Shown: one piece after another, positions 1 to 64,000 of the stretch
Numbering within the stretch: the stretch's first letter is position 1
How the letters are laid out: the number at the start of each line of letters is the position of its first letter
Assembly: GCA_003568415.1 (NCBI GenBank)
Contig: PWXV01000155.1
Location: forward strand, 17,114-81,113
Origin: Ignavibacteriales bacterium
GTDB taxonomy: Bacteria; Bacteroidota; Ignavibacteria; T3Sed10-11
Reading direction: 5' to 3'
Length of the DNA stretch: 64,000 nt
Program-made: the position numbers and the translations under genes
Notes under the pieces: model-generated
Told to the model about the DNA's origin: nothing
Databases searched by the model: none
The model's input: the letters and a program-made list of their open reading frames with translations, nothing else

Positions 1-636
1 AGGCCAATCCAGGTCGTCGAGTTTTTCGAGAAGTTCATCGGCATAATCGGTAATTTTGAAAAACCATTGAACGAGATCCTTTTTGATCACCTGCGAACTA
101 CACCGTTCACACAACCCCTCAACAACCTGTTCGTTTGCTAGTACTGTTTTGCAATCCGGACACCAATTTACAGGCGCTTTTCCGCGATACGCGTTACCGG
201 AATTATACAGGGTCAGGAATAACCATTGTGTCCATTTGTAATATTCCGGTACCGAGGTATCGATCTCATACCGCCAGTCATACATCGCTCCAATCCGTTT
301 GAGCTGCTCCCGGATATCGTTGACATTTTCCTGGGTGCTGTGATGAGGATGTACTCCCGTCTTAACGGCCGCATTCTCTGCCGGTAAACCGAACGCATCG
401 TAACCCATTGGTTCGAAAACTCTGTGTCCCTGCAGTTTTTTGAATCGTGCCCACGTATCGGTGGGACCATAGTTAAACCAATGGCCGATATGTAATTTTG
501 CCGCAGAAGGATAAATAAACATCACCAGACAATACAATTTATCTGTCGCGTCTCGGACATCAATGTGATAGGTACCCTCTTCTTCCCACCGTTTTTGCCA
601 TTTTCGTTCGATTTCTACCTGATTATACTTCATATG
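1..636 (-). CDS. leuS: Leucyl-tRNA synthetase, N-terminal part (runs off window start)
   Basis: Reverse-strand translation from the ATG at 636 reads [23 protein letters not shown]...[15 protein letters not shown]...[15 protein letters not shown]. This has the LeuS N-terminus, HIGH motif and DAFGLPAEN motif. No stop codon before position 1. Confidence 0.85.
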
Positions 637-749
637 TGCAATTACATCCGGTTTATACGTTAAAGTTATAGATTACGTTAAGATAGTAAAATTACGCAAT
701 TTAAGGAGATTAGTCAAATAAATGACTGAATGAATTTGAAGGAAATGTA

Positions 750-2483
750 TTATGAAACGGCTTTCAGAACAAGAGCGGTAATATCATCTGATTGATTATC
801 TGGATCGGCAAATTCCTGAACTGAAGCGAAAATATCGTCTAGCAATGATCCGGCACTCTCACACTCATTATGAAGCATCACATTCTCGATCCGCTCCTCA
901 CTGTACTCTTCGTTTTCTGCATTCATTGCCTCGCTCACACCGTCGGTGAACATTACCACCGTATCTCCGGGATCTAAATGAATGATCTCGTGTTCATACG
1001 TTATCATCGACCGTACAACTCCAAGAATCATTCCCCCTTTATCAAGCCGGCGAACTGTCCCGTCAGCTTTGCAATAAAACGGATGATTGTGACCGGCATT
1101 TACGTATTTTAAAGTATTATCTTCGGTGTTCAGTATTCCCCAGAAAAATGTTATGAAGTTGTCGGCAGAGGTATTATCATAGATGAGATCATTCACTCGC
1201 CCTGTCGCATCGGCAATTGTAATATCGAGTGGAGCAAGAGCACGGATGGTTGCCTGTAAGTTTGCCATTAACAGTGCGGCGGGCGTCCCCTTCCCTGATA
1301 CATCAGCTATGACAAGTAAATACCGGTGATCATCTAATTGCACTATATCGAAGTAGTCTCCTCCTACCTGCCTTGATGCAATAGTCTTCGCGGCTAATTG
1401 ATACCGCGGAATTGCTGGAATCGACTTCGGGAGCAATCCCTGCTGAATTTGATGTGCAATTTTCAGCTCTTCCTCAAGACGTTGTTTCTCAAGTGTCTCT
1501 TCAAAGAGCCGGATATTCTCCATCGATATCATTGCGAGATTACCGAGTGAAGAAAGAAACTCAAGATCCTTTTCTGAATAAGGAGCACCGGTCATTCGTT
1601 TACCGAGCAACATGACTCCTCGTGTTACACCCTGAATGGTCATCGGTACAATTACCGATATAGCATAATCGTCCAAACAACGATAGGTGTCGGGTTCGAA
1701 TGTATCCGGGCTATCCGTAACAATGACAGGTTTTATACACCGTAATAAATCGTGAAGCACGGTTTGCTTTACCTCTTTTACCGGCAACCGGGATGCAATC
1801 ACTTCACACCGATCATTCTCTTTTACCGCGATAAGATACCGATTGGTACCGAGATGGCCGAGCAGAGAAAAGACCAGAACTTTTATAAGCTGTTCCCGTT
1901 CAATAACGGCACCGAACTCTTTACTCATTTCGAATAACGTATTCAGTTCCTGGATTCTGCTGTCAAGATTTCGATTTGCTTCCTTTAATTCTTCGAGAAT
2001 GGATGTCTTTTCAATTGCCGTTGCTGAAATATTGACAAGTGAACGGAAGAATATTTCTTCAGATGGGCTGAACTGTTGTTCACCGATACGCTTGCCAAGA
2101 CACACAATTCCGATAAGTTTACCGCGTACTGTCAGGTCAAGAATATGGGTAAGTCCGCTATTCTGTAAACGTGTTAGCCATGGGAATTGCTGATAATCGT
2201 GTGAATGAATACTAATTTGCATTTCCGGTTCAGGAGAGATTTCCAGATGTTCTTGTTCCCGTATGTCGTGTATTCCCTTCGCTTTCGCCACACGGTACGT
2301 GGTACCATTTTCCCGGAGTAATATTAATCCGCGTGTAAAACGGAGTTTTCCCATGAGTGTGTAGAGAACATTATTCAGAATGAAATCGATATCAAACGAT
2401 GAGTTGATTGTGCGGGTAAACTCAACGAGTGGCTGTAATTCAAATGGTGATGATGTTTGTGTATTTTGGTTTACTACCGACAT
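750..2483 (-). CDS. GAF-domain PP2C-type Ser/Thr phosphatase (RsbU/SpoIIE family)
   Basis: The C-terminal SpoIIE/PP2C motifs GGDYFD, DVSGKG and FTDGVSEA are intact. N-terminal GAF-like region. Coiled-coil linker. Confidence 0.8.
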   Translation of the reverse strand: MSVVNQNTQTSSPFELQPLVEFTRTINSSFDIDFILNNVLYTLMGKLRFTRGLILLRENGTTYRVAKAKGIHDIREQEHLEISPEPEMQISIHSHDYQQFPWLTRLQNSGLTHILDLTVRGKLIGIVCLGKRIGEQQFSPSEEIFFRSLVNISATAIEKTSILEELKEANRNLDSRIQELNTLFEMSKEFGAVIEREQLIKVLVFSLLGHLGTNRYLIAVKENDRCEVIASRLPVKEVKQTVLHDLLRCIKPVIVTDSPDTFEPDTYRCLDDYAISVIVPMTIQGVTRGVMLLGKRMTGAPYSEKDLEFLSSLGNLAMISMENIRLFEETLEKQRLEEELKIAHQIQQGLLPKSIPAIPRYQLAAKTIASRQVGGDYFDIVQLDDHRYLLVIADVSGKGTPAALLMANLQATIRALAPLDITIADATGRVNDLIYDNTSADNFITFFWGILNTEDNTLKYVNAGHNHPFYCKADGTVRRLDKGGMILGVVRSMITYEHEIIHLDPGDTVVMFTDGVSEAMNAENEEYSEERIENVMLHNECESAGSLLDDIFASVQEFADPDNQSDDITALVLKAVS

Positions 2484-2537
2484 GGAATGATAAAAATATT
2501 ATATTTTCAATGGGGCTCTATAAAAATCGTATCACGA

Positions 2538-2975
2538 TTATTGTAAATACTTGGTTAAAATAACCCGGTTCTTTCTTCCCGGCTGGATTTTATATTCAAC
2601 TTTATCCATAAGTGATTTCATCAGATACATACCGAATCCGCCCCGTTTATAGCTTTTTATGTGTTCTTTCATATCGGGCATTTTGATAGCATCGGGTTCG
2701 AACGGCATCCCTTGATCCTCAATCATTATCTCAAAAGTATTATTCCGTGCTTTCAATCTCAGGTGAATAGGATAATTCGAGGCATTTTTATAGGCATGCT
2801 TTATTATATTCGTACAAGCTTCATCGACAGCGAGAGTTATTTTACTTACTTCATCATCACTAAAACCGAATTTTTTAGCTTCATCGGAAATAAATGCTCT
2901 CACCTTATTCAGGTACGATGTCTTGCTTTGTATGGTTAATTCTTTCAAGTTATTTGATTCTGTTTTCTGTTTCAC
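2538..2975 (-). CDS. Anti-sigma regulatory factor / Ser protein kinase (RsbW/SpoIIAB-like, HATPase_c)
   Basis: 145 aa. HATPase N-box region AVDEACTNIIKHAY. Size and position next to a STAS protein. Confidence 0.75.
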   Translation of the reverse strand: MKQKTESNNLKELTIQSKTSYLNKVRAFISDEAKKFGFSDDEVSKITLAVDEACTNIIKHAYKNASNYPIHLRLKARNNTFEIMIEDQGMPFEPDAIKMPDMKEHIKSYKRGGFGMYLMKSLMDKVEYKIQPGRKNRVILTKYLQ

Positions 2976-3021
2976 GATTATTGGTTCTCCTGAACCGTCA
3001 TCTAGTACGAAAAATCAATCG

Positions 3022-3381
3022 TTATTCTGACTGAACACTATTGAATTTTTCAATCGCTTCGCCCTCCTGTTTGAATATCTCATAAAGCAGCGGGAAGCCG
3101 AGCAGATCAAAGACATTATAGACCTTCTGCGACATATTGGAAAATTTTATATCGCCTTTTTGCTCGCGCACATCTTCAACAAATGCCATAAATACACCGA
3201 GTCCGGCACTGCTGATATACGAGAGGTCGTTACAATTAACAACGATTTTATGATGACCCTTATTAATAAGGTCCTGAAACGTTTCTTCGAGTTTCGGTGC
3301 GGTATGTGCATCGAGATAGCCCTTCAGTTCTAACACATGCACCGGATTCTCATTCCGGACCTTTATTGAAAAATCACTCAT
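3022..3381 (-). CDS. STAS-domain anti-sigma-factor antagonist (RsbV/SpoIIAA-like)
   Basis: 119 aa. STAS fold signature around DLSYISSAGLGVF, with a phosphorylatable Ser. Confidence 0.75.
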   Translation of the reverse strand: MSDFSIKVRNENPVHVLELKGYLDAHTAPKLEETFQDLINKGHHKIVVNCNDLSYISSAGLGVFMAFVEDVREQKGDIKFSNMSQKVYNVFDLLGFPLLYEIFKQEGEAIEKFNSVQSE

Positions 3382-3415
3382 GCTAAAATCTCCTTGCTTA
3401 TATATACGAAACTAT

Positions 3416-5548
3416 TCATCCTGAGTTTCTTTTTAAGATAACAATTGTTATATCATCATCAAAAGAATCACTGCCGGTAAATGCTGAAATCTCATCCAAA
3501 ATGAGCGAACGCAGCTCACGCGGACTCTTTTCCTTATGTTTTGTGACCAGCGTCACAAGCCTGTCCGTGCCGAATTCTTCACCATCCGATTTTCTGGCTT
3601 CGGTTACTCCGTCGGTATAAAATACACAAACATCACCAACGGAAATCGGTATTTTTTCTTCTTCGATAACTTCATCGAATAACTCTGCACCGGTCAAGCC
3701 GAGACCTATACCATTTGGTTTATGCAGTTTTACCGTACCGTTATGCAGATTCATCATCGGACAGTGCCCCGCCCTCGATAAATGCATTGAATGATCGGAA
3801 GTATCAACAATAGCATAAATTAACGAAATAAATGCACTTTTATCAATACTGCCATATAAGGCATTGTTAGCTTTAACCAGGAATTCGGCCGTCGAGGTAC
3901 ACGATTTGCTTAATGCCTGAAATATACCTTTGAGTTCAGCCATATAAAACGCTGCAGACACGCCTTTCCCTGAAACATCACCTATCACGACACCGAGTCT
4001 GTTAGAATCGAGTTCGATTACATCATAATAATCTCCGCCAACTTCAAATGCCGGTGCAGAGAAGGCATCCAGCTCAAATCCTTTCGGTTCGGGCAGTCGT
4101 TGCGGCAACAGCTTCTTCTGCACTTTTTGTGCAACCATGAGTTCCTGTTGCAACCGCTCCCGCTCTATAGATTGTTCGATGAGCCGGGAGTTTTCGATTG
4201 CAATTGAAACGTGATCGGCAAAGGTCGAAATCAGTTCGGTTTCTTCCTTATCGAATCCGAATTCCATGGTTTTCGCGGCATAGAGAATACCGATCATCTG
4301 CTCCTGAGATACAAGCGGTACACCTATTAAAGAACCTATATTTTTCACTGAACGACTGATATCACGAGTCCGCCTGTCACGAACAAATTCATCGATAACG
4401 ACCACTTTTTTAGTTTCGATAATATGCCGGCGAAGTCCGGTTTCCGGATGTGTTATTATATCAATTTCAGCCGGTTCAATATTTTTAAGGGCAACGAGTT
4501 CGAATTCCATAGCACCATCACCGGCATCATTCTTTTTAATTACCTCAAGCCAGGCGCTGCGGGCTTCGGTAACTTCAATAGTCAGATTTGTAACCGTCTG
4601 TACCAGGTCTTTGAAGTCAAATACCCGGGTAATTAATCGGCTCAGATTGTGTACCGAACTCAACTCAATACGTTTCCGGTCGAACGCCTCTGCGGTCGGC
4701 AAATGGAATAATGACACAACAAAGCTCATACCGAAATAAATCACACTGAATATGGCAATAATACGCACAAAATATTGCAATGGATAATGATAATACAATA
4801 AGCTCCGGTTTATGAAACCACTCTCGGTCAGTGTGACATTGAGAATGATAAACAGGACAAAAAGCAAGAAACTATATCCGATGCTGTATAATTTTTCACG
4901 TTTTGAAAGGTATACTATCCACGTAAATTTAAACGAGTTGGCAATGCCGGCAAAAATCGCTATAACAAAAAAGACAAATGATGTGGTCGTACTTTCGAGC
5001 GGTTCTTGATTCCAGACAGAGAGTGAGGCGATACCCAGGATGACCAGAAATATTATTAAATTTCTCTTGGTGCCCTTTCGTTGTTTAATGAATATAAGCT
5101 GAGCAATGGTATATAATAATATAATTGCAACTATACCTGTGAATATGCTGACAATATTTGCAAAGAATATAGTAAGATAATCGGTCGGAATGAGTTGCTT
5201 TTCAAGTGCTTCAAACCCATTAATAGAGATCAATGCAATTACGAGCGACATTGCCAGGAAGGAAAGCAAGGTCATAAAAATAATCCCGAATAGACGGAGT
5301 GGATTCACCGATCTCCTGGGCATGATCGATTGCAGAAATATGTATAATCCGATAAATGCGAGTACAACAAAGACATTGCGGAGTTGTGAGATCAATCCGA
5401 GATCGATTTCCAGGTTTTTATGCACTGCATCGATTATAAAAACTATCAAAAACAGTACACCTGCACCCGTGACAGACACTGCTCCGCTTATTTTCGTTTT
5501 TATAATATGTGCAATAGATTGTTTCATCATACCCGAAGTTTTTTCCAA
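3416..5548 (-). CDS. Membrane-anchored sensor PP2C phosphatase (multi-TM N-terminus + GAF + SpoIIE domain)
   Basis: About 7 predicted TM helices in the first 300 aa. A GAF-like region follows, then the PP2C motifs GGDYYD, GDVSGKG and YTDGVTEA. The true start is probably the internal MMKQ, which would avoid the 22-nt overlap with the upstream MATE gene. Confidence 0.8.
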   Translation of the reverse strand: MEKTSGMMKQSIAHIIKTKISGAVSVTGAGVLFLIVFIIDAVHKNLEIDLGLISQLRNVFVVLAFIGLYIFLQSIMPRRSVNPLRLFGIIFMTLLSFLAMSLVIALISINGFEALEKQLIPTDYLTIFFANIVSIFTGIVAIILLYTIAQLIFIKQRKGTKRNLIIFLVILGIASLSVWNQEPLESTTTSFVFFVIAIFAGIANSFKFTWIVYLSKREKLYSIGYSFLLFVLFIILNVTLTESGFINRSLLYYHYPLQYFVRIIAIFSVIYFGMSFVVSLFHLPTAEAFDRKRIELSSVHNLSRLITRVFDFKDLVQTVTNLTIEVTEARSAWLEVIKKNDAGDGAMEFELVALKNIEPAEIDIITHPETGLRRHIIETKKVVVIDEFVRDRRTRDISRSVKNIGSLIGVPLVSQEQMIGILYAAKTMEFGFDKEETELISTFADHVSIAIENSRLIEQSIERERLQQELMVAQKVQKKLLPQRLPEPKGFELDAFSAPAFEVGGDYYDVIELDSNRLGVVIGDVSGKGVSAAFYMAELKGIFQALSKSCTSTAEFLVKANNALYGSIDKSAFISLIYAIVDTSDHSMHLSRAGHCPMMNLHNGTVKLHKPNGIGLGLTGAELFDEVIEEEKIPISVGDVCVFYTDGVTEARKSDGEEFGTDRLVTLVTKHKEKSPRELRSLILDEISAFTGSDSFDDDITIVILKRNSG

Positions 5549-6882
5549 CCACCCGAACGGAATTTCAGAAACATTATAAGACTATAGGTAATAATATATG
5601 CCGGTAATGCTAACCATGCACCGATTAATCCCAGATCAAGCGGTACAGCAAATATATATGCAATCGGTAAAAACACAAGCCAATGCGTGATGATCTCACT
5701 TAGCATAACAAAAACCATCGCACCTGCAGCCTGTAACGCATTAGCAAGAATTATTCCTACAGCATAAAATATTTGTGCCGCTCCGGCAATACGAATGACC
5801 GGTATTGCAGCATTAATAACATTTTCATTGGTAGTGATTATTAACAACACAAACTGTGGAATTACCAAAAAAATAATCCCAACACAGATTGTAAATATCG
5901 TTCCGAGCTTTGCAGTTTCAAAACCGTAACTTTGGGCGAGAAACATTTTTTTATTACCCATATGATGACCGATCAATGTTTGAGCTGCGATACCAAATCC
6001 GAATAACGGCATAAAAGAAATAAAGAGTGCTGTTATCACGACCTGGGTGGCAGCCTGCTCAAGGGTCCCTACCATTCCGGTTATCCCGACAAATACCAGA
6101 AATCCGCTCAGGATAAAAACACTCTGTACCGACACCGGAATTGATATCCTGAAGATCGAACGGATGATATCCTTCGATAAACGGATATCAGAATAGTATC
6201 TATATGGTATTCGATAATTACGTAAAAATGTTACAAAAACGAAGAAAAAGGTACTGACAAAGATACCTATTGTCGATGCAAGACCGGCACCTGCAAGTTC
6301 CATTCTCGGGAATCCAAAGTTCCCGAAAATCAAAAAGTAATTAAATATTATATTCAACAGGTTCATTATGATCGCGGAGATCATAAAAATATTCGTTCTG
6401 CCAATACCATAAAAAAATCCACGGTATGATACGCTTATCAGGAAAAACGGCAGTCCGACAAACCGGTACATCATATATCCCGAACCGGCATTGGATACCT
6501 CTCTGTCACTGGAAAAGAGATCTATAATTTCATATGAGTAGAAATATCCGAGAGTGCCGAATATCAAACCGAGTACCGTACAAACTATCAGAGAATTATT
6601 TAATACCTGGCCTGCTGACGGTTTATCTCCTTCACCGTGTCGTCTAGCAACTAAAACGTGGGTACCGGTTGCAAGACTTGAAAATATACTTATAATTGCC
6701 CAGGTCGCAAGGAGTCCGAGCCCCATTGCTGCGAGTGCAAGCTCTGCAGTGTGAAGCCGTCCTACCATCGCAGTATCTACAACCGATACCACCATTTGTG
6801 AGGATAAACCGGCAATTGCAGGTGCAGCTATTTTGACAACCTGCCGAGAAAGACGTTTATCGGGAAGAAAGTTCATTGGCAC
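5527..6882 (-). CDS. MATE family efflux transporter (NorM/DinF-like)
   Basis: 451 aa with 12 predicted TM helices. N-terminal consensus IAAPAIAGLSSQMVVSVVDTAMVGRL is typical of MATE. Confidence 0.8.
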   Translation of the reverse strand: MPMNFLPDKRLSRQVVKIAAPAIAGLSSQMVVSVVDTAMVGRLHTAELALAAMGLGLLATWAIISIFSSLATGTHVLVARRHGEGDKPSAGQVLNNSLIVCTVLGLIFGTLGYFYSYEIIDLFSSDREVSNAGSGYMMYRFVGLPFFLISVSYRGFFYGIGRTNIFMISAIIMNLLNIIFNYFLIFGNFGFPRMELAGAGLASTIGIFVSTFFFVFVTFLRNYRIPYRYYSDIRLSKDIIRSIFRISIPVSVQSVFILSGFLVFVGITGMVGTLEQAATQVVITALFISFMPLFGFGIAAQTLIGHHMGNKKMFLAQSYGFETAKLGTIFTICVGIIFLVIPQFVLLIITTNENVINAAIPVIRIAGAAQIFYAVGIILANALQAAGAMVFVMLSEIITHWLVFLPIAYIFAVPLDLGLIGAWLALPAYIITYSLIMFLKFRSGGWKKLRV

Positions 6883-6933
6883 CTGCAGGCTCCAGCAGGA
6901 GTCGATGTATTTCTAGGTACTCAAATTTCGAAA

Positions 6934-7629
6934 TTATAGTACAACCCGGATCTGTGCGATGTATCTATCTACATCCTGAGTGTATATGGACTCGGGATAC
7001 TCTTCTTGTAACTTTTCAAAAACATTCAATGCTTTCTTATATTCACCTGCTTCGAGATAGTTACGTCCGGCATGTTTCAGGTTCTCCGGTGTGACAGCGG
7101 TTCTTCCATACCGGTTTGCAGCCTGCTGATAGTACTCTGCAGCTTTCACATACTCCCCCCTGACTTCATATATTGCAGCACGACCGGCAAGCGCTGATGC
7201 ACGCAAGAGATCATCCGAACCCCGGAATTCTGAAAAATACCGGTATGCATCATCATATTCCCCGAGATGATAATATGCATTAGCGAGATAGAAAGAAGCG
7301 ATTCTTCCGGCTTCAGTTCTACGATAATTATCGGCAATATCCCTTAATCCCATAATATTCTGCTCCAGTACACCTTCTATTGCACGTTCATATCGGGCTT
7401 CATCATAGAGTGGATAAACTTTGCCGAGTTCGGTCATTGCTCGTTCATGCTCACTTTGGAGATTTGTATAGTATATCACACCTATTAACACGAGGGCGAT
7501 TACTGCGATACCTCCAAAAAGTAAGTGTTTTCGGTAATCATAGATTTTGTCGTAGACTTTAAAATACGTTGAAACTAATTTGTCTTGTTTGATTTCTTTT
7601 CTTGAAATCTTCTTTTTTGGTCGTAACAT
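6934..7629 (-). CDS. Tetratricopeptide-repeat protein with N-terminal membrane anchor
   Basis: Basic N-terminus, one TM helix, then TPR-like repeats (AxxYY / LGEYDDA patterns). Confidence 0.6.
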   Translation of the reverse strand: MLRPKKKISRKEIKQDKLVSTYFKVYDKIYDYRKHLLFGGIAVIALVLIGVIYYTNLQSEHERAMTELGKVYPLYDEARYERAIEGVLEQNIMGLRDIADNYRRTEAGRIASFYLANAYYHLGEYDDAYRYFSEFRGSDDLLRASALAGRAAIYEVRGEYVKAAEYYQQAANRYGRTAVTPENLKHAGRNYLEAGEYKKALNVFEKLQEEYPESIYTQDVDRYIAQIRVVL

Positions 7630-7671
7630 AATATCTCACATCCTCACTTTAATGATAAATAAATATTGTTG

Positions 7672-7745
7672 TACGCCCGACAGGATTCGAACCTGTGACC
7701 TACAGCTCCGGAGGCTGTCGCTCTATCCAGCTGAGCTACGGGCGC
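7672..7745 (-). tRNA. tRNA-Arg (anticodon CCG)
   Basis: Reverse complement GCGCCCGTAGCTCAGCTGGATAGAGCGACAGCCTCCGGAGCTGTAGGTCACAGGTTCGAATCCTGTCGGGCGTA folds as a cloverleaf. 7-bp acceptor stem with one G-U pair, GG in the D-loop, TTCGAAT T-loop, anticodon loop CTCCGGA. Confidence 0.85.
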
Positions 7746-7828
7746 ATTGCATTTCACATTATAACCCTATAAAATACAAAACTTTAGGGGGGAATACAAG
7801 AGAAACCGGTTTATGAGCGTAAAGGTTG

Positions 7829-8869
7829 TTATTTAAACGAAATAGGTTCGCCCGAATACCAGCCCGACAGGTAATACATAACCGCGTTGCGGCCTGCCCG
7901 TTGGGCCTCAAAAAGGGCGTGTTTGCCCGTAAGCATAACTTCTTCCACAGTTGCACCGTTAACCGGATATACCGATACTCCGACACTGATTGACGAATCA
8001 AATTTCTGATCCGTAAATTCCTTTTCATGAATCTCTTTCCTGAGATTTGCTGCAAATTCCAGCGCACTCTCAAGCTCGGTCTTTGGCAGCAAAATCACAA
8101 ATTCATCAATACCGAAGCGGCACGCGGCATCGACATTCCTTATTCGTGATTTTAACAGGTCTCCTATTTCCTTAACGAGTTCTGTCCCCATCTCGGTCCC
8201 GTACGTATTCGTTACATATTTAAAATTATCGATATCGAAAAGAATTAGTGAAAAACTTTCCTTAAATGTACTCGCGCGCTTAAAATTATCGTTCACTTTT
8301 TCCATAAATGTCGCATAGGTATCGAGTCCGGTTATTGGATCGACACGCTCAAGGTGTAATATCTTCTCCCGTAAACGGTATTTATGGAGCGCTAATCCTG
8401 CAAGGTCGGCAAATAGTTGTACAATCTTTACATCCTGCTTTGAAAAACTTTTTACCTCCCGACTATCCACGTGCAGGTAACCCAACGTTCGTTGATTGAC
8501 CGAGATTTGTACCGCAATGCATGAACCAAACGATTTCTCAAGCTGAACTTCATCAGCATTTTCGCTATCGTCCTGGCTATCTGGTATACATATTGGCTCG
8601 CCGGTCCACAGCAGTTTACCTATCATACCAGTTGTAACTCTTGTTCGAAACTTCTTACAAAAGGTAAGCGATAAACCGCTACTATTCTCTACCCGGAGAT
8701 ATTCGGTTTTCGGATCGATTAGTATAATAGCGCACGTTTGACAATGATATAATCGCTGTAACTTATCGATAATTAAATGAAATACGTGTTCATATTGATG
8801 TGCCGATTTTAACTCATTAACTATATCGGTAAGATGGTGTAATCGGAGTTCTCTAACTGTATCTTCCAT
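7829..8869 (-). CDS. GAF-GGDEF domain protein with variant active-site motif GIDEF and intact I-site RxxD
   Basis: C-terminal GGDEF fold (LILFDIDNFKYVNDTYG ... RNVDAACRFGIDEFVILLP). RNVD lies 5 residues before the GIDEF motif. Confidence 0.75.
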   Translation of the reverse strand: MEDTVRELRLHHLTDIVNELKSAHQYEHVFHLIIDKLQRLYHCQTCAIILIDPKTEYLRVENSSGLSLTFCKKFRTRVTTGMIGKLLWTGEPICIPDSQDDSENADEVQLEKSFGSCIAVQISVNQRTLGYLHVDSREVKSFSKQDVKIVQLFADLAGLALHKYRLREKILHLERVDPITGLDTYATFMEKVNDNFKRASTFKESFSLILFDIDNFKYVTNTYGTEMGTELVKEIGDLLKSRIRNVDAACRFGIDEFVILLPKTELESALEFAANLRKEIHEKEFTDQKFDSSISVGVSVYPVNGATVEEVMLTGKHALFEAQRAGRNAVMYYLSGWYSGEPISFK

Positions 8870-8923
8870 GGTGTGTACTCCTTTCGAATGTACATAAGAA
8901 TATATTACGACTTTATCGCAAAA

Positions 8924-9595
8924 TCAATATTTTTTCTTCGGTAGAAAGAAAATCAACATCACGGCACCGGCAGCAAACCCTCCTGCATGAGCCCACCAGG
9001 CAATGCCAGTTGATGTTTCATAATACAAAGCAGTCCACCCACTCCATAGCTGAATAATAAACCAACCGCCAAGAAAAATGAGTGCAGGAATATTAAAAAC
9101 CGGAAAGAGAATAAGCAGCGGAATGACAACCTGAATACGCGCAAGCGGATACAGAAAGAAATAGGCACCGAGAACTCCGGCTATAGCGCCGCTTGCACCG
9201 ATAAGTGGTGTTGTGGAGTCTACATAAAAGAAAAAATGCGTAAGTGTAGCAATAATGCCGGTGACAATGTAGAACAAGAAAAACCGCAAATGCCCGAATC
9301 GTGATTCAACACTACTTCCGAACACCCATAAATACAACATATTACCGAGGAGATGAAACAGTCCGCCGTGTAAAAATAGGGATGTAATTAATGTCGGGAA
9401 ATGAGAAGCACCGGCAATAGGATTCAGGATAGCACGGTATAATTCAGCCGGCACAACCGCATATCTGCCAATAAATTTGTCAATCTCAGCTCCCAGTGAT
9501 ATCTGATATATAAATATCGCAACGTTGGTACTGATGAGTAAAACCGTTACGACGGGAGGTTTCAATCTATAGACATTATCACGTACCGGTATCAT
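8924..9595 (-). CDS. Rhomboid family intramembrane serine protease
   Basis: Six-TM protein with HLLGNMLYLWVFG and GASGAIAGVLGAYF (catalytic Ser in GASG) and a downstream His. Confidence 0.8.
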   Translation of the reverse strand: MIPVRDNVYRLKPPVVTVLLISTNVAIFIYQISLGAEIDKFIGRYAVVPAELYRAILNPIAGASHFPTLITSLFLHGGLFHLLGNMLYLWVFGSSVESRFGHLRFFLFYIVTGIIATLTHFFFYVDSTTPLIGASGAIAGVLGAYFFLYPLARIQVVIPLLILFPVFNIPALIFLGGWFIIQLWSGWTALYYETSTGIAWWAHAGGFAAGAVMLIFFLPKKKY

Positions 9596-9766
9596 GAAAA
9601 TTTGGTTATCTATGAAGAAAAAATAGTTAGCGAATTACGGATAGCAATATACTAAAATTTCCGAACTTTTTTCTCCTTACTGCAGATTGAATCCCACGAA
9701 TTTTTTCATTACATTTTCTAAACACCTTTGATTCTTTTCTGATTAGTATGTATCATTCAATTCTGA

Positions 9767-11170
<1,404 letters not shown>

Positions 11171-11183
11171 AACACTTCCTCCA

Positions 11184-11232
11184 AAAGCCACGGAATTTTA
11201 CATTTATTTCCAGTGTACTATCTGTGGCTTTT
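11184..11232. terminator. Putative bidirectional hairpin between convergent tpl and spmB
   Basis: AAAAGCCAC ... GTGGCTTTT 9-bp stem, but with a large ~31-nt loop, followed by a T-rich tract. A weak terminator candidate. Confidence 0.3.
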
Positions 11233-11249
11233 GCATTTGTTATCCCTTT

Positions 11250-11798
11250 TTAACCAAAGAATAATTGCGTTACGAGCACCGCTGATATAATACCGACAAA
11301 ATCGGCTGTTAAGCCACCGGGTACTGCATGGCGGGTACGATATACACCGACAGAACCAAAGTAAACCGCCATAACATAAAATGTTGTTTCCGTACTTCCC
11401 ATCATTACCGATGCCATTCTGCCGATCATTGAATCAGGTCCGTGTGTTGTTACAAGTTCCGACATCACACCCAACGCTCCGCTTCCCGACAGTGGACGAA
11501 GTATAGCAAGTGGTAATACTTCAGGATCCATTCCGATAAGCGTTGTGATCGGGCCGACAATTGTTCCGAGCATTTCCATTGCACCGCCTGCCCGGAATAC
11601 GCCGATAGCAACAAGCATTGCAACGAGGTATGGAATAATTCTGACTGCAACCTGAAATCCTTCTTTTGCTCCTTCCACAAAAACTTCATATATCTTCACA
11701 CCCCTCAGAGCGGCAAATATCAGAATAAATACAATTAATGCCGGAATTGCAGCAATTGAAATTATATGTAATACAGTCATCATGGTAAAAATCCTCAA
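11250..11798 (-). CDS. spmB: Nucleoside-recognition (Gate) domain membrane protein, SpmB-like
   Basis: 182-aa polytopic membrane protein. Overlaps the upstream SpmA-like gene by 4 nt, a typical spmA-spmB pair. Confidence 0.6.
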   Translation of the reverse strand: MRIFTMMTVLHIISIAAIPALIVFILIFAALRGVKIYEVFVEGAKEGFQVAVRIIPYLVAMLVAIGVFRAGGAMEMLGTIVGPITTLIGMDPEVLPLAILRPLSGSGALGVMSELVTTHGPDSMIGRMASVMMGSTETTFYVMAVYFGSVGVYRTRHAVPGGLTADFVGIISAVLVTQLFFG

Positions 11799-12775
11799 TC
11801 AAGTTGTTTACGATACACCGGAAGACGCTGCAGTAATTTCACCGCGGTTATTCCGGCAATTGTTGCAGTAGCCGTTGCAAGTATCATGGGAACAATTATT
11901 TCAGTGGGATTTGCACTTCCTGCCGATGCCCGGATTGCAATAACGGTAGCCGGAATAAGCTGTACACTGCTTGTATTAATAACAAGAAACGTACACATCG
12001 CATCTGTTGCGGTACCGACTTTCTTATTTAGCTTGTTCAGCTCTTCCATCGCTTTCAGCCCGAGTGGAGTTGCGGCATTGGCTAGTCCGAGCATATTTGC
12101 CGAAATATTAAGGATCATTGCACCCATTGCCGGGTGATTTGCCGGCACATCGGGGAACAATCTCGTCATAATTGGCCGGAGACCTGAAGCAATGGTTTGC
12201 ACAAGTCCGGCTTCTTCGGCAACCTTCATCACCCCGAGCCAGAGTGCCATAATACCGATTAATCCGATCGCAATGGTAACTGCCGTCGATGCATAGGAAA
12301 CAATGCCATCGTTTGTAACGCGTTGCAATCCAATAAACCGCAACGGGTCGGGAGTAAATTCTGCATTGTATGTTTCCGTACCGGCTCTATTCACGATAAT
12401 AATGCTTCCGGCAAGTGCATCATCGTCGGTCGGTTGTGCCTCGGTCATCTCATCCCAGATTGACGGGAATTCTTCCTGAACCGGTACACGCGCCACGGCC
12501 TTCTCCGAAGATGAGAACGTAAGATGAACCGTAAATGTGTGCAATCCATCTTCTACCCGATCAAGACCGTAAAACGTGTGGAGATATTCTAAATTGATTG
12601 TCATTGTACCATCGACCTCTTTACCTGCCGCCGGTTCTATACCATCTTCAAGGGTGAGTACAATATCTATCGGTTTTTCATTCCGGTATTTATCGGATAG
12701 CAAGTCGGAGACGTCAGTCGATAACGCCGCAATAATTCCGGCGAGTATCAAACCAAGCCAGATATAATTCAGCAT
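11795..12775 (-). CDS. spmA: Nucleoside-recognition domain membrane protein, SpmA-like, with ~150-aa extracytoplasmic insertion
   Basis: C-terminal half resembles SpmA/FeoB gate domains. A soluble insert lies between TM1 and the remaining TM helices. Confidence 0.55.
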   Translation of the reverse strand: MLNYIWLGLILAGIIAALSTDVSDLLSDKYRNEKPIDIVLTLEDGIEPAAGKEVDGTMTINLEYLHTFYGLDRVEDGLHTFTVHLTFSSSEKAVARVPVQEEFPSIWDEMTEAQPTDDDALAGSIIIVNRAGTETYNAEFTPDPLRFIGLQRVTNDGIVSYASTAVTIAIGLIGIMALWLGVMKVAEEAGLVQTIASGLRPIMTRLFPDVPANHPAMGAMILNISANMLGLANAATPLGLKAMEELNKLNKKVGTATDAMCTFLVINTSSVQLIPATVIAIRASAGSANPTEIIVPMILATATATIAGITAVKLLQRLPVYRKQLD

Positions 12776-12832
12776 AGTAATTCATTGTTGTTAGTAATTG
12801 GAAGGATTTATGATTTGTACTAATAGTATCAC

Positions 12833-13549
12833 TTAGAGCAGACCCCGCTCTGCAAAACTTGTATACGTATTCCCTGCAATTATAACGTGATCATGCACGG
12901 GGATACCGATTACTTTTCCGGATTCAACAAGTTGTCGTGTGATCATTTTATCTTCTCTACTTGGATCAGGGTTTCCGCTCGGGTGATTATGAACAAGTAT
13001 GATAGATGCAGCGAGGCCGTCGATTGCCGCTTTAAATACTTCACGCGGATGGACGATGCTTGCGTTTAAATTTCCTTCTGAGATACGCACCTGTTTCTGG
13101 ATAATATTTGAAGTATTCAATAACAATACCTCAAATACTTCACGTTTCAAATGTGCAAGGTGCGGCATCATATATTGTGCAACTTCTTCCGGTCCGTTCA
13201 CCTGCACCCGCTCTACATCCCTTGAGCGGCTCAACCGTCTCCCTATCTCAAATGCAGCCACTATCTCAGCCGACCTGGCTTTCCCGAGACCACGATTACG
13301 CGTTAACTCATCAACCGATAGTTTTGATAATTCGCCCAATGTTTTGTGTTCGGAGATAAGCCGTTTCGCTAAATCGACTGCAGTAATCTTCCCGCTCCCC
13401 GAGCCGATAATTAATGCAAGAAGTTCTGCATCGCTTAATGCAGCCGGACCACGCAGGAGCAGTTTTTCGCGCGGACGGTCATCGACCGGCCATTCTTTTA
13501 TTTTAGCGTGATAAAAAGCCGCTTCTTTTACTGCATCTTGTTCCTTCAT
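12833..13549 (-). CDS. radC: RadC-family JAB/MPN domain protein (UPF0758)
   Basis: N-terminal HhH region and C-terminal JAMM motif HNHPSGNPDPS. Confidence 0.8.
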   Translation of the reverse strand: MKEQDAVKEAAFYHAKIKEWPVDDRPREKLLLRGPAALSDAELLALIIGSGSGKITAVDLAKRLISEHKTLGELSKLSVDELTRNRGLGKARSAEIVAAFEIGRRLSRSRDVERVQVNGPEEVAQYMMPHLAHLKREVFEVLLLNTSNIIQKQVRISEGNLNASIVHPREVFKAAIDGLAASIILVHNHPSGNPDPSREDKMITRQLVESGKVIGIPVHDHVIIAGNTYTSFAERGLL

Positions 13550-13581
13550 ACACCCCCTCCCGATTATGGGTGATGAAATGA

Positions 13582-14472
13582 TTATGAAAAAAGACGTAAC
13601 GCTTCCTGATACTTTTCAGCGGTTTTCTGAACAATTTCTTCCGGTAACGGCGGCGGTGGCGGTGTCTTATCCCAATCGAGCGATTCGAGATAATCGCGCA
13701 GAAATTGTTTGTCAAAACTTTTTTGTGAACTGCCAGGCCGGTACTCATCCTTCGGCCAGAATCTGGACGAGTCAGGTGTTAATAACTCATCGATAAGGAT
13801 CACCTCATCATTATAGATGCCGAACTCCATCTTAGTATCTGCGATAATAATTCCGCGCTTTTCAGCTTCCCGGGCAGCCCGTTGATATATCGCTATGCTG
13901 AGCGACCGGAGGTGTTCAGCAAGTTCACCGCCTATTATTTCTGCAGCGGTATCAAATGATATATTTTCATCATGCCCTTCATCTGCTTTTGTAGCAGGTG
14001 TAAAAATCGGTTCGGGCAATCGCTCGGATTCTTTTAAATTAGACGGTAGCTTTATACCGCAAACCGTGCCAGAAGCTTTATATTCTTTCCAGCCGGAACC
14101 GGAAATATAACCGCGCACAACGCATTCAATCGGAATACTCTTAGCTCTTTTTGCTAACATAATGCGGTCTTCAAGAATATCCCGATATTGGAGGAATTCC
14201 GCAGGCAGATCATCGACCTTTGTGCTTATAAGATGATTCGGAACAATATCATCCATTCGATCGAACCAGAAAGTCGATATCTTGGTGAGTACTTTCCCCT
14301 TCCCGGGAATACCTTCGTTCATTACAACATCGTATGCAGATATACGGTCGGTTGTTACGATTAATAGATTCCCATCTGCCGCATACATATCACGAACTTT
14401 ACCGCGGGCAACTCGTTCCACACCTTCAAAATCAGTTGTCAGTACCGTTAAGCGTTCAGTTTTTGGACTCAT
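13582..14472 (-). CDS. purC: Phosphoribosylaminoimidazole-succinocarboxamide (SAICAR) synthase
   Basis: 296 aa, long-form PurC. GKVRDMY ... [14 protein letters not shown] motif. Confidence 0.85.
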
Positions 14473-14475
14473 AGT

Positions 14476-16464
14476 TCAATTTAAAATTATTTCATCTACT
14501 TTAATTATTTCACCTGCCATATACCGCAGAACATTTTTGGCGGCATTTACGCGGTTTCTTCCCATGACAATCGGAGAATGTATTCCGCGATAAAATATCC
14601 CCGACGACAAAGCCTCGGCAATACCATCCCGGGTTGTTGCTCCTTCAGTAATGAGCATGGAAAGCAATTTCATCGTATCGTAGCCCATGAGGGTATTTCT
14701 GGTAGGTCTGCTTCCCATACTTTCTCTGAAAGAATCAAAGAATTCAATAAAAGTAGAATCCTCAGTATTCCAGAATGAATCCGAGGTAAAATACACTCCG
14801 TTAACATAGCGTCTGTTCTCTTCCAGTGCAAGGATGTCGTTCCATTCGCCAGTGCCAAGCAATTGTGTACGAACGTTATGATATGCTATCTGCGCCGATA
14901 CAATTCCCATTTCATCTTTTGATGTGATTGGCAAATAAATTGCATCGATAGATTCAACCGGAACATCCAGACTATCGGCATACAAATCACCATGTATCAC
15001 ATTAAGGCCAAGTGAATCAGCGATACGAGGACCATCTTCACCGAGCAGTTCGATTACCGGGACTGCACTTTCTTTTTCAATTAACGAGTCAAGCAGCTCA
15101 AGTTCCACTCCGGTACTTGCAATTTTAAAAATATCACTCTGGTCCATTTCTCCCGAAAATGAAATATACAGGTGTAATGAATCTTGCAATCCATATCTGC
15201 GAATATTATAAAACTGTTGCGTAAAATTAGTTTCACCACCGCGATACCACTCATTGACCACAATATAAGCACCATCAAGCTCGTTTACCTCATCGATAAA
15301 TCCTTCTGCAATATCCTGTCCGTGTGAATCAGTCGGTGCGAGCACTGAAAGTGCAGAGTAGCCAAGGTGTTCCACTGCGTATCGTGCCATCGCACGACCG
15401 CGGGTTCGGTAATCCGGATTTGTTTGAAATACGTAGTGGCCGATATCGGCAATATGGTTTGCTGTAGCCGTCGGAGTAATGATCGGTACACCACGTGCGT
15501 TTGCCACACCAGCTGTTGCAAACACTTCGTCACTAAACACCGGTCCGAGGATCATAACTACTTCATTATCATTCACAAGCTCCTGTACGTGACGGGCTGC
15601 AACCGATGGCTGACGACGTGTATCACGAATATCAAGAAAAAGCTGGATGTCCGATTCAGCATTATGTTGTTCTACTGCAAACTGAACACCTTCCAACAGT
15701 TCCCGTCCGAGCCGGCGAAGCGGTTCATGTGGAGTATTTTCAAAGAGTGGTAATATCACACCGATTTTGAGGGTAACTCCTTCTTCAATATTCTCAAGCA
15801 ACGACCTGAGTTCGCTGATCAGCGGATGCATGCTGTATTCCTCCACCGCTTCTTTGAGCAATGATTGTGCGAGACCGAAATTTCCCCGTTCCATGTATTT
15901 TTGTGCTAAGGAGAGCGCAAGGAAGCCCCGTTCAAATTCCCGTCGTGATTCTTCATAAATATTTTGCAAGTCATCAATGCTGAGGTGTTCGTTGATAATA
16001 CGTGCGAGGTATGCTTCAGCATTTCCTTGTAGTTCAATATTATCGGTTTGTTCAAGTGCCCGCATAAACGTAATCAGAGCATCTTCATATCTTCGATCAC
16101 GCATGTACGCTACACCGAGCGTGAAATAGGCATCATCCTGATATAACGATCGCGGGAATCGGTCAAGGAATCGTTGTAACAATCTCGAAGCCTCGCGGTT
16201 CTGACCCAGCTCAATCATTGATTTAGCCGCCATTACATATGCCGCTGTGGTGCGCTGAGTAACATCCCCCATATCCAGAATCATCTCAAACTGTTGCAAT
16301 GCTTGCCGGTAATTTTCATTCTCGAATGCTTCGACACCCGATTGAAAATATTCATTTGCACGCTCACTGAAAACCACTCTCCGATCCTGAGCGGATACAT
16401 CTGTGAGGAGTAAGAATGCAATGATTAGCGAAAAGAGTGTACGAAAAATTGTAACTGCAATCAT
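14476..16464 (-). CDS. Secreted TPR + periplasmic-binding-protein type I (LivK-like) domain protein, LpoA-like architecture
   Basis: Signal peptide, then N-terminal TPR repeats. C-terminal ~350 aa has the pattern of an ANF-receptor/Leu-Ile-Val-binding fold (LKIGVILPL...ILGPVFSDE...). Confidence 0.55.
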   Translation of the reverse strand: MIAVTIFRTLFSLIIAFLLLTDVSAQDRRVVFSERANEYFQSGVEAFENENYRQALQQFEMILDMGDVTQRTTAAYVMAAKSMIELGQNREASRLLQRFLDRFPRSLYQDDAYFTLGVAYMRDRRYEDALITFMRALEQTDNIELQGNAEAYLARIINEHLSIDDLQNIYEESRREFERGFLALSLAQKYMERGNFGLAQSLLKEAVEEYSMHPLISELRSLLENIEEGVTLKIGVILPLFENTPHEPLRRLGRELLEGVQFAVEQHNAESDIQLFLDIRDTRRQPSVAARHVQELVNDNEVVMILGPVFSDEVFATAGVANARGVPIITPTATANHIADIGHYVFQTNPDYRTRGRAMARYAVEHLGYSALSVLAPTDSHGQDIAEGFIDEVNELDGAYIVVNEWYRGGETNFTQQFYNIRRYGLQDSLHLYISFSGEMDQSDIFKIASTGVELELLDSLIEKESAVPVIELLGEDGPRIADSLGLNVIHGDLYADSLDVPVESIDAIYLPITSKDEMGIVSAQIAYHNVRTQLLGTGEWNDILALEENRRYVNGVYFTSDSFWNTEDSTFIEFFDSFRESMGSRPTRNTLMGYDTMKLLSMLITEGATTRDGIAEALSSGIFYRGIHSPIVMGRNRVNAAKNVLRYMAGEIIKVDEIILN

Positions 16465-16723
16465 TCTGTTAATTATACCTGTTCTGCCACAATTTTTTAA
16501 ATTTAATTGTAATAATACCGAAAATATATTTGTTTTCCAAAAATAGTGATTTTTTTGAGAAAATTCTATATATCGAATTGCCCATGGCCTATTTTGTAGA
16601 ACTTGCCGTTAACATATCCGAGAGGATTCGTTTACTTCCTGCTCACCTTTGAGATAGTTCAGATAAGTTTTACAGCACATATATCGGGTAGGAATAATCA
16701 TTACCTCCAATTATATAATCGGT

Positions 16724-17722
16724 TCAGGTAATAATTCTTGTCTCACCTAACGCCAGCATCCATAGTCCATTGTCGGAAATTTCAAACGAATTGGCAGCGC
16801 GGGAAAGTTCCTTTGGTGGTTCATCGATATTCTCATCCGCCACATCAAACGCTCCCCAATGCATACCGGCAAAGTACCGGGCATTAAGCTCCCTATATGC
16901 ACGTAATGCATCATACGGATCCATATGCATATACCGCATATACCATCTGGGTTTATATGCACCGATCGGCAATATCGCAACATCGATTTGTCTAGGACTG
17001 TGGTTAGCGACCCTTTGAAACTCGGGGAAATAACCGGTATCACCGGCAAAATATACGGTTTCATCCTGGCCGCTGATCAACCATCCCGACCACAACGTTT
17101 CATCGACATCAAATAGTCCTCTGCGCGATGTATGTTGTGCCGGTGTGCATATAAATTGTATACCATTGTGCTTTATACTATACCACCAGTCACGTTCCTG
17201 TACGTTTGTAATGTTCCACTTTGCTAATTCTGCTTTAACGCCAAGCGGAACGATAAAGAGCGGATTAAATTCTTTTCGTAACCGCATTACGGTCGGCTTA
17301 TCAAGGTGATCATAGTGTGTGTGAGAAATCAATACGACATCAATATTCGGCAGTTTGTGCCATGGTATGCCGGGATTTGATTTTCGACGAGGACCAATTT
17401 TATTCCCAGGTCCGACCAAAGAACTCCAAACCGGATCTGTCAGGATATTTACATCATCGATTTGAATAAGATACGTAGAGTGACCAACCCACGTCAACGC
17501 TGTGCTATTATATCGTTCCTGAATTTTTATATCCCGGTAATCAAGCGCCGGAATAGAATACCGGCGGGATCGTGGCCTGGGATTTACGATAAAGTTTTGC
17601 AAGCGCCATTGAATACGATCTCTAATTCTGAGATAATCTTCATCATTCATCCATGGGTTTGTAAACCCGTTCTTTGTATGGTGTATGTGGTTTAAATTGT
17701 TAGCCGCAATAGCTCCGTGCAT
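16724..17722 (-). CDS. MBL-fold metallo-hydrolase, NAPE-PLD-like (paralog 1)
   Basis: WVGHSTYLIQ ... ISHTHYDHLD metal-binding motif. About 55% identical to the adjacent paralog. Confidence 0.7.
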   Translation of the reverse strand: MHGAIAANNLNHIHHTKNGFTNPWMNDEDYLRIRDRIQWRLQNFIVNPRPRSRRYSIPALDYRDIKIQERYNSTALTWVGHSTYLIQIDDVNILTDPVWSSLVGPGNKIGPRRKSNPGIPWHKLPNIDVVLISHTHYDHLDKPTVMRLRKEFNPLFIVPLGVKAELAKWNITNVQERDWWYSIKHNGIQFICTPAQHTSRRGLFDVDETLWSGWLISGQDETVYFAGDTGYFPEFQRVANHSPRQIDVAILPIGAYKPRWYMRYMHMDPYDALRAYRELNARYFAGMHWGAFDVADENIDEPPKELSRAANSFEISDNGLWMLALGETRIIT

Positions 17723-17820
17723 AGATAGAGTGTACAGTAATAATTCAACATTAATTTTTTATGATATTTCATTGATTGTTATAACATCATAGAGCGGTAA
17801 ATGATTCACCGATCTCAAAT

Positions 17821-18870
17821 TTATTCACGAGGAGGAATGGATCTCGTTTCTCCGAACGCAAATACCCACACACGATCCGGATCCACCTGCAAGGAGTCCA
17901 CAGCAACCTGTAGATCCTTTGGAGGTTGATCGAGTAATTCATCCGATTGATCGAAGGTTCCCCAGTGCATTGCGGCAAAGTACCGGGCATGTAAATCCAG
18001 ATATGCCTGCAATGCCTCAGCGGGATTAACGTGAACAGGCTGCATAAACCACCTCGGTTCATATGCTCCGATTGGCATTAGTGCCACATCTATTGGACTG
18101 TAGCGTTCACCAATCTCTTTAAATCCCGGGAAATAACCGGTATCCCCGGCAAAATAAAATGTTTTACTGTCTGCCTGAATAATCCAGCTCGACCAGAGCG
18201 ATTCGTTGCGATCGTTTATCCAGCGTTGTGAAAAATGTTGGGCCGGTGTACAGACTATCTTGATTCTGTCGATTAGATACTCATCCCACCAATCAAGTTC
18301 GACGACATTTTCGATCCCCCATTCATCGAGAAATTTTTTATTTTCAAGCGGTACAAAAAAGACAGGGCTGAAATCTTTTTCTAATTTTTCGATTGTTCCA
18401 CGATCCATATGATCATAGTGATTATGCGAGATAACCACAATATCAATAGGCGGCAGTTTTTCCCAGGGGATGCCGGGTGGCATATACCGTCGCGGACCGA
18501 CCCGCTTACCGAACGGCCCGACCCGGTCACTCCATACGGGATCGGTAAGTATATTTTTGTTATCCACCTGTATCAGAAAGGTTGCGTGGCCTACCCAGGT
18601 CAGCATACCGCTATAAATCCGCTCCGGCGGATTAACATATTCCGGGGGTATCGCTTGCAGGTCATACCGGTCGGGTTTTACCACCTGGTGCATTATCCGG
18701 CGGTTCCACTGCCATCGCAGAAAATCAAAAAAATTCTTTTCGTCATCCTCTGTAAACCAAGGATTACGAAACCCGGAATCCGTGTGGTGTGTTTTGTTAT
18801 CAGAGGTATCCGAAAGTCCCATGAGAAATAATATCGGCAGGATAAAAACCAATGCTTTCACGTACTGCAC
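17821..18870 (-). CDS. MBL-fold metallo-hydrolase, NAPE-PLD-like (paralog 2, signal peptide)
   Basis: WVGHATFLIQ ... ISHNHYDHMD. N-terminal hydrophobic signal sequence. Tandem duplicate of 16724..17722. Confidence 0.7.
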   Translation of the reverse strand: MQYVKALVFILPILFLMGLSDTSDNKTHHTDSGFRNPWFTEDDEKNFFDFLRWQWNRRIMHQVVKPDRYDLQAIPPEYVNPPERIYSGMLTWVGHATFLIQVDNKNILTDPVWSDRVGPFGKRVGPRRYMPPGIPWEKLPPIDIVVISHNHYDHMDRGTIEKLEKDFSPVFFVPLENKKFLDEWGIENVVELDWWDEYLIDRIKIVCTPAQHFSQRWINDRNESLWSSWIIQADSKTFYFAGDTGYFPGFKEIGERYSPIDVALMPIGAYEPRWFMQPVHVNPAEALQAYLDLHARYFAAMHWGTFDQSDELLDQPPKDLQVAVDSLQVDPDRVWVFAFGETRSIPPRE

Positions 18871-19023
18871 AATGCTCCCTTATGATTTTTCAAAATGCCC
18901 GGTTTTGGAATACACTTTATCATACGAATCGTACAAAATAAGTGTTACAATTGAATAACTCAAATTTTATTTGTAAATTAAAAGCTTAAAGTGACATAAC
19001 AATGACCTGAAAAGGAGGGAACT

Positions 19024-20115
19024 ATGACAACACAAGTAGAAAATTATGTAACACCAAAAATCGAAACAAATATCGAAGAACATCTCGGTAAAGATGGAAC
19101 AAAAGATCTTCTTGACTATACCTGTAAAGGGATTGCAAAAGAAACCCTGACGTTACCCGGACCGGATTTTGTCGATCGCGTATTCGCACAGACAGATAGA
19201 AACATCAATGTATTAAAAAACCTGCAATGGATCTACAAAACAGGCCGACTTGCAGGAACAGGCTACCTCTCGATACTTCCGGTGGATCAGGGCATAGAGC
19301 ATTCAGCCGGGGCATCATTTGCCCCCAATCCGGTATATTTCGACCCTGAGAACATCGTTAAGCTGGCCATTGAAGGTGGATGTAATGCTGTTGCATCAAC
19401 ACTCGGTGTCCTCGGCAGCGTAGCACGAAAATATGCGCATAAAATTCCATTCCTCGTAAAGTTAAACCACAACGAGTTGCTCACCTATCCGAATAAATAT
19501 GATCAAATTATGTTTGGCAATGTTGAGCAGGCCTGGAAAATGGGTGCAGCAGCCGTAGGGGCAACGATCTATTTCGGCTCTGAAGAATCATCACGACAAA
19601 TTCAGGAAGTGTCCGAAGCATTTGCATATGCACACGAACTCGGGATGGTCACCGTGTTATGGTGCTATCTGCGTAACCCGGCATTCAAACAAAACGATAC
19701 AGACTATCACGTTGCCGCCGATTTAACAGGGCAGGCAAATCACCTCGGTGTAACCATCGAAGCCGATATAATCAAACAAAAAATGCCCGAGAACAACGGC
19801 GGATATAATGCAGTTAAGTTTGGTAAGACACACAAGAAAGTATATGATGAATTAGCAATCGATCATCCTATTGAATTGACACGATACCAGGTAGCAAATT
19901 GCTATATGGGACGTGCGGGTTTAATTAACTCAGGCGGACCATCCGGTAAGGATGACTTTACCGAAGCTGTAAAAACCGCAGTTATCAACAAGCGTGCAGG
20001 CGGTATGGGATTGATCTCAGGCCGTAAAGCATTCCAAAGACCTATGAGTGAAGGCGCGAAATTATTACACGCTATTCAAGATGTGTATTTGTCGAAAGAT
20101 ATTACAATAGCATAA
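19024..20115 (+). CDS. fbaB: Class I fructose-bisphosphate aldolase (FbaB/DhnA type)
   Basis: Near full-length similarity to recalled E. coli FbaB ([62 protein letters not shown]). AAAGGAGGG Shine-Dalgarno site upstream. Confidence 0.9.
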
Positions 20116-20210
20116 TATATCAGATGAACAGATGTAGCCACCTTACAGGTGGTCTACATCTTGTAATTATTTTTATACAATATTTATCGGAGAGAGGTCG
20201 GAAAGAAAGT

Positions 20211-20885
20211 ATGGCAGCAACATTTTGTCCCGATTGTGGTTCAGAACAAAAAGCAAGTGCAAAGTTTTGTGCACAATGTGGCGCATCGATAGCGCAATCA
20301 GTGAGCAATCAGACAACACCAATGCAAAAGCGAACAAAAGCACCGGACCGTGATCCGATGCCAAAAGCGAAAATAGCTATAGCAGGATTGTTCGGTATCA
20401 TCGTCGTAATTCTCGTGATAATTTTTTATAATTATATCACGATTGAAGAACATGGTGTGATTGCAGCGCAGCCCACCGTCGGTGATGGAAGATTTTATGA
20501 AGATCGTACCGTTGAGATGGTGGATATTGAGTCAGAAGTACGGAACGGCAACCTTGTGTTTTCCGTTGATGATGTTCTGGAATATGAACTTGTTCGGGTT
20601 GAATACAAAGGATCAACTGCAGAAGTACCGGTACTAGCCTATATATCACCACACGGTAAATTGGTTACCGCCATCAGTATCAGCGAGCCATGTAATGCAA
20701 CCCGGTTCACCATTATTGACGGGGCAATTAAATGCAACAATTGCGATGCCAAATGGGAAGTCGCAACAATGCAAGCATTATCCTGCTGTCCGAACAACTA
20801 TCCCGATCCGATCAATAGCGAGGTTGTCGGCAATGAAGTACGGGTTCCGATAAGCACTCTCGAGAACTGGCGACGACGGTTATGA
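20211..20885 (+). CDS. Zinc-ribbon / single-TM / Cys-rich extracytoplasmic-domain protein (unknown function)
   Basis: The internal start MAATFCPDCGSEQKASAKFCAQCG (C-x2-C...C-x2-C zinc ribbon) is preceded by a GGAGAG RBS. The ORF track extends it to 20124, but that stretch overlaps fbaB. One TM helix. C-terminal domain contains CN...CNNC...CC. Confidence 0.5.
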   Translation: MAATFCPDCGSEQKASAKFCAQCGASIAQSVSNQTTPMQKRTKAPDRDPMPKAKIAIAGLFGIIVVILVIIFYNYITIEEHGVIAAQPTVGDGRFYEDRTVEMVDIESEVRNGNLVFSVDDVLEYELVRVEYKGSTAEVPVLAYISPHGKLVTAISISEPCNATRFTIIDGAIKCNNCDAKWEVATMQALSCCPNNYPDPINSEVVGNEVRVPISTLENWRRRL

Positions 20886-20886
20886 C

Positions 20887-21312
20887 ATGCAATTGCTGAC
20901 GTTATCCGCCAGTTGTTTGTTTTTATTGTTTTTTATCGGTGAATTTATCGGTATTAAAGGTTTCAGCAGGCGTCCTAAATCCCGTACAACGATGTGGAAT
21001 ATTAACCTCGTCTTTACGGTACTGTGGATCACGGCTATAACCCTTATACTTTTTCAAAGGACAAGCGGTGTTGTACTCGCCCTTGTCCTCTCTGTTTTAT
21101 GGATAATCGCGCAGATCCGTGCTCACTGGATACCCTACATCCTTGGAGCCCCGCAGGAATACCGTCAGGAATACCAGCGTATCTTTAAAAACACCGCATC
21201 GGTTCTCCCACGACTCACCAAACGCGGCGTTGTCCCGAATTTATATCATACATTGATTTTCATACTACTCGTGCTCACTATCGGCTCCGGAATTACAGTC
21301 TTGGTGGGGTGA
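20887..21312 (+). CDS. Small 4-TM membrane protein (unknown function), translationally coupled to upstream gene
   Basis: 141 aa with four hydrophobic helices. Start lies 2 nt after the upstream stop codon. Confidence 0.45.
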   Translation: MQLLTLSASCLFLLFFIGEFIGIKGFSRRPKSRTTMWNINLVFTVLWITAITLILFQRTSGVVLALVLSVLWIIAQIRAHWIPYILGAPQEYRQEYQRIFKNTASVLPRLTKRGVVPNLYHTLIFILLVLTIGSGITVLVG

Positions 21313-21361
21313 GTCCGTAACCGGTATAGCTTAACGGCGTTATTGCAGCACCTTCAGCGTT

Positions 21362-21395
21362 CCCCGCACGGCGAGCGGGGTTACAAGTTTTTTTT
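21362..21395 (+). terminator. Rho-independent terminator (CCCCGC-ACGGCGA-GCGGGG hairpin + T8)
   Basis: GC-rich 6-bp stem with 7-nt loop at 21362..21380, followed by TTACAAG and a T8 run. Sits between the convergent + strand operon and the minus-strand DUF971 gene. Confidence 0.6.
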
Positions 21396-21709
21396 CACTC
21401 CGGATCATTCAAACTACGCAGCCGTTCGAATGTATAAATTCCCATATCGTGACCGTCGCCCCATGTTATCGAGATTGCATAGGTGCCGACCTGATTTATT
21501 TCCTTCAAATCATATTTACCCGGTGTATCATCCGGTGCGGGGTTGGGTTTTGTCGACTGGAAAAGTACCGTTTCACCTTTACATCCTGCGCAAGGGCAGG
21601 CATCCCTGAGTTCTTTGAATGTATAGGTGGTTACTTTCCCGTCGTTCCAGGTGATGGTTATTTCATTACCCGATGTTTTTTTTTATCGATGCCGGTTTAG
21701 GTGGTGTCA
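21395..21709 (-). pseudogene. DUF971-family small protein interrupted by frameshift in A9 homopolymer (21675..21683)
   Basis: The ATG at 21709 gives MTPPKPASIKKN then a stop. Removing one A from the A9 run restores a 104-aa ORF, ...ITITWNDGKVTTYTFKELRDACPCAGC...ISITWGDGHDMGIYTFERLRS, matching the duplicated W-DG / CPCAxC pattern of DUF971. Confidence 0.6.
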
Positions 21710-21714
21710 TTGCC

Positions 21715-22641
21715 TTACTGTGATAATTTTTGGCCGACGGATAATTTCATACCTCTGAGAAAATCAGAGGCGTTCATTCGTTTCTTACCTTCGATTTGCA
21801 GTTCGGTGATCCGTATAATTCCTTGTCCCGTTGCAACGTGGAATTCTTCATCGCCTCGTATAATACGACCCGGTTCTTTTTGTTCATGTTCGTCAACAAT
21901 TTCAGTGCGATAGAGTTTTAATTTTTTACCATCGAGATAGCTGTATGCAGCCGGCACAGGCGATAATCCCCGTACAAGATTATGCACATCACATGCAGAC
22001 CGTGACCAATCGATGCGTCCGGTCTCTTTGGTGAGTTTGGGTGCACGCGAAGCAAGCCGTTCATCCTGTTTGCTGGTTTGTGCTTTGCCCTGCTCTATCA
22101 GCAGGGCGGTATGCAAAACCACATCCGCCCCCATCTCCGCAAGTTTATCGTGCAGTTCACCGGCAGTTTCATTTTCACCTATGGGACAACGTGCCTGCAA
22201 AATAATATTGCCGGTATCGACTTTTTCTTCGAGGAAAAACGTTGTCACACCGGTTTCTGTTTCTCCGTTAATTATTGCCCAGTTAATCGGTGCAGCGCCG
22301 CGATACTTCGGTAACAGCGATGCGTGGAGGTTAAAAGCTCCTTTTCCGGGTATCGTAAAAACTTCAGGCGGCAATATGCGGTAAGCAACAACAACCATGA
22401 GATCGGGTTCAACCCTTTTCAGCTCGGCAATGAACGATTCATCTCTCAGATCGTCAGGTTGAAGAACAGGGAGATTATTTTTTTGGGCAAACCGTTTAAC
22501 CGGTACGGGTACCACCTGCCGTCCGCGTCCCCGTGGTTTATCGGGTGCTGTCACTACGGCCGAAATAGTATAATTTTCTTTATGTAATGTTTCGAGACTC
22601 GGAATGGAAAAGTCGGGTGTGCCGAAAAAAACTATTTTCAT
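21715..22641 (-). CDS. fmt: Methionyl-tRNA formyltransferase
   Basis: MKIVFFGTPDFS N-terminus, formyltransferase core, C-terminal domain. 4-nt overlap with def. Confidence 0.9.
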   Translation of the reverse strand: MKIVFFGTPDFSIPSLETLHKENYTISAVVTAPDKPRGRGRQVVPVPVKRFAQKNNLPVLQPDDLRDESFIAELKRVEPDLMVVVAYRILPPEVFTIPGKGAFNLHASLLPKYRGAAPINWAIINGETETGVTTFFLEEKVDTGNIILQARCPIGENETAGELHDKLAEMGADVVLHTALLIEQGKAQTSKQDERLASRAPKLTKETGRIDWSRSACDVHNLVRGLSPVPAAYSYLDGKKLKLYRTEIVDEHEQKEPGRIIRGDEEFHVATGQGIIRITELQIEGKKRMNASDFLRGMKLSVGQKLSQ

Positions 22642-23201
22642 GAATTTCGAACTTCCTCTTCCTGGCTTCCGATAACGGGATACGGAATGTCAAGATCTCC
22701 CCGTTTGATATCGAGTAATATGCCCTTATGAAACTTACGCCTGCCGGGACTGAGGTGATCAATGAACAAGATACCATTCAGATGATCGATCTCATGGAGA
22801 ATAACTCTGCCGGGCACACCCTCGGCTTCTAATTCTTGTTCGTCAAAATCAAGATCAAGATATTTAATATGAACGTTTTCCGATCTTGTAACAACATCCC
22901 GCACAGCCGGAATACTCAAACACCCTTCTTCCAACTCCCATTCTCCAGTATGCGAGATGATTTCCGGGTTTATAAGTACACGGGGTTTTTCGTCCTTGTA
23001 TTCTTCCATTGGTGATACATCCATAACGATCACACGCTTTAAAACGCCGACCTGATTAGCAGCGAGTCCGATGCCCTGTGCATTGCGCATAGTTTCAAAC
23101 ATATCTTCGACTAAATCCCGGACATTTTCACCGGGAGAAACCCGTTCTGCTTTTTTACGCAGAGCGGGGTGTCCGTATGTGACGATTGGGAGAATTGCCA
23201 T
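22638..23201 (-). CDS. def: Peptide deformylase
   Basis: GLAANQVG, EGCLS and HEIDHLNG motifs. Confidence 0.9.
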   Translation of the reverse strand: MAILPIVTYGHPALRKKAERVSPGENVRDLVEDMFETMRNAQGIGLAANQVGVLKRVIVMDVSPMEEYKDEKPRVLINPEIISHTGEWELEEGCLSIPAVRDVVTRSENVHIKYLDLDFDEQELEAEGVPGRVILHEIDHLNGILFIDHLSPGRRKFHKGILLDIKRGDLDIPYPVIGSQEEEVRNS

Positions 23202-23258
23202 GGATGTTTTGTGGTTCGTGTATAGTGAATAATTACCGTTTCATTATCAACTTATATA

Positions 23259-23918
23259 TTAATCCATAACTCTGCGGACTGCAGTGACCCGCCTTTGAAA
23301 ATAGGTGCTTTCGAGTGATGATATAGTCACTCCGTTTGAAACCGATGCATGGGCGAATAAATTATCGCCGATATATATACCAACGTGTGAAGGATTCTGG
23401 CCGGTTGTATTAAAAAATATCAGATCGCCAAACTTCCTCTCAGACATTTGCACCCGGCGTCCCATCCGGTATTGTTCAATAGTAGACCGGGGTAATTCAA
23501 TATTCATCGAGTTACGGAATACCGTTGAAATGTACGCAGAGCAATCTATTCCGTCAGATCCTGTGCCGCCGAGCCGGTATGGTGTTCCGATATGCCGGAG
23601 GATTTCCTGCAATAATCTCGTCTCCTGTCGTGTCGGGTGAACGATACGGCTCTCCACACTTGCTACCTCAACTTTTACATCATCTTCACGACGCTCTTCA
23701 CGTGCTGCCTGCTGAAGTTCTCGTGAAAACCGGACTGATGTATCACGAGATGTTGATTCCTTTCGGGTTTCTTCCGACTGAGCAAAGCGGGGAGAACCGC
23801 TGCCACATCCTGCAGCGATTATGAGGAGGCTAAACACAAGTACTATGGAAACAACCGGTTTCATATCTTTAAAATAAACATCCCGACAGTTTGTTGCAAC
23901 TGCCGGGATGTCTTCCAA
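23259..23918 (-). CDS. NlpC/P60 (C40) family peptidoglycan endopeptidase, lipoprotein
   Basis: Signal peptide with Cys. C-terminal GIDCSAYISTVF (catalytic Cys) ... HVGIYIGDNLFAHAS (His). Confidence 0.8.
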   Translation of the reverse strand: MEDIPAVATNCRDVYFKDMKPVVSIVLVFSLLIIAAGCGSGSPRFAQSEETRKESTSRDTSVRFSRELQQAAREERREDDVKVEVASVESRIVHPTRQETRLLQEILRHIGTPYRLGGTGSDGIDCSAYISTVFRNSMNIELPRSTIEQYRMGRRVQMSERKFGDLIFFNTTGQNPSHVGIYIGDNLFAHASVSNGVTISSLESTYFQRRVTAVRRVMD

Positions 23919-23936
23919 AAAACGCTTTTTTGTAAA

Positions 23937-24794
23937 TTACCCTAAATAGGATTTCAGGGTTTTGCTTCGTGTTTTATCACGCAGTCGACGCAATGCTTTT
24001 TCTTTAATCTGCCGGACACGTTCGCGTGTGAGACTGAACCGCTCTCCGATTTCTTCAAGCGTGAGTGAATGTTCCAGATCCAATCCAAAATACAATCGTA
24101 TGATCTCCGCTTCACGATCGGAGAGAGTTGAAAGTGCGCGGCGCACTTCCTGCTTCAACGATTCTTTCATCAGCGTGTTATCCGGCGAAGGTTGCCGGTC
24201 ATCGTGAATTACATCGAGCAATCTGTTATCTTCCCCCTGTGCAAAGGGAGCATCCATCGAAAGATGGCGTCCTGAAATCTTCAGCGTATCGGCAACCTCG
24301 AATGCTGACATATCAAGTTCTTCCGCAAGCTCACTGGCGCTCGGTTCACGCTCAAATTCCTGCTCGAGAGCGGAGAATGCTTTCCCGATTTTGTTCAATG
24401 CTCCCACACGGTTCAGCGGGAGACGTACAATTCGGGACTGCTCCGCGAGCGCCTGGAGTATCGACTGCCGGATCCACCAGACCGCATATGAAATAAACTT
24501 AAAACCGCGGGTTTCGTCGAAACGTTTCGCTGCCTTAATCAAGCCCAAATTCCCTTCATTGATAAGGTCGCCAAGCGACAAACCCTGATTTTGATATTGT
24601 TTTGCTACACTAACCACGAAACGCAGATTCGCCTTGGTTAACTTCTCCAGTGCAATCTGGTCTCCTTTTTTGATTCGCCGGGCCAGCTCAATCTCCTCAT
24701 CGGGTTTAAGGAGATCTACCTTTCCGATTTCCTGGAGATATTTCTCAAGGGACTGGCTTTCGCGATTAGTGTACTGCTTCGTTATTTTCACCAT
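23937..24794 (-). CDS. rpoD: Primary RNA polymerase sigma factor (sigma-70 family, short Bacteroidota/Chlorobiota-type SigA lacking region 1.1)
   Basis: 285 aa. Regions 1.2 through 4.2 are recognisable ([70 protein letters not shown]). Confidence 0.85.
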
Positions 24795-24856
24795 CCATCA
24801 CCTCGTTTACTTAAACAATTTCGGGCTATCTAAAGTATTATTAACAATGTTCTATC

Positions 24857-25138
24857 TTACTTAGTTTCAATGACTTCGGGATCGATACGGTCGACTATTG
24901 CAACAATTGCTGCATCGACGGGTGCAAACCTATCTGGAAGCGGTATCGTCGCCTCACGGGCCGTAATATAGCAGATTGTCTCACCACTGCCGGCTCCGAT
25001 CGTGTCAACGGCAATAATCGGTGCTCCCGCAGGAGAACGGCCTGAATCAATAGGCTGCACAATTTGCAATTTCAGATTTTCAAGCGCCGGATTTTTCCGG
25101 GTCGCCCATATCGTTCCGATAACTCTGCCGAAGAACAT
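24857..25138 (-). CDS. Bacterial microcompartment vertex protein (BMC-P; EutN/CcmL/PduN family)
   Basis: 93 aa. MFFGRVIGTIWATRKNPALENLKLQIVQPID ... IIAVDTIGAGSGE ... PVDAAIVAIVD matches the PF03319 signature. Confidence 0.8.
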   Translation of the reverse strand: MFFGRVIGTIWATRKNPALENLKLQIVQPIDSGRSPAGAPIIAVDTIGAGSGETICYITAREATIPLPDRFAPVDAAIVAIVDRIDPEVIETK

Positions 25139-25176
25139 ATGTAGTATACGTTTATGTTAATGTATTGTTTCTTCAA

Positions 25177-25446
25177 TTAATCGGACAAATCAAGCTTGTC
25201 AACAATTGCCATAATGACAGCATCGACCGGCTTATTTTTGGTTACGTCAGTCTGACGTGCTGAGCTACCGCTTGCAACCAACACTACCTCACCAACACCG
25301 GCCCCGACACTATCAACCGCTACGACATACTGATCCTTCAGACGATAATCAAGATCAACATGACGTACAATAAGGAATTTCATGCCGGTGAGATTTTCAT
25401 CTTTTCGCGTTGCCCAGACCGTGCCGATAACTTTTCCGAGAATCAA
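25177..25446 (-). CDS. Bacterial microcompartment vertex protein (BMC-P; EutN/CcmL/PduN family), second copy
   Basis: 89 aa. MILGKVIGTVWATRKDENLTGMKFLIVRHVD ... VVAVDSVGAGVGEVVLVASGSSAR ... PVDAVIMAIVD. Confidence 0.8.
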   Translation of the reverse strand: MILGKVIGTVWATRKDENLTGMKFLIVRHVDLDYRLKDQYVVAVDSVGAGVGEVVLVASGSSARQTDVTKNKPVDAVIMAIVDKLDLSD

Positions 25447-25461
25447 TGTAATTTTCCTGTT

Positions 25462-26655
25462 TTAAACCACTTTTTGAAATACGTTATAAAAACTCGTTCC
25501 ATCCATCTGACTTCTTACTTCGGATGAAATCGAAAAATGTTCCGCACATGTTTGTGCTATATCCGCAAATGTAGATCGAACTCCTACATCCCTACCTTCT
25601 GCCATCCCTTTTAAACTTGCGAGTAAAAAAGCATACTCGCGGGAATGATCTGTGCTTGGTGTTGTCGGGTCATTGCCGTGATCACTGGTTAATATGAGCA
25701 GGTCATCGTCACGCATTGTCCCGGTAATTTCGGGTACCGCCTTATCAAATTCTTCCAGCGCACGGGCAAATCCCTTGGAATCGTTCCGGTGTCCGTATTC
25801 CTGATCAAAATCAACAAGATTTGTAAACACAAACCCTTTATCAAGGTTTTTCACGGTATCGATTAATTTTTTAATTCCGATTGTGTTGCTTTTTGTGTGA
25901 ATATATTCCTGAATCCCACGACCGGCAAACAGATTGTCGACCTTACCGATTGTCATCGTGAAAATATTATGGTCGATTAGATGATCGAGCAATGTTTTCC
26001 TCGGTGGTTCAAATGAGAAATCTTTTCTGTTGGCAGTTCTTTCAAACGCACCGGGTTCACCGACAAACGGACGGGCAATGACCCTGCTTACAGTGTGCTC
26101 ATCGATCATTATTTTATTACGCGCGATCTCGCACCACTCATATAGACGTTCGAGCGGTACAACTTGTTCGTGTGCTGCTACCTGAAATACCGGATCTGCC
26201 GATGTATATACGATCGGATAACGGGTTTCCATATGTTTTTTCCCCAGCCGGGAAATTATTTCAGTACCCGATGCCGGCACATTACCGAGAATACCGCCGC
26301 AACCGGTCCGATTAATAAATTCTTCTACAATAGTATCGGGAAATCCTTCAGGGTATAATGCAAAAGGTTTTTTTGTTATGAGTCCCGCTATCTCCCAGTG
26401 TCCCGTAGTGCTATCCTTGCCCGCAGATTGTTCCGTTAACTTACCGAAAAAAGCGTCTGGATTATCAACCGGAGGAACACCACGCACCGGGGCAATATTT
26501 CCTAATCCAAGCTTCTGTAGATTCGGTAGAGAGAGTCCGCCAACCGCTTCTGCGACATTTGGCAATGTTGCACTGCCGCTATCACCATACGCATCTGCAT
26601 CCGGGAGTTCACCCACTCCCACACCATCGAGGACGACGAGGAAGCAGCGTTTCAT
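25462..26655 (-). CDS. deoB: Phosphopentomutase
   Basis: 397 aa. MKRCFLVVLDGVGVGELPDA N-terminus and the metal-binding core typical of DeoB (alkaline-phosphatase superfamily). Confidence 0.85.
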   Translation of the reverse strand: MKRCFLVVLDGVGVGELPDADAYGDSGSATLPNVAEAVGGLSLPNLQKLGLGNIAPVRGVPPVDNPDAFFGKLTEQSAGKDSTTGHWEIAGLITKKPFALYPEGFPDTIVEEFINRTGCGGILGNVPASGTEIISRLGKKHMETRYPIVYTSADPVFQVAAHEQVVPLERLYEWCEIARNKIMIDEHTVSRVIARPFVGEPGAFERTANRKDFSFEPPRKTLLDHLIDHNIFTMTIGKVDNLFAGRGIQEYIHTKSNTIGIKKLIDTVKNLDKGFVFTNLVDFDQEYGHRNDSKGFARALEEFDKAVPEITGTMRDDDLLILTSDHGNDPTTPSTDHSREYAFLLASLKGMAEGRDVGVRSTFADIAQTCAEHFSISSEVRSQMDGTSFYNVFQKVV

Positions 26656-26657
26656 TA

Positions 26658-26855
26658 TTAATTATAAATTTGCTTTTCGTTACACTTACAAACGCGTATA
26701 TGGCGTTCACCAAATTTATACGCACCTGTTTTCTCAGATTTTTCTGCCGATACATGGAGAAAAAAAGAGAATTCCGTTTCACATTTCGGACAGATTGATT
26801 TCGATCTTCTCTGTCCTTTGGTTGCTTTATCAGCAAATGTTTGACTTTTTGCCAT
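26658..26855 (-). CDS. Small basic Cys4 zinc-ribbon protein (hypothetical)
   Basis: 65 aa with CPKC ... CKCNE and a basic N-terminus. Tightly packed 2 nt upstream of deoB on the same strand. Confidence 0.4.
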   Translation of the reverse strand: MAKSQTFADKATKGQRRSKSICPKCETEFSFFLHVSAEKSEKTGAYKFGERHIRVCKCNEKQIYN

Positions 26856-26891
26856 ACTATCTCCGCTTTATGTATATTAATCTAAAATTGT

Positions 26892-28838
26892 TTAATAAAC
26901 TCGCACAATATTGCCGCCATTTTCAATAGCTTTTTGTAATGCAGCAACTGCGTGCTGTGAAAGTTCGACAAACTGCATATCTTCCGTTATTCCGCATACT
27001 CCAGAACTAACGGTTATCGAGGTAGTTTTGTCATTTACTGTTATTACCTGGCTTGCAAAATTCTTACGAACTTTTTCAGCCCATAAATATCCCTCATTTG
27101 CAGTGGTATTTAATAACACAACTCCAAATTTGTTATAATCAAGCCGACCGAGCAGATCATATTGCCGTACAGAATTCTTAAGAAATTGACCGAAAGAATA
27201 TATAGCATTATCCAACCCCTCTTTGCCATGCCGATCAATCAATTGCTGCATGTTATCGATGGAAAATACAGAGTATGTCAAATCATGGCCAAAATCATCG
27301 GCCCGCCTTATTTCCTCCTTAAGCCGCTGTTCGAAATAACTTTTTTTCAGCAATCCGGTGGTATCGTCGATTATCACATACTTATCAACCAATTCAGACA
27401 TATAGAGTATTTCCAATGCTGATGCTATGTTTTCTACCAACCGGTAGAGCACTTCGATATCGCGTGCTGAATATCCGGAACGATCGCGTCGTTCAAGGCT
27501 CACCGTACCATAACATTTTTTAAACGAACTTACCGGTGCTATTAAAATCGAGCCGTCACTATCGATTTTTTCTTCTCCATTAAAACGCGGTATCGTAACC
27601 GTCGATAAATCATCGACAAGGAGATGTTTGTTTGAATCGAGCACCGCGCCGACCAGACTATTCTCTAGATCAACTATTTGGTGCGGTGCAATATATGTAC
27701 CGTCCTTTGCTATATCAACATGATAAATTACCCATGCCCGTTTGTCATCATTAAACATGGTAACGGCTAAGTAATCATAGCCGATCAATCGTTTTGTTTG
27801 TTCAATCAATGCCCGTACAATAGTCCGAAGTTCTAATTGCTCACGAATGGTCTCGTGCATCTTCCGAATTGAGAGTACAAGTTCTGAATCAACCAAAAGG
27901 TCGTATTTCTCAGTATGACTTTTGATCAGCGCTGCAAGTAACTTTGTAAACTGACTCAACAATGCCAGTGTTTCAGACCCAAAAGCATCTTCGGCTTTAC
28001 TATCAATTGCAAGGACTCCGACAACAACTTTCTCCCCATCGCGTCCCTGATAATGTACCGGCACGCCGATAAAGGATTTTACAAAATCAATATCTTTATA
28101 GTACCGGAGTACATCCCGCTCCGAACTCGGACTAATGTGAGAAATAAATTCCGGTTTGCCATTGCGTGCAATTTGACTGACCACATCATTCTCGAGTGGT
28201 AATTTCCGATCAGGGACAAGATTGTGACTATCGCTTGCCCTTCCCTGGAATACCAGTTCTTGTTTTTCAAAGTTCGTCCAGAAAAACGCTACCGTGTGTG
28301 CTATCAGCGATTCCTTTATGGCAGTAAGGACTTTGCCGAGTAAAAACTCAAATTCACTTCGCGGTTCACTGCTGCTCGGAAAGTTCTCAGATTCAAGATC
28401 AAAAAACTGCGTCAAATGCGCCTCAGTAAGTCGTGTTTTTTCTCCCGCCGATTTCGATTTTTTAATGTCGTTCATTCCACCAACTTCCGGTGATCGATCT
28501 TTATCATCTTCAGTATGAAAGGCGGTTGTATCATCAAACTCATTTTCTGCTGAATTCGCCTGCAAGGCAGACTCTTCATCCTCAAGACTCTGATCAGTTC
28601 GTTCAATTGTTTTGTGATGTAAACTATCAGGGGTTAATCTTGCAGCAAGCGAAAAATAAACATACCCCCATAAACCGACAGAAATGAGAATGACGGCGGT
28701 AATAATTATTGCAGAACCGCTATATATACCAAATATTAATAAAATAGCACCAATTGCAACAAGAATACCTTCTTTTGCGGTAAGGGCGCTCAATACATCT
28801 TTAATGGTGGTGTTTCCGGATGATACCGCCATGCGCAA
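26892..28838 (-). CDS. Membrane-anchored GAF-GAF-GGDEF-like protein with degenerate A-site (DYNKF instead of GGDEF) and retained I-site RxxD
   Basis: Two N-terminal TM helices, an acidic linker, then GAF-like regions. C-terminal GGDEF fold (SVFSIDNMQQLIDRHGKEG ... RQYDLLGRLDYNKFGVVLL). Confidence 0.7.
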   Translation of the reverse strand: MRMAVSSGNTTIKDVLSALTAKEGILVAIGAILLIFGIYSGSAIIITAVILISVGLWGYVYFSLAARLTPDSLHHKTIERTDQSLEDEESALQANSAENEFDDTTAFHTEDDKDRSPEVGGMNDIKKSKSAGEKTRLTEAHLTQFFDLESENFPSSSEPRSEFEFLLGKVLTAIKESLIAHTVAFFWTNFEKQELVFQGRASDSHNLVPDRKLPLENDVVSQIARNGKPEFISHISPSSERDVLRYYKDIDFVKSFIGVPVHYQGRDGEKVVVGVLAIDSKAEDAFGSETLALLSQFTKLLAALIKSHTEKYDLLVDSELVLSIRKMHETIREQLELRTIVRALIEQTKRLIGYDYLAVTMFNDDKRAWVIYHVDIAKDGTYIAPHQIVDLENSLVGAVLDSNKHLLVDDLSTVTIPRFNGEEKIDSDGSILIAPVSSFKKCYGTVSLERRDRSGYSARDIEVLYRLVENIASALEILYMSELVDKYVIIDDTTGLLKKSYFEQRLKEEIRRADDFGHDLTYSVFSIDNMQQLIDRHGKEGLDNAIYSFGQFLKNSVRQYDLLGRLDYNKFGVVLLNTTANEGYLWAEKVRKNFASQVITVNDKTTSITVSSGVCGITEDMQFVELSQHAVAALQKAIENGGNIVRVY

Positions 28839-29030
28839 GGGCTTTCAAAGTGTCGTATTATGCTAAAATATTGAAATGTAATAAAATAAATCTAATTAAT
28901 CAAGTAATTTTTTAATATGACGGAGACGCCGATCGATGCGGAGAATCAATAATTTTCTCCTTAATGTATGGCGTGGGTAGCGATATTTTTATGGGATAAG
29001 TTTATAATAATTAATAATTTACTAACTATA

Positions 29031-29060
29031 GACCTGACAGGTTCCGGAACCTGTCAGGTC
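29031..29060 (-). terminator. Perfect 30-nt palindrome (GACCTGACAGGTTCC/GGAACCTGTCAGGTC) just downstream of ndk
   Basis: 13-15 bp perfect stem, 15 nt past the ndk stop codon. AT-rich flanks. Likely intrinsic terminator or protein-binding site. Confidence 0.45.
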
Positions 29061-29074
29061 AGTCTAATTGCAGT

Positions 29075-29506
29075 TTAAGTATGCATCTGTACCAATTCAT
29101 TCTCCGGGAAGAAATATGAAATTTCAATTTTACCGTTTTCAACAGAATCGGAGCCATGCACTATGTTTTCGCCCTTATTATCGGCATACAGCTTCCGAAC
29201 AGTTCCTTCATCCGCTTCGGCCGGGTCGGTGGCACCGATAAGGTTTCGAAAATCTTCAATGGCATTTTCCTTTTCAAGCACAATCGGTACACAAGGCCCT
29301 GAGCTCATAAATTTAGTTAAATCCTCAAAAAATGGGCGTCCGCGATGAACTTCATAAAAGCCCTCTGCTCCCTCTTTTGACAACCGAACCATTTTCAGTG
29401 ATACGACTCTGAATCCGTCTTCCTGAATATGTTTAATAACTGTACCAATGAGTTCTTTACGGACACAATCCGGTTTTAATATTGCAAGTGTTCTCTCTAT
29501 AGCCAT
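29075..29506 (-). CDS. ndk: Nucleoside diphosphate kinase
   Basis: [10 protein letters not shown] ... NIVHGSDS ... active-site His context. 143 aa. Confidence 0.9.
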
Positions 29507-29523
29507 AGTTACCTTTCTGCTTT

Positions 29524-30474
29524 CTATTTACCTGTACGTCTGGTTGTTGCAGCGGACTTTGCAGCGGCTTTTTTCTTCGGTGCGGCTTTCTTCAACAAAC
29601 CACGGCGCTGCATCACCTTCTTCACAGTTTCACCGATAAGAGCAGGATTCTCCACTACCGTAATCCGGGCTTTTTTCATCACTTCCATTTTTTCAGTAGC
29701 GGTACCCTTTCCGCCTGCAATGATTGCTCCCGCGTGTCCCATTCTACGCCCGGGAGGAGCGGTACGACCTGCAATAAAACCGATCACAGGTTTTTTAACA
29801 TTTTTTTTCACATATTCCGCCGCTTCTTCCTCCGCAGTACCACCAATCTCACCGATCATTACCATCGCATCGGTGTCTTTATCCTCATTGAATAATTGCA
29901 TCGCATCGATGAATTGTGTCCCGACAATCGGATCACCGCCGATACCGATACACGTTGATTGACCGATACCGAGTTGGGTTAGCTGGTAAACTGCTTCATA
30001 GGTGAGAGTACCGCTTCGTGATATAACACCAACGTTACCCTTTTTATGGATGAAGCCGGGCATAATACCAATCTTGGCTTTACCCGGAGATATAACGCCC
30101 GGACAGTTCGGTCCAATGAGTCGTGAATTACTTGCATCGAGTGCGGTCTTTACCCGCATCATATCACGGGTCGGGATTCCTTCTGTGATACAAACAATGA
30201 GCGGTAAACCGGCATCGATTGATTCAAGAATTGCATCGGCAGCAAAGCCGGCAGGCACAAAAATTACCGATGCATTGGCACCGGTTTCTTTCACTGCATC
30301 TGCAACTGTGTTAAATACCGGAATATCCTGATGCATCATTCCGCCTTTTCCGGGAGTAACACCTGCTACTACATTCGTTCCGTACTCAACCATTTGTTGT
30401 GTATGAAAACTTCCTTCACTACCTGTTATTCCCTGAACTACGAGTTTCGTCTTTTTATCAACAAGTACACTCAT
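29524..30474 (-). CDS. sucD: Succinyl-CoA synthetase alpha subunit with Lys/Ala-rich C-terminal tail
   Basis: [21 protein letters not shown] ... CoA-binding and His-phosphorylation regions. A ~25-aa [17 protein letters not shown] tail extends past the normal C-terminus. Confidence 0.85.
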
Positions 30475-30514
30475 AACATTACTCGTTATTAGTTTCGGGT
30501 TAATGGATTAATTA

Positions 30515-31933
30515 TTATTCAAGTGCATATGCTGTATTCAACAGCGTTTGTTCATCAAACTGTTTTCCCAGGATTTGCAATCCAACCGGCAGACCATTCC
30601 GATCATAGCCACAGGGAACACTTATGCCCGGGATGCCGGCAAGGTTGGCCGAGGTTGTATATACATCCGATAAATACATGTGTAACGGATCATCAATTTT
30701 TTCACCGAGTCGAAAAGCAGTACCTGGCGTTGTGGGGGTTATGATACAATCCACTTTTGAAAACACATTATCAAAATCATTTTTTATCAGGCGTCGCACT
30801 TTTTGGGCTTTCCGGTAATACGCATCATAATAACCGGATGAGAGCACAAATGTTCCGAGCATAATCCGGCGTTTTACTTCTTCGCCGAAGCCTTCACTTC
30901 TTGAACGTGTATACATATCTGTGAGATCTTCTGCATCCTGAGCCCGGTATGAATACCGAACGCCATCATATCGGGCAAGATTTGAAGATGCTTCGGCTGT
31001 GGTCAAAACGTAATATGCTGCTATTGTGTATTCCGTATGCGGTAAAGATACTGAAACAATCGAAGCTCCCATATCCTTCAATTTCTGAATGCTGTTTTCA
31101 ATAGCAGGCCGGACGTCCTCTTCAAGATCATCTGTGAAATATTCATCAGGTAATCCGATCTTCAAGCCGGCAATCTTTTTAGTTAGTTGACCGGTATAAT
31201 CCGGTACCGGTACAGACGCAGAAGTCGAATCGTGGGGATCGTGTCCGGCAATTATTTTCAGCAACAAAGCAATATCATATACCGATCGGGCGAACGGACC
31301 TATCTGATCGAACGACGAGGCAAATGCAACAAGTCCATTGCGTGACACCCGGCCGTATGTCGGTTTTAATCCGTACACACCTGTAAAGGCGGCCGGCTGT
31401 CTGATCGAACCACCGGTATCACTTCCGATAGCAGCAACAGCCATGCCGGCTGAAACTGCAGCAGCAGAACCCCCACTCGATCCGCCGGGAACATGATCGG
31501 TGTTGCGTGGATTACGGGTAACACCAAACCGTGAGTTTTCAGTGGATGACCCCATTGCAAACTCATCCATATTTGTTTTACCGATAATAACGGCACCTGC
31601 ATCCCGTAACTTTTTTATTACCGTTGCATCATACAACCCCTCAAACGATTCCAACATTTTTGATGCACAGGTTACCTTCGAACTCCGTATACAAATATTA
31701 TCCTTTACTGCAACGACCATACCAGCAAGCTCGGGTTGGCTTCCTGTACGTATCAATGCATCAATCGCATCGGCCTGTTCAAGTGCCCATGTATCATATA
31801 CCTCTATGAAAGCATTGATATGGGTATGTTCTTGTATCTTGTTTAGATAATCTGATACCAGACTTGAAATAGACTGGTCTCCGTTGAGAAGACGTTTCCT
31901 TATGAAGCTGTAATCAGATTGTTCAGCAATCAT
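30515..31933 (-). CDS. gatA: Glu-tRNA(Gln)/Asp-tRNA(Asn) amidotransferase subunit A (amidase signature family)
   Basis: GGSSGGSAAAV amidase signature with the Ser-cisSer-Lys triad context. 472 aa. Confidence 0.85.
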   Translation of the reverse strand: MIAEQSDYSFIRKRLLNGDQSISSLVSDYLNKIQEHTHINAFIEVYDTWALEQADAIDALIRTGSQPELAGMVVAVKDNICIRSSKVTCASKMLESFEGLYDATVIKKLRDAGAVIIGKTNMDEFAMGSSTENSRFGVTRNPRNTDHVPGGSSGGSAAAVSAGMAVAAIGSDTGGSIRQPAAFTGVYGLKPTYGRVSRNGLVAFASSFDQIGPFARSVYDIALLLKIIAGHDPHDSTSASVPVPDYTGQLTKKIAGLKIGLPDEYFTDDLEEDVRPAIENSIQKLKDMGASIVSVSLPHTEYTIAAYYVLTTAEASSNLARYDGVRYSYRAQDAEDLTDMYTRSRSEGFGEEVKRRIMLGTFVLSSGYYDAYYRKAQKVRRLIKNDFDNVFSKVDCIITPTTPGTAFRLGEKIDDPLHMYLSDVYTTSANLAGIPGISVPCGYDRNGLPVGLQILGKQFDEQTLLNTAYALE

Positions 31934-32035
31934 TCAGCGGTACTTCTGTATGAGATTAGTATGTAATGTGTAAAATCCGTGTAAAAAAATATCAACCGGG
32001 GTTGATGAGTTGTCCCTTACATTAAAAAACAAAAT

Positions 32036-32293
32036 TTAATTCTTTTCTGTACTGTCTTCTTCCGAAGATGATTTTTCCGATGCTGCAGGTTCGGATTTTT
32101 TCTCCGGCGGTTTTTCATTAATCTTTTGTTTTTCTTCGTTTATATCATCCTGAATTTCACGCGCCGCTTTTCTGAACTCCTTCAACCCTTTACCGAGACC
32201 CTGTGCGAGTTCCGGAATTTTTCGGGCTCCAAAAAATATCAGAATGACAAGAAGAATAAGAATAATTTCCGTGGCACCCAGATTTCCGAACAT
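32036..32293 (-). CDS. tatA: Twin-arginine translocase subunit TatA/E
   Basis: [30 protein letters not shown]-terminal TM helix plus amphipathic helix. 85 aa. Confidence 0.85.
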
Positions 32294-32315
32294 AATGTTT
32301 CTCTCCTTGGCAGTA

Positions 32316-33044
32316 TTACTCTGCCGAAATATAATTATTTACTTGTATAATACTATTTATCACTGATTCAAAAATCTTTTTCCCGTCACGTTTACCGAGC
32401 AGGTCTTCCATCGCCCGTTCGGGATGTGGCATCATACCGAGGACATTACCTTCTCGATTTACAATACCCGCTATATTTTCGAGTGAGCCATTCGGATTGA
32501 CGGCATCCGAAATCTCACCGTTTTCATCACTATATCTAAATACAATTTGACGATTTTTTTTCAACTCTTCAAGTCCTTCAGCATCAATGATGTAATTACC
32601 ATCGCCGTGGGCAACAGAAATTTTGAGCACCTCTCCTTCGGAGCATTGCGAGGTGAACCTGGTATCATTGTTCTCAACCCGAATATATACATCTTTGCAA
32701 ACAAATCGCAGATGCTCATTTCTGACAAGTGCTCCCGGCAATAGTCCTGCCTCACACAGCACCTGAAATCCATTACAAATCCCCGTTACGACACCGCCAT
32801 TGCGGGCAAAGTTTATTACGTCTTTCATAATAGGAGAAAACCGTGCAATTGCACCGCATCGAAGATAATCGCCATAAGAAAAACCACCCGGAAGAATAAC
32901 CAGATCGGTTTCACCCAGAGATTCTTCCTTATGCCAGACGAAGCGGGTATCAATCCCCATTATTTTCCGTAAAGCAAAGAAAGCATCATGATCGCAATTC
33001 GATCCCGGGAACACAATTACTGCAGCGCGAGCCTGTTCCTTCAT
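32316..33044 (-). CDS. purQ: Phosphoribosylformylglycinamidine synthase, glutaminase subunit
   Basis: [13 protein letters not shown] ... class I glutamine amidotransferase. Overlaps purS by 4 nt. Confidence 0.85.
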
Positions 33045-33316
33045 TCTTTGACCGCCTCCTCTTTCCTGCGGATGGTGAAGGTATAATCTTCCATGACAGG
33101 ATTCGCCAGAAGTTTATTACAGATATCATCGACGGTTTCCCTGGCCTGGGATTCAGTCTCCGCATCAACCTCAAGTTCTATGTGTTTTCCCATCCTCACA
33201 TTATGAACGGCACCGTATCCAAGCTGGTGCAAACTTTGTTCTACGGTCTTCCCTTCCGGGTCGAGTATTGAAGGTCTCAGTGTAACCGTTACAACTGCTT
33301 TAAACATAAACTTCAC
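33041..33316 (-). CDS. purS: Phosphoribosylformylglycinamidine synthase subunit PurS
   Basis: 91 aa. Strongly resembles the PurS family ([13 protein letters not shown] ... pattern). Confidence 0.8.
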
Positions 33317-33327
33317 CTCTCCTTGTG

Positions 33328-34110
33328 CTATGCATCTAAACTTGTTGTCTCTTCCGGAGAATCTTCGTCGAGTTCCTCCCCACTTAGAAACCGACTTATT
33401 TTTTCATATACTGCCCGCAGCGGTCCTGAAACAGAATATGCTAAAAATATAAAAAAGAGTGCATACCCTTTAGTCGCAGCGGTAATAATGATAGCAAACA
33501 GTACTAATCCAGATTTAAGAGGGCTATTTTTTATTGATTCCTTGCTCGGCTTTGGTAATGTATCGTATTTAATTAACGAAACCATCAGTAATGATGAAAC
33601 GACAAGAATCGGAATAAGCATAATACCCCAGAACCCCGTTAATCCGGCACTCTCATCATAAAAAATCAACACATAGGTAACAATCAAGCCGGCTGCAGAA
33701 GGTATCGGTAGTCCCCGATAAAAATCTTTATCAAATCCGGTCAGTTGAACGTTAAACCGGGCAAGTCGAATGCCGCCGAATATCATCGGCATGGCACTGA
33801 TGAGTATTCCAATATTATTAAATTCATATAACGCAAGATTGTAAACGAGAAACGATGGAGCAACACCAAACGAAACGATATCAGAAAGGGAATCGAATTC
33901 CACCCCAAATTCACTTGAAGATTTTGTTATACGTGCCATGATTCCATCAAGCGCATCGAATACTGCGGCAAGTATAATAAACCAGGCTGCAACGATGAAA
34001 TTTCCCTGCGTTGACGAGACGATTGACATGAATCCGCTGAACATGTTCAATGTAGTGAACATATTCGGCACAAATGCTCTTGTTATTTTCATGTATTGAA
34101 TTCCATCCAA
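33328..34110 (-). CDS. pssA: CDP-diacylglycerol--serine O-phosphatidyltransferase (CDP-alcohol phosphatidyltransferase family)
   Basis: DALDGIMAR-x8-G-x3-D-x3-D motif. Polytopic membrane protein. Adjacent to psd. Confidence 0.8.
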   Translation of the reverse strand: MDGIQYMKITRAFVPNMFTTLNMFSGFMSIVSSTQGNFIVAAWFIILAAVFDALDGIMARITKSSSEFGVEFDSLSDIVSFGVAPSFLVYNLALYEFNNIGILISAMPMIFGGIRLARFNVQLTGFDKDFYRGLPIPSAAGLIVTYVLIFYDESAGLTGFWGIMLIPILVVSSLLMVSLIKYDTLPKPSKESIKNSPLKSGLVLFAIIITAATKGYALFFIFLAYSVSGPLRAVYEKISRFLSGEELDEDSPEETTSLDA

Positions 34111-34150
34111 ACCTTTACGTTCTCCAACACATTGCTTTTACTTACACATA

Positions 34151-34819
34151 TTAATCAGGTAAGATCGCGATCACCGTTTCACCAGCAACCATTTTCTCGC
34201 CTACTGCAACTTTAATTGTAGCACTTTTCGGCAAAATTATATCCATACGCGATCCGAACTTGATCATCCCGAATCGCTCACCTTTTTTAACGACATCGCC
34301 TTCCTGTATCGGACAAACAATTCGCCGGGCAATTGATCCGACAATTTGTTTGAACATTATTTTTTGGCCATCCCGCTCCACACCGATTTCGGTACGCTCA
34401 TTTTTTTCCGATGCCATATGGTCATATGCCACCATAAAATCCCCTTTTATATACCGAAAAAACCCGATCTTGCCGCTCCACGGAATCCGGTTTACGTGTA
34501 CATTCAACGGTGATAAAAATATGCTCACCTGTGTCGCGGAGGCATCAAGATATTCTGCCTGATCAAGTTCTTTAATCAATACAAGTTTACCATCTGCCGG
34601 AGATAAAACTATATTATCACCATCAGGGATCGAACGCTCGGGATCACGGAAAAAGTAGAGTGTAAACAGTAATAATGCGGCGAGAACCCCGATAATGCTA
34701 TATTTAAGTACCGGATGTTGAATACCGAAATATGAGGCAAGTATTCCGATAAGGGTAATGCCCGCAACCGTTATCACAACATCATAGCCGTACCTCGTGA
34801 TCAATAAATTTGCCTCCAA
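34151..34819 (-). CDS. psd: Phosphatidylserine decarboxylase proenzyme
   Basis: LSPLNVHVNRIP ... FGSRMD self-cleavage region. N-terminal TM anchor. Confidence 0.8.
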   Translation of the reverse strand: MEANLLITRYGYDVVITVAGITLIGILASYFGIQHPVLKYSIIGVLAALLLFTLYFFRDPERSIPDGDNIVLSPADGKLVLIKELDQAEYLDASATQVSIFLSPLNVHVNRIPWSGKIGFFRYIKGDFMVAYDHMASEKNERTEIGVERDGQKIMFKQIVGSIARRIVCPIQEGDVVKKGERFGMIKFGSRMDIILPKSATIKVAVGEKMVAGETVIAILPD

Positions 34820-35004
34820 AATGCCAAAAATTCTTAATAATAAACATGGTATATTACCAAATTATTCGTTGAAAATCAAATACTTACGGGGATTTGATCG
34901 TCAGTCTTCAGTTTTCAGGGTTCAGCACACAGATTTAAACATCCGAATTTTTATTCTATCATGACAAGAGATCGAATAGACGGATGGATGTGAAATATTC
35001 TATT

Positions 35005-35904
35005 TCACCCTAACCGTTTTCGCTTATTCAGATATTGAAACAGAGCAACATCGAAGGGTGTTGCAGTATCGAGCAGAACATAGTCAACCGCTTGTTCACG
35101 ACATTCCCGCTTATAGCGATCTAAAAATCGGCGCATTTCGTCCTGATATGCTTTTTGAATGTGGTATGGTTGGGTGGTCATTTTTTCTTCAGTCTCCATA
35201 TCCTGAAAAACAGCATCTCTGCCGAATGCAAACGACCGTTCGGATGGATCGAGCACCTGCATTACGATGACCTCATTCCGGTTGTGCCGGAAATGTTTAA
35301 GTGCTCCGAGCACTTCATCCGGATCATCAAACAAATCACTGAAAATAATTACTAATCCTCTTCGTTTTATCCGTTCTGCCATACGATGGAGCGAAACGCC
35401 GGTACCGGTTTTATTACCTGGCTGTGTATCAATGAGCGTTTTAAACAACATCTTCAAGTAGGATTGTTTTGATCGGGGTGGTAAAAATGATCGTATCGCT
35501 TCATCGAAGATACCTAGCCCGACAGCGTCCCGTTGGCGAACCATCAGATACGCGAGTGCTGCTGCAACAGATGTTGCATATTCATATTTAGTCGGATGGT
35601 TCTCCGAGCGAAACGCCATCGACCGGCTGGCATCTACAATCAGATATGTTTTTAGATTGGTTTCTTCCTCGTATTGCTTGATATAATACCTATCTGTCCG
35701 GCCGAACACTTTCCAGTCAACGTGTTTGATATCATCACCCGGCATATATTGACGATGCTCTGCAAATTCAACACTGAATCCGTGATACGGACTCCGGTGG
35801 AGGCCGGCTATAAATCCTTCCACCACCAGCTTTGCACGAAGTTCAAGATTTTCAATACGGGATATAACATCAGGTTGTAAAATTGTGTGTTCGGCTCTCG
35901 CCAT
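35005..35904 (-). CDS. DUF58 domain protein (VWA-like, normally MoxR-associated)
   Basis: HRSPYHGFSVEFAEHRQYMPGDDIKHVDWKVFGRTDRYYIKQYEEETNL is the DUF58 signature. Confidence 0.75.
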   Translation of the reverse strand: MARAEHTILQPDVISRIENLELRAKLVVEGFIAGLHRSPYHGFSVEFAEHRQYMPGDDIKHVDWKVFGRTDRYYIKQYEEETNLKTYLIVDASRSMAFRSENHPTKYEYATSVAAALAYLMVRQRDAVGLGIFDEAIRSFLPPRSKQSYLKMLFKTLIDTQPGNKTGTGVSLHRMAERIKRRGLVIIFSDLFDDPDEVLGALKHFRHNRNEVIVMQVLDPSERSFAFGRDAVFQDMETEEKMTTQPYHIQKAYQDEMRRFLDRYKRECREQAVDYVLLDTATPFDVALFQYLNKRKRLG

Positions 35905-35949
35905 TCTTCCTCACTGTACTATTGGATACATGATAAAAATAAATTGTGA

Positions 35950-37419
35950 TTATACGCTTTCAATCAATTCAATCGTTTCACAGATGAATTCCCACGTTTC
36001 GTTAACGTGACGTTCTTCTACTTCGGTCTGCCCGATCACAAGGCGGATCACATATATACCGCTCAATCGAGTATGTGTGGCAAACATTTTCCCTGAAGCG
36101 TTAAGATGTTCGAGAAGTTCCTCGTTTATTTCGTCAAGCTTTTCAGGATCATCTATTCCATCGGGATGGTACCTGAAACAAACAGTATTTAACGGCACCG
36201 GTGCCATTAATTCAAATTCTGTTGAGTTATCGATAGTGCGCGCCAGTTCCTGCGCCATTGAGATGTGGTGCCTGATCTTATTCTGTAGTCCCGCTATACC
36301 ATAATTTCTGATCACAAACCAGAGTTTTAATGCTCTGAAACGACGTCCGAGTTGTAATCCCCAATCACGATAATTCTTTACCGGTTTTTCATCATTGGTT
36401 TTTAAGTACTCGGGTAGAATTTCAAACGTCCTGACAAGTGCATCGGGATCCTGAACGAAATACGCCGAGCAATCGAAATTCGTGAACATCCATTTGTGAG
36501 GATTAAATACAAACGAATCAACGTGCTTTATACCGTCAATCATCCACCGATATTCCGGAAGGACCACTGCCGTGCCCGCATATGCAGCATCAACGTGCAA
36601 CCAGAGAGAATATTTTTCAGTAATATCACCGAGTTTTTTTATTGAGTCGATCGCTGTGGAACCGGTTGTACCGAGCGCTGCAACAACTGCAAGCGGTATA
36701 TATCCCTTATCGATATCATCATCAATCTGATTGTGCAATCTGCCGGGAGCAATTGCATACGTATCGTCGACCGGTATTTTTCGCAGATTTGCAGAACCGA
36801 GCCCGATCACTTTTACCGCTTTTTCTATTGATGAATGACTTTCAGTTGAACAATATACAATGTGCTTTCGATGCGTGTACAAACCTTTTTTATTGATTTG
36901 AAAGTCTGAATGTTTTTCACGGGCAGTCAGCAATGCACAGATAGTTGCCGTCGATGCCGTATCCTGAATGACACCGGTAAACGATTCCGGTAGTCCTATC
37001 ATCTCACGAAGCCACTGCATAACCCGTTCTTCGAGTTCGGTGGCGGCGGGTGACGTAATCCAGCTCATACATTGGGCGCCAAGTGTCGCAGTAAGCATCT
37101 CGGCCAGCACAGAGATCCGGCTGCTGTTTGCGGGAAAGTAAGCAAAGAATTTTGGGTGTTGCCAATGAGTTATTCCGGGCAGTATCACTTCCTGAAAGTC
37201 CCGAAAAATTTTTTCAAACGGTTCTCCGTCCCTCGGTGGATGCACTGGAAGGTTATGCAGGATTTCGCCCGGTTTGGATTGAGATTTCACAGGGTATGAT
37301 TCGATTTCATCCAGATAGTCTGCCATCCAATCAACGAGTTCGTGCGCGTATTTCCTAAATTCTTCAGAGTTCATGGCTGACTCGTATAAATTAATATTCA
37401 GTATAACACCGTATTGCAA
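35950..37419 (-). CDS. PLP-dependent aromatic-L-amino-acid/tyrosine decarboxylase (group II decarboxylase)
   Basis: PKFFAYFPANSS ... FNPHKWM (PLP-binding Lys) ... DDC/TDC family pattern across 489 aa. Confidence 0.75.
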   Translation of the reverse strand: MQYGVILNINLYESAMNSEEFRKYAHELVDWMADYLDEIESYPVKSQSKPGEILHNLPVHPPRDGEPFEKIFRDFQEVILPGITHWQHPKFFAYFPANSSRISVLAEMLTATLGAQCMSWITSPAATELEERVMQWLREMIGLPESFTGVIQDTASTATICALLTAREKHSDFQINKKGLYTHRKHIVYCSTESHSSIEKAVKVIGLGSANLRKIPVDDTYAIAPGRLHNQIDDDIDKGYIPLAVVAALGTTGSTAIDSIKKLGDITEKYSLWLHVDAAYAGTAVVLPEYRWMIDGIKHVDSFVFNPHKWMFTNFDCSAYFVQDPDALVRTFEILPEYLKTNDEKPVKNYRDWGLQLGRRFRALKLWFVIRNYGIAGLQNKIRHHISMAQELARTIDNSTEFELMAPVPLNTVCFRYHPDGIDDPEKLDEINEELLEHLNASGKMFATHTRLSGIYVIRLVIGQTEVEERHVNETWEFICETIELIESV

Positions 37420-37454
37420 TATAAGAAAAATGTAACAGAAAAGGGAGGGCGGCG

Positions 37455-40400
37455 TTATCGTATAGCAATATTAATATCCAGCCCGGCTTCGTTTGTGGTC
37501 ATACCCGGTGTGCGTGAACCTTCCTGATTTGGAGACACCTTCGAATAGCGATAGAAAATTGATGCGGTGACCCGTTGACTCAGGACATACCGTACACGCG
37601 GCTCAAAACTTGTGCGGGTTGCACCGTCATCAACCTGTCCCTCACCGTCGCCACGCAGCACCTCGGTATTGAACCGAACTCGCTCATTGCGTGAGAGCGA
37701 ATACGTCATACTGATATCGATATCGTTGCTCAGTGATAACCCGAACAGAGGCATTGCAAAACCACGACGACCATAGGATGCAGTAAAGGATACTTCCTGT
37801 GTTAAACTTTTTACAATAATGCGCGATGAATAATTGAGATCGTAATTTGTTGATGTATTATATCTTGCATTCGCAGTTAAATTTCCCTTCATAAACTCTT
37901 TGAATGTCACATTGAGACCGACAAGAGGATTGAATCCCATGGTAATACGCTGCATTTCAGTTTGCCGACCGCTTCCATCGGCACGATCTCTCCATCGCTG
38001 CGTATAACCCGATGAATATGCATGATCAAGGGATACACGTCGTGCCCAATTTTCAAATATTCCGAGCCGCTCCAGACCTTCCCACCTGAAGTTCCAGTTT
38101 ACCCGCGGAAGTGCATCTCCGAATATACTTCTCAGCAACGAGAATGATTCCATACCTTTCTCGAATGCATCGGATAACTTTTCACCCTCACTGCGGTCAT
38201 CGGTCGGATCATTTATCGATGCCTGAAAAATACTCATTACTTCATCAAGATTACCGCCCAGCATACTGAGTCCCGGAAATGCAGGGAGTGTAAAGAATGA
38301 GCGGTCTACATCACCTGCTTTATTGACACTGGTAATTTCGGGCACGCCGAGAGAATCGGTAACCAAACTGTGATTACGATTAAAATTCCACGAATAGTTC
38401 CAGTTGAATTCTATCCGTGCACCCTGCCAGAGTTGCCGTTGCGTACGAACGGTTACGCGGTTGGTTTCCGAAAAGCTATCCATGAGACTACCGTTCGGCG
38501 CGCGCAATTCTGCAGGTCTCGATGCAAATCCGAGTTGATATCGACGAGACGGACCGTGTTGGAGCTCGGGATCTCCGCTAAATGGCATCTTACCCCAGAA
38601 GTTGCCAAGCCCCGTTCCACCGACCAAACCACTATTCTGAATGTTTTGATTCTGATTAAAACTAATTGAGATACGATCATAATCCAAAAACGGAACCTTA
38701 ATCAGATATTCGAGTGCCTGTTTGATTGCAGCAAAACCGGTAACCGATTCTTCATCCTCATCTTTCACCTCTTCTTCAGCATCTTCCTCCTGAGGTTGTT
38801 GTGCGGTGCGTCCCCTTCCGCGTTGATCCTGCTGCTGCCGGCCGCGTGCCCGTTGATCCTCGACACCGAATATTCTGTTCCCGAGGTCCTTCAAATTAAT
38901 GGTCATCGATGCATCAAACCTCGCATTCACTCCTGAGCTACGCCCTAAAGTTTCCTGGGAAAGATTTCGCGTCCACCGATAACTTGAACTGTATCCGGTG
39001 TTGAACTCAAAATATCGGTTAATACCCCATAGCGACGGTAGCCGCGGTCTGGTATCGAGACGAACTTCCTGCGTGTAATTATTATCTAATCCGAAATCGA
39101 ATATACCGGGGCCACCCACTATGTCACCCATAATATCGGAGAACGGTCGTTGCCGTCCTTGTTCATCAAGTTCAAAGTGTGTTAGTGAGCTGGCAATATT
39201 CAGACGATAATCGAACGACGGATTAATAAAACCGTTCTCAAAAAATCGCCAGTTAAAAGCCATATTCCGGTTACCGGTAAAATTGCGCTGGGTTGGCCTG
39301 ACTCTGTCCTGCCGTCGCAATCGTTCGTTTGACCGGTTACGTTGAAAGTTTAAACCGGTATTGAAGTTTGCTGGCGAATAGAAAATCCTCACGTCTTTAT
39401 AATGATCAAGTAACGGTACTCCGTCAAACAGGCTTTCAAATGGTTGCCAGTAATTATTCCGGCTGAATGTTAATTGATAAGTCGAACGTGCTTGCCAGGA
39501 CCAGCTTTCGCGGTGTTCTATAGTCGGGCTCCGATCCCGGGTTTTATTATAATTAAAACTAAACCGAAGGTTGTTTATTGTTTCCTGAAGATACCACCTG
39601 TCTGTTGGAATTTGAACCCGAATATTCGGCGCCGTATACGAGTCGGTCACCCGAACGGTTTGCGATTCCAAACGAATTTCTTCCACCATCTGCTGCGCCT
39701 GCTCCGGATCCACCCCTGCCTCTTCGAGCTGTGCCAGTTGGCGTTCCATAGCACTTGAGATAAGAATATCGGTGCCGGGAATATATTGCGGATTAACAAT
39801 ACTTTCGGTTCGTGTATAATTGATTGGTAGTTCGGTACCACGCTGCCAGTCATCCGGTAAAAATTTCTGAAGAGAGAAACTTGCCCCCATCTCCCAATTT
39901 CGATTTGTCTGGCGTGAACCGAACTGTCGGTCAAGACGATGGAAGTTTGGGTCGGTCTGTGACATATTGAACCGTACAGTACCAAAGTCAGCCAAATTTA
40001 TCGATGAACTAACACGATAAGCCCAACCGGGTGTATTATCGACATCAATCAATCGCATTTCGTTAACCCACACCTGACCCCGTAAGGTTCTTCCGCCTCC
40101 GTTTTCATCCCCGGGATTGGCAATACCGATCGACATATAGCGAATATTGGTTAACGATGGATTTTGAACAACGCGATAAGTAGCTCCCGGCGGACCGTCT
40201 TCAACCGGAATGGGAGCGCTTTGGTTTGTTGCGGTGTCCCGTACTGCTTTTGTTGTAGTAAGTTGTGCAAAGTCGATTTGCACATTGTTTTGTTCGTGCC
40301 AGCCGGGCCACAGCGGCTGCCGGTATTCATAATAGTTTGATGTATCTGCACCAAACCGGATAAAGATCTCTGCATCCCGGTCTGTTCCATCCCCGTTAAC

Positions 40401-43400
40401 CTGCCAGGTGGGATCACCATGAACAAACATTCGCAAAGAACGGTAATTGAACATGTCAAGTGAACGCCCGGGAAAATAACGGAATGCCTGACGACTGTCA
40501 TCCGGATTAAGATCGTTGATAGTTAAAACGAGTGATTGTTCGTTCCCTTCAATGATATCGCCGTCGGGAAGCCGCTCACGTGGTGGCCGGACACCGGGTG
40601 GAGAATAATATTCCGGATTTTCTTGTTTATTCAACACGGAGATAACCATCGTCGTATCATCCCGCATTTCTTCTTCCCATTGATTACCGGTAAATGCAAA
40701 GTCTGCGATACGCATATGAATATTATCTTCAAACCCTGAAAACCATACCCTGAAAAACTCAACATTATTTAAAGATGGATTACCGATCTCATCATCATAC
40801 TGGCGTATCGGTATACGAAACTGATACCAACCGTTATGACCACCACCGACTATATAGGGATTATCCTGAAAGGCGTTTGTTGTATCAAGGCTAATTTCGT
40901 ATTGAAAATAACTATTCGTAAGGTCGACTATACCGTTTCTGTTTAAGTCCTCGGTATCCGGCAGAAAACCGGCTTCAGTTTGGGCGTTTCCTTCAACGCC
41001 GGTTACACGGGAATAATCACCTTGTTGTGGCGGTCGGTAATTATCACCAGAGGGATCATCATTGAGTGTATCATAGAAAGGAGTTCCCTGATAGTGTTCC
41101 AACCAATCTGCAAATACTTCCCGTTCTTCTTCGGTCGGGATTCCGTCGAGCCCGACATCCTCTTCATCATGGAGTGTCCCGGTTGGATTTCTCCCTCTAC
41201 TTCCATCCTCCTGGTGGATACCATTTACACGATTACCCCGTAACCGATCCTCATATATTATCCTTTCACTTATCTGTCCCATATTAATGTACATTTTCCC
41301 GTCGCGGGTATCACCTTCTATGCGTGCCCAGAACTCAATGAAGTTGAGATTTTCATCGACCAGATTTTTTGTCGAACCGGTCAACGCCCGCATCAAACCA
41401 CCCCAGGAGTTATACGGGTTATTATAAATCGTCTCCATGAGATCCCATGAATAATTATATTCACCACGTTCACGAGGTCTATATTCTACGTGCATTACTG
41501 TTACACGATCTTCACCACGCTGGACCTGGCGTTCCGGCCAAATATCGGTCACCAATGTTACTTCGTCACTGGGGAACGTATTATACCAGAATGTTCTCGC
41601 TTTATGTTGCACCAAAGAATCCGCAGGAACTTCACCTAACTCACGGGTTCTGACGGGCGGGCTTGCATACTTCCAAGTACCATAATTCACACCGATTGGT
41701 ACACTACGCCGCGATCCTTCAAAGTCATCGATATAGGCAACACCTTTTCCATCGTCCATTGCGACGGTTGATGCTTTTGTGTTGCGATTTGGTCTTATAT
41801 ACGCAGCTTCGCCGCTTATCTGCAGGTTGGATTCAGCCATCGAATTGAAAAACGGAAGTTTATTCATTGCATCGGTTACGAAATTAACCGGGACACGGGT
41901 TCTGCCATCGATACCGAATATCGCATTGTTTACCGGCTCCTCGCCGACACGTACTTTATCGGCCAGCGTTTCTTCCCGCATACTCATCATTGTAAAATTG
42001 ATATCGGTATAACGTCCGATTGGCAACTCTCCCCGTAAGCCAAGTAATGTCTTTGAGGCGATCTGGAATAATTCATTCTGTTCATAGGTAATACGCAGAT
42101 CGGCTCCCGGCTGCATAGCTGCATCACTCCGGAGTGTGATCTGTCCGAGCATATAATCTACGGTGTAATCCGTCCCCTCCTCAAGCCGCTGGGTTCCCAG
42201 AAAAACTTGCACACTACCTTCGACGACGTTAAAACCAAGATTATAGGACGATGCCACCGATGAAGAAAATCGCCCGCGTACCCGGAATCTATCTTTTTCA
42301 TTTCGTGCACGCGCTGCCGAGACTGTAGTATCGTACACTTCGGGGTATGTGTACTCATCCAGTCCTGCTTCGGCAAGCTTATCATCAAACGGTCGTAAAG
42401 ATGGGAAGATAAGCTCACCGCGTGCGGCATCTATCGTAACTCCCGGACGCCAATCGAATCTGTTATCGGGGGTGGGTGCACCTGCTTCATCAGTTTGATC
42501 AAGGCCAAATACCTGCAGCAATGGTTGTCCGTCAAGTTCATCGGTAGGTTCCTGACCGGGGATATCGTATTCTACTCGAAGTTCAAATCCTTCCTTTTGT
42601 AAATTTCTGCCACCGATAGGATAGATATTTCGAAGTTGTAATTTCCAAGCATCGGTATATTGCGGCTGGAGGTTTCGCGGTCGCACGAGTTTTAAAACTA
42701 TCCGGCTCGAATCATCGTCAACATTTACTACGAAATCACCGTATTCCCCTCCATCAGCCCGGCGATAGGCAACGGCAATCGCCTGATCATCCGAAAGTTG
42801 TTTTCGCATTGTCAATCTGCCGGTTCGCGTGCTGATGTTGTAATCCTCTCCTTCACGAAGCATTACAAACTGTCCGATTTCCACCTCACCTGATATCCCC
42901 GACTCAAGATCCCGCCACTGTGCAGGATCATATCCTGCAGCAGGGCGTGGAGGTAAATCTATGTGTGCAGTAACGGGGCGTTCATTGACGTCGGTTATGA
43001 CACCGCTTCGTGTCACCCATACTTCGAGATCGGTAATTTCAAGTTGCGGATTATATTGCGGTTCAAGCGCCATTGCCGCCTCATAACCATCTATATAATC
43101 TTCATCGATGAAATAATGATTGCGAGAATAATCGTAAGGTCTGATTTCAAAGGTTTGTTCTTCTGCACCACCGCTTAATGTTAATTCTTCAGACCGCCCT
43201 TTTTGCTGTGAAGCAACTGCAGTCAATCTCATCGGTCCGAATTGCAGATTGGATTTTATACCAAATAATGCCTGGCTACTTCCGATAAATTGTGTTGGTG
43301 TTCGTAATGATACGTTCCCTGCCTCAATAGTTTGTATGATCTCATCATCATATCCGTCATACCTGATACTGAGTTGATTCTCATATTCAAATGAACGCTG

Positions 43401-44315
43401 TGTATCCCAGTCGGCATTAATATTAAGTTTATCACCGACAAGGCCGTCTACATTTATCTGCACGTCCTGTTTGAAATCCGGTTCATTACGCGTATTGTCA
43501 AGCCGTGATAAAGAGGTCTGATCGGATGATTGCCGACGGAAACCTGCACGAATATCAACGGCTCCTGAAATATTCAACCGGATACCGGGTTCACCGAATA
43601 TATTGAGTAGCGGATTTGGAGGAACGGGTATATCAATCGTAGTTATATCGCTGATAAAATCGCCGAGATCAGCTTGCCTACCTTCACCATATTCAAGTTC
43701 GTAGGCATAGGCAAGACGTTCCCATCCTTCCCTTCGAATGGAACGGGATCTATTGTGAATATAGTCATCCAGTGACATTGTGACCGGAATTTTAACATCT
43801 TTCCCGTCAACCGTTTCTCTAATAGTGACATGACGACCGAGTGAGTCAAGTTCTACCGTTCTGTTATAAACCTGATTTCTGTTTTCAAGAAATAGCGGAT
43901 GGCGTCGTTTATTGTTGTGAGAGAGAGACGCATACGGTGTATCTTTTCTGCGGTATCGAAAATATTTCTTACGTGCGGTTGAATCGGTCGGTACAAGCAA
44001 ACGCTCCTGAATTTCTTCCCGGGTCAATGTGGTATCGGTAACGCCATCGATGATATCCCGTTCACGATCTCTACGCATCGCTTCCCTTCTACCGCGCACG
44101 CGTGCAGGTCTTCGGTCAATATCTTCATAGATGACCCCTGTCGTATCCTGAGCAACGGTATCACTTTCGGAAACCTTTGCAAACGGTAACGTGTTGGCTT
44201 TTATAGTGATGTGGCCGGAGAGAAGGTATAAAATAGCAACCGCTAGGGTAATGAAACCCACCGGACCCACTTTTCGCAAAAGCGGCAGAGAAATTGATCC
44301 CTTGGTTTTATCCAC
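37455..44315 (-). CDS. sprA: Type IX secretion system outer-membrane translocon SprA/Sov
   Basis: 2286-aa secreted protein with compositional and motif resemblance to SprA. The size is characteristic, beta-strand-rich repeats run throughout, and other T9SS genes lie in the same window. Confidence 0.75.
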   Translation of the reverse strand: MDKTKGSISLPLLRKVGPVGFITLAVAILYLLSGHITIKANTLPFAKVSESDTVAQDTTGVIYEDIDRRPARVRGRREAMRRDRERDIIDGVTDTTLTREEIQERLLVPTDSTARKKYFRYRRKDTPYASLSHNNKRRHPLFLENRNQVYNRTVELDSLGRHVTIRETVDGKDVKIPVTMSLDDYIHNRSRSIRREGWERLAYAYELEYGEGRQADLGDFISDITTIDIPVPPNPLLNIFGEPGIRLNISGAVDIRAGFRRQSSDQTSLSRLDNTRNEPDFKQDVQINVDGLVGDKLNINADWDTQRSFEYENQLSIRYDGYDDEIIQTIEAGNVSLRTPTQFIGSSQALFGIKSNLQFGPMRLTAVASQQKGRSEELTLSGGAEEQTFEIRPYDYSRNHYFIDEDYIDGYEAAMALEPQYNPQLEITDLEVWVTRSGVITDVNERPVTAHIDLPPRPAAGYDPAQWRDLESGISGEVEIGQFVMLREGEDYNISTRTGRLTMRKQLSDDQAIAVAYRRADGGEYGDFVVNVDDDSSRIVLKLVRPRNLQPQYTDAWKLQLRNIYPIGGRNLQKEGFELRVEYDIPGQEPTDELDGQPLLQVFGLDQTDEAGAPTPDNRFDWRPGVTIDAARGELIFPSLRPFDDKLAEAGLDEYTYPEVYDTTVSAARARNEKDRFRVRGRFSSSVASSYNLGFNVVEGSVQVFLGTQRLEEGTDYTVDYMLGQITLRSDAAMQPGADLRITYEQNELFQIASKTLLGLRGELPIGRYTDINFTMMSMREETLADKVRVGEEPVNNAIFGIDGRTRVPVNFVTDAMNKLPFFNSMAESNLQISGEAAYIRPNRNTKASTVAMDDGKGVAYIDDFEGSRRSVPIGVNYGTWKYASPPVRTRELGEVPADSLVQHKARTFWYNTFPSDEVTLVTDIWPERQVQRGEDRVTVMHVEYRPRERGEYNYSWDLMETIYNNPYNSWGGLMRALTGSTKNLVDENLNFIEFWARIEGDTRDGKMYINMGQISERIIYEDRLRGNRVNGIHQEDGSRGRNPTGTLHDEEDVGLDGIPTEEEREVFADWLEHYQGTPFYDTLNDDPSGDNYRPPQQGDYSRVTGVEGNAQTEAGFLPDTEDLNRNGIVDLTNSYFQYEISLDTTNAFQDNPYIVGGGHNGWYQFRIPIRQYDDEIGNPSLNNVEFFRVWFSGFEDNIHMRIADFAFTGNQWEEEMRDDTTMVISVLNKQENPEYYSPPGVRPPRERLPDGDIIEGNEQSLVLTINDLNPDDSRQAFRYFPGRSLDMFNYRSLRMFVHGDPTWQVNGDGTDRDAEIFIRFGADTSNYYEYRQPLWPGWHEQNNVQIDFAQLTTTKAVRDTATNQSAPIPVEDGPPGATYRVVQNPSLTNIRYMSIGIANPGDENGGGRTLRGQVWVNEMRLIDVDNTPGWAYRVSSSINLADFGTVRFNMSQTDPNFHRLDRQFGSRQTNRNWEMGASFSLQKFLPDDWQRGTELPINYTRTESIVNPQYIPGTDILISSAMERQLAQLEEAGVDPEQAQQMVEEIRLESQTVRVTDSYTAPNIRVQIPTDRWYLQETINNLRFSFNYNKTRDRSPTIEHRESWSWQARSTYQLTFSRNNYWQPFESLFDGVPLLDHYKDVRIFYSPANFNTGLNFQRNRSNERLRRQDRVRPTQRNFTGNRNMAFNWRFFENGFINPSFDYRLNIASSLTHFELDEQGRQRPFSDIMGDIVGGPGIFDFGLDNNYTQEVRLDTRPRLPSLWGINRYFEFNTGYSSSYRWTRNLSQETLGRSSGVNARFDASMTINLKDLGNRIFGVEDQRARGRQQQDQRGRGRTAQQPQEEDAEEEVKDEDEESVTGFAAIKQALEYLIKVPFLDYDRISISFNQNQNIQNSGLVGGTGLGNFWGKMPFSGDPELQHGPSRRYQLGFASRPAELRAPNGSLMDSFSETNRVTVRTQRQLWQGARIEFNWNYSWNFNRNHSLVTDSLGVPEITSVNKAGDVDRSFFTLPAFPGLSMLGGNLDEVMSIFQASINDPTDDRSEGEKLSDAFEKGMESFSLLRSIFGDALPRVNWNFRWEGLERLGIFENWARRVSLDHAYSSGYTQRWRDRADGSGRQTEMQRITMGFNPLVGLNVTFKEFMKGNLTANARYNTSTNYDLNYSSRIIVKSLTQEVSFTASYGRRGFAMPLFGLSLSNDIDISMTYSLSRNERVRFNTEVLRGDGEGQVDDGATRTSFEPRVRYVLSQRVTASIFYRYSKVSPNQEGSRTPGMTTNEAGLDINIAIR

Positions 44316-44540
44316 AGCGACTTTTGTGTTCGTAATGTTATATTCTTATAGAACAAATCCGATATGCGGATTTTTCTTTGTTACTTATACAATACCAATA
44401 TACCCGGAATCACCCTTCTATAACATTGCGAAAAATAGGTCGTTAAGTACAATAAATTATGGAAATCGGTACTTAATTGCAAGACTTTCAGCAAGAATTT
44501 TAATTGTGAGAAATTGGAATTATTGGTATATTATTGAGAT

Positions 44541-45944
44541 ATGACAATTGACCGTTACATATTGAAAGCGCACATTGCACCATTTTTTATGTCACTTTTT
44601 GTGCTGATCGGGATTTTTATTCTGCAGTTTATGATGCGGTTTATAGACCATCTCGTGGGCAAAGGGCTGGGGGTTAGTGTTATTCTTGAAGTAATCGTAA
44701 CAAACCTCGCGTGGATGCTTGTGCTTGCAATTCCAATGTCGGTATTAATTGCCACCCTTATGGCATACGGCAATATGTCTGCAAACAACGAAATTACCGT
44801 CATGAAATCCAGCGGAATTTCGGTTTACCGGATGATGTCAGCTCCACTGATTATTTCTGTTCTTCTTGCATTCGGGCTAATGGAATTTAACAACCGTATC
44901 CTCCCGGATGCAAATCACCGGGCAAAAACTCTCGGCATCGATATACGCCGGGCTCGGCCCACCCTTTCCCTTGAACCGGGAATATTTTCACAGGAAATTA
45001 AAGGCTATACACTCATTGCCCGCAAAAACTATGAGGAGACTAATGAGCTCGAAGGGCTTACCATTTACGATCACAGTGAACCGAATAAAAATGTCATTAT
45101 AGCTGCAGAGCGCGGTTTTATAGCGTACAGTTCGGATTTTTCATCACTTATTCTTGATCTTTATGATGGCGAAATACACGAAACTTCTACACAAAGTACG
45201 AACAACGAATATCGTCGTGTGAAGTTTAATCGACACCGGGTACTAATCCCTTATGATGGATATGATTTTGAACGCACCGCAGACAATGTATTTCAACGCG
45301 GTGACCGTGAGTTAAGTGCACAGGCTATGCTTGAACGGGTCGACAGTCTTCGATCTCAAAATAATCGCATACTATCCGGTATTAATTCACGCATTGACAG
45401 ATATCACACGTCATTAAGAACCGGTGATTTAGAACATCTTCCGCCGACCATACCCGCATATGAGGAGGATCCCTATAGAGCAAAAGTGCAGCTCGCACTA
45501 TCACGCGCACGCTCACTATCATCTTCGATAGACTCTGATATAAAGCGGCTCCAAAGTAATAGCCGGAGGATCGATCAGTATATGGTCGAAGTTCATAAAA
45601 AATATGCAATCCCGATTGCCTGCATAATATTTATCCTCATAGGTGCGCCGCTGGGCATTATGACACGAAAAGGCGGCTTCGGTGTTGCAACAGGTATCAG
45701 TCTGGGATTCTTTCTGCTCTACTGGTCATGTCTCATCGGTGGTGAAAAACTTGCTGATCGAGGTTTTATCAGTCCCTTCATAGGTATGTGGGGGGCAAAT
45801 ATGATACTGCTGCCTGCCGGTATATATCTTACCATCAGAACGCAAAAAGAGCGACTGTTAATCAACTGGAGCAAGCTGCAAAAAATTGTTCCCAAATCGT
45901 GGCGTGTAGATACACCAGAAGGTCAGGAACACGGTGATCAGTGA
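44541..45944 (+). CDS. lptF: LPS export ABC transporter permease (YjgP/YjgQ family) with enlarged periplasmic domain
   Basis: Six-TM YjgP/YjgQ topology. ~100-aa longer periplasmic beta-jellyroll region than typical. 4-nt overlap with the downstream paralog. Confidence 0.65.
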   Translation: MTIDRYILKAHIAPFFMSLFVLIGIFILQFMMRFIDHLVGKGLGVSVILEVIVTNLAWMLVLAIPMSVLIATLMAYGNMSANNEITVMKSSGISVYRMMSAPLIISVLLAFGLMEFNNRILPDANHRAKTLGIDIRRARPTLSLEPGIFSQEIKGYTLIARKNYEETNELEGLTIYDHSEPNKNVIIAAERGFIAYSSDFSSLILDLYDGEIHETSTQSTNNEYRRVKFNRHRVLIPYDGYDFERTADNVFQRGDRELSAQAMLERVDSLRSQNNRILSGINSRIDRYHTSLRTGDLEHLPPTIPAYEEDPYRAKVQLALSRARSLSSSIDSDIKRLQSNSRRIDQYMVEVHKKYAIPIACIIFILIGAPLGIMTRKGGFGVATGISLGFFLLYWSCLIGGEKLADRGFISPFIGMWGANMILLPAGIYLTIRTQKERLLINWSKLQKIVPKSWRVDTPEGQEHGDQ

Positions 45945-47032
45945 TGAAGTTGATTGATAGATATATAATAAAACAGTTCATTTCGCACTTCGTCTTTGCA
46001 CTTGTAGCAATTATCATGGTCTTCATCATCATAGATTTGATGGAGAATGTGGATGACTTTATCGATGCGGGGGCACCGGTAAATGTAGTTATCGTATATT
46101 ATATATATTTTATTCCCGAGATGATCAAGGCTATGATACCGGTCGCGATGTTACTTTCAAGCTTATTTACCACCGGAAAGCTGTCAAATCAAAATGAACT
46201 TGTATCTATGAAAGCGGGCGGTGTTAGTTTATATAGATTTATGCTTCCTTTTCTCGCTATCGGCATTATTGTAACCGGCTTTACCATTTACTTCAATGGA
46301 TGGATTGTACCGCTTGCCAACAGCGAAAAATATCAGATAGAGCGTGAGCATCTTGCTAAAGGCAGTAGAACTGAAACCGACCGGTACAATATTTTTATTC
46401 AGGACAGTCCCGTGAGGTTTTTATCGCTTGGCTATTATGATGAATCGGCGCTTGCAGTATCGCGGGTCAGTATTCAGGAATTCTCTGATACTAATTTAGC
46501 TGTTATGGCACGACGCTATGATGCTGCCCGTATGGAGTGGGATGTCGATACAAGAATATGGACATTACATCGCGGTACACTGCGGGAATTTTCGGAACAA
46601 ACCGAAGAGATGAAACCATTCGACCGTATGCCGATGGAAAACTTATTTTTCTCGCCCGATGATATCGCCAAGAAACAACTTCAGCCCGATGAAATGAATT
46701 ATTTCGAGCTACGCGATTTTATTCAAGCACAGCGGCGTGCAGGGCAACAGACCGCACGCTGGGAAGTTGATTACTACCTAACGATTGCATTTCCATTTGC
46801 AAGCATAATTGTAATACTTTTCGGTGTTCCATTCTCTGCTCAAAAACGCCGTGGTGGTATGGCATTGCAATTCGCCGTCGGTGTCCTCATCACTTTTCTG
46901 TATATGGCATTTATGGAAATTACCGGAACATTCGGTCAAAGTGGCCAGTATAATACTTTGTTGATGGCATGGCTTCCGAATCTAATGTTTCTCGGGGCGG
47001 GACTGATTAATCTTTTGCGAGTGAGTAAATAG
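45941..47032 (+). CDS. lptG: LPS export ABC transporter permease (YjgP/YjgQ family)
   Basis: 363 aa with YjgP/YjgQ topology. Paired with the upstream paralog as in lptFG. Confidence 0.65.
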   Translation: MMKLIDRYIIKQFISHFVFALVAIIMVFIIIDLMENVDDFIDAGAPVNVVIVYYIYFIPEMIKAMIPVAMLLSSLFTTGKLSNQNELVSMKAGGVSLYRFMLPFLAIGIIVTGFTIYFNGWIVPLANSEKYQIEREHLAKGSRTETDRYNIFIQDSPVRFLSLGYYDESALAVSRVSIQEFSDTNLAVMARRYDAARMEWDVDTRIWTLHRGTLREFSEQTEEMKPFDRMPMENLFFSPDDIAKKQLQPDEMNYFELRDFIQAQRRAGQQTARWEVDYYLTIAFPFASIIVILFGVPFSAQKRRGGMALQFAVGVLITFLYMAFMEITGTFGQSGQYNTLLMAWLPNLMFLGAGLINLLRVSK

Positions 47033-47073
47033 TATTCAGATATTAGTTATCAACTTAGCAACCGGCAACTCTT

Positions 47074-47982
47074 TTAGAACCCTACTTGCAACTTTAAAAC
47101 CGGTACCAACCGATCACCGTAAATATCATCCCGGTTTTCTATATCGATGGCAAGATGTGTCTGATTAAAACTATGAGCAAGAAAAGCTGCGTGAAATGCA
47201 CTTATAAAGTGATTTAAAAAAACTGCAATTGCCGCTGTATGCGCTCGAGCATAAAGTGTGTTAGCGTAGCCGCGTTCACCCGAATAAAACCTGAACATAT
47301 CCGATACTTCGGTAAAATATAAACCCGGATTAGCTACACCGGTACCTGTTTCCAGATCGACATCTTCATGCGGCTCTGAATCTTTCCAGCCCCGATTGTA
47401 CTGGGGGTATTTCCCGATCAACTCGTAATACTGTTGTGTACCATAGGGCTCAAGGGTATGCGAGAATTGTGGAATCGAACGTTCGAACTCATTTATTTCT
47501 CCCCAATCTACCCGTTCCCATGGCGGAAGACTTTCATCTGTCAGATAACTAATGTCCCCTCCCCAATATTCGTTCAGCCAGATCACATAATCTACAACAC
47601 TCCAATGGGTATCGGCATAATTCTCAAAGAAAGCAGTTTGTTTGTCTCCTCTGTGATCATAATGGAGGTAAAAATACCAGGCAGTAACTTCCAGACCAAA
47701 ATGTGCCAGACCGCGCCACCATCTGCCTGCATAAACCTCTCCGGCACCGGGCACTGCCGCCGACATAAATGCGGCAAGGAGTGGTGATTTTCTGCTCACC
47801 GTATTGCTGTAATTATTATCGGTCTTAGCATATATGTTCTCCAGAAAAGAACCAGCATGATACTCTATAACATCCCGATCAAAAATCTTATGATTGATCG
47901 GTTCAATCATATCAATCGGATCGGATGCAAGTAATACCGACGGTAGTAACAATAAAACTGTTATATATTTTATCTTCTCCAT
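47074..47982 (-). CDS. Secreted hypothetical protein (possible DUF5683-like AVPGAGExY motif)
   Basis: Signal peptide, hydrophobic segment SAAVPGAGEVYAGRWW, Trp/Tyr-rich. No confident family assignment. Confidence 0.35.
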   Translation of the reverse strand: MEKIKYITVLLLLPSVLLASDPIDMIEPINHKIFDRDVIEYHAGSFLENIYAKTDNNYSNTVSRKSPLLAAFMSAAVPGAGEVYAGRWWRGLAHFGLEVTAWYFYLHYDHRGDKQTAFFENYADTHWSVVDYVIWLNEYWGGDISYLTDESLPPWERVDWGEINEFERSIPQFSHTLEPYGTQQYYELIGKYPQYNRGWKDSEPHEDVDLETGTGVANPGLYFTEVSDMFRFYSGERGYANTLYARAHTAAIAVFLNHFISAFHAAFLAHSFNQTHLAIDIENRDDIYGDRLVPVLKLQVGF

Positions 47983-50900
47983 AACGATCCAGTCCCTAAA
48001 TCAAACCCGAATAAAATTCCGAAATAAAAATTCCACTGTTTACCATATGTCACCGGTTCATTGCGAAAGACGCGGGTGAACTCATCGAAGCCGTATGCCG
48101 CACTGAAAAATATCCGTGTTGGATATGAATAAAATGAGAATGATTCCAGCCTGAGTTCAAATCCTACATTGCGTTTCAGTTCGTCTATACCGGGAAATGA
48201 ACCTGTCCACGCATCACCGATATCGGCGAATACCGATCCGTACAAGCGTTCGAACTGCATTTGTGCAATCCTGAAATCAATTCCTTCCAGAATCGGAAAC
48301 CGGTATGTCAGATTGAGCGATGCGTACTCATTGCCACCCAGCGAATAAAACGGGTATCCCTGCATACCCATCAGTCCGCCAATGTAGAAATTAAAAAAGT
48401 CGTCGACCTCTTTACCAAGAATTGATCCACCCCGGAGCCGGGCGCTTAAAGTCTGATGTCTTGACAGGGGATAATGTTCCCGCCACTCGCCTTCTACACG
48501 ATGAAAGCGTGGCCGGTCGTAATCGGTATACAAAATATTCTCATCCTCATCGTATACCAATTCCGGATTATACTTATTAAACTCATAACCATATCGCAAC
48601 TGAATAAACCTGCCGACCGGGTTAATTTCGGTTTGTATTGTCGGAAGTATTCCCCGGTGGGTCAATTGTGCCTGTAATGTATTGCCGACCAGGTATAATT
48701 CTCCAAAAGATCCAACAAGATTATTGGTTTCGGGGATAAAGAAACTACCCACATCATATCCGTATCTGCTATGACGGTACAAAATCGTAAGTTCGTTCCT
48801 CGGATTAAAAATATGGTCTTTCAGAAGAACATTAAATTCCATCAGATTGTAAGTAACATCAACATCGATATTTAAATCCTCACGAAGTTCAATAACTGCA
48901 TCGGTTTTCCGTGTTATATTATAAATTTCAAACGATATATCCGGATACCAGCCGACCAATGAGAAGGGAGGTAATCCGGTGTTCCATTCAAAAATGGCAA
49001 AAAGATCGCGCTCCAGCCGCCGGTTGATAGTTGCTCCCGCAAAGAGTGCATGGTGCTCCAGAATATCACGGGTCATCATATACAGGCCGGGTTTTATCAT
49101 ATCGGTGAAACCGCGTTCGGGAATATAGTTATCGAACCGGATCAACGGCACAAGCATCGTGTTGGTAAATACCGAAGAGTAGTTATCCGAATCATACTCG
49201 GGAACATCCCTGTCGTTATAATTCCGCAGCCGGTTCCAATCGATACCGCTTGCATCTGTTCCCGGATTATAGGCAGCGTGAATACTCTCATCAAACCAGC
49301 CAGGCTCTCCGGCGATATAATGTTTACTTTCATCGACAGGTGCTAAGTCGCTATACTGTGCTATCTTATAACCACTTGACTGATACGATGCATAAACTAA
49401 CACATTCTCATTTACCGACGGCATAAATGCACCACCCAGTACATTTGTAATTCTTTCCGAATTTTCATTTATGCGGTTGTAACGATAGATATTAAAGATT
49501 CCGGTCTTATCGGATGCGAAATAGATGTGTACGCCATCGGGGGAATATGAAGGATCGCGCGCATCATAAGTATCACTGCCATCGATAATTGAAAAATCTT
49601 CCGAATGTAATGAATATTCAACAATATGCCGGTTAAATCCGCTTGATGTCGCAAATACAATTTCATCACCGGTTGGCGACCACTGAGGTCTATAGACCTG
49701 CTCCCCGTGTTTATTATCAGTAATATACGTGATCCGCTTTTCCTCTATATTGTAGAGAACAAGATTCTGCGTGCCATCTGCCACAGTGACGGCGGCAAGC
49801 GTGCTCCCATCGGGAGATATATCCGGGTCGTGGAGTCGTAACCCTCTGGTTAATCGTTCCGTATCTCCGGACTCAACATCGACGACAAAGAGATCGCTAA
49901 ACCCCTGCCAGTTCGGATTTTGACGTGTGATGCGTGAGAAGTATATCTTATCTCCATCCGGTGACCAGGAAATTCGCGAACGGACATTACGCTCAACGAG
50001 TTTCGTATCACCGGTCTGCCTGTCCCCGATATAAAGTGCAGACTGCCCGAAATAATCTCTTCCCTTGTTAGATACGTACGCAACATACTTACCGTCCGGT
50101 GAATATACCGGATGAAAGTTACCGAAACCTTTTTCGACTATCAATTCCCCTTTTTCCAAATTAGCTTTAATTGTTTCGGTCCGCTTGTGGTAATCATTAA
50201 TAACTGCCGATCTCCAATCATTATATACTTCCCGTCCCGATTTACCAAGCGCGCGGCGCATCGCCTGATCAATATTCACAATAGTCAACGAGGCAAGCTC
50301 TTCAGATATCGTTCGCAAAGCATCTTTACCGTATTCACTTGCTATATACCGCACAAGCGAAAAGCCCGCATTGTATGCAGATTCATTACCGAGACTTGTT
50401 TTACCGAATACCGACATCTCATTCCACGTCAGCATATTATCATCGAGCGCATACATTCGCAAGATCATATCACGATGGGTATCCCAGGTATCATATTCTA
50501 AGCCGGGGTGCATAAACTGCGCTGTACCTTCTGCAAACCAACTCGGCACAATAAATCCCGATATGGGGTATGATACGAGAATATTCGGGAAACCATACAA
50601 CACATCTGGTCTGCGCTCATCCTCATACCCCATCCACTGAATATAAAATGCCGGCACTCTTTTTCCGAATTTCATCGATGCCTGAATTTGAACTATGTGA
50701 GTAAATTCATGCGCGATAACATTCCGGAGCCAGTTACTTGTACCCCGCATGTCAAAATCAAGTGCGCTTGCCCATATCTCGATTTTGTTATCATAGAAAA
50801 ATGCCGCACCGTTCGCAAAATCGCCATGGTCGCGGACGACAAGATGTGTCTTTGCATCAGGTTCATATTTATAAAGCGATGTGATGGGTTTGTATACATC

Positions 50901-51134
50901 TTCGGCAATTTTTGCAGCTAATCTGCCGGTTCGTTCCGCACCGTCATGGTAGTGGATATAGAAATGTTCTGTCTCAATGGTGTACCAACCGTCTTTCGGA
51001 TCCTCGGGAAATCCCCATTGAGCAAGAAGTGAGTATGGCAGGATTCCAACTGTGAAAAGAATAATTCCTAACCACATAAAGCCGTGAAAAACTTTTACCC
51101 CTGCCCTCTCACGTTTATCTATCCTTACAGTCAT
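47970..51134 (-). CDS. Mosaic outer-membrane protein: HExxH zincin-like N-domain + PD40 (TolB-like) beta-propeller repeats + Omp85/D15-like C-terminal beta-barrel
   Basis: VIAHEFTHIVQ motif. At least five SPDG/SPTG PD40 repeats (VYSPDGKYVAYVS, SWSPDGDKIYFS, DISPDGSTLAAV, QWSPTGDEIVFA, SYSPDGVHIYFAS). C-terminus ends in alternating aromatic beta-strands (FFSAAYGFD ... FYFGILFGFD), as in surface-antigen barrels. Confidence 0.55.
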   Translation of the reverse strand: MTVRIDKRERAGVKVFHGFMWLGIILFTVGILPYSLLAQWGFPEDPKDGWYTIETEHFYIHYHDGAERTGRLAAKIAEDVYKPITSLYKYEPDAKTHLVVRDHGDFANGAAFFYDNKIEIWASALDFDMRGTSNWLRNVIAHEFTHIVQIQASMKFGKRVPAFYIQWMGYEDERRPDVLYGFPNILVSYPISGFIVPSWFAEGTAQFMHPGLEYDTWDTHRDMILRMYALDDNMLTWNEMSVFGKTSLGNESAYNAGFSLVRYIASEYGKDALRTISEELASLTIVNIDQAMRRALGKSGREVYNDWRSAVINDYHKRTETIKANLEKGELIVEKGFGNFHPVYSPDGKYVAYVSNKGRDYFGQSALYIGDRQTGDTKLVERNVRSRISWSPDGDKIYFSRITRQNPNWQGFSDLFVVDVESGDTERLTRGLRLHDPDISPDGSTLAAVTVADGTQNLVLYNIEEKRITYITDNKHGEQVYRPQWSPTGDEIVFATSSGFNRHIVEYSLHSEDFSIIDGSDTYDARDPSYSPDGVHIYFASDKTGIFNIYRYNRINENSERITNVLGGAFMPSVNENVLVYASYQSSGYKIAQYSDLAPVDESKHYIAGEPGWFDESIHAAYNPGTDASGIDWNRLRNYNDRDVPEYDSDNYSSVFTNTMLVPLIRFDNYIPERGFTDMIKPGLYMMTRDILEHHALFAGATINRRLERDLFAIFEWNTGLPPFSLVGWYPDISFEIYNITRKTDAVIELREDLNIDVDVTYNLMEFNVLLKDHIFNPRNELTILYRHSRYGYDVGSFFIPETNNLVGSFGELYLVGNTLQAQLTHRGILPTIQTEINPVGRFIQLRYGYEFNKYNPELVYDEDENILYTDYDRPRFHRVEGEWREHYPLSRHQTLSARLRGGSILGKEVDDFFNFYIGGLMGMQGYPFYSLGGNEYASLNLTYRFPILEGIDFRIAQMQFERLYGSVFADIGDAWTGSFPGIDELKRNVGFELRLESFSFYSYPTRIFFSAAYGFDEFTRVFRNEPVTYGKQWNFYFGILFGFDLGTGSLWRR

Positions 51135-51135
51135 T

Positions 51136-54100
51136 TTATCTTACCACCGCAATCTTTATAAATACTACTTGTGAGTTGTTTGCACTGCGTGCTTCTATTC
51201 TCCCGAGGTATACACCGCTCTGGACACCGGATGCATCCCATGAGATTTCATTATCCATACCACCGTTTCCCGGACCGTCAAAGGAAGTTATTTTCTCACC
51301 GTTCATCTCATAAATTGAAATAGAAACATCGGCGCTTTCACTGAGATAGTACCGGATATATGTTTCACCGTCATAAACGGGATTTGGCCAATTATAAGCA
51401 CGGTCTTCCGGCAAAAACTCATCAACTAATGGTTGTCGCGGAAGCGTAATTCTTTGTACATTACTTCGCCGGTGATCGATTCGTTCTTCTCCCCACCACA
51501 CGCGGTCTGCATTCCATTCACCGGAAAACCTGTATGCATATAAAAGATTATCCGCAGTTACGAATGCAAGAGCAAACTTCCCCTCTGCCTCGAATACAGC
51601 AGGTGATCCAATAACGCGTTCACCGGCTGCAAGGGGAGTTCCTGCAGCAGCACTTCCGTGTGCATTATGAAATTGTATAAGATTATCGTTACTGCTAACG
51701 GCTACGTCTATTCTGTCATTTCCGTCAAAGTCGGCTGCAACGGGATAAATATTATAGAGTAGTTGTTCACCTACACGAAGCGGAAAATGATCCAGAACGG
51801 CTCCGCTTCTGTTATATGCATATAATGCAGTGCCTAATGGTGTGACTATATCGATTATCCCATCCTTATCAAGATCAACGGCAATCGGGAAACCGATTCC
51901 GTTAACAGTGACTCTTTCGATTGAAAATTTTTCGAGTATAGATTGTTCTGAACTGCTTAGCATATGGTTCGATTTTGGCGGACTCACCATAATTTCCGGC
52001 TGCATAATGTAAACAGCTTCATCGCCGACACCTGCTACATAAGCACTACCGTTTTCCATAAAAGCAGTCGTTCTTTTGACGGTTTCGGGAAACTCCCTCT
52101 CAAATTCTTCTTCATTAACGAATAAAACGCTTGTTTCACTTGTCGCCGCCCAATTATTTTCATTGAAAATATGAATATCGGTAATGGTACTTCCATCTGA
52201 TACTGTTCCCGCTGTTTTGACCTCGGTACCGTCTATAATTTTAATTTCTCCATCCCCGGTACCGACAATACACATACCGTTCTGCAATAATGCAGGTCCG
52301 GCTGTAACATTCGCACCAAACGAAAAAGATTCGCCGGCAAAAAATTCATATTCTTCGCCGTTTTCAGGTGCAGCAATATTCCATTTTGTAACGTATGATT
52401 CATCCGTCCGCGTATAGAGAACGATACTGCCATTATCATCGTACCAGGCAGGCGTACCGGTAACCCGTCTCTCATACGGTCTCTGGATATGAGTTAGTTC
52501 ACCATACGCATCGATAACCTGCAGCACACCGTCATTCACAAACAATATTCCATTGCCAAATGGAACCGGAGATGTCGAACTGCCGGCTGCATGCAACCGG
52601 TATGGAAAACCATCTAACAGACTAACTTTTTCCGAACCCACACGAACGGTCAATTGCATAACCGGATCACGTTCCGAGAAATCATACATTGTAATATTAC
52701 TCGGTGCACCGGTATTGCTCACTGAAGGAGGAATGGTAGTGGCATCGAAACGATTTTCATAAATTGGTGCGGGGTTATCCTTAAACCAGAAGTCGAATTG
52801 TGTTCCATCCTCCGATCCCTGCCCCGGCTGCAGGAACTCAAATTCACGTCCGATATCCTGAGAACCATCTGCTTCTACCACCCGTACTCCGCGGTTTTCA
52901 ATATCAGCGTTGATCCGATTCTCAGCTATACGTGTATCTATAATGCGTTCATCTATATGCCAGATAACAATACCGCCGTCATAAAATATTTCATCTGCTT
53001 CGATATACGCACCGGGTAAACTCCAGTCGTATACTTCGACGTCCAACACTACACCAGCTATGTCGCTGATGTCAAAAGCATTGAAACCAACCCGGTCCCG
53101 CTCCACGGTGAACTCAACTTCCTCACCATTTTGCATGAGCGTAACGGTTTGTCCCGCACCGAAGGGATTACGATGACGGTTTTCAACAAGATAATACTCC
53201 CGTTCATTTATCGGCACACGCAGAATGCTGTCAGGTTGTCGATGTGCTACAGCTGAAATGGAAAAGGTATGTTCCCCTGGCTGCACTGTTTTCGGTTCGA
53301 TCCATCCGAGATAATATTTTTCCCAGGCCGATAATTCCGGTGGGAATAAGCCCATAAAACTAAAGATCGCCTGGCCATCCATCAATCCGAATCTACCGAT
53401 ACCGGATCGTCCGGTATCGGTATTAAACAAATCGGGGAGACCGAGCCGGCTTCCGTACATTGCACAAACGAGACCGTTCATCCCAAGCTGGAGTAATTGT
53501 CTGCCGGTAACAAGGTTCAGTTCGCGATTTTGTGTTTCGGGTAAAACCATTGAATTGGTAATACGAAATCCATCGGGACCTACTTCGACACCGTTGTAAT
53601 CTTCTCCGAAAATTCGCCTGAGACTTTGCGGACCGAGATACAACGAGGGGATATCAAGTGGCGTCGGATCAAATCCAAATATACTTGTAAGGTCAACATC
53701 CCGGCCTACACCTGCATGAAAAATGATGAAGGTATCATACTCATCAAATGGTATTTGCGGGGATTGTTCGGCAGCAAGCTGCCACGCTTCTTCAAAAAGT
53801 AATCCTATCTCTGTAAAATCACCATTTGTGCGGGGACTATATGTTCCCATTTGTTCCGACAGAGTGAATATTTCATCCCAGACAGTATATTCAATGGTCA
53901 ACCGCCCACCTGAAACTTCATCATAATACCGTCGTGCAAATTCGAGATGATATTCAAAGTATTCAGCATCGTGCGGCGGCGGGTTCAATATGTCTGTCGT
54001 ACCATCTGATAGATCAAACTGTCCATCACCGGTAGTACGTGAATCTTCATCCGGTTGGAATTGTACCATAATTGCAAGAGTTCGGAGTGTGTCGGGCACA

Positions 54101-54234
54101 TCGGGGCGAGAAATATAAGAAGCGGAATCACCCCCGGCTAGCGTTAGGGGGTGATTCATAATCTGACCGAATAATCCAACAACTAAAAATACGACACCGG
54201 CTCCAGCACAGAAAAGAGGTCGAAAATATTTCAT
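51136..54234 (-). CDS. T9SS C-terminal-domain (type A sorting signal) secreted protein with FG-GAP-like repeats and an M6/InhA-like region lacking HExxH
   Basis: C-terminal ~80 aa (NPVYDGETYIRYYLSESADVSISIYEMNGEKI ... SGVYLGRIEA ... FIKIAVVR) fits the Por secretion tail. DxDxDG-type repeats (DLDKDGIIDIV, DFDGNDRIDVAV). GLVCAMYGSRLGLPDLF aligns to the InhA HEFGHDLGLPDEY segment with the catalytic residues replaced. Confidence 0.55.
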   Translation of the reverse strand: MKYFRPLFCAGAGVVFLVVGLFGQIMNHPLTLAGGDSASYISRPDVPDTLRTLAIMVQFQPDEDSRTTGDGQFDLSDGTTDILNPPPHDAEYFEYHLEFARRYYDEVSGGRLTIEYTVWDEIFTLSEQMGTYSPRTNGDFTEIGLLFEEAWQLAAEQSPQIPFDEYDTFIIFHAGVGRDVDLTSIFGFDPTPLDIPSLYLGPQSLRRIFGEDYNGVEVGPDGFRITNSMVLPETQNRELNLVTGRQLLQLGMNGLVCAMYGSRLGLPDLFNTDTGRSGIGRFGLMDGQAIFSFMGLFPPELSAWEKYYLGWIEPKTVQPGEHTFSISAVAHRQPDSILRVPINEREYYLVENRHRNPFGAGQTVTLMQNGEEVEFTVERDRVGFNAFDISDIAGVVLDVEVYDWSLPGAYIEADEIFYDGGIVIWHIDERIIDTRIAENRINADIENRGVRVVEADGSQDIGREFEFLQPGQGSEDGTQFDFWFKDNPAPIYENRFDATTIPPSVSNTGAPSNITMYDFSERDPVMQLTVRVGSEKVSLLDGFPYRLHAAGSSTSPVPFGNGILFVNDGVLQVIDAYGELTHIQRPYERRVTGTPAWYDDNGSIVLYTRTDESYVTKWNIAAPENGEEYEFFAGESFSFGANVTAGPALLQNGMCIVGTGDGEIKIIDGTEVKTAGTVSDGSTITDIHIFNENNWAATSETSVLFVNEEEFEREFPETVKRTTAFMENGSAYVAGVGDEAVYIMQPEIMVSPPKSNHMLSSSEQSILEKFSIERVTVNGIGFPIAVDLDKDGIIDIVTPLGTALYAYNRSGAVLDHFPLRVGEQLLYNIYPVAADFDGNDRIDVAVSSNDNLIQFHNAHGSAAAGTPLAAGERVIGSPAVFEAEGKFALAFVTADNLLYAYRFSGEWNADRVWWGEERIDHRRSNVQRITLPRQPLVDEFLPEDRAYNWPNPVYDGETYIRYYLSESADVSISIYEMNGEKITSFDGPGNGGMDNEISWDASGVQSGVYLGRIEARSANNSQVVFIKIAVVR

Positions 54235-54245
54235 GTGTTCTTATT

Positions 54246-55328
54246 TTACCACGAAAGCAATAGTGTGAATCGCAACGTATCCGATAGTGGATGATTCTCT
54301 TCTATAGTTGCTATATAACTAAAATCAAAACCGTAGATGTCGTATCGGATACCGGCACCGAAGGTCAGGAACTTGCGGTTACCATGATCTTCGTGTTCAT
54401 GGAAATAACCGGCACGTAATGCAATAAAACCGGCATACCAATATTCTAATCCACCGGACATAATTACTTTTTCTAAGCCGCCGTCACCCCAGGCAGTAAA
54501 GATCGCTTTATAAAATGGATCTGGTTGCGGGATTTCTTCGGTATCCGGATCGCGTTCATAACGGCGTACTAAAATTCGACTGAAGTCAGCACCCAGTGTC
54601 AACTCATTTGTTTCGGTATCAACCAATTTCAGACCAAACCCTGCCCTTAAATTGGTCGGGATAGGATCAGCCTGGTCGGCATCGATATATGTTATTCTCG
54701 GACCAAGATTTTGTAAATTAGCGCCGAGGGTCAGCGGCATATCAAACAATGATGTTTTGTAAAGGATACCGATATCACCTGCAACTGTCGTTCCAACACC
54801 GGTACCTTCTTCCTGTTCAGTTCCTATCGGTGATAAAGCACTATGAATTACCCGCAGGTTTACTCCGAGTCCTAAATTGGAATTAATCTTTGTAGCATAA
54901 CCGGCTGTGACCGCAAACTCATAGCTTCGGAATGTCCCGATCGGATCCGGTCCGAGCGATGATGTCCGTGTATGTTCACCCAAATTCAGATAGGTAATTG
55001 CTGCGGATACAGTTCCGTTGAGTGATTCAATGTGATTCCTGTAATTCAGGTAATCATAAAAGAGGTCGGACATACCGAATTCAGGCAACCAGTTAGTATG
55101 CGTGATACTGATCTCCTGTCCTGTTTGAAACGCAAGACCTGCAGGATTCCAATGGATCGCAGCGGCATCATCTGCAATACCGGTTCCGATTTCACCCATA
55201 CCCGAAGCACGAGAGTTCGGCGATATCATCAAAAATGGCACAGCAGCTTCACCTTGCGCTTCAGCCGATCCGTTGACAAAAAGACATATCAACAATAGAG
55301 CTGCGATAAAGGAATACATTGTTTTCAT
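54246..55328 (-). CDS. porV: T9SS outer-membrane beta-barrel PorV (LptO) / PorQ family
   Basis: Signal peptide, then AAVPFLMISPNSRASGMGEIGTGIADDAAAIHWNPAGLAF, the conserved N-terminal motif of the PorV/PorQ FadL-like family. Immediately downstream of porU, as in many Bacteroidota. Confidence 0.65.
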   Translation of the reverse strand: MKTMYSFIAALLLICLFVNGSAEAQGEAAVPFLMISPNSRASGMGEIGTGIADDAAAIHWNPAGLAFQTGQEISITHTNWLPEFGMSDLFYDYLNYRNHIESLNGTVSAAITYLNLGEHTRTSSLGPDPIGTFRSYEFAVTAGYATKINSNLGLGVNLRVIHSALSPIGTEQEEGTGVGTTVAGDIGILYKTSLFDMPLTLGANLQNLGPRITYIDADQADPIPTNLRAGFGLKLVDTETNELTLGADFSRILVRRYERDPDTEEIPQPDPFYKAIFTAWGDGGLEKVIMSGGLEYWYAGFIALRAGYFHEHEDHGNRKFLTFGAGIRYDIYGFDFSYIATIEENHPLSDTLRFTLLLSW

Positions 55329-55465
55329 AGTTCATCCTCCGAATGGATCGTGAATAATGCTCCTGCTCATAATTATAGTAAATTAAATTATTTTAATTTG
55401 AATTGCAAGGAACAATAGTAAATGATTAATAATGATTTCTTATTGTTATTTATAAAATTTTTGTG

Positions 55466-58400
55466 CTATCTCATAACGACTAATCTGCCGAGCGCCTCAC
55501 TTGTATATTCTCCGTCAGCTGTTCGTGCAATAACTTTATAAAAGTAAACGCCATTCGCGAGCCGGTCTCCGTCATCATCGTAACCGGTCCAGGGTATTCT
55601 GACAAACCGATCGGTGACGCTGTATTCTTGTAATTCGGCAATGAGGCGTCCGGCTACCGTGTACACTTTTATCTCCACATCAATCGGCACATTCTGATTA
55701 TGCTGGAAAGTAAACACGGTCTCACGCTGAAACGGATTCGGATAGTTATAAACATTCTGTACGGTCAATTGCTCACTGGAAGCGACTTCGAAAAATATTT
55801 CTGCAGTCGACGAGTTATTGTACACATCCCATGCACGCATTTTTAAATGGTGAGGGCCGGATTCGAGTTCATCCATTTGATACTCAATACTTCCCTCCTG
55901 ATAGCTGTCAACTGCACCGGTATAGTAGTCGGTGAGGTCAATGCTCTCACCATCATTGTGCCAGGCTTCGATACGATGCCCGACCCCGCCCCCTGATATA
56001 TTGATCCCCGATTCATCAAAGAGATCGACTAAAAGCAAGGGGTGCTCGGATACGAGATCTCCGCTCCGGAAATTTCTGTCATCGAGATACATTGTTATTT
56101 CAGGCCCTTCAGTATCTGGTGTCACGGTAGTATCGATGCCGCCCAATACAATATCCCTGCTGAATCCCCGTCCATCGCTATTATCTTCCCAGAAATATAG
56201 CGCTATTCTCCCCTCTCTACCTTCGTGACTTATATCCTTCGGCACAACAAAACTTGATGAATACCGACCGCGATTAATTGAACTCTCACCCCGAAATATA
56301 ACATTTCCGGATATCGTAAACGACCATCCGCCCCACTCAGTCACACTAACCACTTTATCCGAATCATAAACACTTACAAACATACGACCATCAAAATCTT
56401 CATTAAGTGAACCGTCAGGTTTGTTAATAGTACCATCAATGGTAACTTTTTGCAGTGCTTTCAGCATAACCGTCTCATCAACCGGCTCATCGTTAATTTT
56501 CGTGACCGATGCATTATATTTGGGTATTTGCAAACGTACCGTCGGATCTCCGAGTAAAACAAATTTTATATCATTCACGCCATGCCGCACCTGCTTTGTC
56601 GCAAACAGTGCGTCACCGACCCGCGGATACGTACCGTCGTTCAACGGATTCAATAAATTCTGGTAAAATCTATTGTTGAACTGTGCGTTGTCTGATGACC
56701 AGACTATACGTGAGGATGACAGGAGGCCTATAGTGCCACCTTCCTCACGGCTAACAAGTAACTCACCGCCGCTTTGTTCGCTCGGATCATCAAATCGAGA
56801 AAAATCACAGGTAGCAGCAGTCACAAAAGAGAGCCGGTTACGGTTATTGAGTTGCGGAATAGTAGTCTCCTTCACAAAAATCCATTCGTGAGCCCATACA
56901 CGCGGATTGCCGTGGCCTGTCCAGTTAATAATAAGCGATCCCTCATTAAACGTGCGTACTATTTCTTTGTTAACTTCAGGTTGACGGCGACCAGTCGCAG
57001 TATTCTCAATAGGATACTCGATAGCATAAATTTTCTCTTTTTCGAATGCTGCGGGAGTGAAATCACGGGCAAGTTGTTCGGATTGCCAGGTGTGCAGATT
57101 CCCCTCATTGCCGCCGCGAGTTGTCAATCCATTATCGGCAATATACGTAACCAAATTTCTCCATGCACCGGGATCGGATTTCGTTTCGTAATTAATAATT
57201 TTATCAACCATCACGCGGGCATCTTCTTCGTTAATTGCATTCAATCTGCCGATAGATAGTGACGGGCGGCGCGATCCGTCTGTAAATTGCACAAAGAAAT
57301 CATCAGTTGTATAGGTATTTATTTGACTGAAGGATTCATTGGTTTGCCATGTGGGCACATAATTACGCCGGTAGCCGAGATACTCACGGTAATCGTATGA
57401 GCCGGAACCAAACAATAGTACATACCTCGGTGTCACCTGCCAGGATTCGTAAGCATGGGACAGGAAATCACGGATTGCAGTGGGATCGACCAACCCGCCG
57501 GAAAACTCATTATATATGCTTTTCACATCAACGACAATGGTAGATAAACTATTCTCTGTAAATGACTCCCGGTGCTGCTTTAATCGTTCTGCCTCCGATA
57601 CCAGGTGCGGATGGGCAACGATAATGAATTCCGCACCTTCTGCAATACCGCGAAGATTCGAATTCTCAATCGGTTCAATCGTTTCAATTGATCTATAACC
57701 GTTTGGTGCAGCCGCAGCATATCTGCCGGGTGCTCCACGTTGTTCTTCGGATTGAAACCGTATTGCTGCACCTTCAATGTTTTCGGTAATACGGTTAACA
57801 TCTGTATAGTCCGTTACTTCATACGCAGTAATTTGAGAGGAGGTAAATCCTTCTACGGCAAATTCAACAACTCCTGTCGTATCAGGTGCGGTAAAAACTA
57901 AATGATCGTCTTCTGCTTGAAAACTCCTCGGATAGTGAATTTCAAACCATTCAAGAAATCCTTCAGATTGAGCGCCGGCATTATATTGAAATCGTAGAGC
58001 ACTCCGGTCATCCGGAAACGATCCGGATCTTGTAAACATTGTAGTTGCACTTCTGGCAGCATAATTTCCGGTTATTGTACCGAGATTAACACCGGAAACA
58101 GGTATCGCGCCAAGACTTACCCCCTGATCTTCAATACTAAAGTTTGTCTGGCTCGGTGCTCGAGCGGCCACCTGAATACGATATCGGGTAGGTGCCTGAG
58201 GTGTAAATCCATGCAACTGCTGGGGAAAAGTCGATACATTTCCCGGAGAGAACGATTCTCCCATCCATTCACGACCTGAATCGAGTAAATTGATTTTCGG
58301 ATCGCGATATACTAAACTTGCAATAAAATGGTCGGGTCGTATAGGGTTTTGTTCATCCAATGAGGGAACTGTTTGCATCCGGCGGCCTTGTTCCCCGCCA

Positions 58401-59596
58401 TAGGTGACAAAGTATGTGTTCTCTTCGACGTAATAATTGTACCGATGATGAAATAGCTGATTATCTGGATCATACTCCCAGGTTGTGGTTCCTGTCCCGT
58501 AAAAGACAATATAATCACCTGCATTAAACTCACCATCCTCCTCACCCCGCACGTATATTGCTATTTCAACAAGATCTTCAGGTCTGTCTTGCGTTATAGA
58601 TTCCGGCAACTTTTTGCCGCCGTGGCTGTACATTTTTATGGTTCGCGGATCTATTTGATTAACCGGTATACCTGCCTCCTCAAGCACCGCTCTGTTAATA
58701 CGATACATACCTTCTTCTTCAACTGAGATCCTGTACCATTGTCCTTCGTGCAGCAAACTGTTCTGATGAGAAACAGGTGCCCCACGCACACCTTCCATTC
58801 GCAACCGTGCCTCGGGGGATACCGATACCTGGTTTATATTAAGCACAGTATTACGCAGTATTGTATGCGTATACTCGTCAATTGTACCGAAAGATCCGCT
58901 GTCAAACGATATACGCACAATAATCCGGTTATGAAGATTTACCGTATTACCGTCACGTTCAAGTTGTACCGGATGTATATGAAGAGTACCGAGCACGACA
59001 TTTCTGACGGCACCGATGTCATGGATATCTACGAGCGGTTGATCAATCTCAGTCTGTATATCAAGGCCGTTTGCGGTGAGATACATCTCATCATCTTCAT
59101 CTTTATATATATCACCAAGCGGTGGTACACGAATACCGCGAACAGTATGATAATCCTTCTGCATCACCTCGATTGAGGGGGCGCCGGTTGAGGGTAATGC
59201 AATCGTTACTGCACGGTACTTCAAATCAGGGTATGCAGGATCGGTTCGCTCGGGTGATTGACTACCATAATATGAAATACCGGTGTACTCAGTATCGTCT
59301 ATCGTTACTGTATCGTATTGTACGTCTTTGAGGCGGTATTCAATTGTTATGCCGCGTGAATTGGATTCGAGGATATTTATATCGGGATAAGCCGGATGTG
59401 TATTCGGAGTCTGGGTTAAGGTACTATTAGAAATGCTCACCGAACTTACCGCAACTGCAGTAAGTAACCACATATAATAAAAAACCGAATGACGGCTACT
59501 ATAAAAAACCCGTTTCCATTCGGTCAACCGGTGACAGAATGTACCTATTGGCAATATTTGTTCGTTAAAAGACAATGCAACCTTATTAAATACCAT
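55466..59596 (-). CDS. porU: T9SS C-terminal signal peptidase PorU (gingipain-like peptidase C25) with CTD
   Basis: C25 catalytic dyad contexts WTGHGN and ATCDFS. Por secretion tail at the C-terminus (NPFQRETVFTFQHNQNVPIDVEIKVYTVAGRLI ... NGVYFYKVIART). The true start is probably the internal MWLLTAVAVSSVS signal peptide (~59473). Confidence 0.7.
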   Translation of the reverse strand: MVFNKVALSFNEQILPIGTFCHRLTEWKRVFYSSRHSVFYYMWLLTAVAVSSVSISNSTLTQTPNTHPAYPDINILESNSRGITIEYRLKDVQYDTVTIDDTEYTGISYYGSQSPERTDPAYPDLKYRAVTIALPSTGAPSIEVMQKDYHTVRGIRVPPLGDIYKDEDDEMYLTANGLDIQTEIDQPLVDIHDIGAVRNVVLGTLHIHPVQLERDGNTVNLHNRIIVRISFDSGSFGTIDEYTHTILRNTVLNINQVSVSPEARLRMEGVRGAPVSHQNSLLHEGQWYRISVEEEGMYRINRAVLEEAGIPVNQIDPRTIKMYSHGGKKLPESITQDRPEDLVEIAIYVRGEEDGEFNAGDYIVFYGTGTTTWEYDPDNQLFHHRYNYYVEENTYFVTYGGEQGRRMQTVPSLDEQNPIRPDHFIASLVYRDPKINLLDSGREWMGESFSPGNVSTFPQQLHGFTPQAPTRYRIQVAARAPSQTNFSIEDQGVSLGAIPVSGVNLGTITGNYAARSATTMFTRSGSFPDDRSALRFQYNAGAQSEGFLEWFEIHYPRSFQAEDDHLVFTAPDTTGVVEFAVEGFTSSQITAYEVTDYTDVNRITENIEGAAIRFQSEEQRGAPGRYAAAAPNGYRSIETIEPIENSNLRGIAEGAEFIIVAHPHLVSEAERLKQHRESFTENSLSTIVVDVKSIYNEFSGGLVDPTAIRDFLSHAYESWQVTPRYVLLFGSGSYDYREYLGYRRNYVPTWQTNESFSQINTYTTDDFFVQFTDGSRRPSLSIGRLNAINEEDARVMVDKIINYETKSDPGAWRNLVTYIADNGLTTRGGNEGNLHTWQSEQLARDFTPAAFEKEKIYAIEYPIENTATGRRQPEVNKEIVRTFNEGSLIINWTGHGNPRVWAHEWIFVKETTIPQLNNRNRLSFVTAATCDFSRFDDPSEQSGGELLVSREEGGTIGLLSSSRIVWSSDNAQFNNRFYQNLLNPLNDGTYPRVGDALFATKQVRHGVNDIKFVLLGDPTVRLQIPKYNASVTKINDEPVDETVMLKALQKVTIDGTINKPDGSLNEDFDGRMFVSVYDSDKVVSVTEWGGWSFTISGNVIFRGESSINRGRYSSSFVVPKDISHEGREGRIALYFWEDNSDGRGFSRDIVLGGIDTTVTPDTEGPEITMYLDDRNFRSGDLVSEHPLLLVDLFDESGINISGGGVGHRIEAWHNDGESIDLTDYYTGAVDSYQEGSIEYQMDELESGPHHLKMRAWDVYNNSSTAEIFFEVASSEQLTVQNVYNYPNPFQRETVFTFQHNQNVPIDVEIKVYTVAGRLIAELQEYSVTDRFVRIPWTGYDDDGDRLANGVYFYKVIARTADGEYTSEALGRLVVMR

Positions 59597-59716
59597 CCCG
59601 ACAATTAAAAAATTAAAAAACTTCTAACGAACTACTGATAGGCACACCTGTAAATTGTTTCACACCAATAATTAATAGATACAAAAATATAGATATTTAT
59701 GTCGACAAAATCAACA

Positions 59717-60097
59717 CTACCCCGGAGGCCAGGTCATACGGCGTCCGCCCATAATATGCAGATGCAGATGCGGAACCGTTTGCCCGCCATTCACACCATA
59801 ATTCACCACAAGCCGGTAGCCATCCTCGTCTATTTTATTTTTTTTAGCTATTTTTTGGGCAATAAGCACCATTTTACTCATTAATTCAGTATCATCTTGT
59901 TTCATATCCTGAACAGAATCAATATGCTTTCGCGGAACGATCAACACATGTACCGGCGCCTGCGGGTTGATATCATTAAAGGCAACCAGCTCATCATCCT
60001 CATGAACAATATCACTTTTCATCCGTTTATTTACAATCTCACAAAAAATACAATCTGCCATCAGGAATTCCTCCTTTTCGGTATTGTTATGATTCAC
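59717..60097 (-). CDS. HIT (histidine triad) family nucleotide hydrolase
   Basis: HVPHLHLHIMGG histidine triad. 126 aa. Confidence 0.85.
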   Translation of the reverse strand: MNHNNTEKEEFLMADCIFCEIVNKRMKSDIVHEDDELVAFNDINPQAPVHVLIVPRKHIDSVQDMKQDDTELMSKMVLIAQKIAKKNKIDEDGYRLVVNYGVNGGQTVPHLHLHIMGGRRMTWPPG

Positions 60098-60744
60098 TTA
60101 ACGAATCTTTTTTCGATATCCATTACTTTATCAACTCGCTTCTTATGTCTTCCGCCACTGAACCATGTATTGAGAAAAATATTCACGACCCCCTTGGCAA
60201 CATCTATACCTATCCCCCTGCTGCCGAGTGTCAATACATTTGCATCATTATGTTCACGACTGTTCCTTGCAGTAAATTCATTATAACAGCAAGCCGCACG
60301 AACCCCCGGCACCTTATTCGCAGCCATACTCGAACCGATCCCCGCACCATCGATCATAATTCCACGCCAAGCTTCACCTTTCGCGACCGAATATGCAACC
60401 GCATACGCGAAATCAGGATAATCACACGACTCTTCAGAATACGTACCGACATCCATTACTTCATAACCGAGGTCTTTTATATACTTACTCAGCTCAGCTT
60501 TCATCGTAAAACCGCCGTGATCTGAGCCGATTGCGACGACTCCACCTTTTTCCTTAACCGGCCTGTTTGTTGATGGGGCTTCTTTTTCCGGTGGTTTATC
60601 GGTAGATAGTTCTATTTGTAAATGTAATGCTCTGTCCCGGGCAGCCGGTGTAATGATATCATTATCATGTACATACAGAACCCTGCAACCTTTTTGATGC
60701 GCGTCATTTATGGTCTGTTCTGTAATTAGTTTTCTGGTCATTAG
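60094..60744 (-). CDS. rpiB: Ribose-5-phosphate isomerase B (RpiB/LacA/LacB family) with ~70-90 aa N-terminal extension
   Basis: C-terminal 150 aa carries GSDHGGFTMKAEL ... GIGSSMAANKVPGVRAA ... the RpiB signature. The N-terminal extension LITEQTINDAHQKGCRVLYVHDNDIITPAARDRA is not part of canonical RpiB. Start placed at the internal MTRK (60744) to avoid the 59-nt overlap with the upstream gene. The ORF track extends it to 60807. Confidence 0.7.
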   Translation of the reverse strand, partial: LMTRKLITEQTINDAHQKGCRVLYVHDNDIITPAARDRALHLQIELSTDKPPEKEAPSTNRPVKEKGGVVAIGSDHGGFTMKAELSKYIKDLGYEVMDVGTYSEESCDYPDFAYAVAYSVAKGEAWRGIMIDGAGIGSSMAANKVPGVRAACCYNEFTARNSREHNDANVLTLGSRGIGIDVAKGVVNIFLNTWFSGGRHKKRVDKVMDIEKRFVK

Positions 60745-60748
60745 TATT

Positions 60749-61228
60749 CTATTGTTGTTCGCCCCATTCGAGAACTTCAAGCCGGACGCGGGCTGTACCG
60801 GATTCAATCATATCGATCCGGCGTGCCGCACCGAGCGACAGATCAATTATTCGGCCTTCTACAAACGGGCCCCGGTCATTAATTCGAACAATAACATTTT
60901 TGTCATTCGTCAGGTTTTGAACCCGAATGATCGTATTGAACGGAAACGATTTATGCGCAGCAGTCATTGCATACATATCATACGATTCACCGTTTGCCGT
61001 TTGCCGGCCGTGAAAGTCATGTGCATAATAGGAAGCCACGCCCTCAACCGTCAATACCGCTGATCGACCGGCGTATTCCGACGGTTCACTTCTGTTGGTT
61101 GGCCGCTCAGTTCCGGTAAACCGCGGACTGGCAGTGCAACCATATAACAATGATAGCAGTAAAATAAGAAAAACTGTAATATAAACCCAACGCTCCATAG
61201 TCATATCCTGATAATTACAATAGATCAT
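60749..61228 (-). CDS. rlpA: RlpA-like double-psi beta-barrel lipoprotein (septal ring lytic transglycosylase family)
   Basis: GVASYYAHDFHGRQTANGESYD ... ASYY...G..TA.GE DPBB motif. N-terminal TM/lipobox. Confidence 0.75.
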   Translation of the reverse strand: MIYCNYQDMTMERWVYITVFLILLLSLLYGCTASPRFTGTERPTNRSEPSEYAGRSAVLTVEGVASYYAHDFHGRQTANGESYDMYAMTAAHKSFPFNTIIRVQNLTNDKNVIVRINDRGPFVEGRIIDLSLGAARRIDMIESGTARVRLEVLEWGEQQ

Positions 61229-62321
61229 CTATATGTTTGCGGCGGATGTAATCGACCACTTCTTTCACATCTTGTGATTCCCCCCGTTTACACACAAGTA
61301 TGGCATCATCGGTTTCTACAATTATTAAGTCATCAACTCCGTGCGTTGCGATTACCCGGTTATTTGCAAGGAGTAAATTATTTTTACTGTTTCGTGCAAT
61401 AACACGCCCGTGCGATGCATTGCCATGTTCATCTTTACTGCTCACGCGATAGACTTCATCCCACGAGCCGACATCACTCCATCCGAACTCTCCGCATAGA
61501 ACATAGACATTCTCTGTCTTTTCCATCACGCCATAATCAATTGAAATACTCCGGATCATACGATATACTTGATTCAAAGTGCTGAAATATTTATTCTCAC
61601 CGATGGTACCTGAAAGATTTTGGAGCCCGTCGTATAATTCCGGTAATAGTTGATGTATTTCTTCAAGAATTGTATCTACTTTCCAGATAAACATGCCGCT
61701 GTTCCAGAGAAAATCTCCACTTTCAAGAAACCGTTCAGCCGTTGAAAGGTTTGGTTTTTCAGCGAATGTCTTGACCCGATAAGCTCCTTTTTCCGCATAG
61801 GGATTCTTTTTCACATTTTCTTCAATATACTGAATATAGCCGTATCCGGTTTCCGGTCGTGTGGGTTTAATACCAATGGTAACTAAACGCCCGGTATCAT
61901 TAGCAACTTCAATTGCATTTATCAATACCCGGGAAAATTCATCCATATCCTGAATAATGTGATCTGCGGGGACTATCACCATGGTAGCATCCGGATCACG
62001 ATGCTTGATATGAAGGGCGGCAAGCCCGATACATGGTGCGGTATTCCTGCCTATCGGTTCGGTGATTATATTATCTTCGGGAAGGTCAACCAATTGTTCA
62101 TTGATTGCCTGTTGCTGTACCTCATTGGTGACCACATAAATATTTTCCGGTTCGACGACCATACGAAGCCGGTTAAAGGTCATTTCGATCAGCGACTCAT
62201 TGCCGAAGATCGAAAGAAATTGTTTTGGCTTCCGTTCTCTGCTCAATGGCCAAAACCGGGCACCTACCCCGCCAGCCATGATAACTCCGTATGTTTTTCC
62301 CATAATATCTTCCTCGTTCAT
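61215..62321 (-). CDS. manC: Mannose-1-phosphate guanylyltransferase (nucleotidyltransferase family)
   Basis: GVIMAGGVGARFWPLSRERKPKQF N-terminal NTP-transferase motif. 368 aa, GMP-type length. Confidence 0.75.
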   Translation of the reverse strand: MNEEDIMGKTYGVIMAGGVGARFWPLSRERKPKQFLSIFGNESLIEMTFNRLRMVVEPENIYVVTNEVQQQAINEQLVDLPEDNIITEPIGRNTAPCIGLAALHIKHRDPDATMVIVPADHIIQDMDEFSRVLINAIEVANDTGRLVTIGIKPTRPETGYGYIQYIEENVKKNPYAEKGAYRVKTFAEKPNLSTAERFLESGDFLWNSGMFIWKVDTILEEIHQLLPELYDGLQNLSGTIGENKYFSTLNQVYRMIRSISIDYGVMEKTENVYVLCGEFGWSDVGSWDEVYRVSSKDEHGNASHGRVIARNSKNNLLLANNRVIATHGVDDLIIVETDDAILVCKRGESQDVKEVVDYIRRKHIDDLL

Positions 62322-62330
62322 AGTAGCATT

Positions 62331-63500
62331 TCAAAAATAATATCTCGGGACACGTGCCGATATACCACAAAACAGCTCGTACGGTATCGTTCCCATAAGA
62401 CGTGCTAATTCCCACGGTGTAATGGTTTCTGTGCCGTCGGTTCCAAGCAATGTTACATCATCACCGACGTGAATATCAGTCGCCTCATCAAGGTCTACCA
62501 TAATCTGATCCATCGTCACTGAACCAACCACGGGAAAACGACGTCCCTTAATGAGCACCTCACTCTTGTTCGATAACAACCGGCTATACCCATCACCATA
62601 ACCGATCGGAATTGTGCCGATTCGTGTTCGCTTTTTGCTCGTAAAAGTTCTACCGTAACTAATATCCACTCCCGACGGGATTTCCTTTATAAAAACTATT
62701 CTTGATTTTAACTGGAATGCCGTCTGAAGCTGCATCTTCGTGTTCATTTGCTCAGCCGGTGTTATCCCGTAAAGTGCAATACCGGGTCGGACCGTCGTAT
62801 AGTATGATTCAGGGGCATTGATAATTGCCCCGCTATTTGCAATGTGAATATGCTCTACTGTGATTCCTTTTGATTGTATTTTCCGGACCGCGGTATCAAA
62901 TCGCTCGAGCTGTTTGTACATGTATTCATTATCGTTACCGTCGGATGTTGCAAAATGACTGTATAAACCGACGAGATCGAGGTGTGGAAGCTTAACGATT
63001 TTTTCAGCAAGCAATGGCGCATTCTCCGGGCTGATACCAATTCGTCCCATACCGGTGTCAATCTTCAGATGTATACGAGCACTTCGACCGTTGGCTTCCA
63101 TCATCGCATTAATCGACTCTGCAAGCTCAAGAGACGACACTGTTACATCAAGATCATTCGTTATAAATAATTTTATTTGATATCCGAGCACACCACCAAG
63201 AACAAGTATCGGTATTTTAATGCCGACATTTCGCAAAATAATGCCTTCTTCAAGAAAGCCTACTCCGAGTGAATCAATCCCTGATGATTCAAGATATCTG
63301 GATATATCTGTTAACCCGTGTCCGTATGCGTTCGCTTTAACAATTCCCATCACTTTCGTACCGGCAGGGATTTGACGGCGAATTTGTTTTACATTACTGC
63401 CGATTTTTGAGAGGTCGATCTCAACACGGGTCGGACGTATAGTATTTAATTGATACGCTTCGAGTGGAGGGGTAAGAACCGAATGATCTATCAGGTTCAA
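62331..63500 (-). CDS. alr: Alanine racemase
   Basis: VMGIVKANAYGHG PLP-binding Lys motif. 389 aa. Confidence 0.85.
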   Translation of the reverse strand: MNLIDHSVLTPPLEAYQLNTIRPTRVEIDLSKIGSNVKQIRRQIPAGTKVMGIVKANAYGHGLTDISRYLESSGIDSLGVGFLEEGIILRNVGIKIPILVLGGVLGYQIKLFITNDLDVTVSSLELAESINAMMEANGRSARIHLKIDTGMGRIGISPENAPLLAEKIVKLPHLDLVGLYSHFATSDGNDNEYMYKQLERFDTAVRKIQSKGITVEHIHIANSGAIINAPESYYTTVRPGIALYGITPAEQMNTKMQLQTAFQLKSRIVFIKEIPSGVDISYGRTFTSKKRTRIGTIPIGYGDGYSRLLSNKSEVLIKGRRFPVVGSVTMDQIMVDLDEATDIHVGDDVTLLGTDGTETITPWELARLMGTIPYELFCGISARVPRYYF

Positions 63501-63529
63501 CGATATACCTCTCTAAAATTAATTAGTTA

Positions 63530-63961
63530 TCAAGATACGGTAGCAGTTTCAGTTGTGCGTTGTGCAACCTTCAAGCGATTATTTGCACGTTCAAGCGACC
63601 GTTTGGCTCGCGCCATATCAAGATCCGATGCTCTGCTTTTTATACGATCAAGAGCCCGTTTTTTTGATTCCCTGGCACGATCAATATCAATTTCATCAGC
63701 CCGTTCTGCCGCATCAAGCAATGCAAGCACTCGATTTTCACGAACTTCTACAAACCCACCGCTTGTGGCATAATATTTTGTACTTCCATCTTCATCGGTA
63801 AACTTAATCTCACCGACAACAAGTGAACTTAACAACGGGGCGTGATTGTACAATACCTGAAAGGCACCTAGTTCACCCGGTGAAGAAAAACTGCGCACCC
63901 GGCCTTTGTAAACAATCCGGTCGGGTGCGACCATATCAAGTTTGAATGTCTTCTCATCCAT
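63530..63961 (-). CDS. atpC: F0F1 ATP synthase epsilon subunit
   Basis: MDEKTFKLDMVAPDRIVYKGRVRSFSSPGELGAFQVLYNHAPLLSSL matches the epsilon N-terminal beta-sandwich. C-terminal helical hairpin. Start overlaps the atpD stop by 1 nt. Confidence 0.85.
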   Translation of the reverse strand: MDEKTFKLDMVAPDRIVYKGRVRSFSSPGELGAFQVLYNHAPLLSSLVVGEIKFTDEDGSTKYYATSGGFVEVRENRVLALLDAAERADEIDIDRARESKKRALDRIKSRASDLDMARAKRSLERANNRLKVAQRTTETATVS

Positions 63962-64000
63962 TATGCTGCCTGCATCTTTTTAGCTTTTTCGACTGCTTCA
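63961..64000 (-). CDS. atpD: F0F1 ATP synthase beta subunit, extreme C-terminus (partial, runs off window end)
   Basis: Reverse translation ...EAVEKAKKMQAA* matches the conserved beta-subunit C-terminal EEAVEKAKKL. Only 13 codons visible. Confidence 0.5.
   Translation of the reverse strand, partial: EAVEKAKKMQAA

Follow-up and report, generated by a model that had tools for sequence, protein, structure and literature searches.

What are two genes for BMC vertex proteins doing between a phosphopentomutase gene and the gene for a primary sigma factor, in a window (by which we mean the whole stretch of 64,000 nucleotides of Ignavibacteriales DNA analysed here) where no other shell gene is in sight? 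The question was raised by a sequence-only reading of this DNA, which held that two co-directional open reading frames between deoB and rpoD carry the complete PF03319 signature, and on both points it was right. Against a gathering cut-off of 25 bits, the first of them, P1, scores 109.7 bits (E 1e-31) and the second, P2, 93.6 bits (E 1.1e-26), each covering profile positions 1-83 of 83, and the coordinates, the common minus strand and the NF003766 and Sigma70 matches set the pair between these two genes (Table 1). The gaps deoB/P1, P1/P2 and P2/rpoD measure 15, 38 and 62 nt and no terminator-like hairpin was found between the genes in a scan of the sequence, while a promoter and terminator scan, which does not model FCB promoters, returned nothing beyond chance. 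Among the neighbours, the small CxxC...CxC protein has no match in NCBIfam, and a PF01791 protein that might have been taken for a DERA is ruled out as one, since NF006707 (669 bits, cut-off 327) identifies it as a fructose-bisphosphate aldolase of class I.

Table 1. Features of the window discussed in the text, with their coordinates and the profile matches behind each assignment.
Feature	Coordinates	Strand	Description	Matches
PF01791 'DeoC/LacD' protein	19024-20115		class I fructose-bisphosphate aldolase (FBA), 5 kb from the pair	PF01791; NF006707
NlpC/P60 peptidase gene	23259..23918	(-)	conserved after rpoD; context	PF00877 107.7 bits
rpoD	23937..24794	(-)	primary sigma-70 of the short FCB type (285 aa), 62 nt downstream of P2	Pfam Sigma70 r1_2, r2, r3, r4; best NCBIfam models RpoD
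P2	24857..25138	(-)	divergent BMC-P paralogue, 93 aa, without the GSSAR motif	PF03319
P1	25177..25446	(-)	89-aa BMC-P of the vertex pentamer type; 'GSSARQ' (canonical) class	PF03319
deoB	25462..26655	(-)	phosphopentomutase, 15 nt upstream of P1	NF003766 511 bits (equivalog), TIGR01696 464 bits
Small CxxC...CxC protein	26658..26855	(-)	65 aa, between the GGDEF gene and deoB	DUF4295, weak and under the cut-off (E 0.001)
GAF-GAF-GGDEF protein	26892..28838	(-)	conserved upstream boundary of the cluster; context	PF13185, PF01590, PF00990
Extended RPI, whole ORF	60094-60741	(-)	35 kb from the pair; module, linker and RpiB fold	
RPI RpiB-fold domain	60094..60540	(-)	SPU type	PF02502 186 bits, TIGR01120 168 bits
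RPI linker	60541..60603	(-)	residues 47-67; Pro/Lys/Glu-rich, flexible	
RPI EutQ-type N-terminal module	60604..60741	(-)	residues 1-46 from the ATG at 60741; putative shell-binding/BMC-targeting	

As to what the two proteins are, P1 is closely related to a vertex pentamer known from a solved structure: its best PDB match is 5V74, the BMC-P of the Haliangium ochraceum (HO) shell (94.9 bits, ~60% identity over 87 aa), to which P2 aligns with 59.9 bits. The two are 41% identical to one another and represent two distinct classes, P1 canonical (green) and P2 divergent; set against the paralogues of a reference SPU locus, P2 comes closest to the divergent 88-aa class (36%) and not to the canonical one, and a third BMC-P class, that of L102_P96, does not occur in the window. 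By inference from clade, taxon and length, we would place P1 in the green 'viridian3' clade, in which the catalog entries drawn on here unite the BMC-P of the HO main locus with Ignavibacteria FRAG1 (sat) BMC-P proteins of 90-98 aa (Sutter 2021, PMC8217296), and within a BMC-P triplet P2 would presumably represent the grey or the orange clade. Both probably assemble into pentamers, closing an icosahedral shell at its vertices. The likeness to the HO BMC extends from the shared subclade, as these entries give it, to the BMC-P triplet itself, two members of which lie in HO in a satellite locus away from the main one. However, the HO main locus is clustered (BMC-H, BMC-T, BMC-P and AldDH), whereas here it is the green-type P1 itself that stands in a satellite pair beside rpoD.

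Where, then, is the rest of the shell? Five BMC-H probes, run over the window by six-frame tblastn together with a small HMM, gave a best E of 2.7, and tblastn with real proteins from BMC loci found no AldDH, PduL, DERA, PduS, PduT or BMC-H in the window. Its only returns were P1 and P2 with the BMC-P probes and, with segments of PduL, EutQ and unk229 that bear a particular module, the N-terminus of an extended RpiB-family isomerase (RPI). Since Pfam annotation of the remaining open reading frames agrees, the claim that these 64 kb hold no BMC-H or BMC-T, no acylating AldDH and no PduL stands on tblastn, HMM and annotation alike. Nor is there a shell gene on the parent contig in the 10 kb past each window end, or a BMC-H or third BMC-P within 10 kb either side of the pair in 80 related loci, across whose species a single DERA is the only BMC enzyme at such a distance. 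No BMC-H or acylating AldDH occurs in 98 FCB loci, and no acylating AldDH or PduL across 1.57 Mb of FCB sequence. A search for an FCB BMC-H from a PduT-like seed (L098) found only Hydrogenedentota and Lindowbacteria relatives, a Firmicute EUT locus and a non-FCB SPU locus, and a BMC-H profile scan of metagenome contigs yielded a random cross-section of BMC loci, none of them recognisably FCB. It is the literature, then, that leads us to expect BMC-H in the same genomes as P1-P2: Axen 2014 (Table S2) lists two BMC-H and three BMC-P, in three satellite-like loci, for Chloroherpeton thalassium, and five BMC-H, one BMC-T and seven BMC-P for Melioribacter roseus. The same table gives Ignavibacterium album two BMC-H and zero BMC-P, so the two kinds of shell protein are not always reported together.

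Is the arrangement a curiosity of this genome? It had been called unusual for the FCB group, and here the evidence runs the other way: P1 has orthologues in at least 548 species-level genomes, the type is already catalogued as FRAG1, Ignavibacteria, Kryptonia, Melioribacteraceae, Rhodothermales and some Chlorobiota regularly have the P1-P2 pair, and the locus itself is ordinary for its lineage. For synteny we took the best 80 of these at least 548 relatives by P1 similarity, all of them FCB MAGs, and the named P1 matches include Ca. Thermokryptus, Ignavibacteriae and Chlorobi. Among these best 80 loci, P2 adjoins P1 and shares its strand in 78 of 78, and rpoD, the most constant neighbour of the pair, lies within 500 nt of P2 in 69 of 74 (median gap 17 nt); dozens of species keep the P1-P2-rpoD order, the genes standing a few nucleotides apart. 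Only part of the longer order proposed from the sequence, deoB-BMC-P-BMC-P-rpoD, is conserved in this way: deoB lies upstream of P1, at a distance of up to 1.5 kb, in 57 of 74 loci (again of the best 80), which makes it a frequent partner and not an obligate one, missing from Kryptonia and other loci and in most genomes separated from P1 by an AbrB/PIN-like gene pair.

Two gaps in relatives were considered as places for shell genes and rejected, namely the 500-780 bp between deoB and P1, which might have held the 229-aa FRAG1 BMC-H and holds instead an AbrB/SpoVT-like and a PIN-like gene, and, in Rhodothermales, the inserted 4.6 kb that separate P2 from rpoD, which hold pcm, a DisA_N-type gene, folP and a GH3-family gene. 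Around this core, the NlpC/P60 gene follows rpoD in most of the 80 loci, the GAF-GAF-GGDEF gene lies upstream in 68 of 80, and at least 32 of 80 have the CxxC...CxC gene on the upstream side of P1. Median identities over the 80 species (78% for P1, a value inflated by the choice of loci on P1 similarity, 61.5% for P2, 84% for rpoD, 55% for deoB and 52% for def) point, by comparison with deoB and def, to strong purifying selection on both P1 and P2.

A compartment type that looks like this has in fact been described. FRAG1 (Sutter, Melnicki, Schulz, Woyke, Kerfeld 2021, Nat Commun; PMC8217296, Suppl. Data 2) is a shell-protein-only type spread over up to six dispersed places, with a BMC-P triplet, two BMC-H and, in 24 of 57 cases, PduS/T, and its reported range (Ignavibacteria, Kryptonia, Bacteroidetes, Chlorobi, Rhodothermaeota) supplies most of the labels of our best 80 loci. 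FRAG-type BMCs are found in many uncultured phyla, and in the FRAG genomes EP-HMM searches were negative, no enzymes could be identified and no function is listed (PMC8217296). The present locus resembles FRAG1 in its phyla, in shell genes that are scattered and stand apart from enzyme genes (no BMC enzyme adjoins the pair in the window or in the 10 kb at either end), in having more than one BMC-P paralogue and in the green 'viridian3' member, which the catalog entries used here give as 90-98 aa and mark as satellite. What those entries do not describe for FRAG1 is a near-universal BMC-P pair directly upstream of rpoD, a frequent deoB or candidate cargo. We consider it likely that the P1-P2 locus belongs to this already catalogued type, a known kind with a new functional lead, and, with the same good confidence, that P1 and P2 are two of the three BMC-P paralogues of a FRAG1 BMC scattered over the chromosome. 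The third BMC-P, two BMC-H and, optionally, PduS and PduT would then be encoded elsewhere in the genome, and the earlier suggestion of a fragment of a BMC system with its shell genes elsewhere becomes the best reading of the locus. Judging from the spacing, the pair would be co-transcribed with the housekeeping sigma factor, and here with deoB as well, in which case it would be made constitutively and not induced by a substrate.

What might such a compartment contain? The candidate in the window is the extended RPI, whose gene shares a contig with P1-P2 here and in a second genome. Its RpiB fold has Asp in place of the catalytic-base Cys66 and retains His99, the motif 'IMIDGAGIG' aligning to the 'ICGTG' of the solved C. 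thermocellum and E. coli RpiB; the Asp recurs in 17 of 17 and 55 of 55 aligned homologues, and the linker varies in both length and sequence among the 55. In the AF2 model the N-terminal module has pLDDT 81-90 and a predicted beta-alpha-beta-beta-alpha-beta fold, and residues 52-63 fall below 50. The change from Cys66 to Asp, with an N-terminal targeting extension and a linker, has been reported for all SPU RPIs, which are nearly inactive and bind DERA (Commun Biol 2024, PMC11585597), and our RPI carries both published hallmarks in its sequence, the Asp and the extension with its linker. It also passes the rpiB equivalog cut-off, and its setting is a housekeeping one (atpDC-alr-manC-rlpA-RPI) with no BMC gene near.

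The N-terminal module deserves attention in its own right. A profile of 116 FCB RPI N-termini matches residues 2-47 of Salmonella EutQ, helices H1/H2 included, with 34.3 bits (E 8e-7 at Z=1e6), the P0128 modules match the EutQ model at positions 8-51 (E 1e-7), and a metagenomic EutQ finds the RPI N-terminus by tblastn with E 8e-5, at a place that module-bearing PduL matches too. In Salmonella, EutQ 1-99 suffices to target GFP to Eut BMCs, and the shell proteins EutM and EutL are the proposed contacts of H1/H2 (residues 9-41) (Sci Adv 2025, PMC12487888). On these alignments the RPI module and the shell-binding N-terminus of EutQ are homologous, and by analogy we propose that it may bind the shell or target the RPI to a BMC. 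In EutQ, however, helices H3/H4, which bind EPs, and a cupin acetate-kinase domain come after the module, whereas in the RPI it leads into the linker and the RpiB fold. Elsewhere the module is present in proteins encoded beside shell or EutQ genes, and of 80 random BMC loci 18 have it on PduL, AldDH, EutQ and flavoprotein-like proteins, as against 0 of 80 P1-P2 loci; counted by sequence length, there are 19 such ORFs in 0.54 Mb of BMC loci, as against RPIs only in ~1.6 Mb of FCB sequence. A single-sequence search with the 48-aa module against 1.84 billion representatives, of low sensitivity, gave two genuine matches and three repetitive eukaryotic artefacts.

How far, then, does the comparison with SPU BMCs carry (Axen 2014; Sutter 2021; PMC11585597)? 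On the side of likeness stand the RPI with its Asp, its His99, its extension and its linker, the DeoB that yields the presumed SPU substrate (a role upstream of that substrate is noted in PMC11585597) and an EP-bearing DERA in at least one relative. That DERA, in locus L013, is a deoC equivalog encoded 4 kb from the pair, with a 65-aa EP-like N-terminal extension to set beside the ~70 aa of the SPU signature DERA (PF01791 deoC; PMC11585597), and it is the one such case in 98 FCB loci. P1's putative clade, named 'viridian3_mixed-spu' in the part of the catalog used here, also takes in SPU3 (Sutter 2021, PMC8217296). On the other hand, SPU loci are compact operons with AldDH, DERA, RPI and shell genes and nothing here is clustered: the window lacks AldDH, PduL and DERA, the RPI lies far off among housekeeping genes, and its extension is a folded module of ~46 residues where SPU RPIs have a single amphipathic helix. 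Because AldDH and BMC-H are missing from the window and from the 98 FCB loci, the system is not an SPU member as defined, though it may work like one, and the SPU-like idea of the sequence-only reading survives in this form, with the RpiB hallmarks, the frequent deoB and one EP-like DERA behind it and the missing enzymes of the window against it. Our tentative view, to which we give a little less than an even chance, is that the compartment is a dispersed relative of SPU BMCs, in which the RPI would be tethered to the shell through its EutQ-type module and an EP-bearing DERA would cleave deoxyribose-5-phosphate, supplied by DeoB, to release acetaldehyde inside the shell. As the RPI has the SPU-specific Asp, and the RPIs of SPU BMCs show almost no activity but bind DERA, it may serve mainly as a scaffold. 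The wider proposition that FRAG1 as a whole is a constitutive, dispersed cousin of SPU, recruiting its cargo by tags (a EutQ-like module on an Asp-type RPI, an encapsulation peptide on DERA) and not by an operon, we hold more tentatively still.

Other accounts of the pair have to be weighed against this one. P1-P2 might be an ordinary satellite of a complete, clustered BMC locus of another described type elsewhere, for example a MIC4/PVM-like one, and M. roseus does have a clustered MIC4 (formerly PVM-like) main locus besides its satellites (PMC8217296; Axen 2014), MIC4 being present in some Ignavibacteria (PMC8217296). [quoted passage not shown] With the P1-P2-rpoD order recurring in hundreds of species, Kryptonia included, we regard this account as rather improbable. 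We are more sceptical again of a pair that works without a shell, as free pentamers or as a fold co-opted for some role tied to the sigma factor, the c-di-GMP cyclase and the cell-wall peptidase. The very tight and widespread linkage to rpoD instead of BMC genes would suit this idea, as would the lack of BMC-H within 10 kb in 80 genomes and the BMC-H without BMC-P in I. album, which suggests that uncoupling is possible (Axen 2014), but a housekeeping neighbourhood is weak functional evidence, and P1 is ~60% identical to the pentamer of a solved shell and keeps the canonical motifs. Moreover, the catalog entries used here assign this clade, in the same taxa and at the same lengths, to a type with BMC-H (PMC8217296), the complete Chloroherpeton and Melioribacter genomes encode BMC-H (Axen 2014) and the RPI of this lineage has a putative BMC-targeting module. 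Pentamers used outside a canonical shell, the other option in the sequence-only reading, are without positive support.

A more serious challenge concerns the cargo and not the shell, since the extended RpiB may be no more than the housekeeping RPI of its lineage, its module having nothing to do with the BMC-P pair and the cargo of FRAG1 being something else altogether. This is a real possibility, if somewhat short of even: the gene lies in housekeeping neighbourhoods far from any BMC gene, its product makes the rpiB equivalog grade and may be the ordinary, perhaps the only, ribose-5-phosphate isomerase of the lineage, the RpiB of M. tuberculosis works with Glu at the Cys66 position (cited in PMC11585597), and a module sought by a single sequence and in a limited set of loci could have hosts outside BMCs. 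What speaks against it is that the Asp, the extension and the linker are together the traits reported for all SPU RPIs (PMC11585597), that the module is homologous to a EutQ segment sufficient for BMC targeting (PMC12487888) and that in unbiased samples it was found only on proteins of BMC loci and on RPIs.

Returning to FRAG1 as a constitutive, dispersed cousin of SPU, the most tentative of these propositions, what would it mean if this reading were true? FRAG BMCs would then have, for the first time, a cargo and a substrate, and the reading would make the EutQ H1/H2 module a portable BMC-targeting domain, found on RPI, PduL, AldDH and flavoproteins across BMC types. The module also suggests that a folded domain of ~45 residues, and not only short amphipathic helices, may widely attach core enzymes such as PduL and AldDH to shells, which is relevant both to the annotation of BMC cargo outside operons and to the engineering of shells. 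For FRAG1 itself there are now three clues to function, namely a BMC-P pair fixed at rpoD, an SPU-type RPI with a EutQ-like module and, in one relative, an EP-bearing DERA near the pair, and since cultured relatives exist in Melioribacter roseus and Chloroherpeton thalassium, that function is open to experiment, with the tagged RPI as the first testable clue to what the FRAG1 compartment contains.

Both BMC-P genes in the window are bona fide and occupy a fixed position before rpoD: P1 and its divergent paralogue P2 give full-length PF03319 matches far above the cut-off of 25 bits, in a tight cluster whose intergenic gaps measure 15 nt (deoB-P1), 38 nt (P1-P2) and 62 nt (P2-rpoD). The sequence-only reading had placed two such genes beside deoB, with no BMC-H/T, acylating aldehyde dehydrogenase or PduL gene in 64 kb, and these matches, together with the absence of other BMC genes from the window, confirm it. 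Indeed, none of the six frames contains BMC-H/T sequence, probing the window with real BMC-locus proteins returned no aldehyde dehydrogenase, PduL catalytic domain, deoxyribose-phosphate aldolase (DERA), PduS or PduT, and the Pfam assignments of the other ORFs likewise show no BMC core gene. A PF01791 protein 5 kb away (19024-20115) was considered as a DERA and rejected: NF006707 identifies it as a fructose-bisphosphate aldolase of class I (669 bits, cut-off 327). The low-coordinate end of the window (750-5548, minus strand) holds a partner-switching-type set of two GAF-SpoIIE phosphatases, a STAS protein and an HATPase_c anti-sigma-like kinase, unrelated to the pair.

Features of the BMC-P cluster, the extended RpiB-fold protein (RPI) and the compared loci (window coordinates unless a locus, L, from another genome or metagenome is named)
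Feature	Coordinates	Strand	Remarks
GAF-GGDEF protein	26892-28838	minus	first gene of cluster order
65-aa zinc-ribbon-like protein (small65)	26658-26855	minus	CxxC...CxC; weak DUF4295-like match
deoB	25462-26655	minus	equivalog-level phosphopentomutase
P1, 89 aa	25177-25446	minus	PF03319, 109.7 bits, whole profile
P2, 93 aa	24857-25138	minus	PF03319, 93.6 bits, whole profile
Sigma-70 (rpoD), 285 aa	23937-24794	minus	adjoins P2
NlpC/P60 peptidase	23259-23918	minus	last gene of cluster order
RPI start region	60742-60807 and 60749-61228	minus	TTG call versus ATG at 60741
AbrB/SpoVT-like + PIN-like pair	L009 9073-9968; L033 9252-9982; L046 9222-9934		between deoB or small65 and P1
Module-only protein, 161 aa	L098 1-1020		34 nt after PduT-like tandem-BMC shell gene; no Pfam family
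Module-only protein, 245 aa	L099 2-1216		7 nt after eutQ gene; no Pfam family
PduL / aldehyde dehydrogenase with C-terminal module	L132 5209-6384; L106 2224-3222; L171 1146-3191; L165 214-2049; L155 10524-12524; L176 4515-6584		
Compact SPU-type locus	L102/L103 5557-12560		GCA_965347895.1; four BMC-P genes

The source DNA encodes T9SS genes (SprA, PorV, Por_Secre_tail), which places it in the FCB group, and the same sequence recurs in GCA_003561255.1, in a contig of 101 kb from JGI sample SL_1KL_011_SED (a name that we read as soda-lake sediment) and in ENA assemblies; the P1 locus is present in Logan assemblies too. The pair had been thought unusual for this group, a view we must abandon, since the same synteny runs across 80 loci and is typical of much of the FCB. 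Relatives of P1 at ~80% identity number in the thousands, those named being Ca. Thermokryptus, Ignavibacteriae, Chlorobi and Bacteroidota MAGs, and searching a single genome from each species turned up at least 548 stretches that encode P1, the best 80 of which mostly carry Ignavibacteria, Melioribacteraceae, Kryptonia, Bacteroidota, Chlorobiota and Rhodothermales MAG labels. Among these best 80, all 78 informative loci have P2 next after P1 and co-directional with it (median gap 2 nt), and 69 of 74 loci have rpoD less than 500 nt beyond P2 (median gap 17 nt), so that this part of the proposed deoB-BMC-P-BMC-P-rpoD arrangement holds; deoB, found within 1.5 kb upstream of P1 in 57 of 74, is the looser member and is absent from the P1 site in Kryptonia. 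In all 80 genomes the 10 kb on either side of the pair are free of BMC-H genes and of a third BMC-P gene. Median identities over these loci are 84% for sigma-A, 78% for P1, 61.5% for P2, 55% for deoB and 52% for def, making P1 nearly as conserved as sigma-A, with the P1 figure inflated by the choice of loci on P1 similarity.

Four of the five loci without a close rpoD are from Rhodothermales MAGs, where the P2-rpoD spacing widens to ~4.6 kb (L082, L084, L085) or ~8.4 kb (L047), and with the junction interrupted in this way, linkage to rpoD is not obligatory. The L085 insert (1149-5484: pcm, a DisA_N-type gene, folP and a GH3-family gene) was considered as BMC-related and rejected as unrelated housekeeping genes. 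Between deoB and P1, most deoB-bearing genomes carry an AbrB/SpoVT-like gene (~100 aa) and a PIN-like gene (~140 aa), directly upstream of P1 and assigned to families by eye; it is unusual for such a toxin-antitoxin-like pair to be kept at one site over many species. The window lacks it, and its 15-nt junction is a lineage peculiarity. At least 32 of the 80 loci retain the gene for the small CxxC...CxC protein, with the GGDEF gene on one side and deoB/P1 on the other.

To what kind of compartment do these vertex proteins belong? The 'FRAG' BMCs have their shell genes, among them a BMC-P triplet, spread over as many as six sites in the genome, mostly without enzymes (Sutter et al. 2021, PMC8217296), and type FRAG1 comprises 57 shell-protein-only loci, most prominent in Ignavibacteria and found also in Kryptonia, Bacteroidetes, Chlorobi and Rhodothermaeota, with a PduS/T pair in 24 of them (Supplementary Data 2 of that catalog). 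The taxa of the P1 relatives recovered here are this same set, and the locus is a fresh instance of that already catalogued type. In the catalog's BMC-P tree, the green subclade 'viridian3' holds Ignavibacteria FRAG1 satellite BMC-P proteins of 90 and 98 aa along with the main-locus BMC-P of HO-type BMCs (PMC8217296); P1 orthologues are 88-101 aa long, and among solved structures P1 is closest to the vertex pentamer of the H. ochraceum shell 5V74 (~60% identity). Compared with the BMC-P paralogues of L102, a compact locus of the sugar-phosphate-utilising (SPU) type met by chance, P1 falls in the canonical class and P2 in a divergent one, and the window has nothing that corresponds to a third class; this agrees with the catalog's rule by which a third paralogue always accompanies grey and orange BMC-P members (PMC8217296). 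Dispersed sets do include hexamers, judging from the genome-level counts of Axen et al. (2014), who list three satellite-like loci with 2 BMC-H and 3 BMC-P in the complete genome of Chloroherpeton thalassium, and five loci with 5 BMC-H, 1 BMC-T and 7 BMC-P in Melioribacter roseus. No BMC-H gene of this organism was found in the window or in the 10 kb of contig beyond each of its ends. We infer that P1 and P2 probably supply two of the three vertex pentamers in a shell of type FRAG1, with its BMC-H genes at other sites in the genome, and that they are probably transcribed with sigma-A, which would make them constitutive; Axen et al. (2014) had suggested constitutive expression as a possible reason for the satellite-like loci of Poribacteria and BRC1. 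For Ignavibacterium album JCM 16511, 2 BMC-H and 0 BMC-P are recorded (Axen et al. 2014, Table S2), whereas a MAG labelled I. album (L009) has P1-P2-rpoD; the pair may be missing from the type strain, its genes may have been overlooked in 2014, or the label of the MAG may be loose.

About 35 kb from the pair on the same contig lies the extended RPI (60094-60741), and in an independent genome the two again share one contig (contig_17496, at ~224 kb and ~34 kb). The odd N-terminal extension first noticed in an ORF given as 60094-60744 is real: a 46-residue segment, a Pro/Lys/Glu-rich linker and an RpiB domain follow one another, and the extension is kept in all 120 best homologues (Kryptonia and Ignavibacteria-like MAGs), the segment conserved and the linker variable. 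The likelier start is the ATG at 60741 (215 aa), where the conserved module begins; automated calls start at an upstream TTG (237 aa) and overlap the preceding DPBB_1/RlpA-like gene by 59 nt. AlphaFold2 predicts a small alpha/beta domain with two helices for the segment (pLDDT 81-90), a disordered linker (pLDDT <50) and a normal RpiB fold for the remainder. Solved RpiBs, whose alignment starts only at query residue 68, have Cys at position 66, and at this position of the E. coli catalytic base every aligned member has Asp, with His99 invariant. All SPU RPIs likewise have an N-terminal targeting peptide and long linker, often missed by annotation, along with Cys66->Asp and a retained His99; the SPU RPI has negligible isomerase activity, forms a complex with DERA and has a proposed packaging role (PMC11585597). 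An RPI of SPU type, bearing a EutQ-type module, occurs in the same genomes as the pair.

That module, the N-terminal segment, weakly matches TIGR02536, a eut-operon family, and a profile of 116 RPI N-termini aligned with Salmonella EutQ over residues 2-47 (34.3 bits, E 8e-7 in a million-sequence space; the EutQ sequence itself scores 484 bits over its full length against the EutQ equivalog). Plain tblastn with module-bearing PduL and EutQ proteins hit the RPI N-terminus directly. EutQ 1-99 alone targets GFP to Eut BMCs, with helices H1/H2 (residues 9-41) proposed to contact the shell and H3/H4 to bind cargo encapsulation peptides (EPs) (PMC12487888). In a single-sequence search of a representative library of 1.84 billion proteins the only genuine matches were two small proteins with 2-3 module copies each (L098, L099), the L098 PduT-like shell protein being closest to Hydrogenedentota/Lindowbacteria proteins. 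In an essentially random metagenomic draw of 80 BMC-H loci, 18 carried the module, on 19 ORFs: C-terminally on PduL phosphotransacylases and aldehyde dehydrogenases, N-terminally on EutQ, and on flavoprotein-like eut proteins and small module-only proteins. The PduL and aldehyde dehydrogenase hosts, from unrelated loci, have one or two 45-residue modules after a long low-complexity linker. By contrast, the 80 P1-P2 loci (~1.2 Mb) contain none, and RPIs are the sole carriers in all FCB sequence examined. On these sequence comparisons the module appears to be BMC-associated, and a folded module may, besides the short amphipathic helix, be a common means of attaching core enzymes to shells. The 229-aa protein opening L102 matches no Pfam family, begins with an EP-like stretch and ends in the module, and looks like a dedicated adaptor; one of the four BMC-P proteins there has 216 aa and a C-terminal extension.

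A deoC gene was met 4 kb downstream of the pair in a Bacteroidota MAG (L013), in the order GGDEF-small65-deoB-P1-P2-rpoD-NlpC-def-fmt-deoC. Its product is an equivalog-level DERA with a catalytic domain from residue 66, and the preceding 65 residues open with 'MDKQTILRLIEQVLNETN', an amphipathic helix that we take to resemble the classical encapsulation peptides of PduD and EutE. An N-terminal extension of ~70 residues is specific to BMC-associated DERAs (PMC11585597).

A dispersed SPU-like system is a tentative proposal, to which we give slightly less than an even chance. In it, DeoB would supply deoxyribose-5-phosphate, an EP-tagged DERA would cleave it, and the RPI with its Asp substitution, held at the shell through the module, would act mainly as a scaffold. 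The extended RPI may instead be the ordinary isomerase of the lineage, and it does sit among housekeeping genes, although its Asp substitution and its N-terminal extension with linker match the traits of SPU RPIs. Also weighing against a dispersed SPU-like system, DERA was seen near the pair in one of 98 FCB loci (1.57 Mb), acylating aldehyde dehydrogenase and PduL in none of them, and the catalog authors searched FRAG genomes for EPs without finding any (PMC8217296).

In the searched literature, FRAG1 is mentioned only by the catalog paper and its preprint, and no link of RPI to the EutQ-type module was found, so the rpoD linkage, the tagged RPI and the tagged DERA appear to be unreported leads. 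Together they make FRAG1 function testable: the BMC-P pair is ordinary for its lineage, yet offers a concrete route into a compartment class without a known function.

Follow-up and report, generated by a model that had tools for sequence, protein, structure and literature searches.

The question raised by this locus is what a single envelope protein with a zinc-peptidase motif, a beta-propeller and an outer-membrane barrel may be doing next to T9SS genes. The protein is encoded by gene X, located at positions 47970-51134 of the 64-kb stretch of DNA that was analysed as a whole (the window). An earlier note, made from the letters alone, had described a single 1054-aa ORF at this place without giving the strand; the ORF list and translation agree with it and assign X, like the other features given with coordinates below, to the minus strand. 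The ORF starts with ATG and encodes a peptidase-propeller-Omp85 protein with zero cysteines. All 120 of the 120 best matches listed are full-length homologues with at least 49 % identity, and the collinearity of these 120 proteins excludes a mis-assembly of the peptidase or barrel regions. The AlphaFold2 (AF2) model of the whole protein was confident (pLDDT 87.8, pTM 0.86). Residues 1-38 (51021-51134) were read from the sequence as a predicted Sec (SPase I) signal peptide, which terminates in LLA followed by Gln and has no lipobox; the Gln at position +1 of the cleavage site is invariant in the family, M20 is a possible alternative start and residues 12-34 form a helix of low pLDDT in the AF2 model. 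A T9SS C-terminal domain is absent from X, so X itself is not T9SS cargo.

The mature protein begins with a predicted gluzincin (clan MA) metallopeptidase domain (residues ~45-325; 50160-51002), assigned by Pfam matches in relatives and by Foldseek. Peptidase_MA_2 (PF13485) was matched by 43 of 43 close and 34 of 42 distant relatives (best E=9e-12); X itself scored 27.7 bits, under the gathering threshold of 32.4. The model of the isolated N-domain was of moderate confidence only (pLDDT 71), and its top 50 Foldseek matches in the PDB were all metallopeptidases of the M61, M9 or M1 families, with E values from 2e-4, which places the zincin motif noted previously (VIAHEFTHIVQ) in a gluzincin fold. 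The HExxH zinc-binding and catalytic motif, H142-E143-F144-T145-H146 (50697-50711), would be expected by chance in a protein of this length with a likelihood of about 2-3 % according to our estimate. Its H, E and H and the downstream E202 were invariant in 120 of 120 close relatives and made up four of just eight invariant columns among 103 cluster representatives with 24-50 % identity; HExxH was kept by every family representative in which the N-terminus was retained. E202 (50529-50531) lies in the motif P-x-W-F-A-E-G-x-A-Q (E and G each in 120/120 close relatives), on the helix following the HExxH helix in the AF2 model. On conservation, the model and the analogy with M1-type W-x-x-E-G motifs it is predicted to be the third zinc ligand, the gluzincin Glu. 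X thus shares its fold with the gluzincins (Peptidase_MA_2 and the catalytic domains of M1, M61 and M9 collagenase), which likewise carry HExxH on one helix and the Glu ligand in a W-x-x-E-G-like motif on the next, but the match is remote (E 2e-4 to 1e-2, 11-17 % identity), the HExxH-to-Glu spacing of X is 55 residues with a conserved beta-hairpin insert (161-191), and the GxMEN motif of M1 exopeptidases was not seen in X.

The peptidase domain is followed by a PD40/TolB-type beta-propeller (residues ~328-596; 49347-50153), identified by Pfam, TolB matches and Foldseek. The PD40 profile matched X with E=3.4e-16 and five explicit SP(D/T)G repeats lie at residues 345, 391, 440, 486 and 531, in accordance with the at least five PD40 repeats claimed before. 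The AF2 model contains 23 strands between residues 329 and 593, which we read as six blades. Sequence matches in the PDB were to TolB, and so was the Foldseek match (1.5e-12, rmsd about 3 Å over 242-249 columns); S9 peptidases and tricorn were also among the Foldseek matches of X, and its relatives gave matches to Tricorn_N/Tricorn_2nd and DPPIV_N. In propeller-gated peptidases (tricorn, and prolyl oligopeptidase/DPP-IV/acylaminoacyl peptidase of S9) a PD40-type propeller adjoins the peptidase, as in X, and by this analogy the propeller of X may also act as a gate, although catalysis in those enzymes is by serine instead of metal and the order of domains is different.

A linker of about 60 residues (597-658; 49161-49346), delimited by the AF2 model and profile searches, connects the propeller with the barrel. 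It shows scant secondary structure at pLDDT 79-92 and differs in length between clades of the family; no POTRA domain was matched in X by Pfam or NCBIfam profiles. Residues 659-1044 (48003-49160) are predicted to form an Omp85-type beta-barrel. The 16 long strands between residues 659 and 1041 of the AF2 model, the Foldseek match to the Deinococcus BamA barrel 8xnb_A (E=1.5e-7, TM 0.57), the PF01103 matches of relatives over the gathering threshold (best E=4.6e-16) and the lid-lock motifs described below all support the Omp85-like C-terminus proposed earlier. Of the expected Pfam domains, PD40 was found on X itself, whereas PF01103 was reached only through relatives, X giving no match at E<=0.01; the NCBIfam profiles for BamA and TamL matched X weakly (0.003 and 0.004).

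The lid-lock features of Omp85 proteins, namely the loop-6 motif (L/M)RG(W/Y) and FxDxG, have been defined before (PMC11358297). Extracellular loop 6 of X (48330-48398), between predicted strands 11 and 12 of the AF2 model, contains G-M-Q-G-Y (924-927 = MQGY), with Gln in the place of the Arg or Lys of the family consensus M-K/R-G-Y. Among the 120 close relatives this column holds K in 93, R in 15 and Q in 12, and the following G and Y are present in 120/120. The FxDxG motif F969-A970-D971-I972-G973 (48216-48230) falls on predicted strand 13 and occurs in relatives as (F/Y)xDxG (D 119/120, G 120/120); an hhalign comparison with one POTRA-Omp85 protein, not significant at E=0.24, paired it with FTDGG. 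The candidate C-terminal beta-signal FYFGILFGF (1036-1044; 48003-48029) is marked by conservation, with F1042 and F1044 in 120/120. The 10-residue tail after it (47973-48002) is found in the closest relatives only, and many other clades stop right at ...LLFGF, ...LFDF or ...GIGF. X therefore resembles the BamA/TamA/TamL insertases in its predicted 16-strand barrel, loop-6 motif, FxDxG on strand 13 and terminal aromatic beta-signal. It differs from them in having an enzyme and a propeller at the N-terminus and no POTRA, in the replacement of the lid-lock Arg by Lys in most relatives and by Gln in X, and in its marginal sequence similarity (NCBIfam E about 0.003, hhalign not significant).

This architecture had been called an unusual mosaic, which did not hold: X is full-length and ordinary within a very large family (over 3,300 matches; 973 clusters at 50 % identity, E<=1e-30) that had already been described. 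Heinz & Lithgow catalogued in 2014 a 'WD40-like Omp85' (WD40-Omp85) subfamily of the Omp85/TpsB superfamily, with PD40 + PF01103 Pfam architectures and no POTRA (PMC4104836). The members in their Table S3 come from Caldithrix, Rhodothermus, Salinibacter, Chloroherpeton, Cloacimonas, Sorangium and Anaeromyxobacter, and the Phyre2 results listed there include the BamA/TamA barrel (4k3b/4c00, ~100 %), TolB (2w8b/2ivz, ~100 %) and a 'best aminopeptidase hit' (1z5h, 4kxd, 3qnf, 4ar1, ~99 %) (PMC4104836). Judged by these published Phyre2 and Pfam architectures, the subfamily has the same three-part architecture as X. The text of that paper considers the propeller only, as a 'BamA-BamB fusion', and does not discuss the peptidase or a T9SS context (PMC4104836). 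The architecture of X has thus been known since 2014, and what is new is its genomic setting.

X is the fourth gene of a tight operon porU, porV, M6i, X and a DUF5683-like gene. The sortase gene porU (55466-59596) was identified by Peptidase_C25 (4e-94) and NF033707 (1058 bits), and porV (54246-55328) by PF19572 (2.3e-31) and NF033710 (266 bits, cut-off 250). M6i (51136-54234), an 'M6-like inactivated metalloprotease' with 857 bits against NF052323 (cut-off 600), is a T9SS cargo with a type-A C-terminal domain (Por_Secre_tail match), and its sequence contains no HExxH. Coordinates and profile matches together confirm that X lies directly downstream of a T9SS cargo gene and porV-porU on the same strand. 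The porV-M6i junction is 11 nt and the stop of M6i lies 1 nt ahead of the start of X. At the other end X overlaps by 13 nt, ATGGAGAAGATAA, the start of the downstream gene (47074-47982), as had been reported; its 302-aa product scored 22.4 bits with DUF5683, under the gathering threshold, and has 402 homologues, nearly all unnamed or 'hypothetical'. Compared with the T9SS attachment complex PorU-PorV-PorZ-PorQ, X shares its operon with porU and porV, and M6i carries a T9SS C-terminal domain like PorU and PorZ, but X lacks a C-terminal secretion domain and is not homologous to any of the named T9SS components.

The same order was essentially invariant in a survey of 80 Ignavibacteria species genomes: M6i was found upstream of X in 69/69 loci, PorV in 68/68 and PorU in 61/62, and the DUF5683-like gene downstream in 63/67. 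Two Rhodothermales loci (L082 and L083) have the same five orthologues in identical order, and L087, an unclassified metagenome contig, has the cluster as in Ignavibacteria, including the DUF5683-like gene. PorU-PorV...X recurs in contig P0413, and contig P0191 and locus L085 keep PorV, an M6i-like gene and X, the M6i-like gene being confirmed by tblastn for L085 only. Synteny with porU-porV is hence near-universal in Ignavibacteria and is found again in Rhodothermales and another clade. In the window, SprA lies 3 kb away, which also goes with a T9SS setting. In the literature searched no report of this porU-porV context was found, and the T9SS literature searched gave no mention of X as a T9SS component. 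T9SS neighbours were absent around the relatives of X in a Nitrospirota MAG (L084) and the unclassified contigs L086, L088 and L089. As the family also occurs outside a T9SS context, the T9SS link is a property of one branch and not of the fold.

The best sequence and fold match of X is TolB, and relatives are annotated in source records as 'Tol biopolymer transport system component' or 'tolB protein precursor', so X could be taken for a plain TolB paralogue ('biopolymer transporter Tol') close to porUV by coincidence. This is scarcely credible. TolB of the Tol-Pal system does share the six-bladed PD40 propeller (about 3 Å rmsd, about 245 columns, 23-24 % identity), but the likeness is confined to residues ~330-600, the TIGR02800 (TolB) score of 103 bits is far under the cut-off of 343, both the TolB N-terminal domain and a tol-pal operon are absent and about 750 further residues make up the peptidase and barrel. 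The porUV-X order, kept across two classes at about 35 % protein identity, is not coincidence either, and we regard the TolB explanation as refuted by the TIGR02800 score, the AF2 model, the N-domain Foldseek matches and the synteny. X might instead be a self-contained BamA + BamB + BepA-like fusion for biogenesis or quality control of outer-membrane proteins. Barrel and propeller would then handle nascent beta-barrels, the zinc protease would degrade stalled ones, and the T9SS synteny would reflect the need to assemble PorV or SprA, a 36-strand barrel encoded 3 kb away in the window. A precedent is BepA, a periplasmic HExxH protease that works with BAM. To our knowledge all characterised insertases use POTRA domains, which X lacks. 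The family has kept the lid-lock motifs of Omp85 insertases, and envelope-biogenesis neighbours recur: lptF/lptG convergent to the X cluster (24/53 loci, only about half), BamD (YfiO) adjoining it in contig P0191, and TamB with a POTRA-Omp85 gene 4 kb upstream of the relative in L089. The likeness to a BamA-BamB fusion was itself put forward by Heinz & Lithgow (PMC4104836). However, conservation across the whole family is strongest in the columns of the protease active site rather than in features of the barrel, and the tightest partners of X are M6i, a soluble T9SS cargo, and the DUF5683-like protein rather than barrel proteins alone, which makes a role in biogenesis or quality control of outer-membrane proteins unlikely.

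The neighbours also bring to mind a type Vd-like arrangement, in which the Omp85 barrel would export its own peptidase-propeller module to act outside the cell beside the pseudo-protease M6i, which the T9SS delivers and which is attached to the surface; there the module might remove cleaved C-terminal domains from PorV loops or digest protein from the environment. PorU, PorV and M6i act at the cell surface or are brought there, as is established for the T9SS, and the linker, confidently modelled with little secondary structure, could in principle thread the barrel. PlpD, a type Vd patatin-Omp85 protein, resembles X in the fusion of an Omp85 barrel to a hydrolytic N-terminal enzyme, which it brings to the surface (PMC4104836). 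PlpD exports a patatin lipase and, like TpsB systems, possesses a POTRA, whereas X has a metallopeptidase and a propeller, no POTRA and a topology that we infer. The conserved lid-lock loop 6 and FxDxG moreover suggest a closed, BamA-like lumen, and crossing would require a module of about 560 residues, six-bladed propeller included, to be unfolded, with no obvious energy source. The default topology of Omp85 proteins has the N-terminus in the periplasm, and display on the surface seems quite unlikely.

We accept the domain architecture, active-site conservation and synteny of X as predicted from sequence and homology, and on balance lean towards X being a zinc metallopeptidase of the 'WD40-like Omp85' subfamily that is anchored in the outer membrane and serves as a T9SS accessory, probably periplasm-facing and propeller-gated. 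X would be exported by Sec, freed of its signal peptide and inserted into the outer membrane as a 16-stranded barrel bringing lid-lock loop 6, the FxDxG motif and the terminal beta-signal. The N-terminal module would most likely hang from the periplasmic face, since a linker of about 60 residues leads to strand 1 without POTRA. There the gluzincin domain, with H142, H146 and E202 as zinc ligands and E143 as general base, would pack on the propeller. Judged by the analogous tricorn, DPP-IV and S9 peptidases, this propeller probably serves to gate or recruit substrates, which would limit X to unfolded chains or peptides.

The earlier note had suggested as a possibility an outer-membrane-inserted protease or scaffold acting on T9SS cargo or the envelope. 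With three real domains and the synteny, an outer-membrane-inserted protease linked to the T9SS is a fair working idea; what speaks for a functional link, and for action on cargo in particular, is gene order. Members of the family without T9SS neighbours indicate that the core function of the fold is independent of the T9SS. The tight operon shared by Ignavibacteria, Rhodothermales and one or more other clades suggests that the branch to which X belongs cooperates with the machinery that sorts and attaches T9SS cargo. At the outer membrane its most plausible tasks would be to process T9SS cargo, C-terminal domains or partner proteins, or to control their quality.

The gene under study, here called X, is an ORF on the minus strand (47970..51134) which starts with ATG and is translated into 1054 amino acids. 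Residues are counted from the true Met1 (nt 51132-51134); the numbers printed in alignments A1/A2 and in the full-length model are one lower because the reference omitted the start codon. The stop codon of M6i, the upstream gene, is located 1 nt before the X start, and at its other end X shares 13 nt (ATGGAGAAGATAA) with the beginning of the gene that follows. The ORF with VIAHEFTHIVQ, the 13-nt overlap and the same-strand T9SS-CTD cargo gene and porV-porU upstream of it were thus all found as the earlier note had described them. The 120 best matches to X are all full-length, with at least 49 % identity, and a chimeric or mis-assembled ORF was rejected on this ground. Scans for sigma-70 promoters and intrinsic terminators across 46.5-60.5 kb gave sites no more numerous than in shuffled sequence and are therefore uninformative on the operon limits. 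The only RNA gene in the window according to the Rfam and tRNA scans is tRNA-Arg(CCG) at 7671-7745, far from X.

X begins with a predicted Sec signal peptide (residues 1-38) that ends in LLA, has no lipobox and is followed directly after the predicted signal-peptidase site by an invariant glutamine, Q39 (51018-51020, minus strand). N-terminal pyroglutamate on exported proteins is a habit in Bacteroidota, and the invariant Q39 fits it. There is no cysteine in the whole protein.

An AlphaFold2 model of X built from a 120-sequence alignment (mean pLDDT 87.8, pTM 0.86) shows four regions. In the peptidase domain (residues ~45-325, mixed alpha/beta) one helix carries the HExxH of VIAHEFTHIVQ (H142-E143-F-T-H146), and the next carries the invariant motif P-x-W-F-A-E202-G-x-A-Q. 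Only eight columns are invariant among 103 cluster representatives of 24-50 % identity, and HExxH (its two H and its E) and E202 account for four of these; HExxH was found in every representative with a retained N-terminus. On these alignments nothing in the family is more conserved than the predicted active site, and we infer that E202 is the third zinc ligand of gluzincin type. X itself scores 27.7 bits for Peptidase_MA_2, under the threshold of 32.4, and that Pfam model is matched by 43/43 close relatives and by 34 of the 42 distant relatives chosen from the 103 representatives (best E=9e-12). When the N-domain was modelled in isolation (pLDDT 71, less confident than the same region of the full model) and compared with the PDB, all 50 best matches were M61 peptidases, M9 collagenases or M1 aminopeptidases, the last including tricorn factor F3 (E from 2e-4, probability 0.97-1.00, TM-score (TMq) 0.37-0.50). 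Sequence searches of the PDB, with the single sequence or with the 120-sequence profile, returned propeller proteins only and no peptidase or Omp85 chain even at E<=10.

A chance HExxH match was rejected because the active-site columns, E202 included, are invariant, the relatives match Peptidase_MA_2 and the fold matches are exclusively gluzincins. The modelled region has the features of a thermolysin-like/M1-like clan MA(E) gluzincin fold, so the motif taken in the earlier note for a putative metalloprotease signature lies in an appropriate predicted fold, and conservation and model together predict an active zinc peptidase. A highly conserved beta-hairpin (residues ~159-189 in model numbering, also given as 161-191; 50568-50660, minus strand) is inserted between the helices that carry HExxH and the Glu. 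The hairpin is well modelled in the full-length protein only and is disordered in the isolated N-domain model; since it collapses without the rest of X, a contact with the propeller or the barrel is probable.

The propeller (residues ~328-596) comprises 23 strands in the model, read as six blades. Five SP[D/T]G repeats starting at residues 345, 391, 440, 486 and 531, together with a Pfam PD40 match (E=3.4e-16), bear out the expectation of at least five PD40 repeats, and the closest fold matches found by Foldseek are TolB proteins (E~1e-12, ~3 A rmsd over ~245 columns). A plain TolB paralogue was rejected, since TIGR02800 scores X at 103 bits against a cut-off of 343, with the propeller region alone matching, and no tol or pal genes were found near X in the window.

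The remaining part (residues 597-1044) consists of a linker of ~60 residues, nearly devoid of secondary structure in the model, and 16 long strands at 659-1041 in model numbering, mostly with pLDDT >80. The barrel of Deinococcus BamA (8xnb_A) was matched by Foldseek with E=1.5e-7 and TM 0.57. The hallmarks of the Omp85 lid-lock are (L/M)RG(W/Y) in loop 6, between strands 11 and 12, and FxDxG on strand 13 (PMC11358297). Both motifs are positioned in the family exactly as expected for Omp85. The loop-6 motif reads G-M-(K93/R15/Q12)-G-Y, with G-Y in 120/120 relatives and the basic position occupied by Gln in X itself (MQGY), and the predicted strand 13 carries (F/Y)-x-D-x-G, with D in 119 and G in all of the 120 relatives (F969-A970-D971-I972-G973 in X). 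The C-terminus of X runs ...NFYFGILFGF and then DLGTGSLWRR; its final strand FYFGILFGF is a typical beta-signal and many other clades terminate exactly there.

PF01103 does not match X at E<=0.01, although it is above threshold in 4/43 close and 7/42 distant relatives (best E=4.6e-16), among them P0129, a relative protein 50 % identical to X (29.4 bits, threshold 24). NCBIfam has no model for the X protein and gives weak matches on residues 865-978 (BamA 0.003, TamL 0.004). An hhalign comparison of the family profile with one POTRA-Omp85 protein of L089, a locus with an X relative, was not significant (E=0.24), but both lid-lock motifs were paired in it. A POTRA domain was sought in X with Pfam and NCBIfam and none was found; POTRA-less Omp85 subfamilies (WD40-like, noNterm, Metallo) are recognised (PMC4104836). 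The strands of the model, the BamA fold match and the position of the lid-lock motifs point to a predicted 16-stranded Omp85-type barrel, in agreement with the Omp85-like C-terminus proposed from the sequence alone.

The architecture proved to be neither rare nor new, and the description of X as an unusual mosaic was not borne out. A search of 5.8 billion proteins gave >3,300 matches to X; an exhaustive search of 50%-identity representatives gave 973 clusters at E<=1e-30, relatives are encoded in at least 571 GTDB species genomes, and the closest genome among the matches listed is an Ignavibacteriales MAG (85 % identity), so the window derives from an ignavibacterium. The Omp85/TpsB superfamily has been split into ten subfamilies, one of them 'WD40-Omp85', with members listed from Caldithrix, Rhodothermus, Salinibacter, Chloroherpeton, Cloacimonas, Sorangium and Anaeromyxobacter (Heinz & Lithgow 2014, PMC4104836). 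The text of that paper treats the TolB-like propeller only and suggests a BamA-BamB-like fusion. In its supplement, Phyre2 matches the members to a BamA/TamA barrel, to TolB and, as 'best aminopeptidase hit', to M1-family or collagenase structures (~99%), so the three-domain combination of X had already been catalogued. With a TolB-like propeller before an Omp85 barrel and an aminopeptidase-like region ahead of both, X is a member of a known but uncharacterised protein kind. No further paper was found in a search of the later literature on the WD40-Omp85 architecture, and none in a search for work linking Omp85, PD40 and T9SS.

The 120 best matches are mostly named 'Tol biopolymer transport system component' or 'PD40 domain-containing', and relatives are also found as 'tolB protein precursor', 'biopolymer transporter Tol' and 'DPP IV N-terminal domain-containing protein'. 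The TolB and DPP IV names cover only the middle quarter of the protein; at minimum the annotation should become 'Omp85-anchored MA-clan metallopeptidase with PD40 propeller'.

Upstream of X and on the same strand are located the sortase gene porU (55466-59596, minus strand; NF033707, 1058 bits), porV (54246-55328, minus strand; 360 aa, NF033710, 266 bits against a cut-off of 250) and M6i (51136-54234, minus strand). The 1032-aa M6i product matches NF052323, 'T9SS-dependent M6-like inactivated metalloprotease', with 857 bits and bears a T9SS C-terminal domain; HExxH was sought in it and is absent. X was likewise searched for a T9SS C-terminal sorting domain (Por_Secre_tail / CHU_C), which M6i and PorU have, and none was found. 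The downstream DUF5683-like gene (47074-47982, minus strand) encodes 302 aa that include a signal peptide and, near residues 249-270, a hydrophobic helix. Hardly any of its 402 homologues has a name other than 'hypothetical', and a search of the literature on DUF5683 gave nothing relevant. Further downstream, on the opposite strand, lptF and lptG alone separate the porU-porV-M6i-X cluster from sprA, 3 kb away (37455-44315, minus strand), which encodes a 2286-aa homologue of SprA/Sov, the T9SS outer-membrane translocon (SprA_N 2e-63). Elsewhere in the window, on the minus strand, a pair of neighbouring GAF-SpoIIE (PP2C phosphatase) paralogues is encoded at 750-5548, and a pair of metallo-beta-lactamase-fold (Lactamase_B_2) paralogues, likewise side by side, at 16724-18870.

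The conservation of this gene order was assessed by tblastn of the window proteins against 80 species-representative Ignavibacteria loci, counting only those where the contig was long enough. M6i lies directly upstream of X on the same strand in 69/69 loci, so a pseudo-protease cargo is always encoded before the apparently active outer-membrane protease. PorV is encoded upstream in 68/68 and PorU in 61/62 loci, the DUF5683-like gene follows X in 63 of 67, and convergent lptG/lptF are present in 24/53. All five genes occur in identical order at two Rhodothermales loci (L082 and L083), one of which belongs to a complete 4.8-Mb genome, with X only ~35 % identical. In both an AhpC/TSA-redoxin (thioredoxin-fold) gene is situated between X and the DUF5683-like gene (L082, 13490-14173; L083, 13338-14006). 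In a third clade (L087) the order is porU, porV, a C-terminal-domain cargo gene, X and the DUF5683-like gene, and the P0413 contig carries porU-porV and X together with a second X paralogue. Co-location of X with core T9SS genes, as claimed in the earlier note, is therefore conserved across lineages, and one large branch of the family is locked into the porU-porV operon.

At L085 (2734-12294), a locus of an organism with flagellar genes (flgG, flgA and flgI nearby), an 802-aa PorV homologue, as compared to 360 aa in the window and with a faint Reg_prop-like match, precedes a 1260-aa M6i homologue confirmed by tblastn and X; no PorU was seen in the 2.7 kb upstream. On the P0191 contig PorV and X are each followed by an unannotated protein, of 936 and 321 aa respectively, and PorU is missing, as judged from Pfam and gene-order calls only. 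On a tentative and somewhat doubtful reading, this PorV/M6i-like/X trio, which similarity search confirmed for L085 and gene order suggests for P0191, would mark an older module that later gave rise to the cluster with porU. T9SS neighbours are absent around the X relatives in a Nitrospirota MAG (L084) and at L086, L088 and L089, and because such relatives exist, the X fold is older and broader than its T9SS association. In L084 two tandem X paralogues of 1166 and 1172 aa are followed by an FG-GAP protein (6452-13519), and a few genes away a 409-aa Omp85 without POTRA and a barrel of the FadL family are encoded. The T9SS literature, as far as it is searchable, contains no mention of a porU-porV-linked X; the gene context may thus be the part of the finding that is new.

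Prediction and conservation together describe X as a probable outer-membrane Omp85 barrel that bears a zinc peptidase at the N-terminus and, after it, a propeller like that of TolB; by gene order X is packed into one tight operon together with porU, porV, M6i and the DUF5683-like gene. As the default Omp85 topology and the conserved lid-lock would have it, the enzyme module probably faces the periplasm; surface display of the module as in PlpD is the rival topology. The propeller could gate or recruit substrates by analogy with tricorn and S9 peptidases, and the substrates may belong to the T9SS, as cargo that is stalled or misfolded, as C-terminal domains or as partner proteins. Alternatively, X might be a factor for outer-membrane-protein biogenesis or quality control, a fusion resembling BamA, BamB and BepA.

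The domains and the synteny speak for the outer-membrane, T9SS-linked protease proposed in the earlier note, if not for the novelty of its architecture. In its fullest form this proposal is tentative and somewhat doubtful: outside class Bacteroidia the T9SS sorting/attachment operon would consist of porU, porV, M6i, X and the DUF5683-like gene, the last three being unrecognised T9SS accessories and X a dedicated outer-membrane protease. Such a dedicated protease could clear cleaved C-terminal domains or stalled cargo for PorV reuse, or could be a cargo-processing enzyme that acts before or after translocation.

What is understood of type IX secretion comes almost entirely from Porphyromonas and Flavobacterium. 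In Ignavibacteria and Rhodothermales, two other deep branches of the same superphylum, three more conserved genes follow porU-porV, among them one whose predicted product is an active zinc protease embedded in the outer membrane. If the genes of the cluster work with the secretion system, a proteolytic step missing from current T9SS models would be added; it could serve quality control, return the PorV shuttle for reuse or process cargo. A five-gene T9SS cluster conserved across two classes is an element worth pursuing, and with this locus the WD40-like Omp85 proteins, a large family in several phyla, have a first lead to their function.
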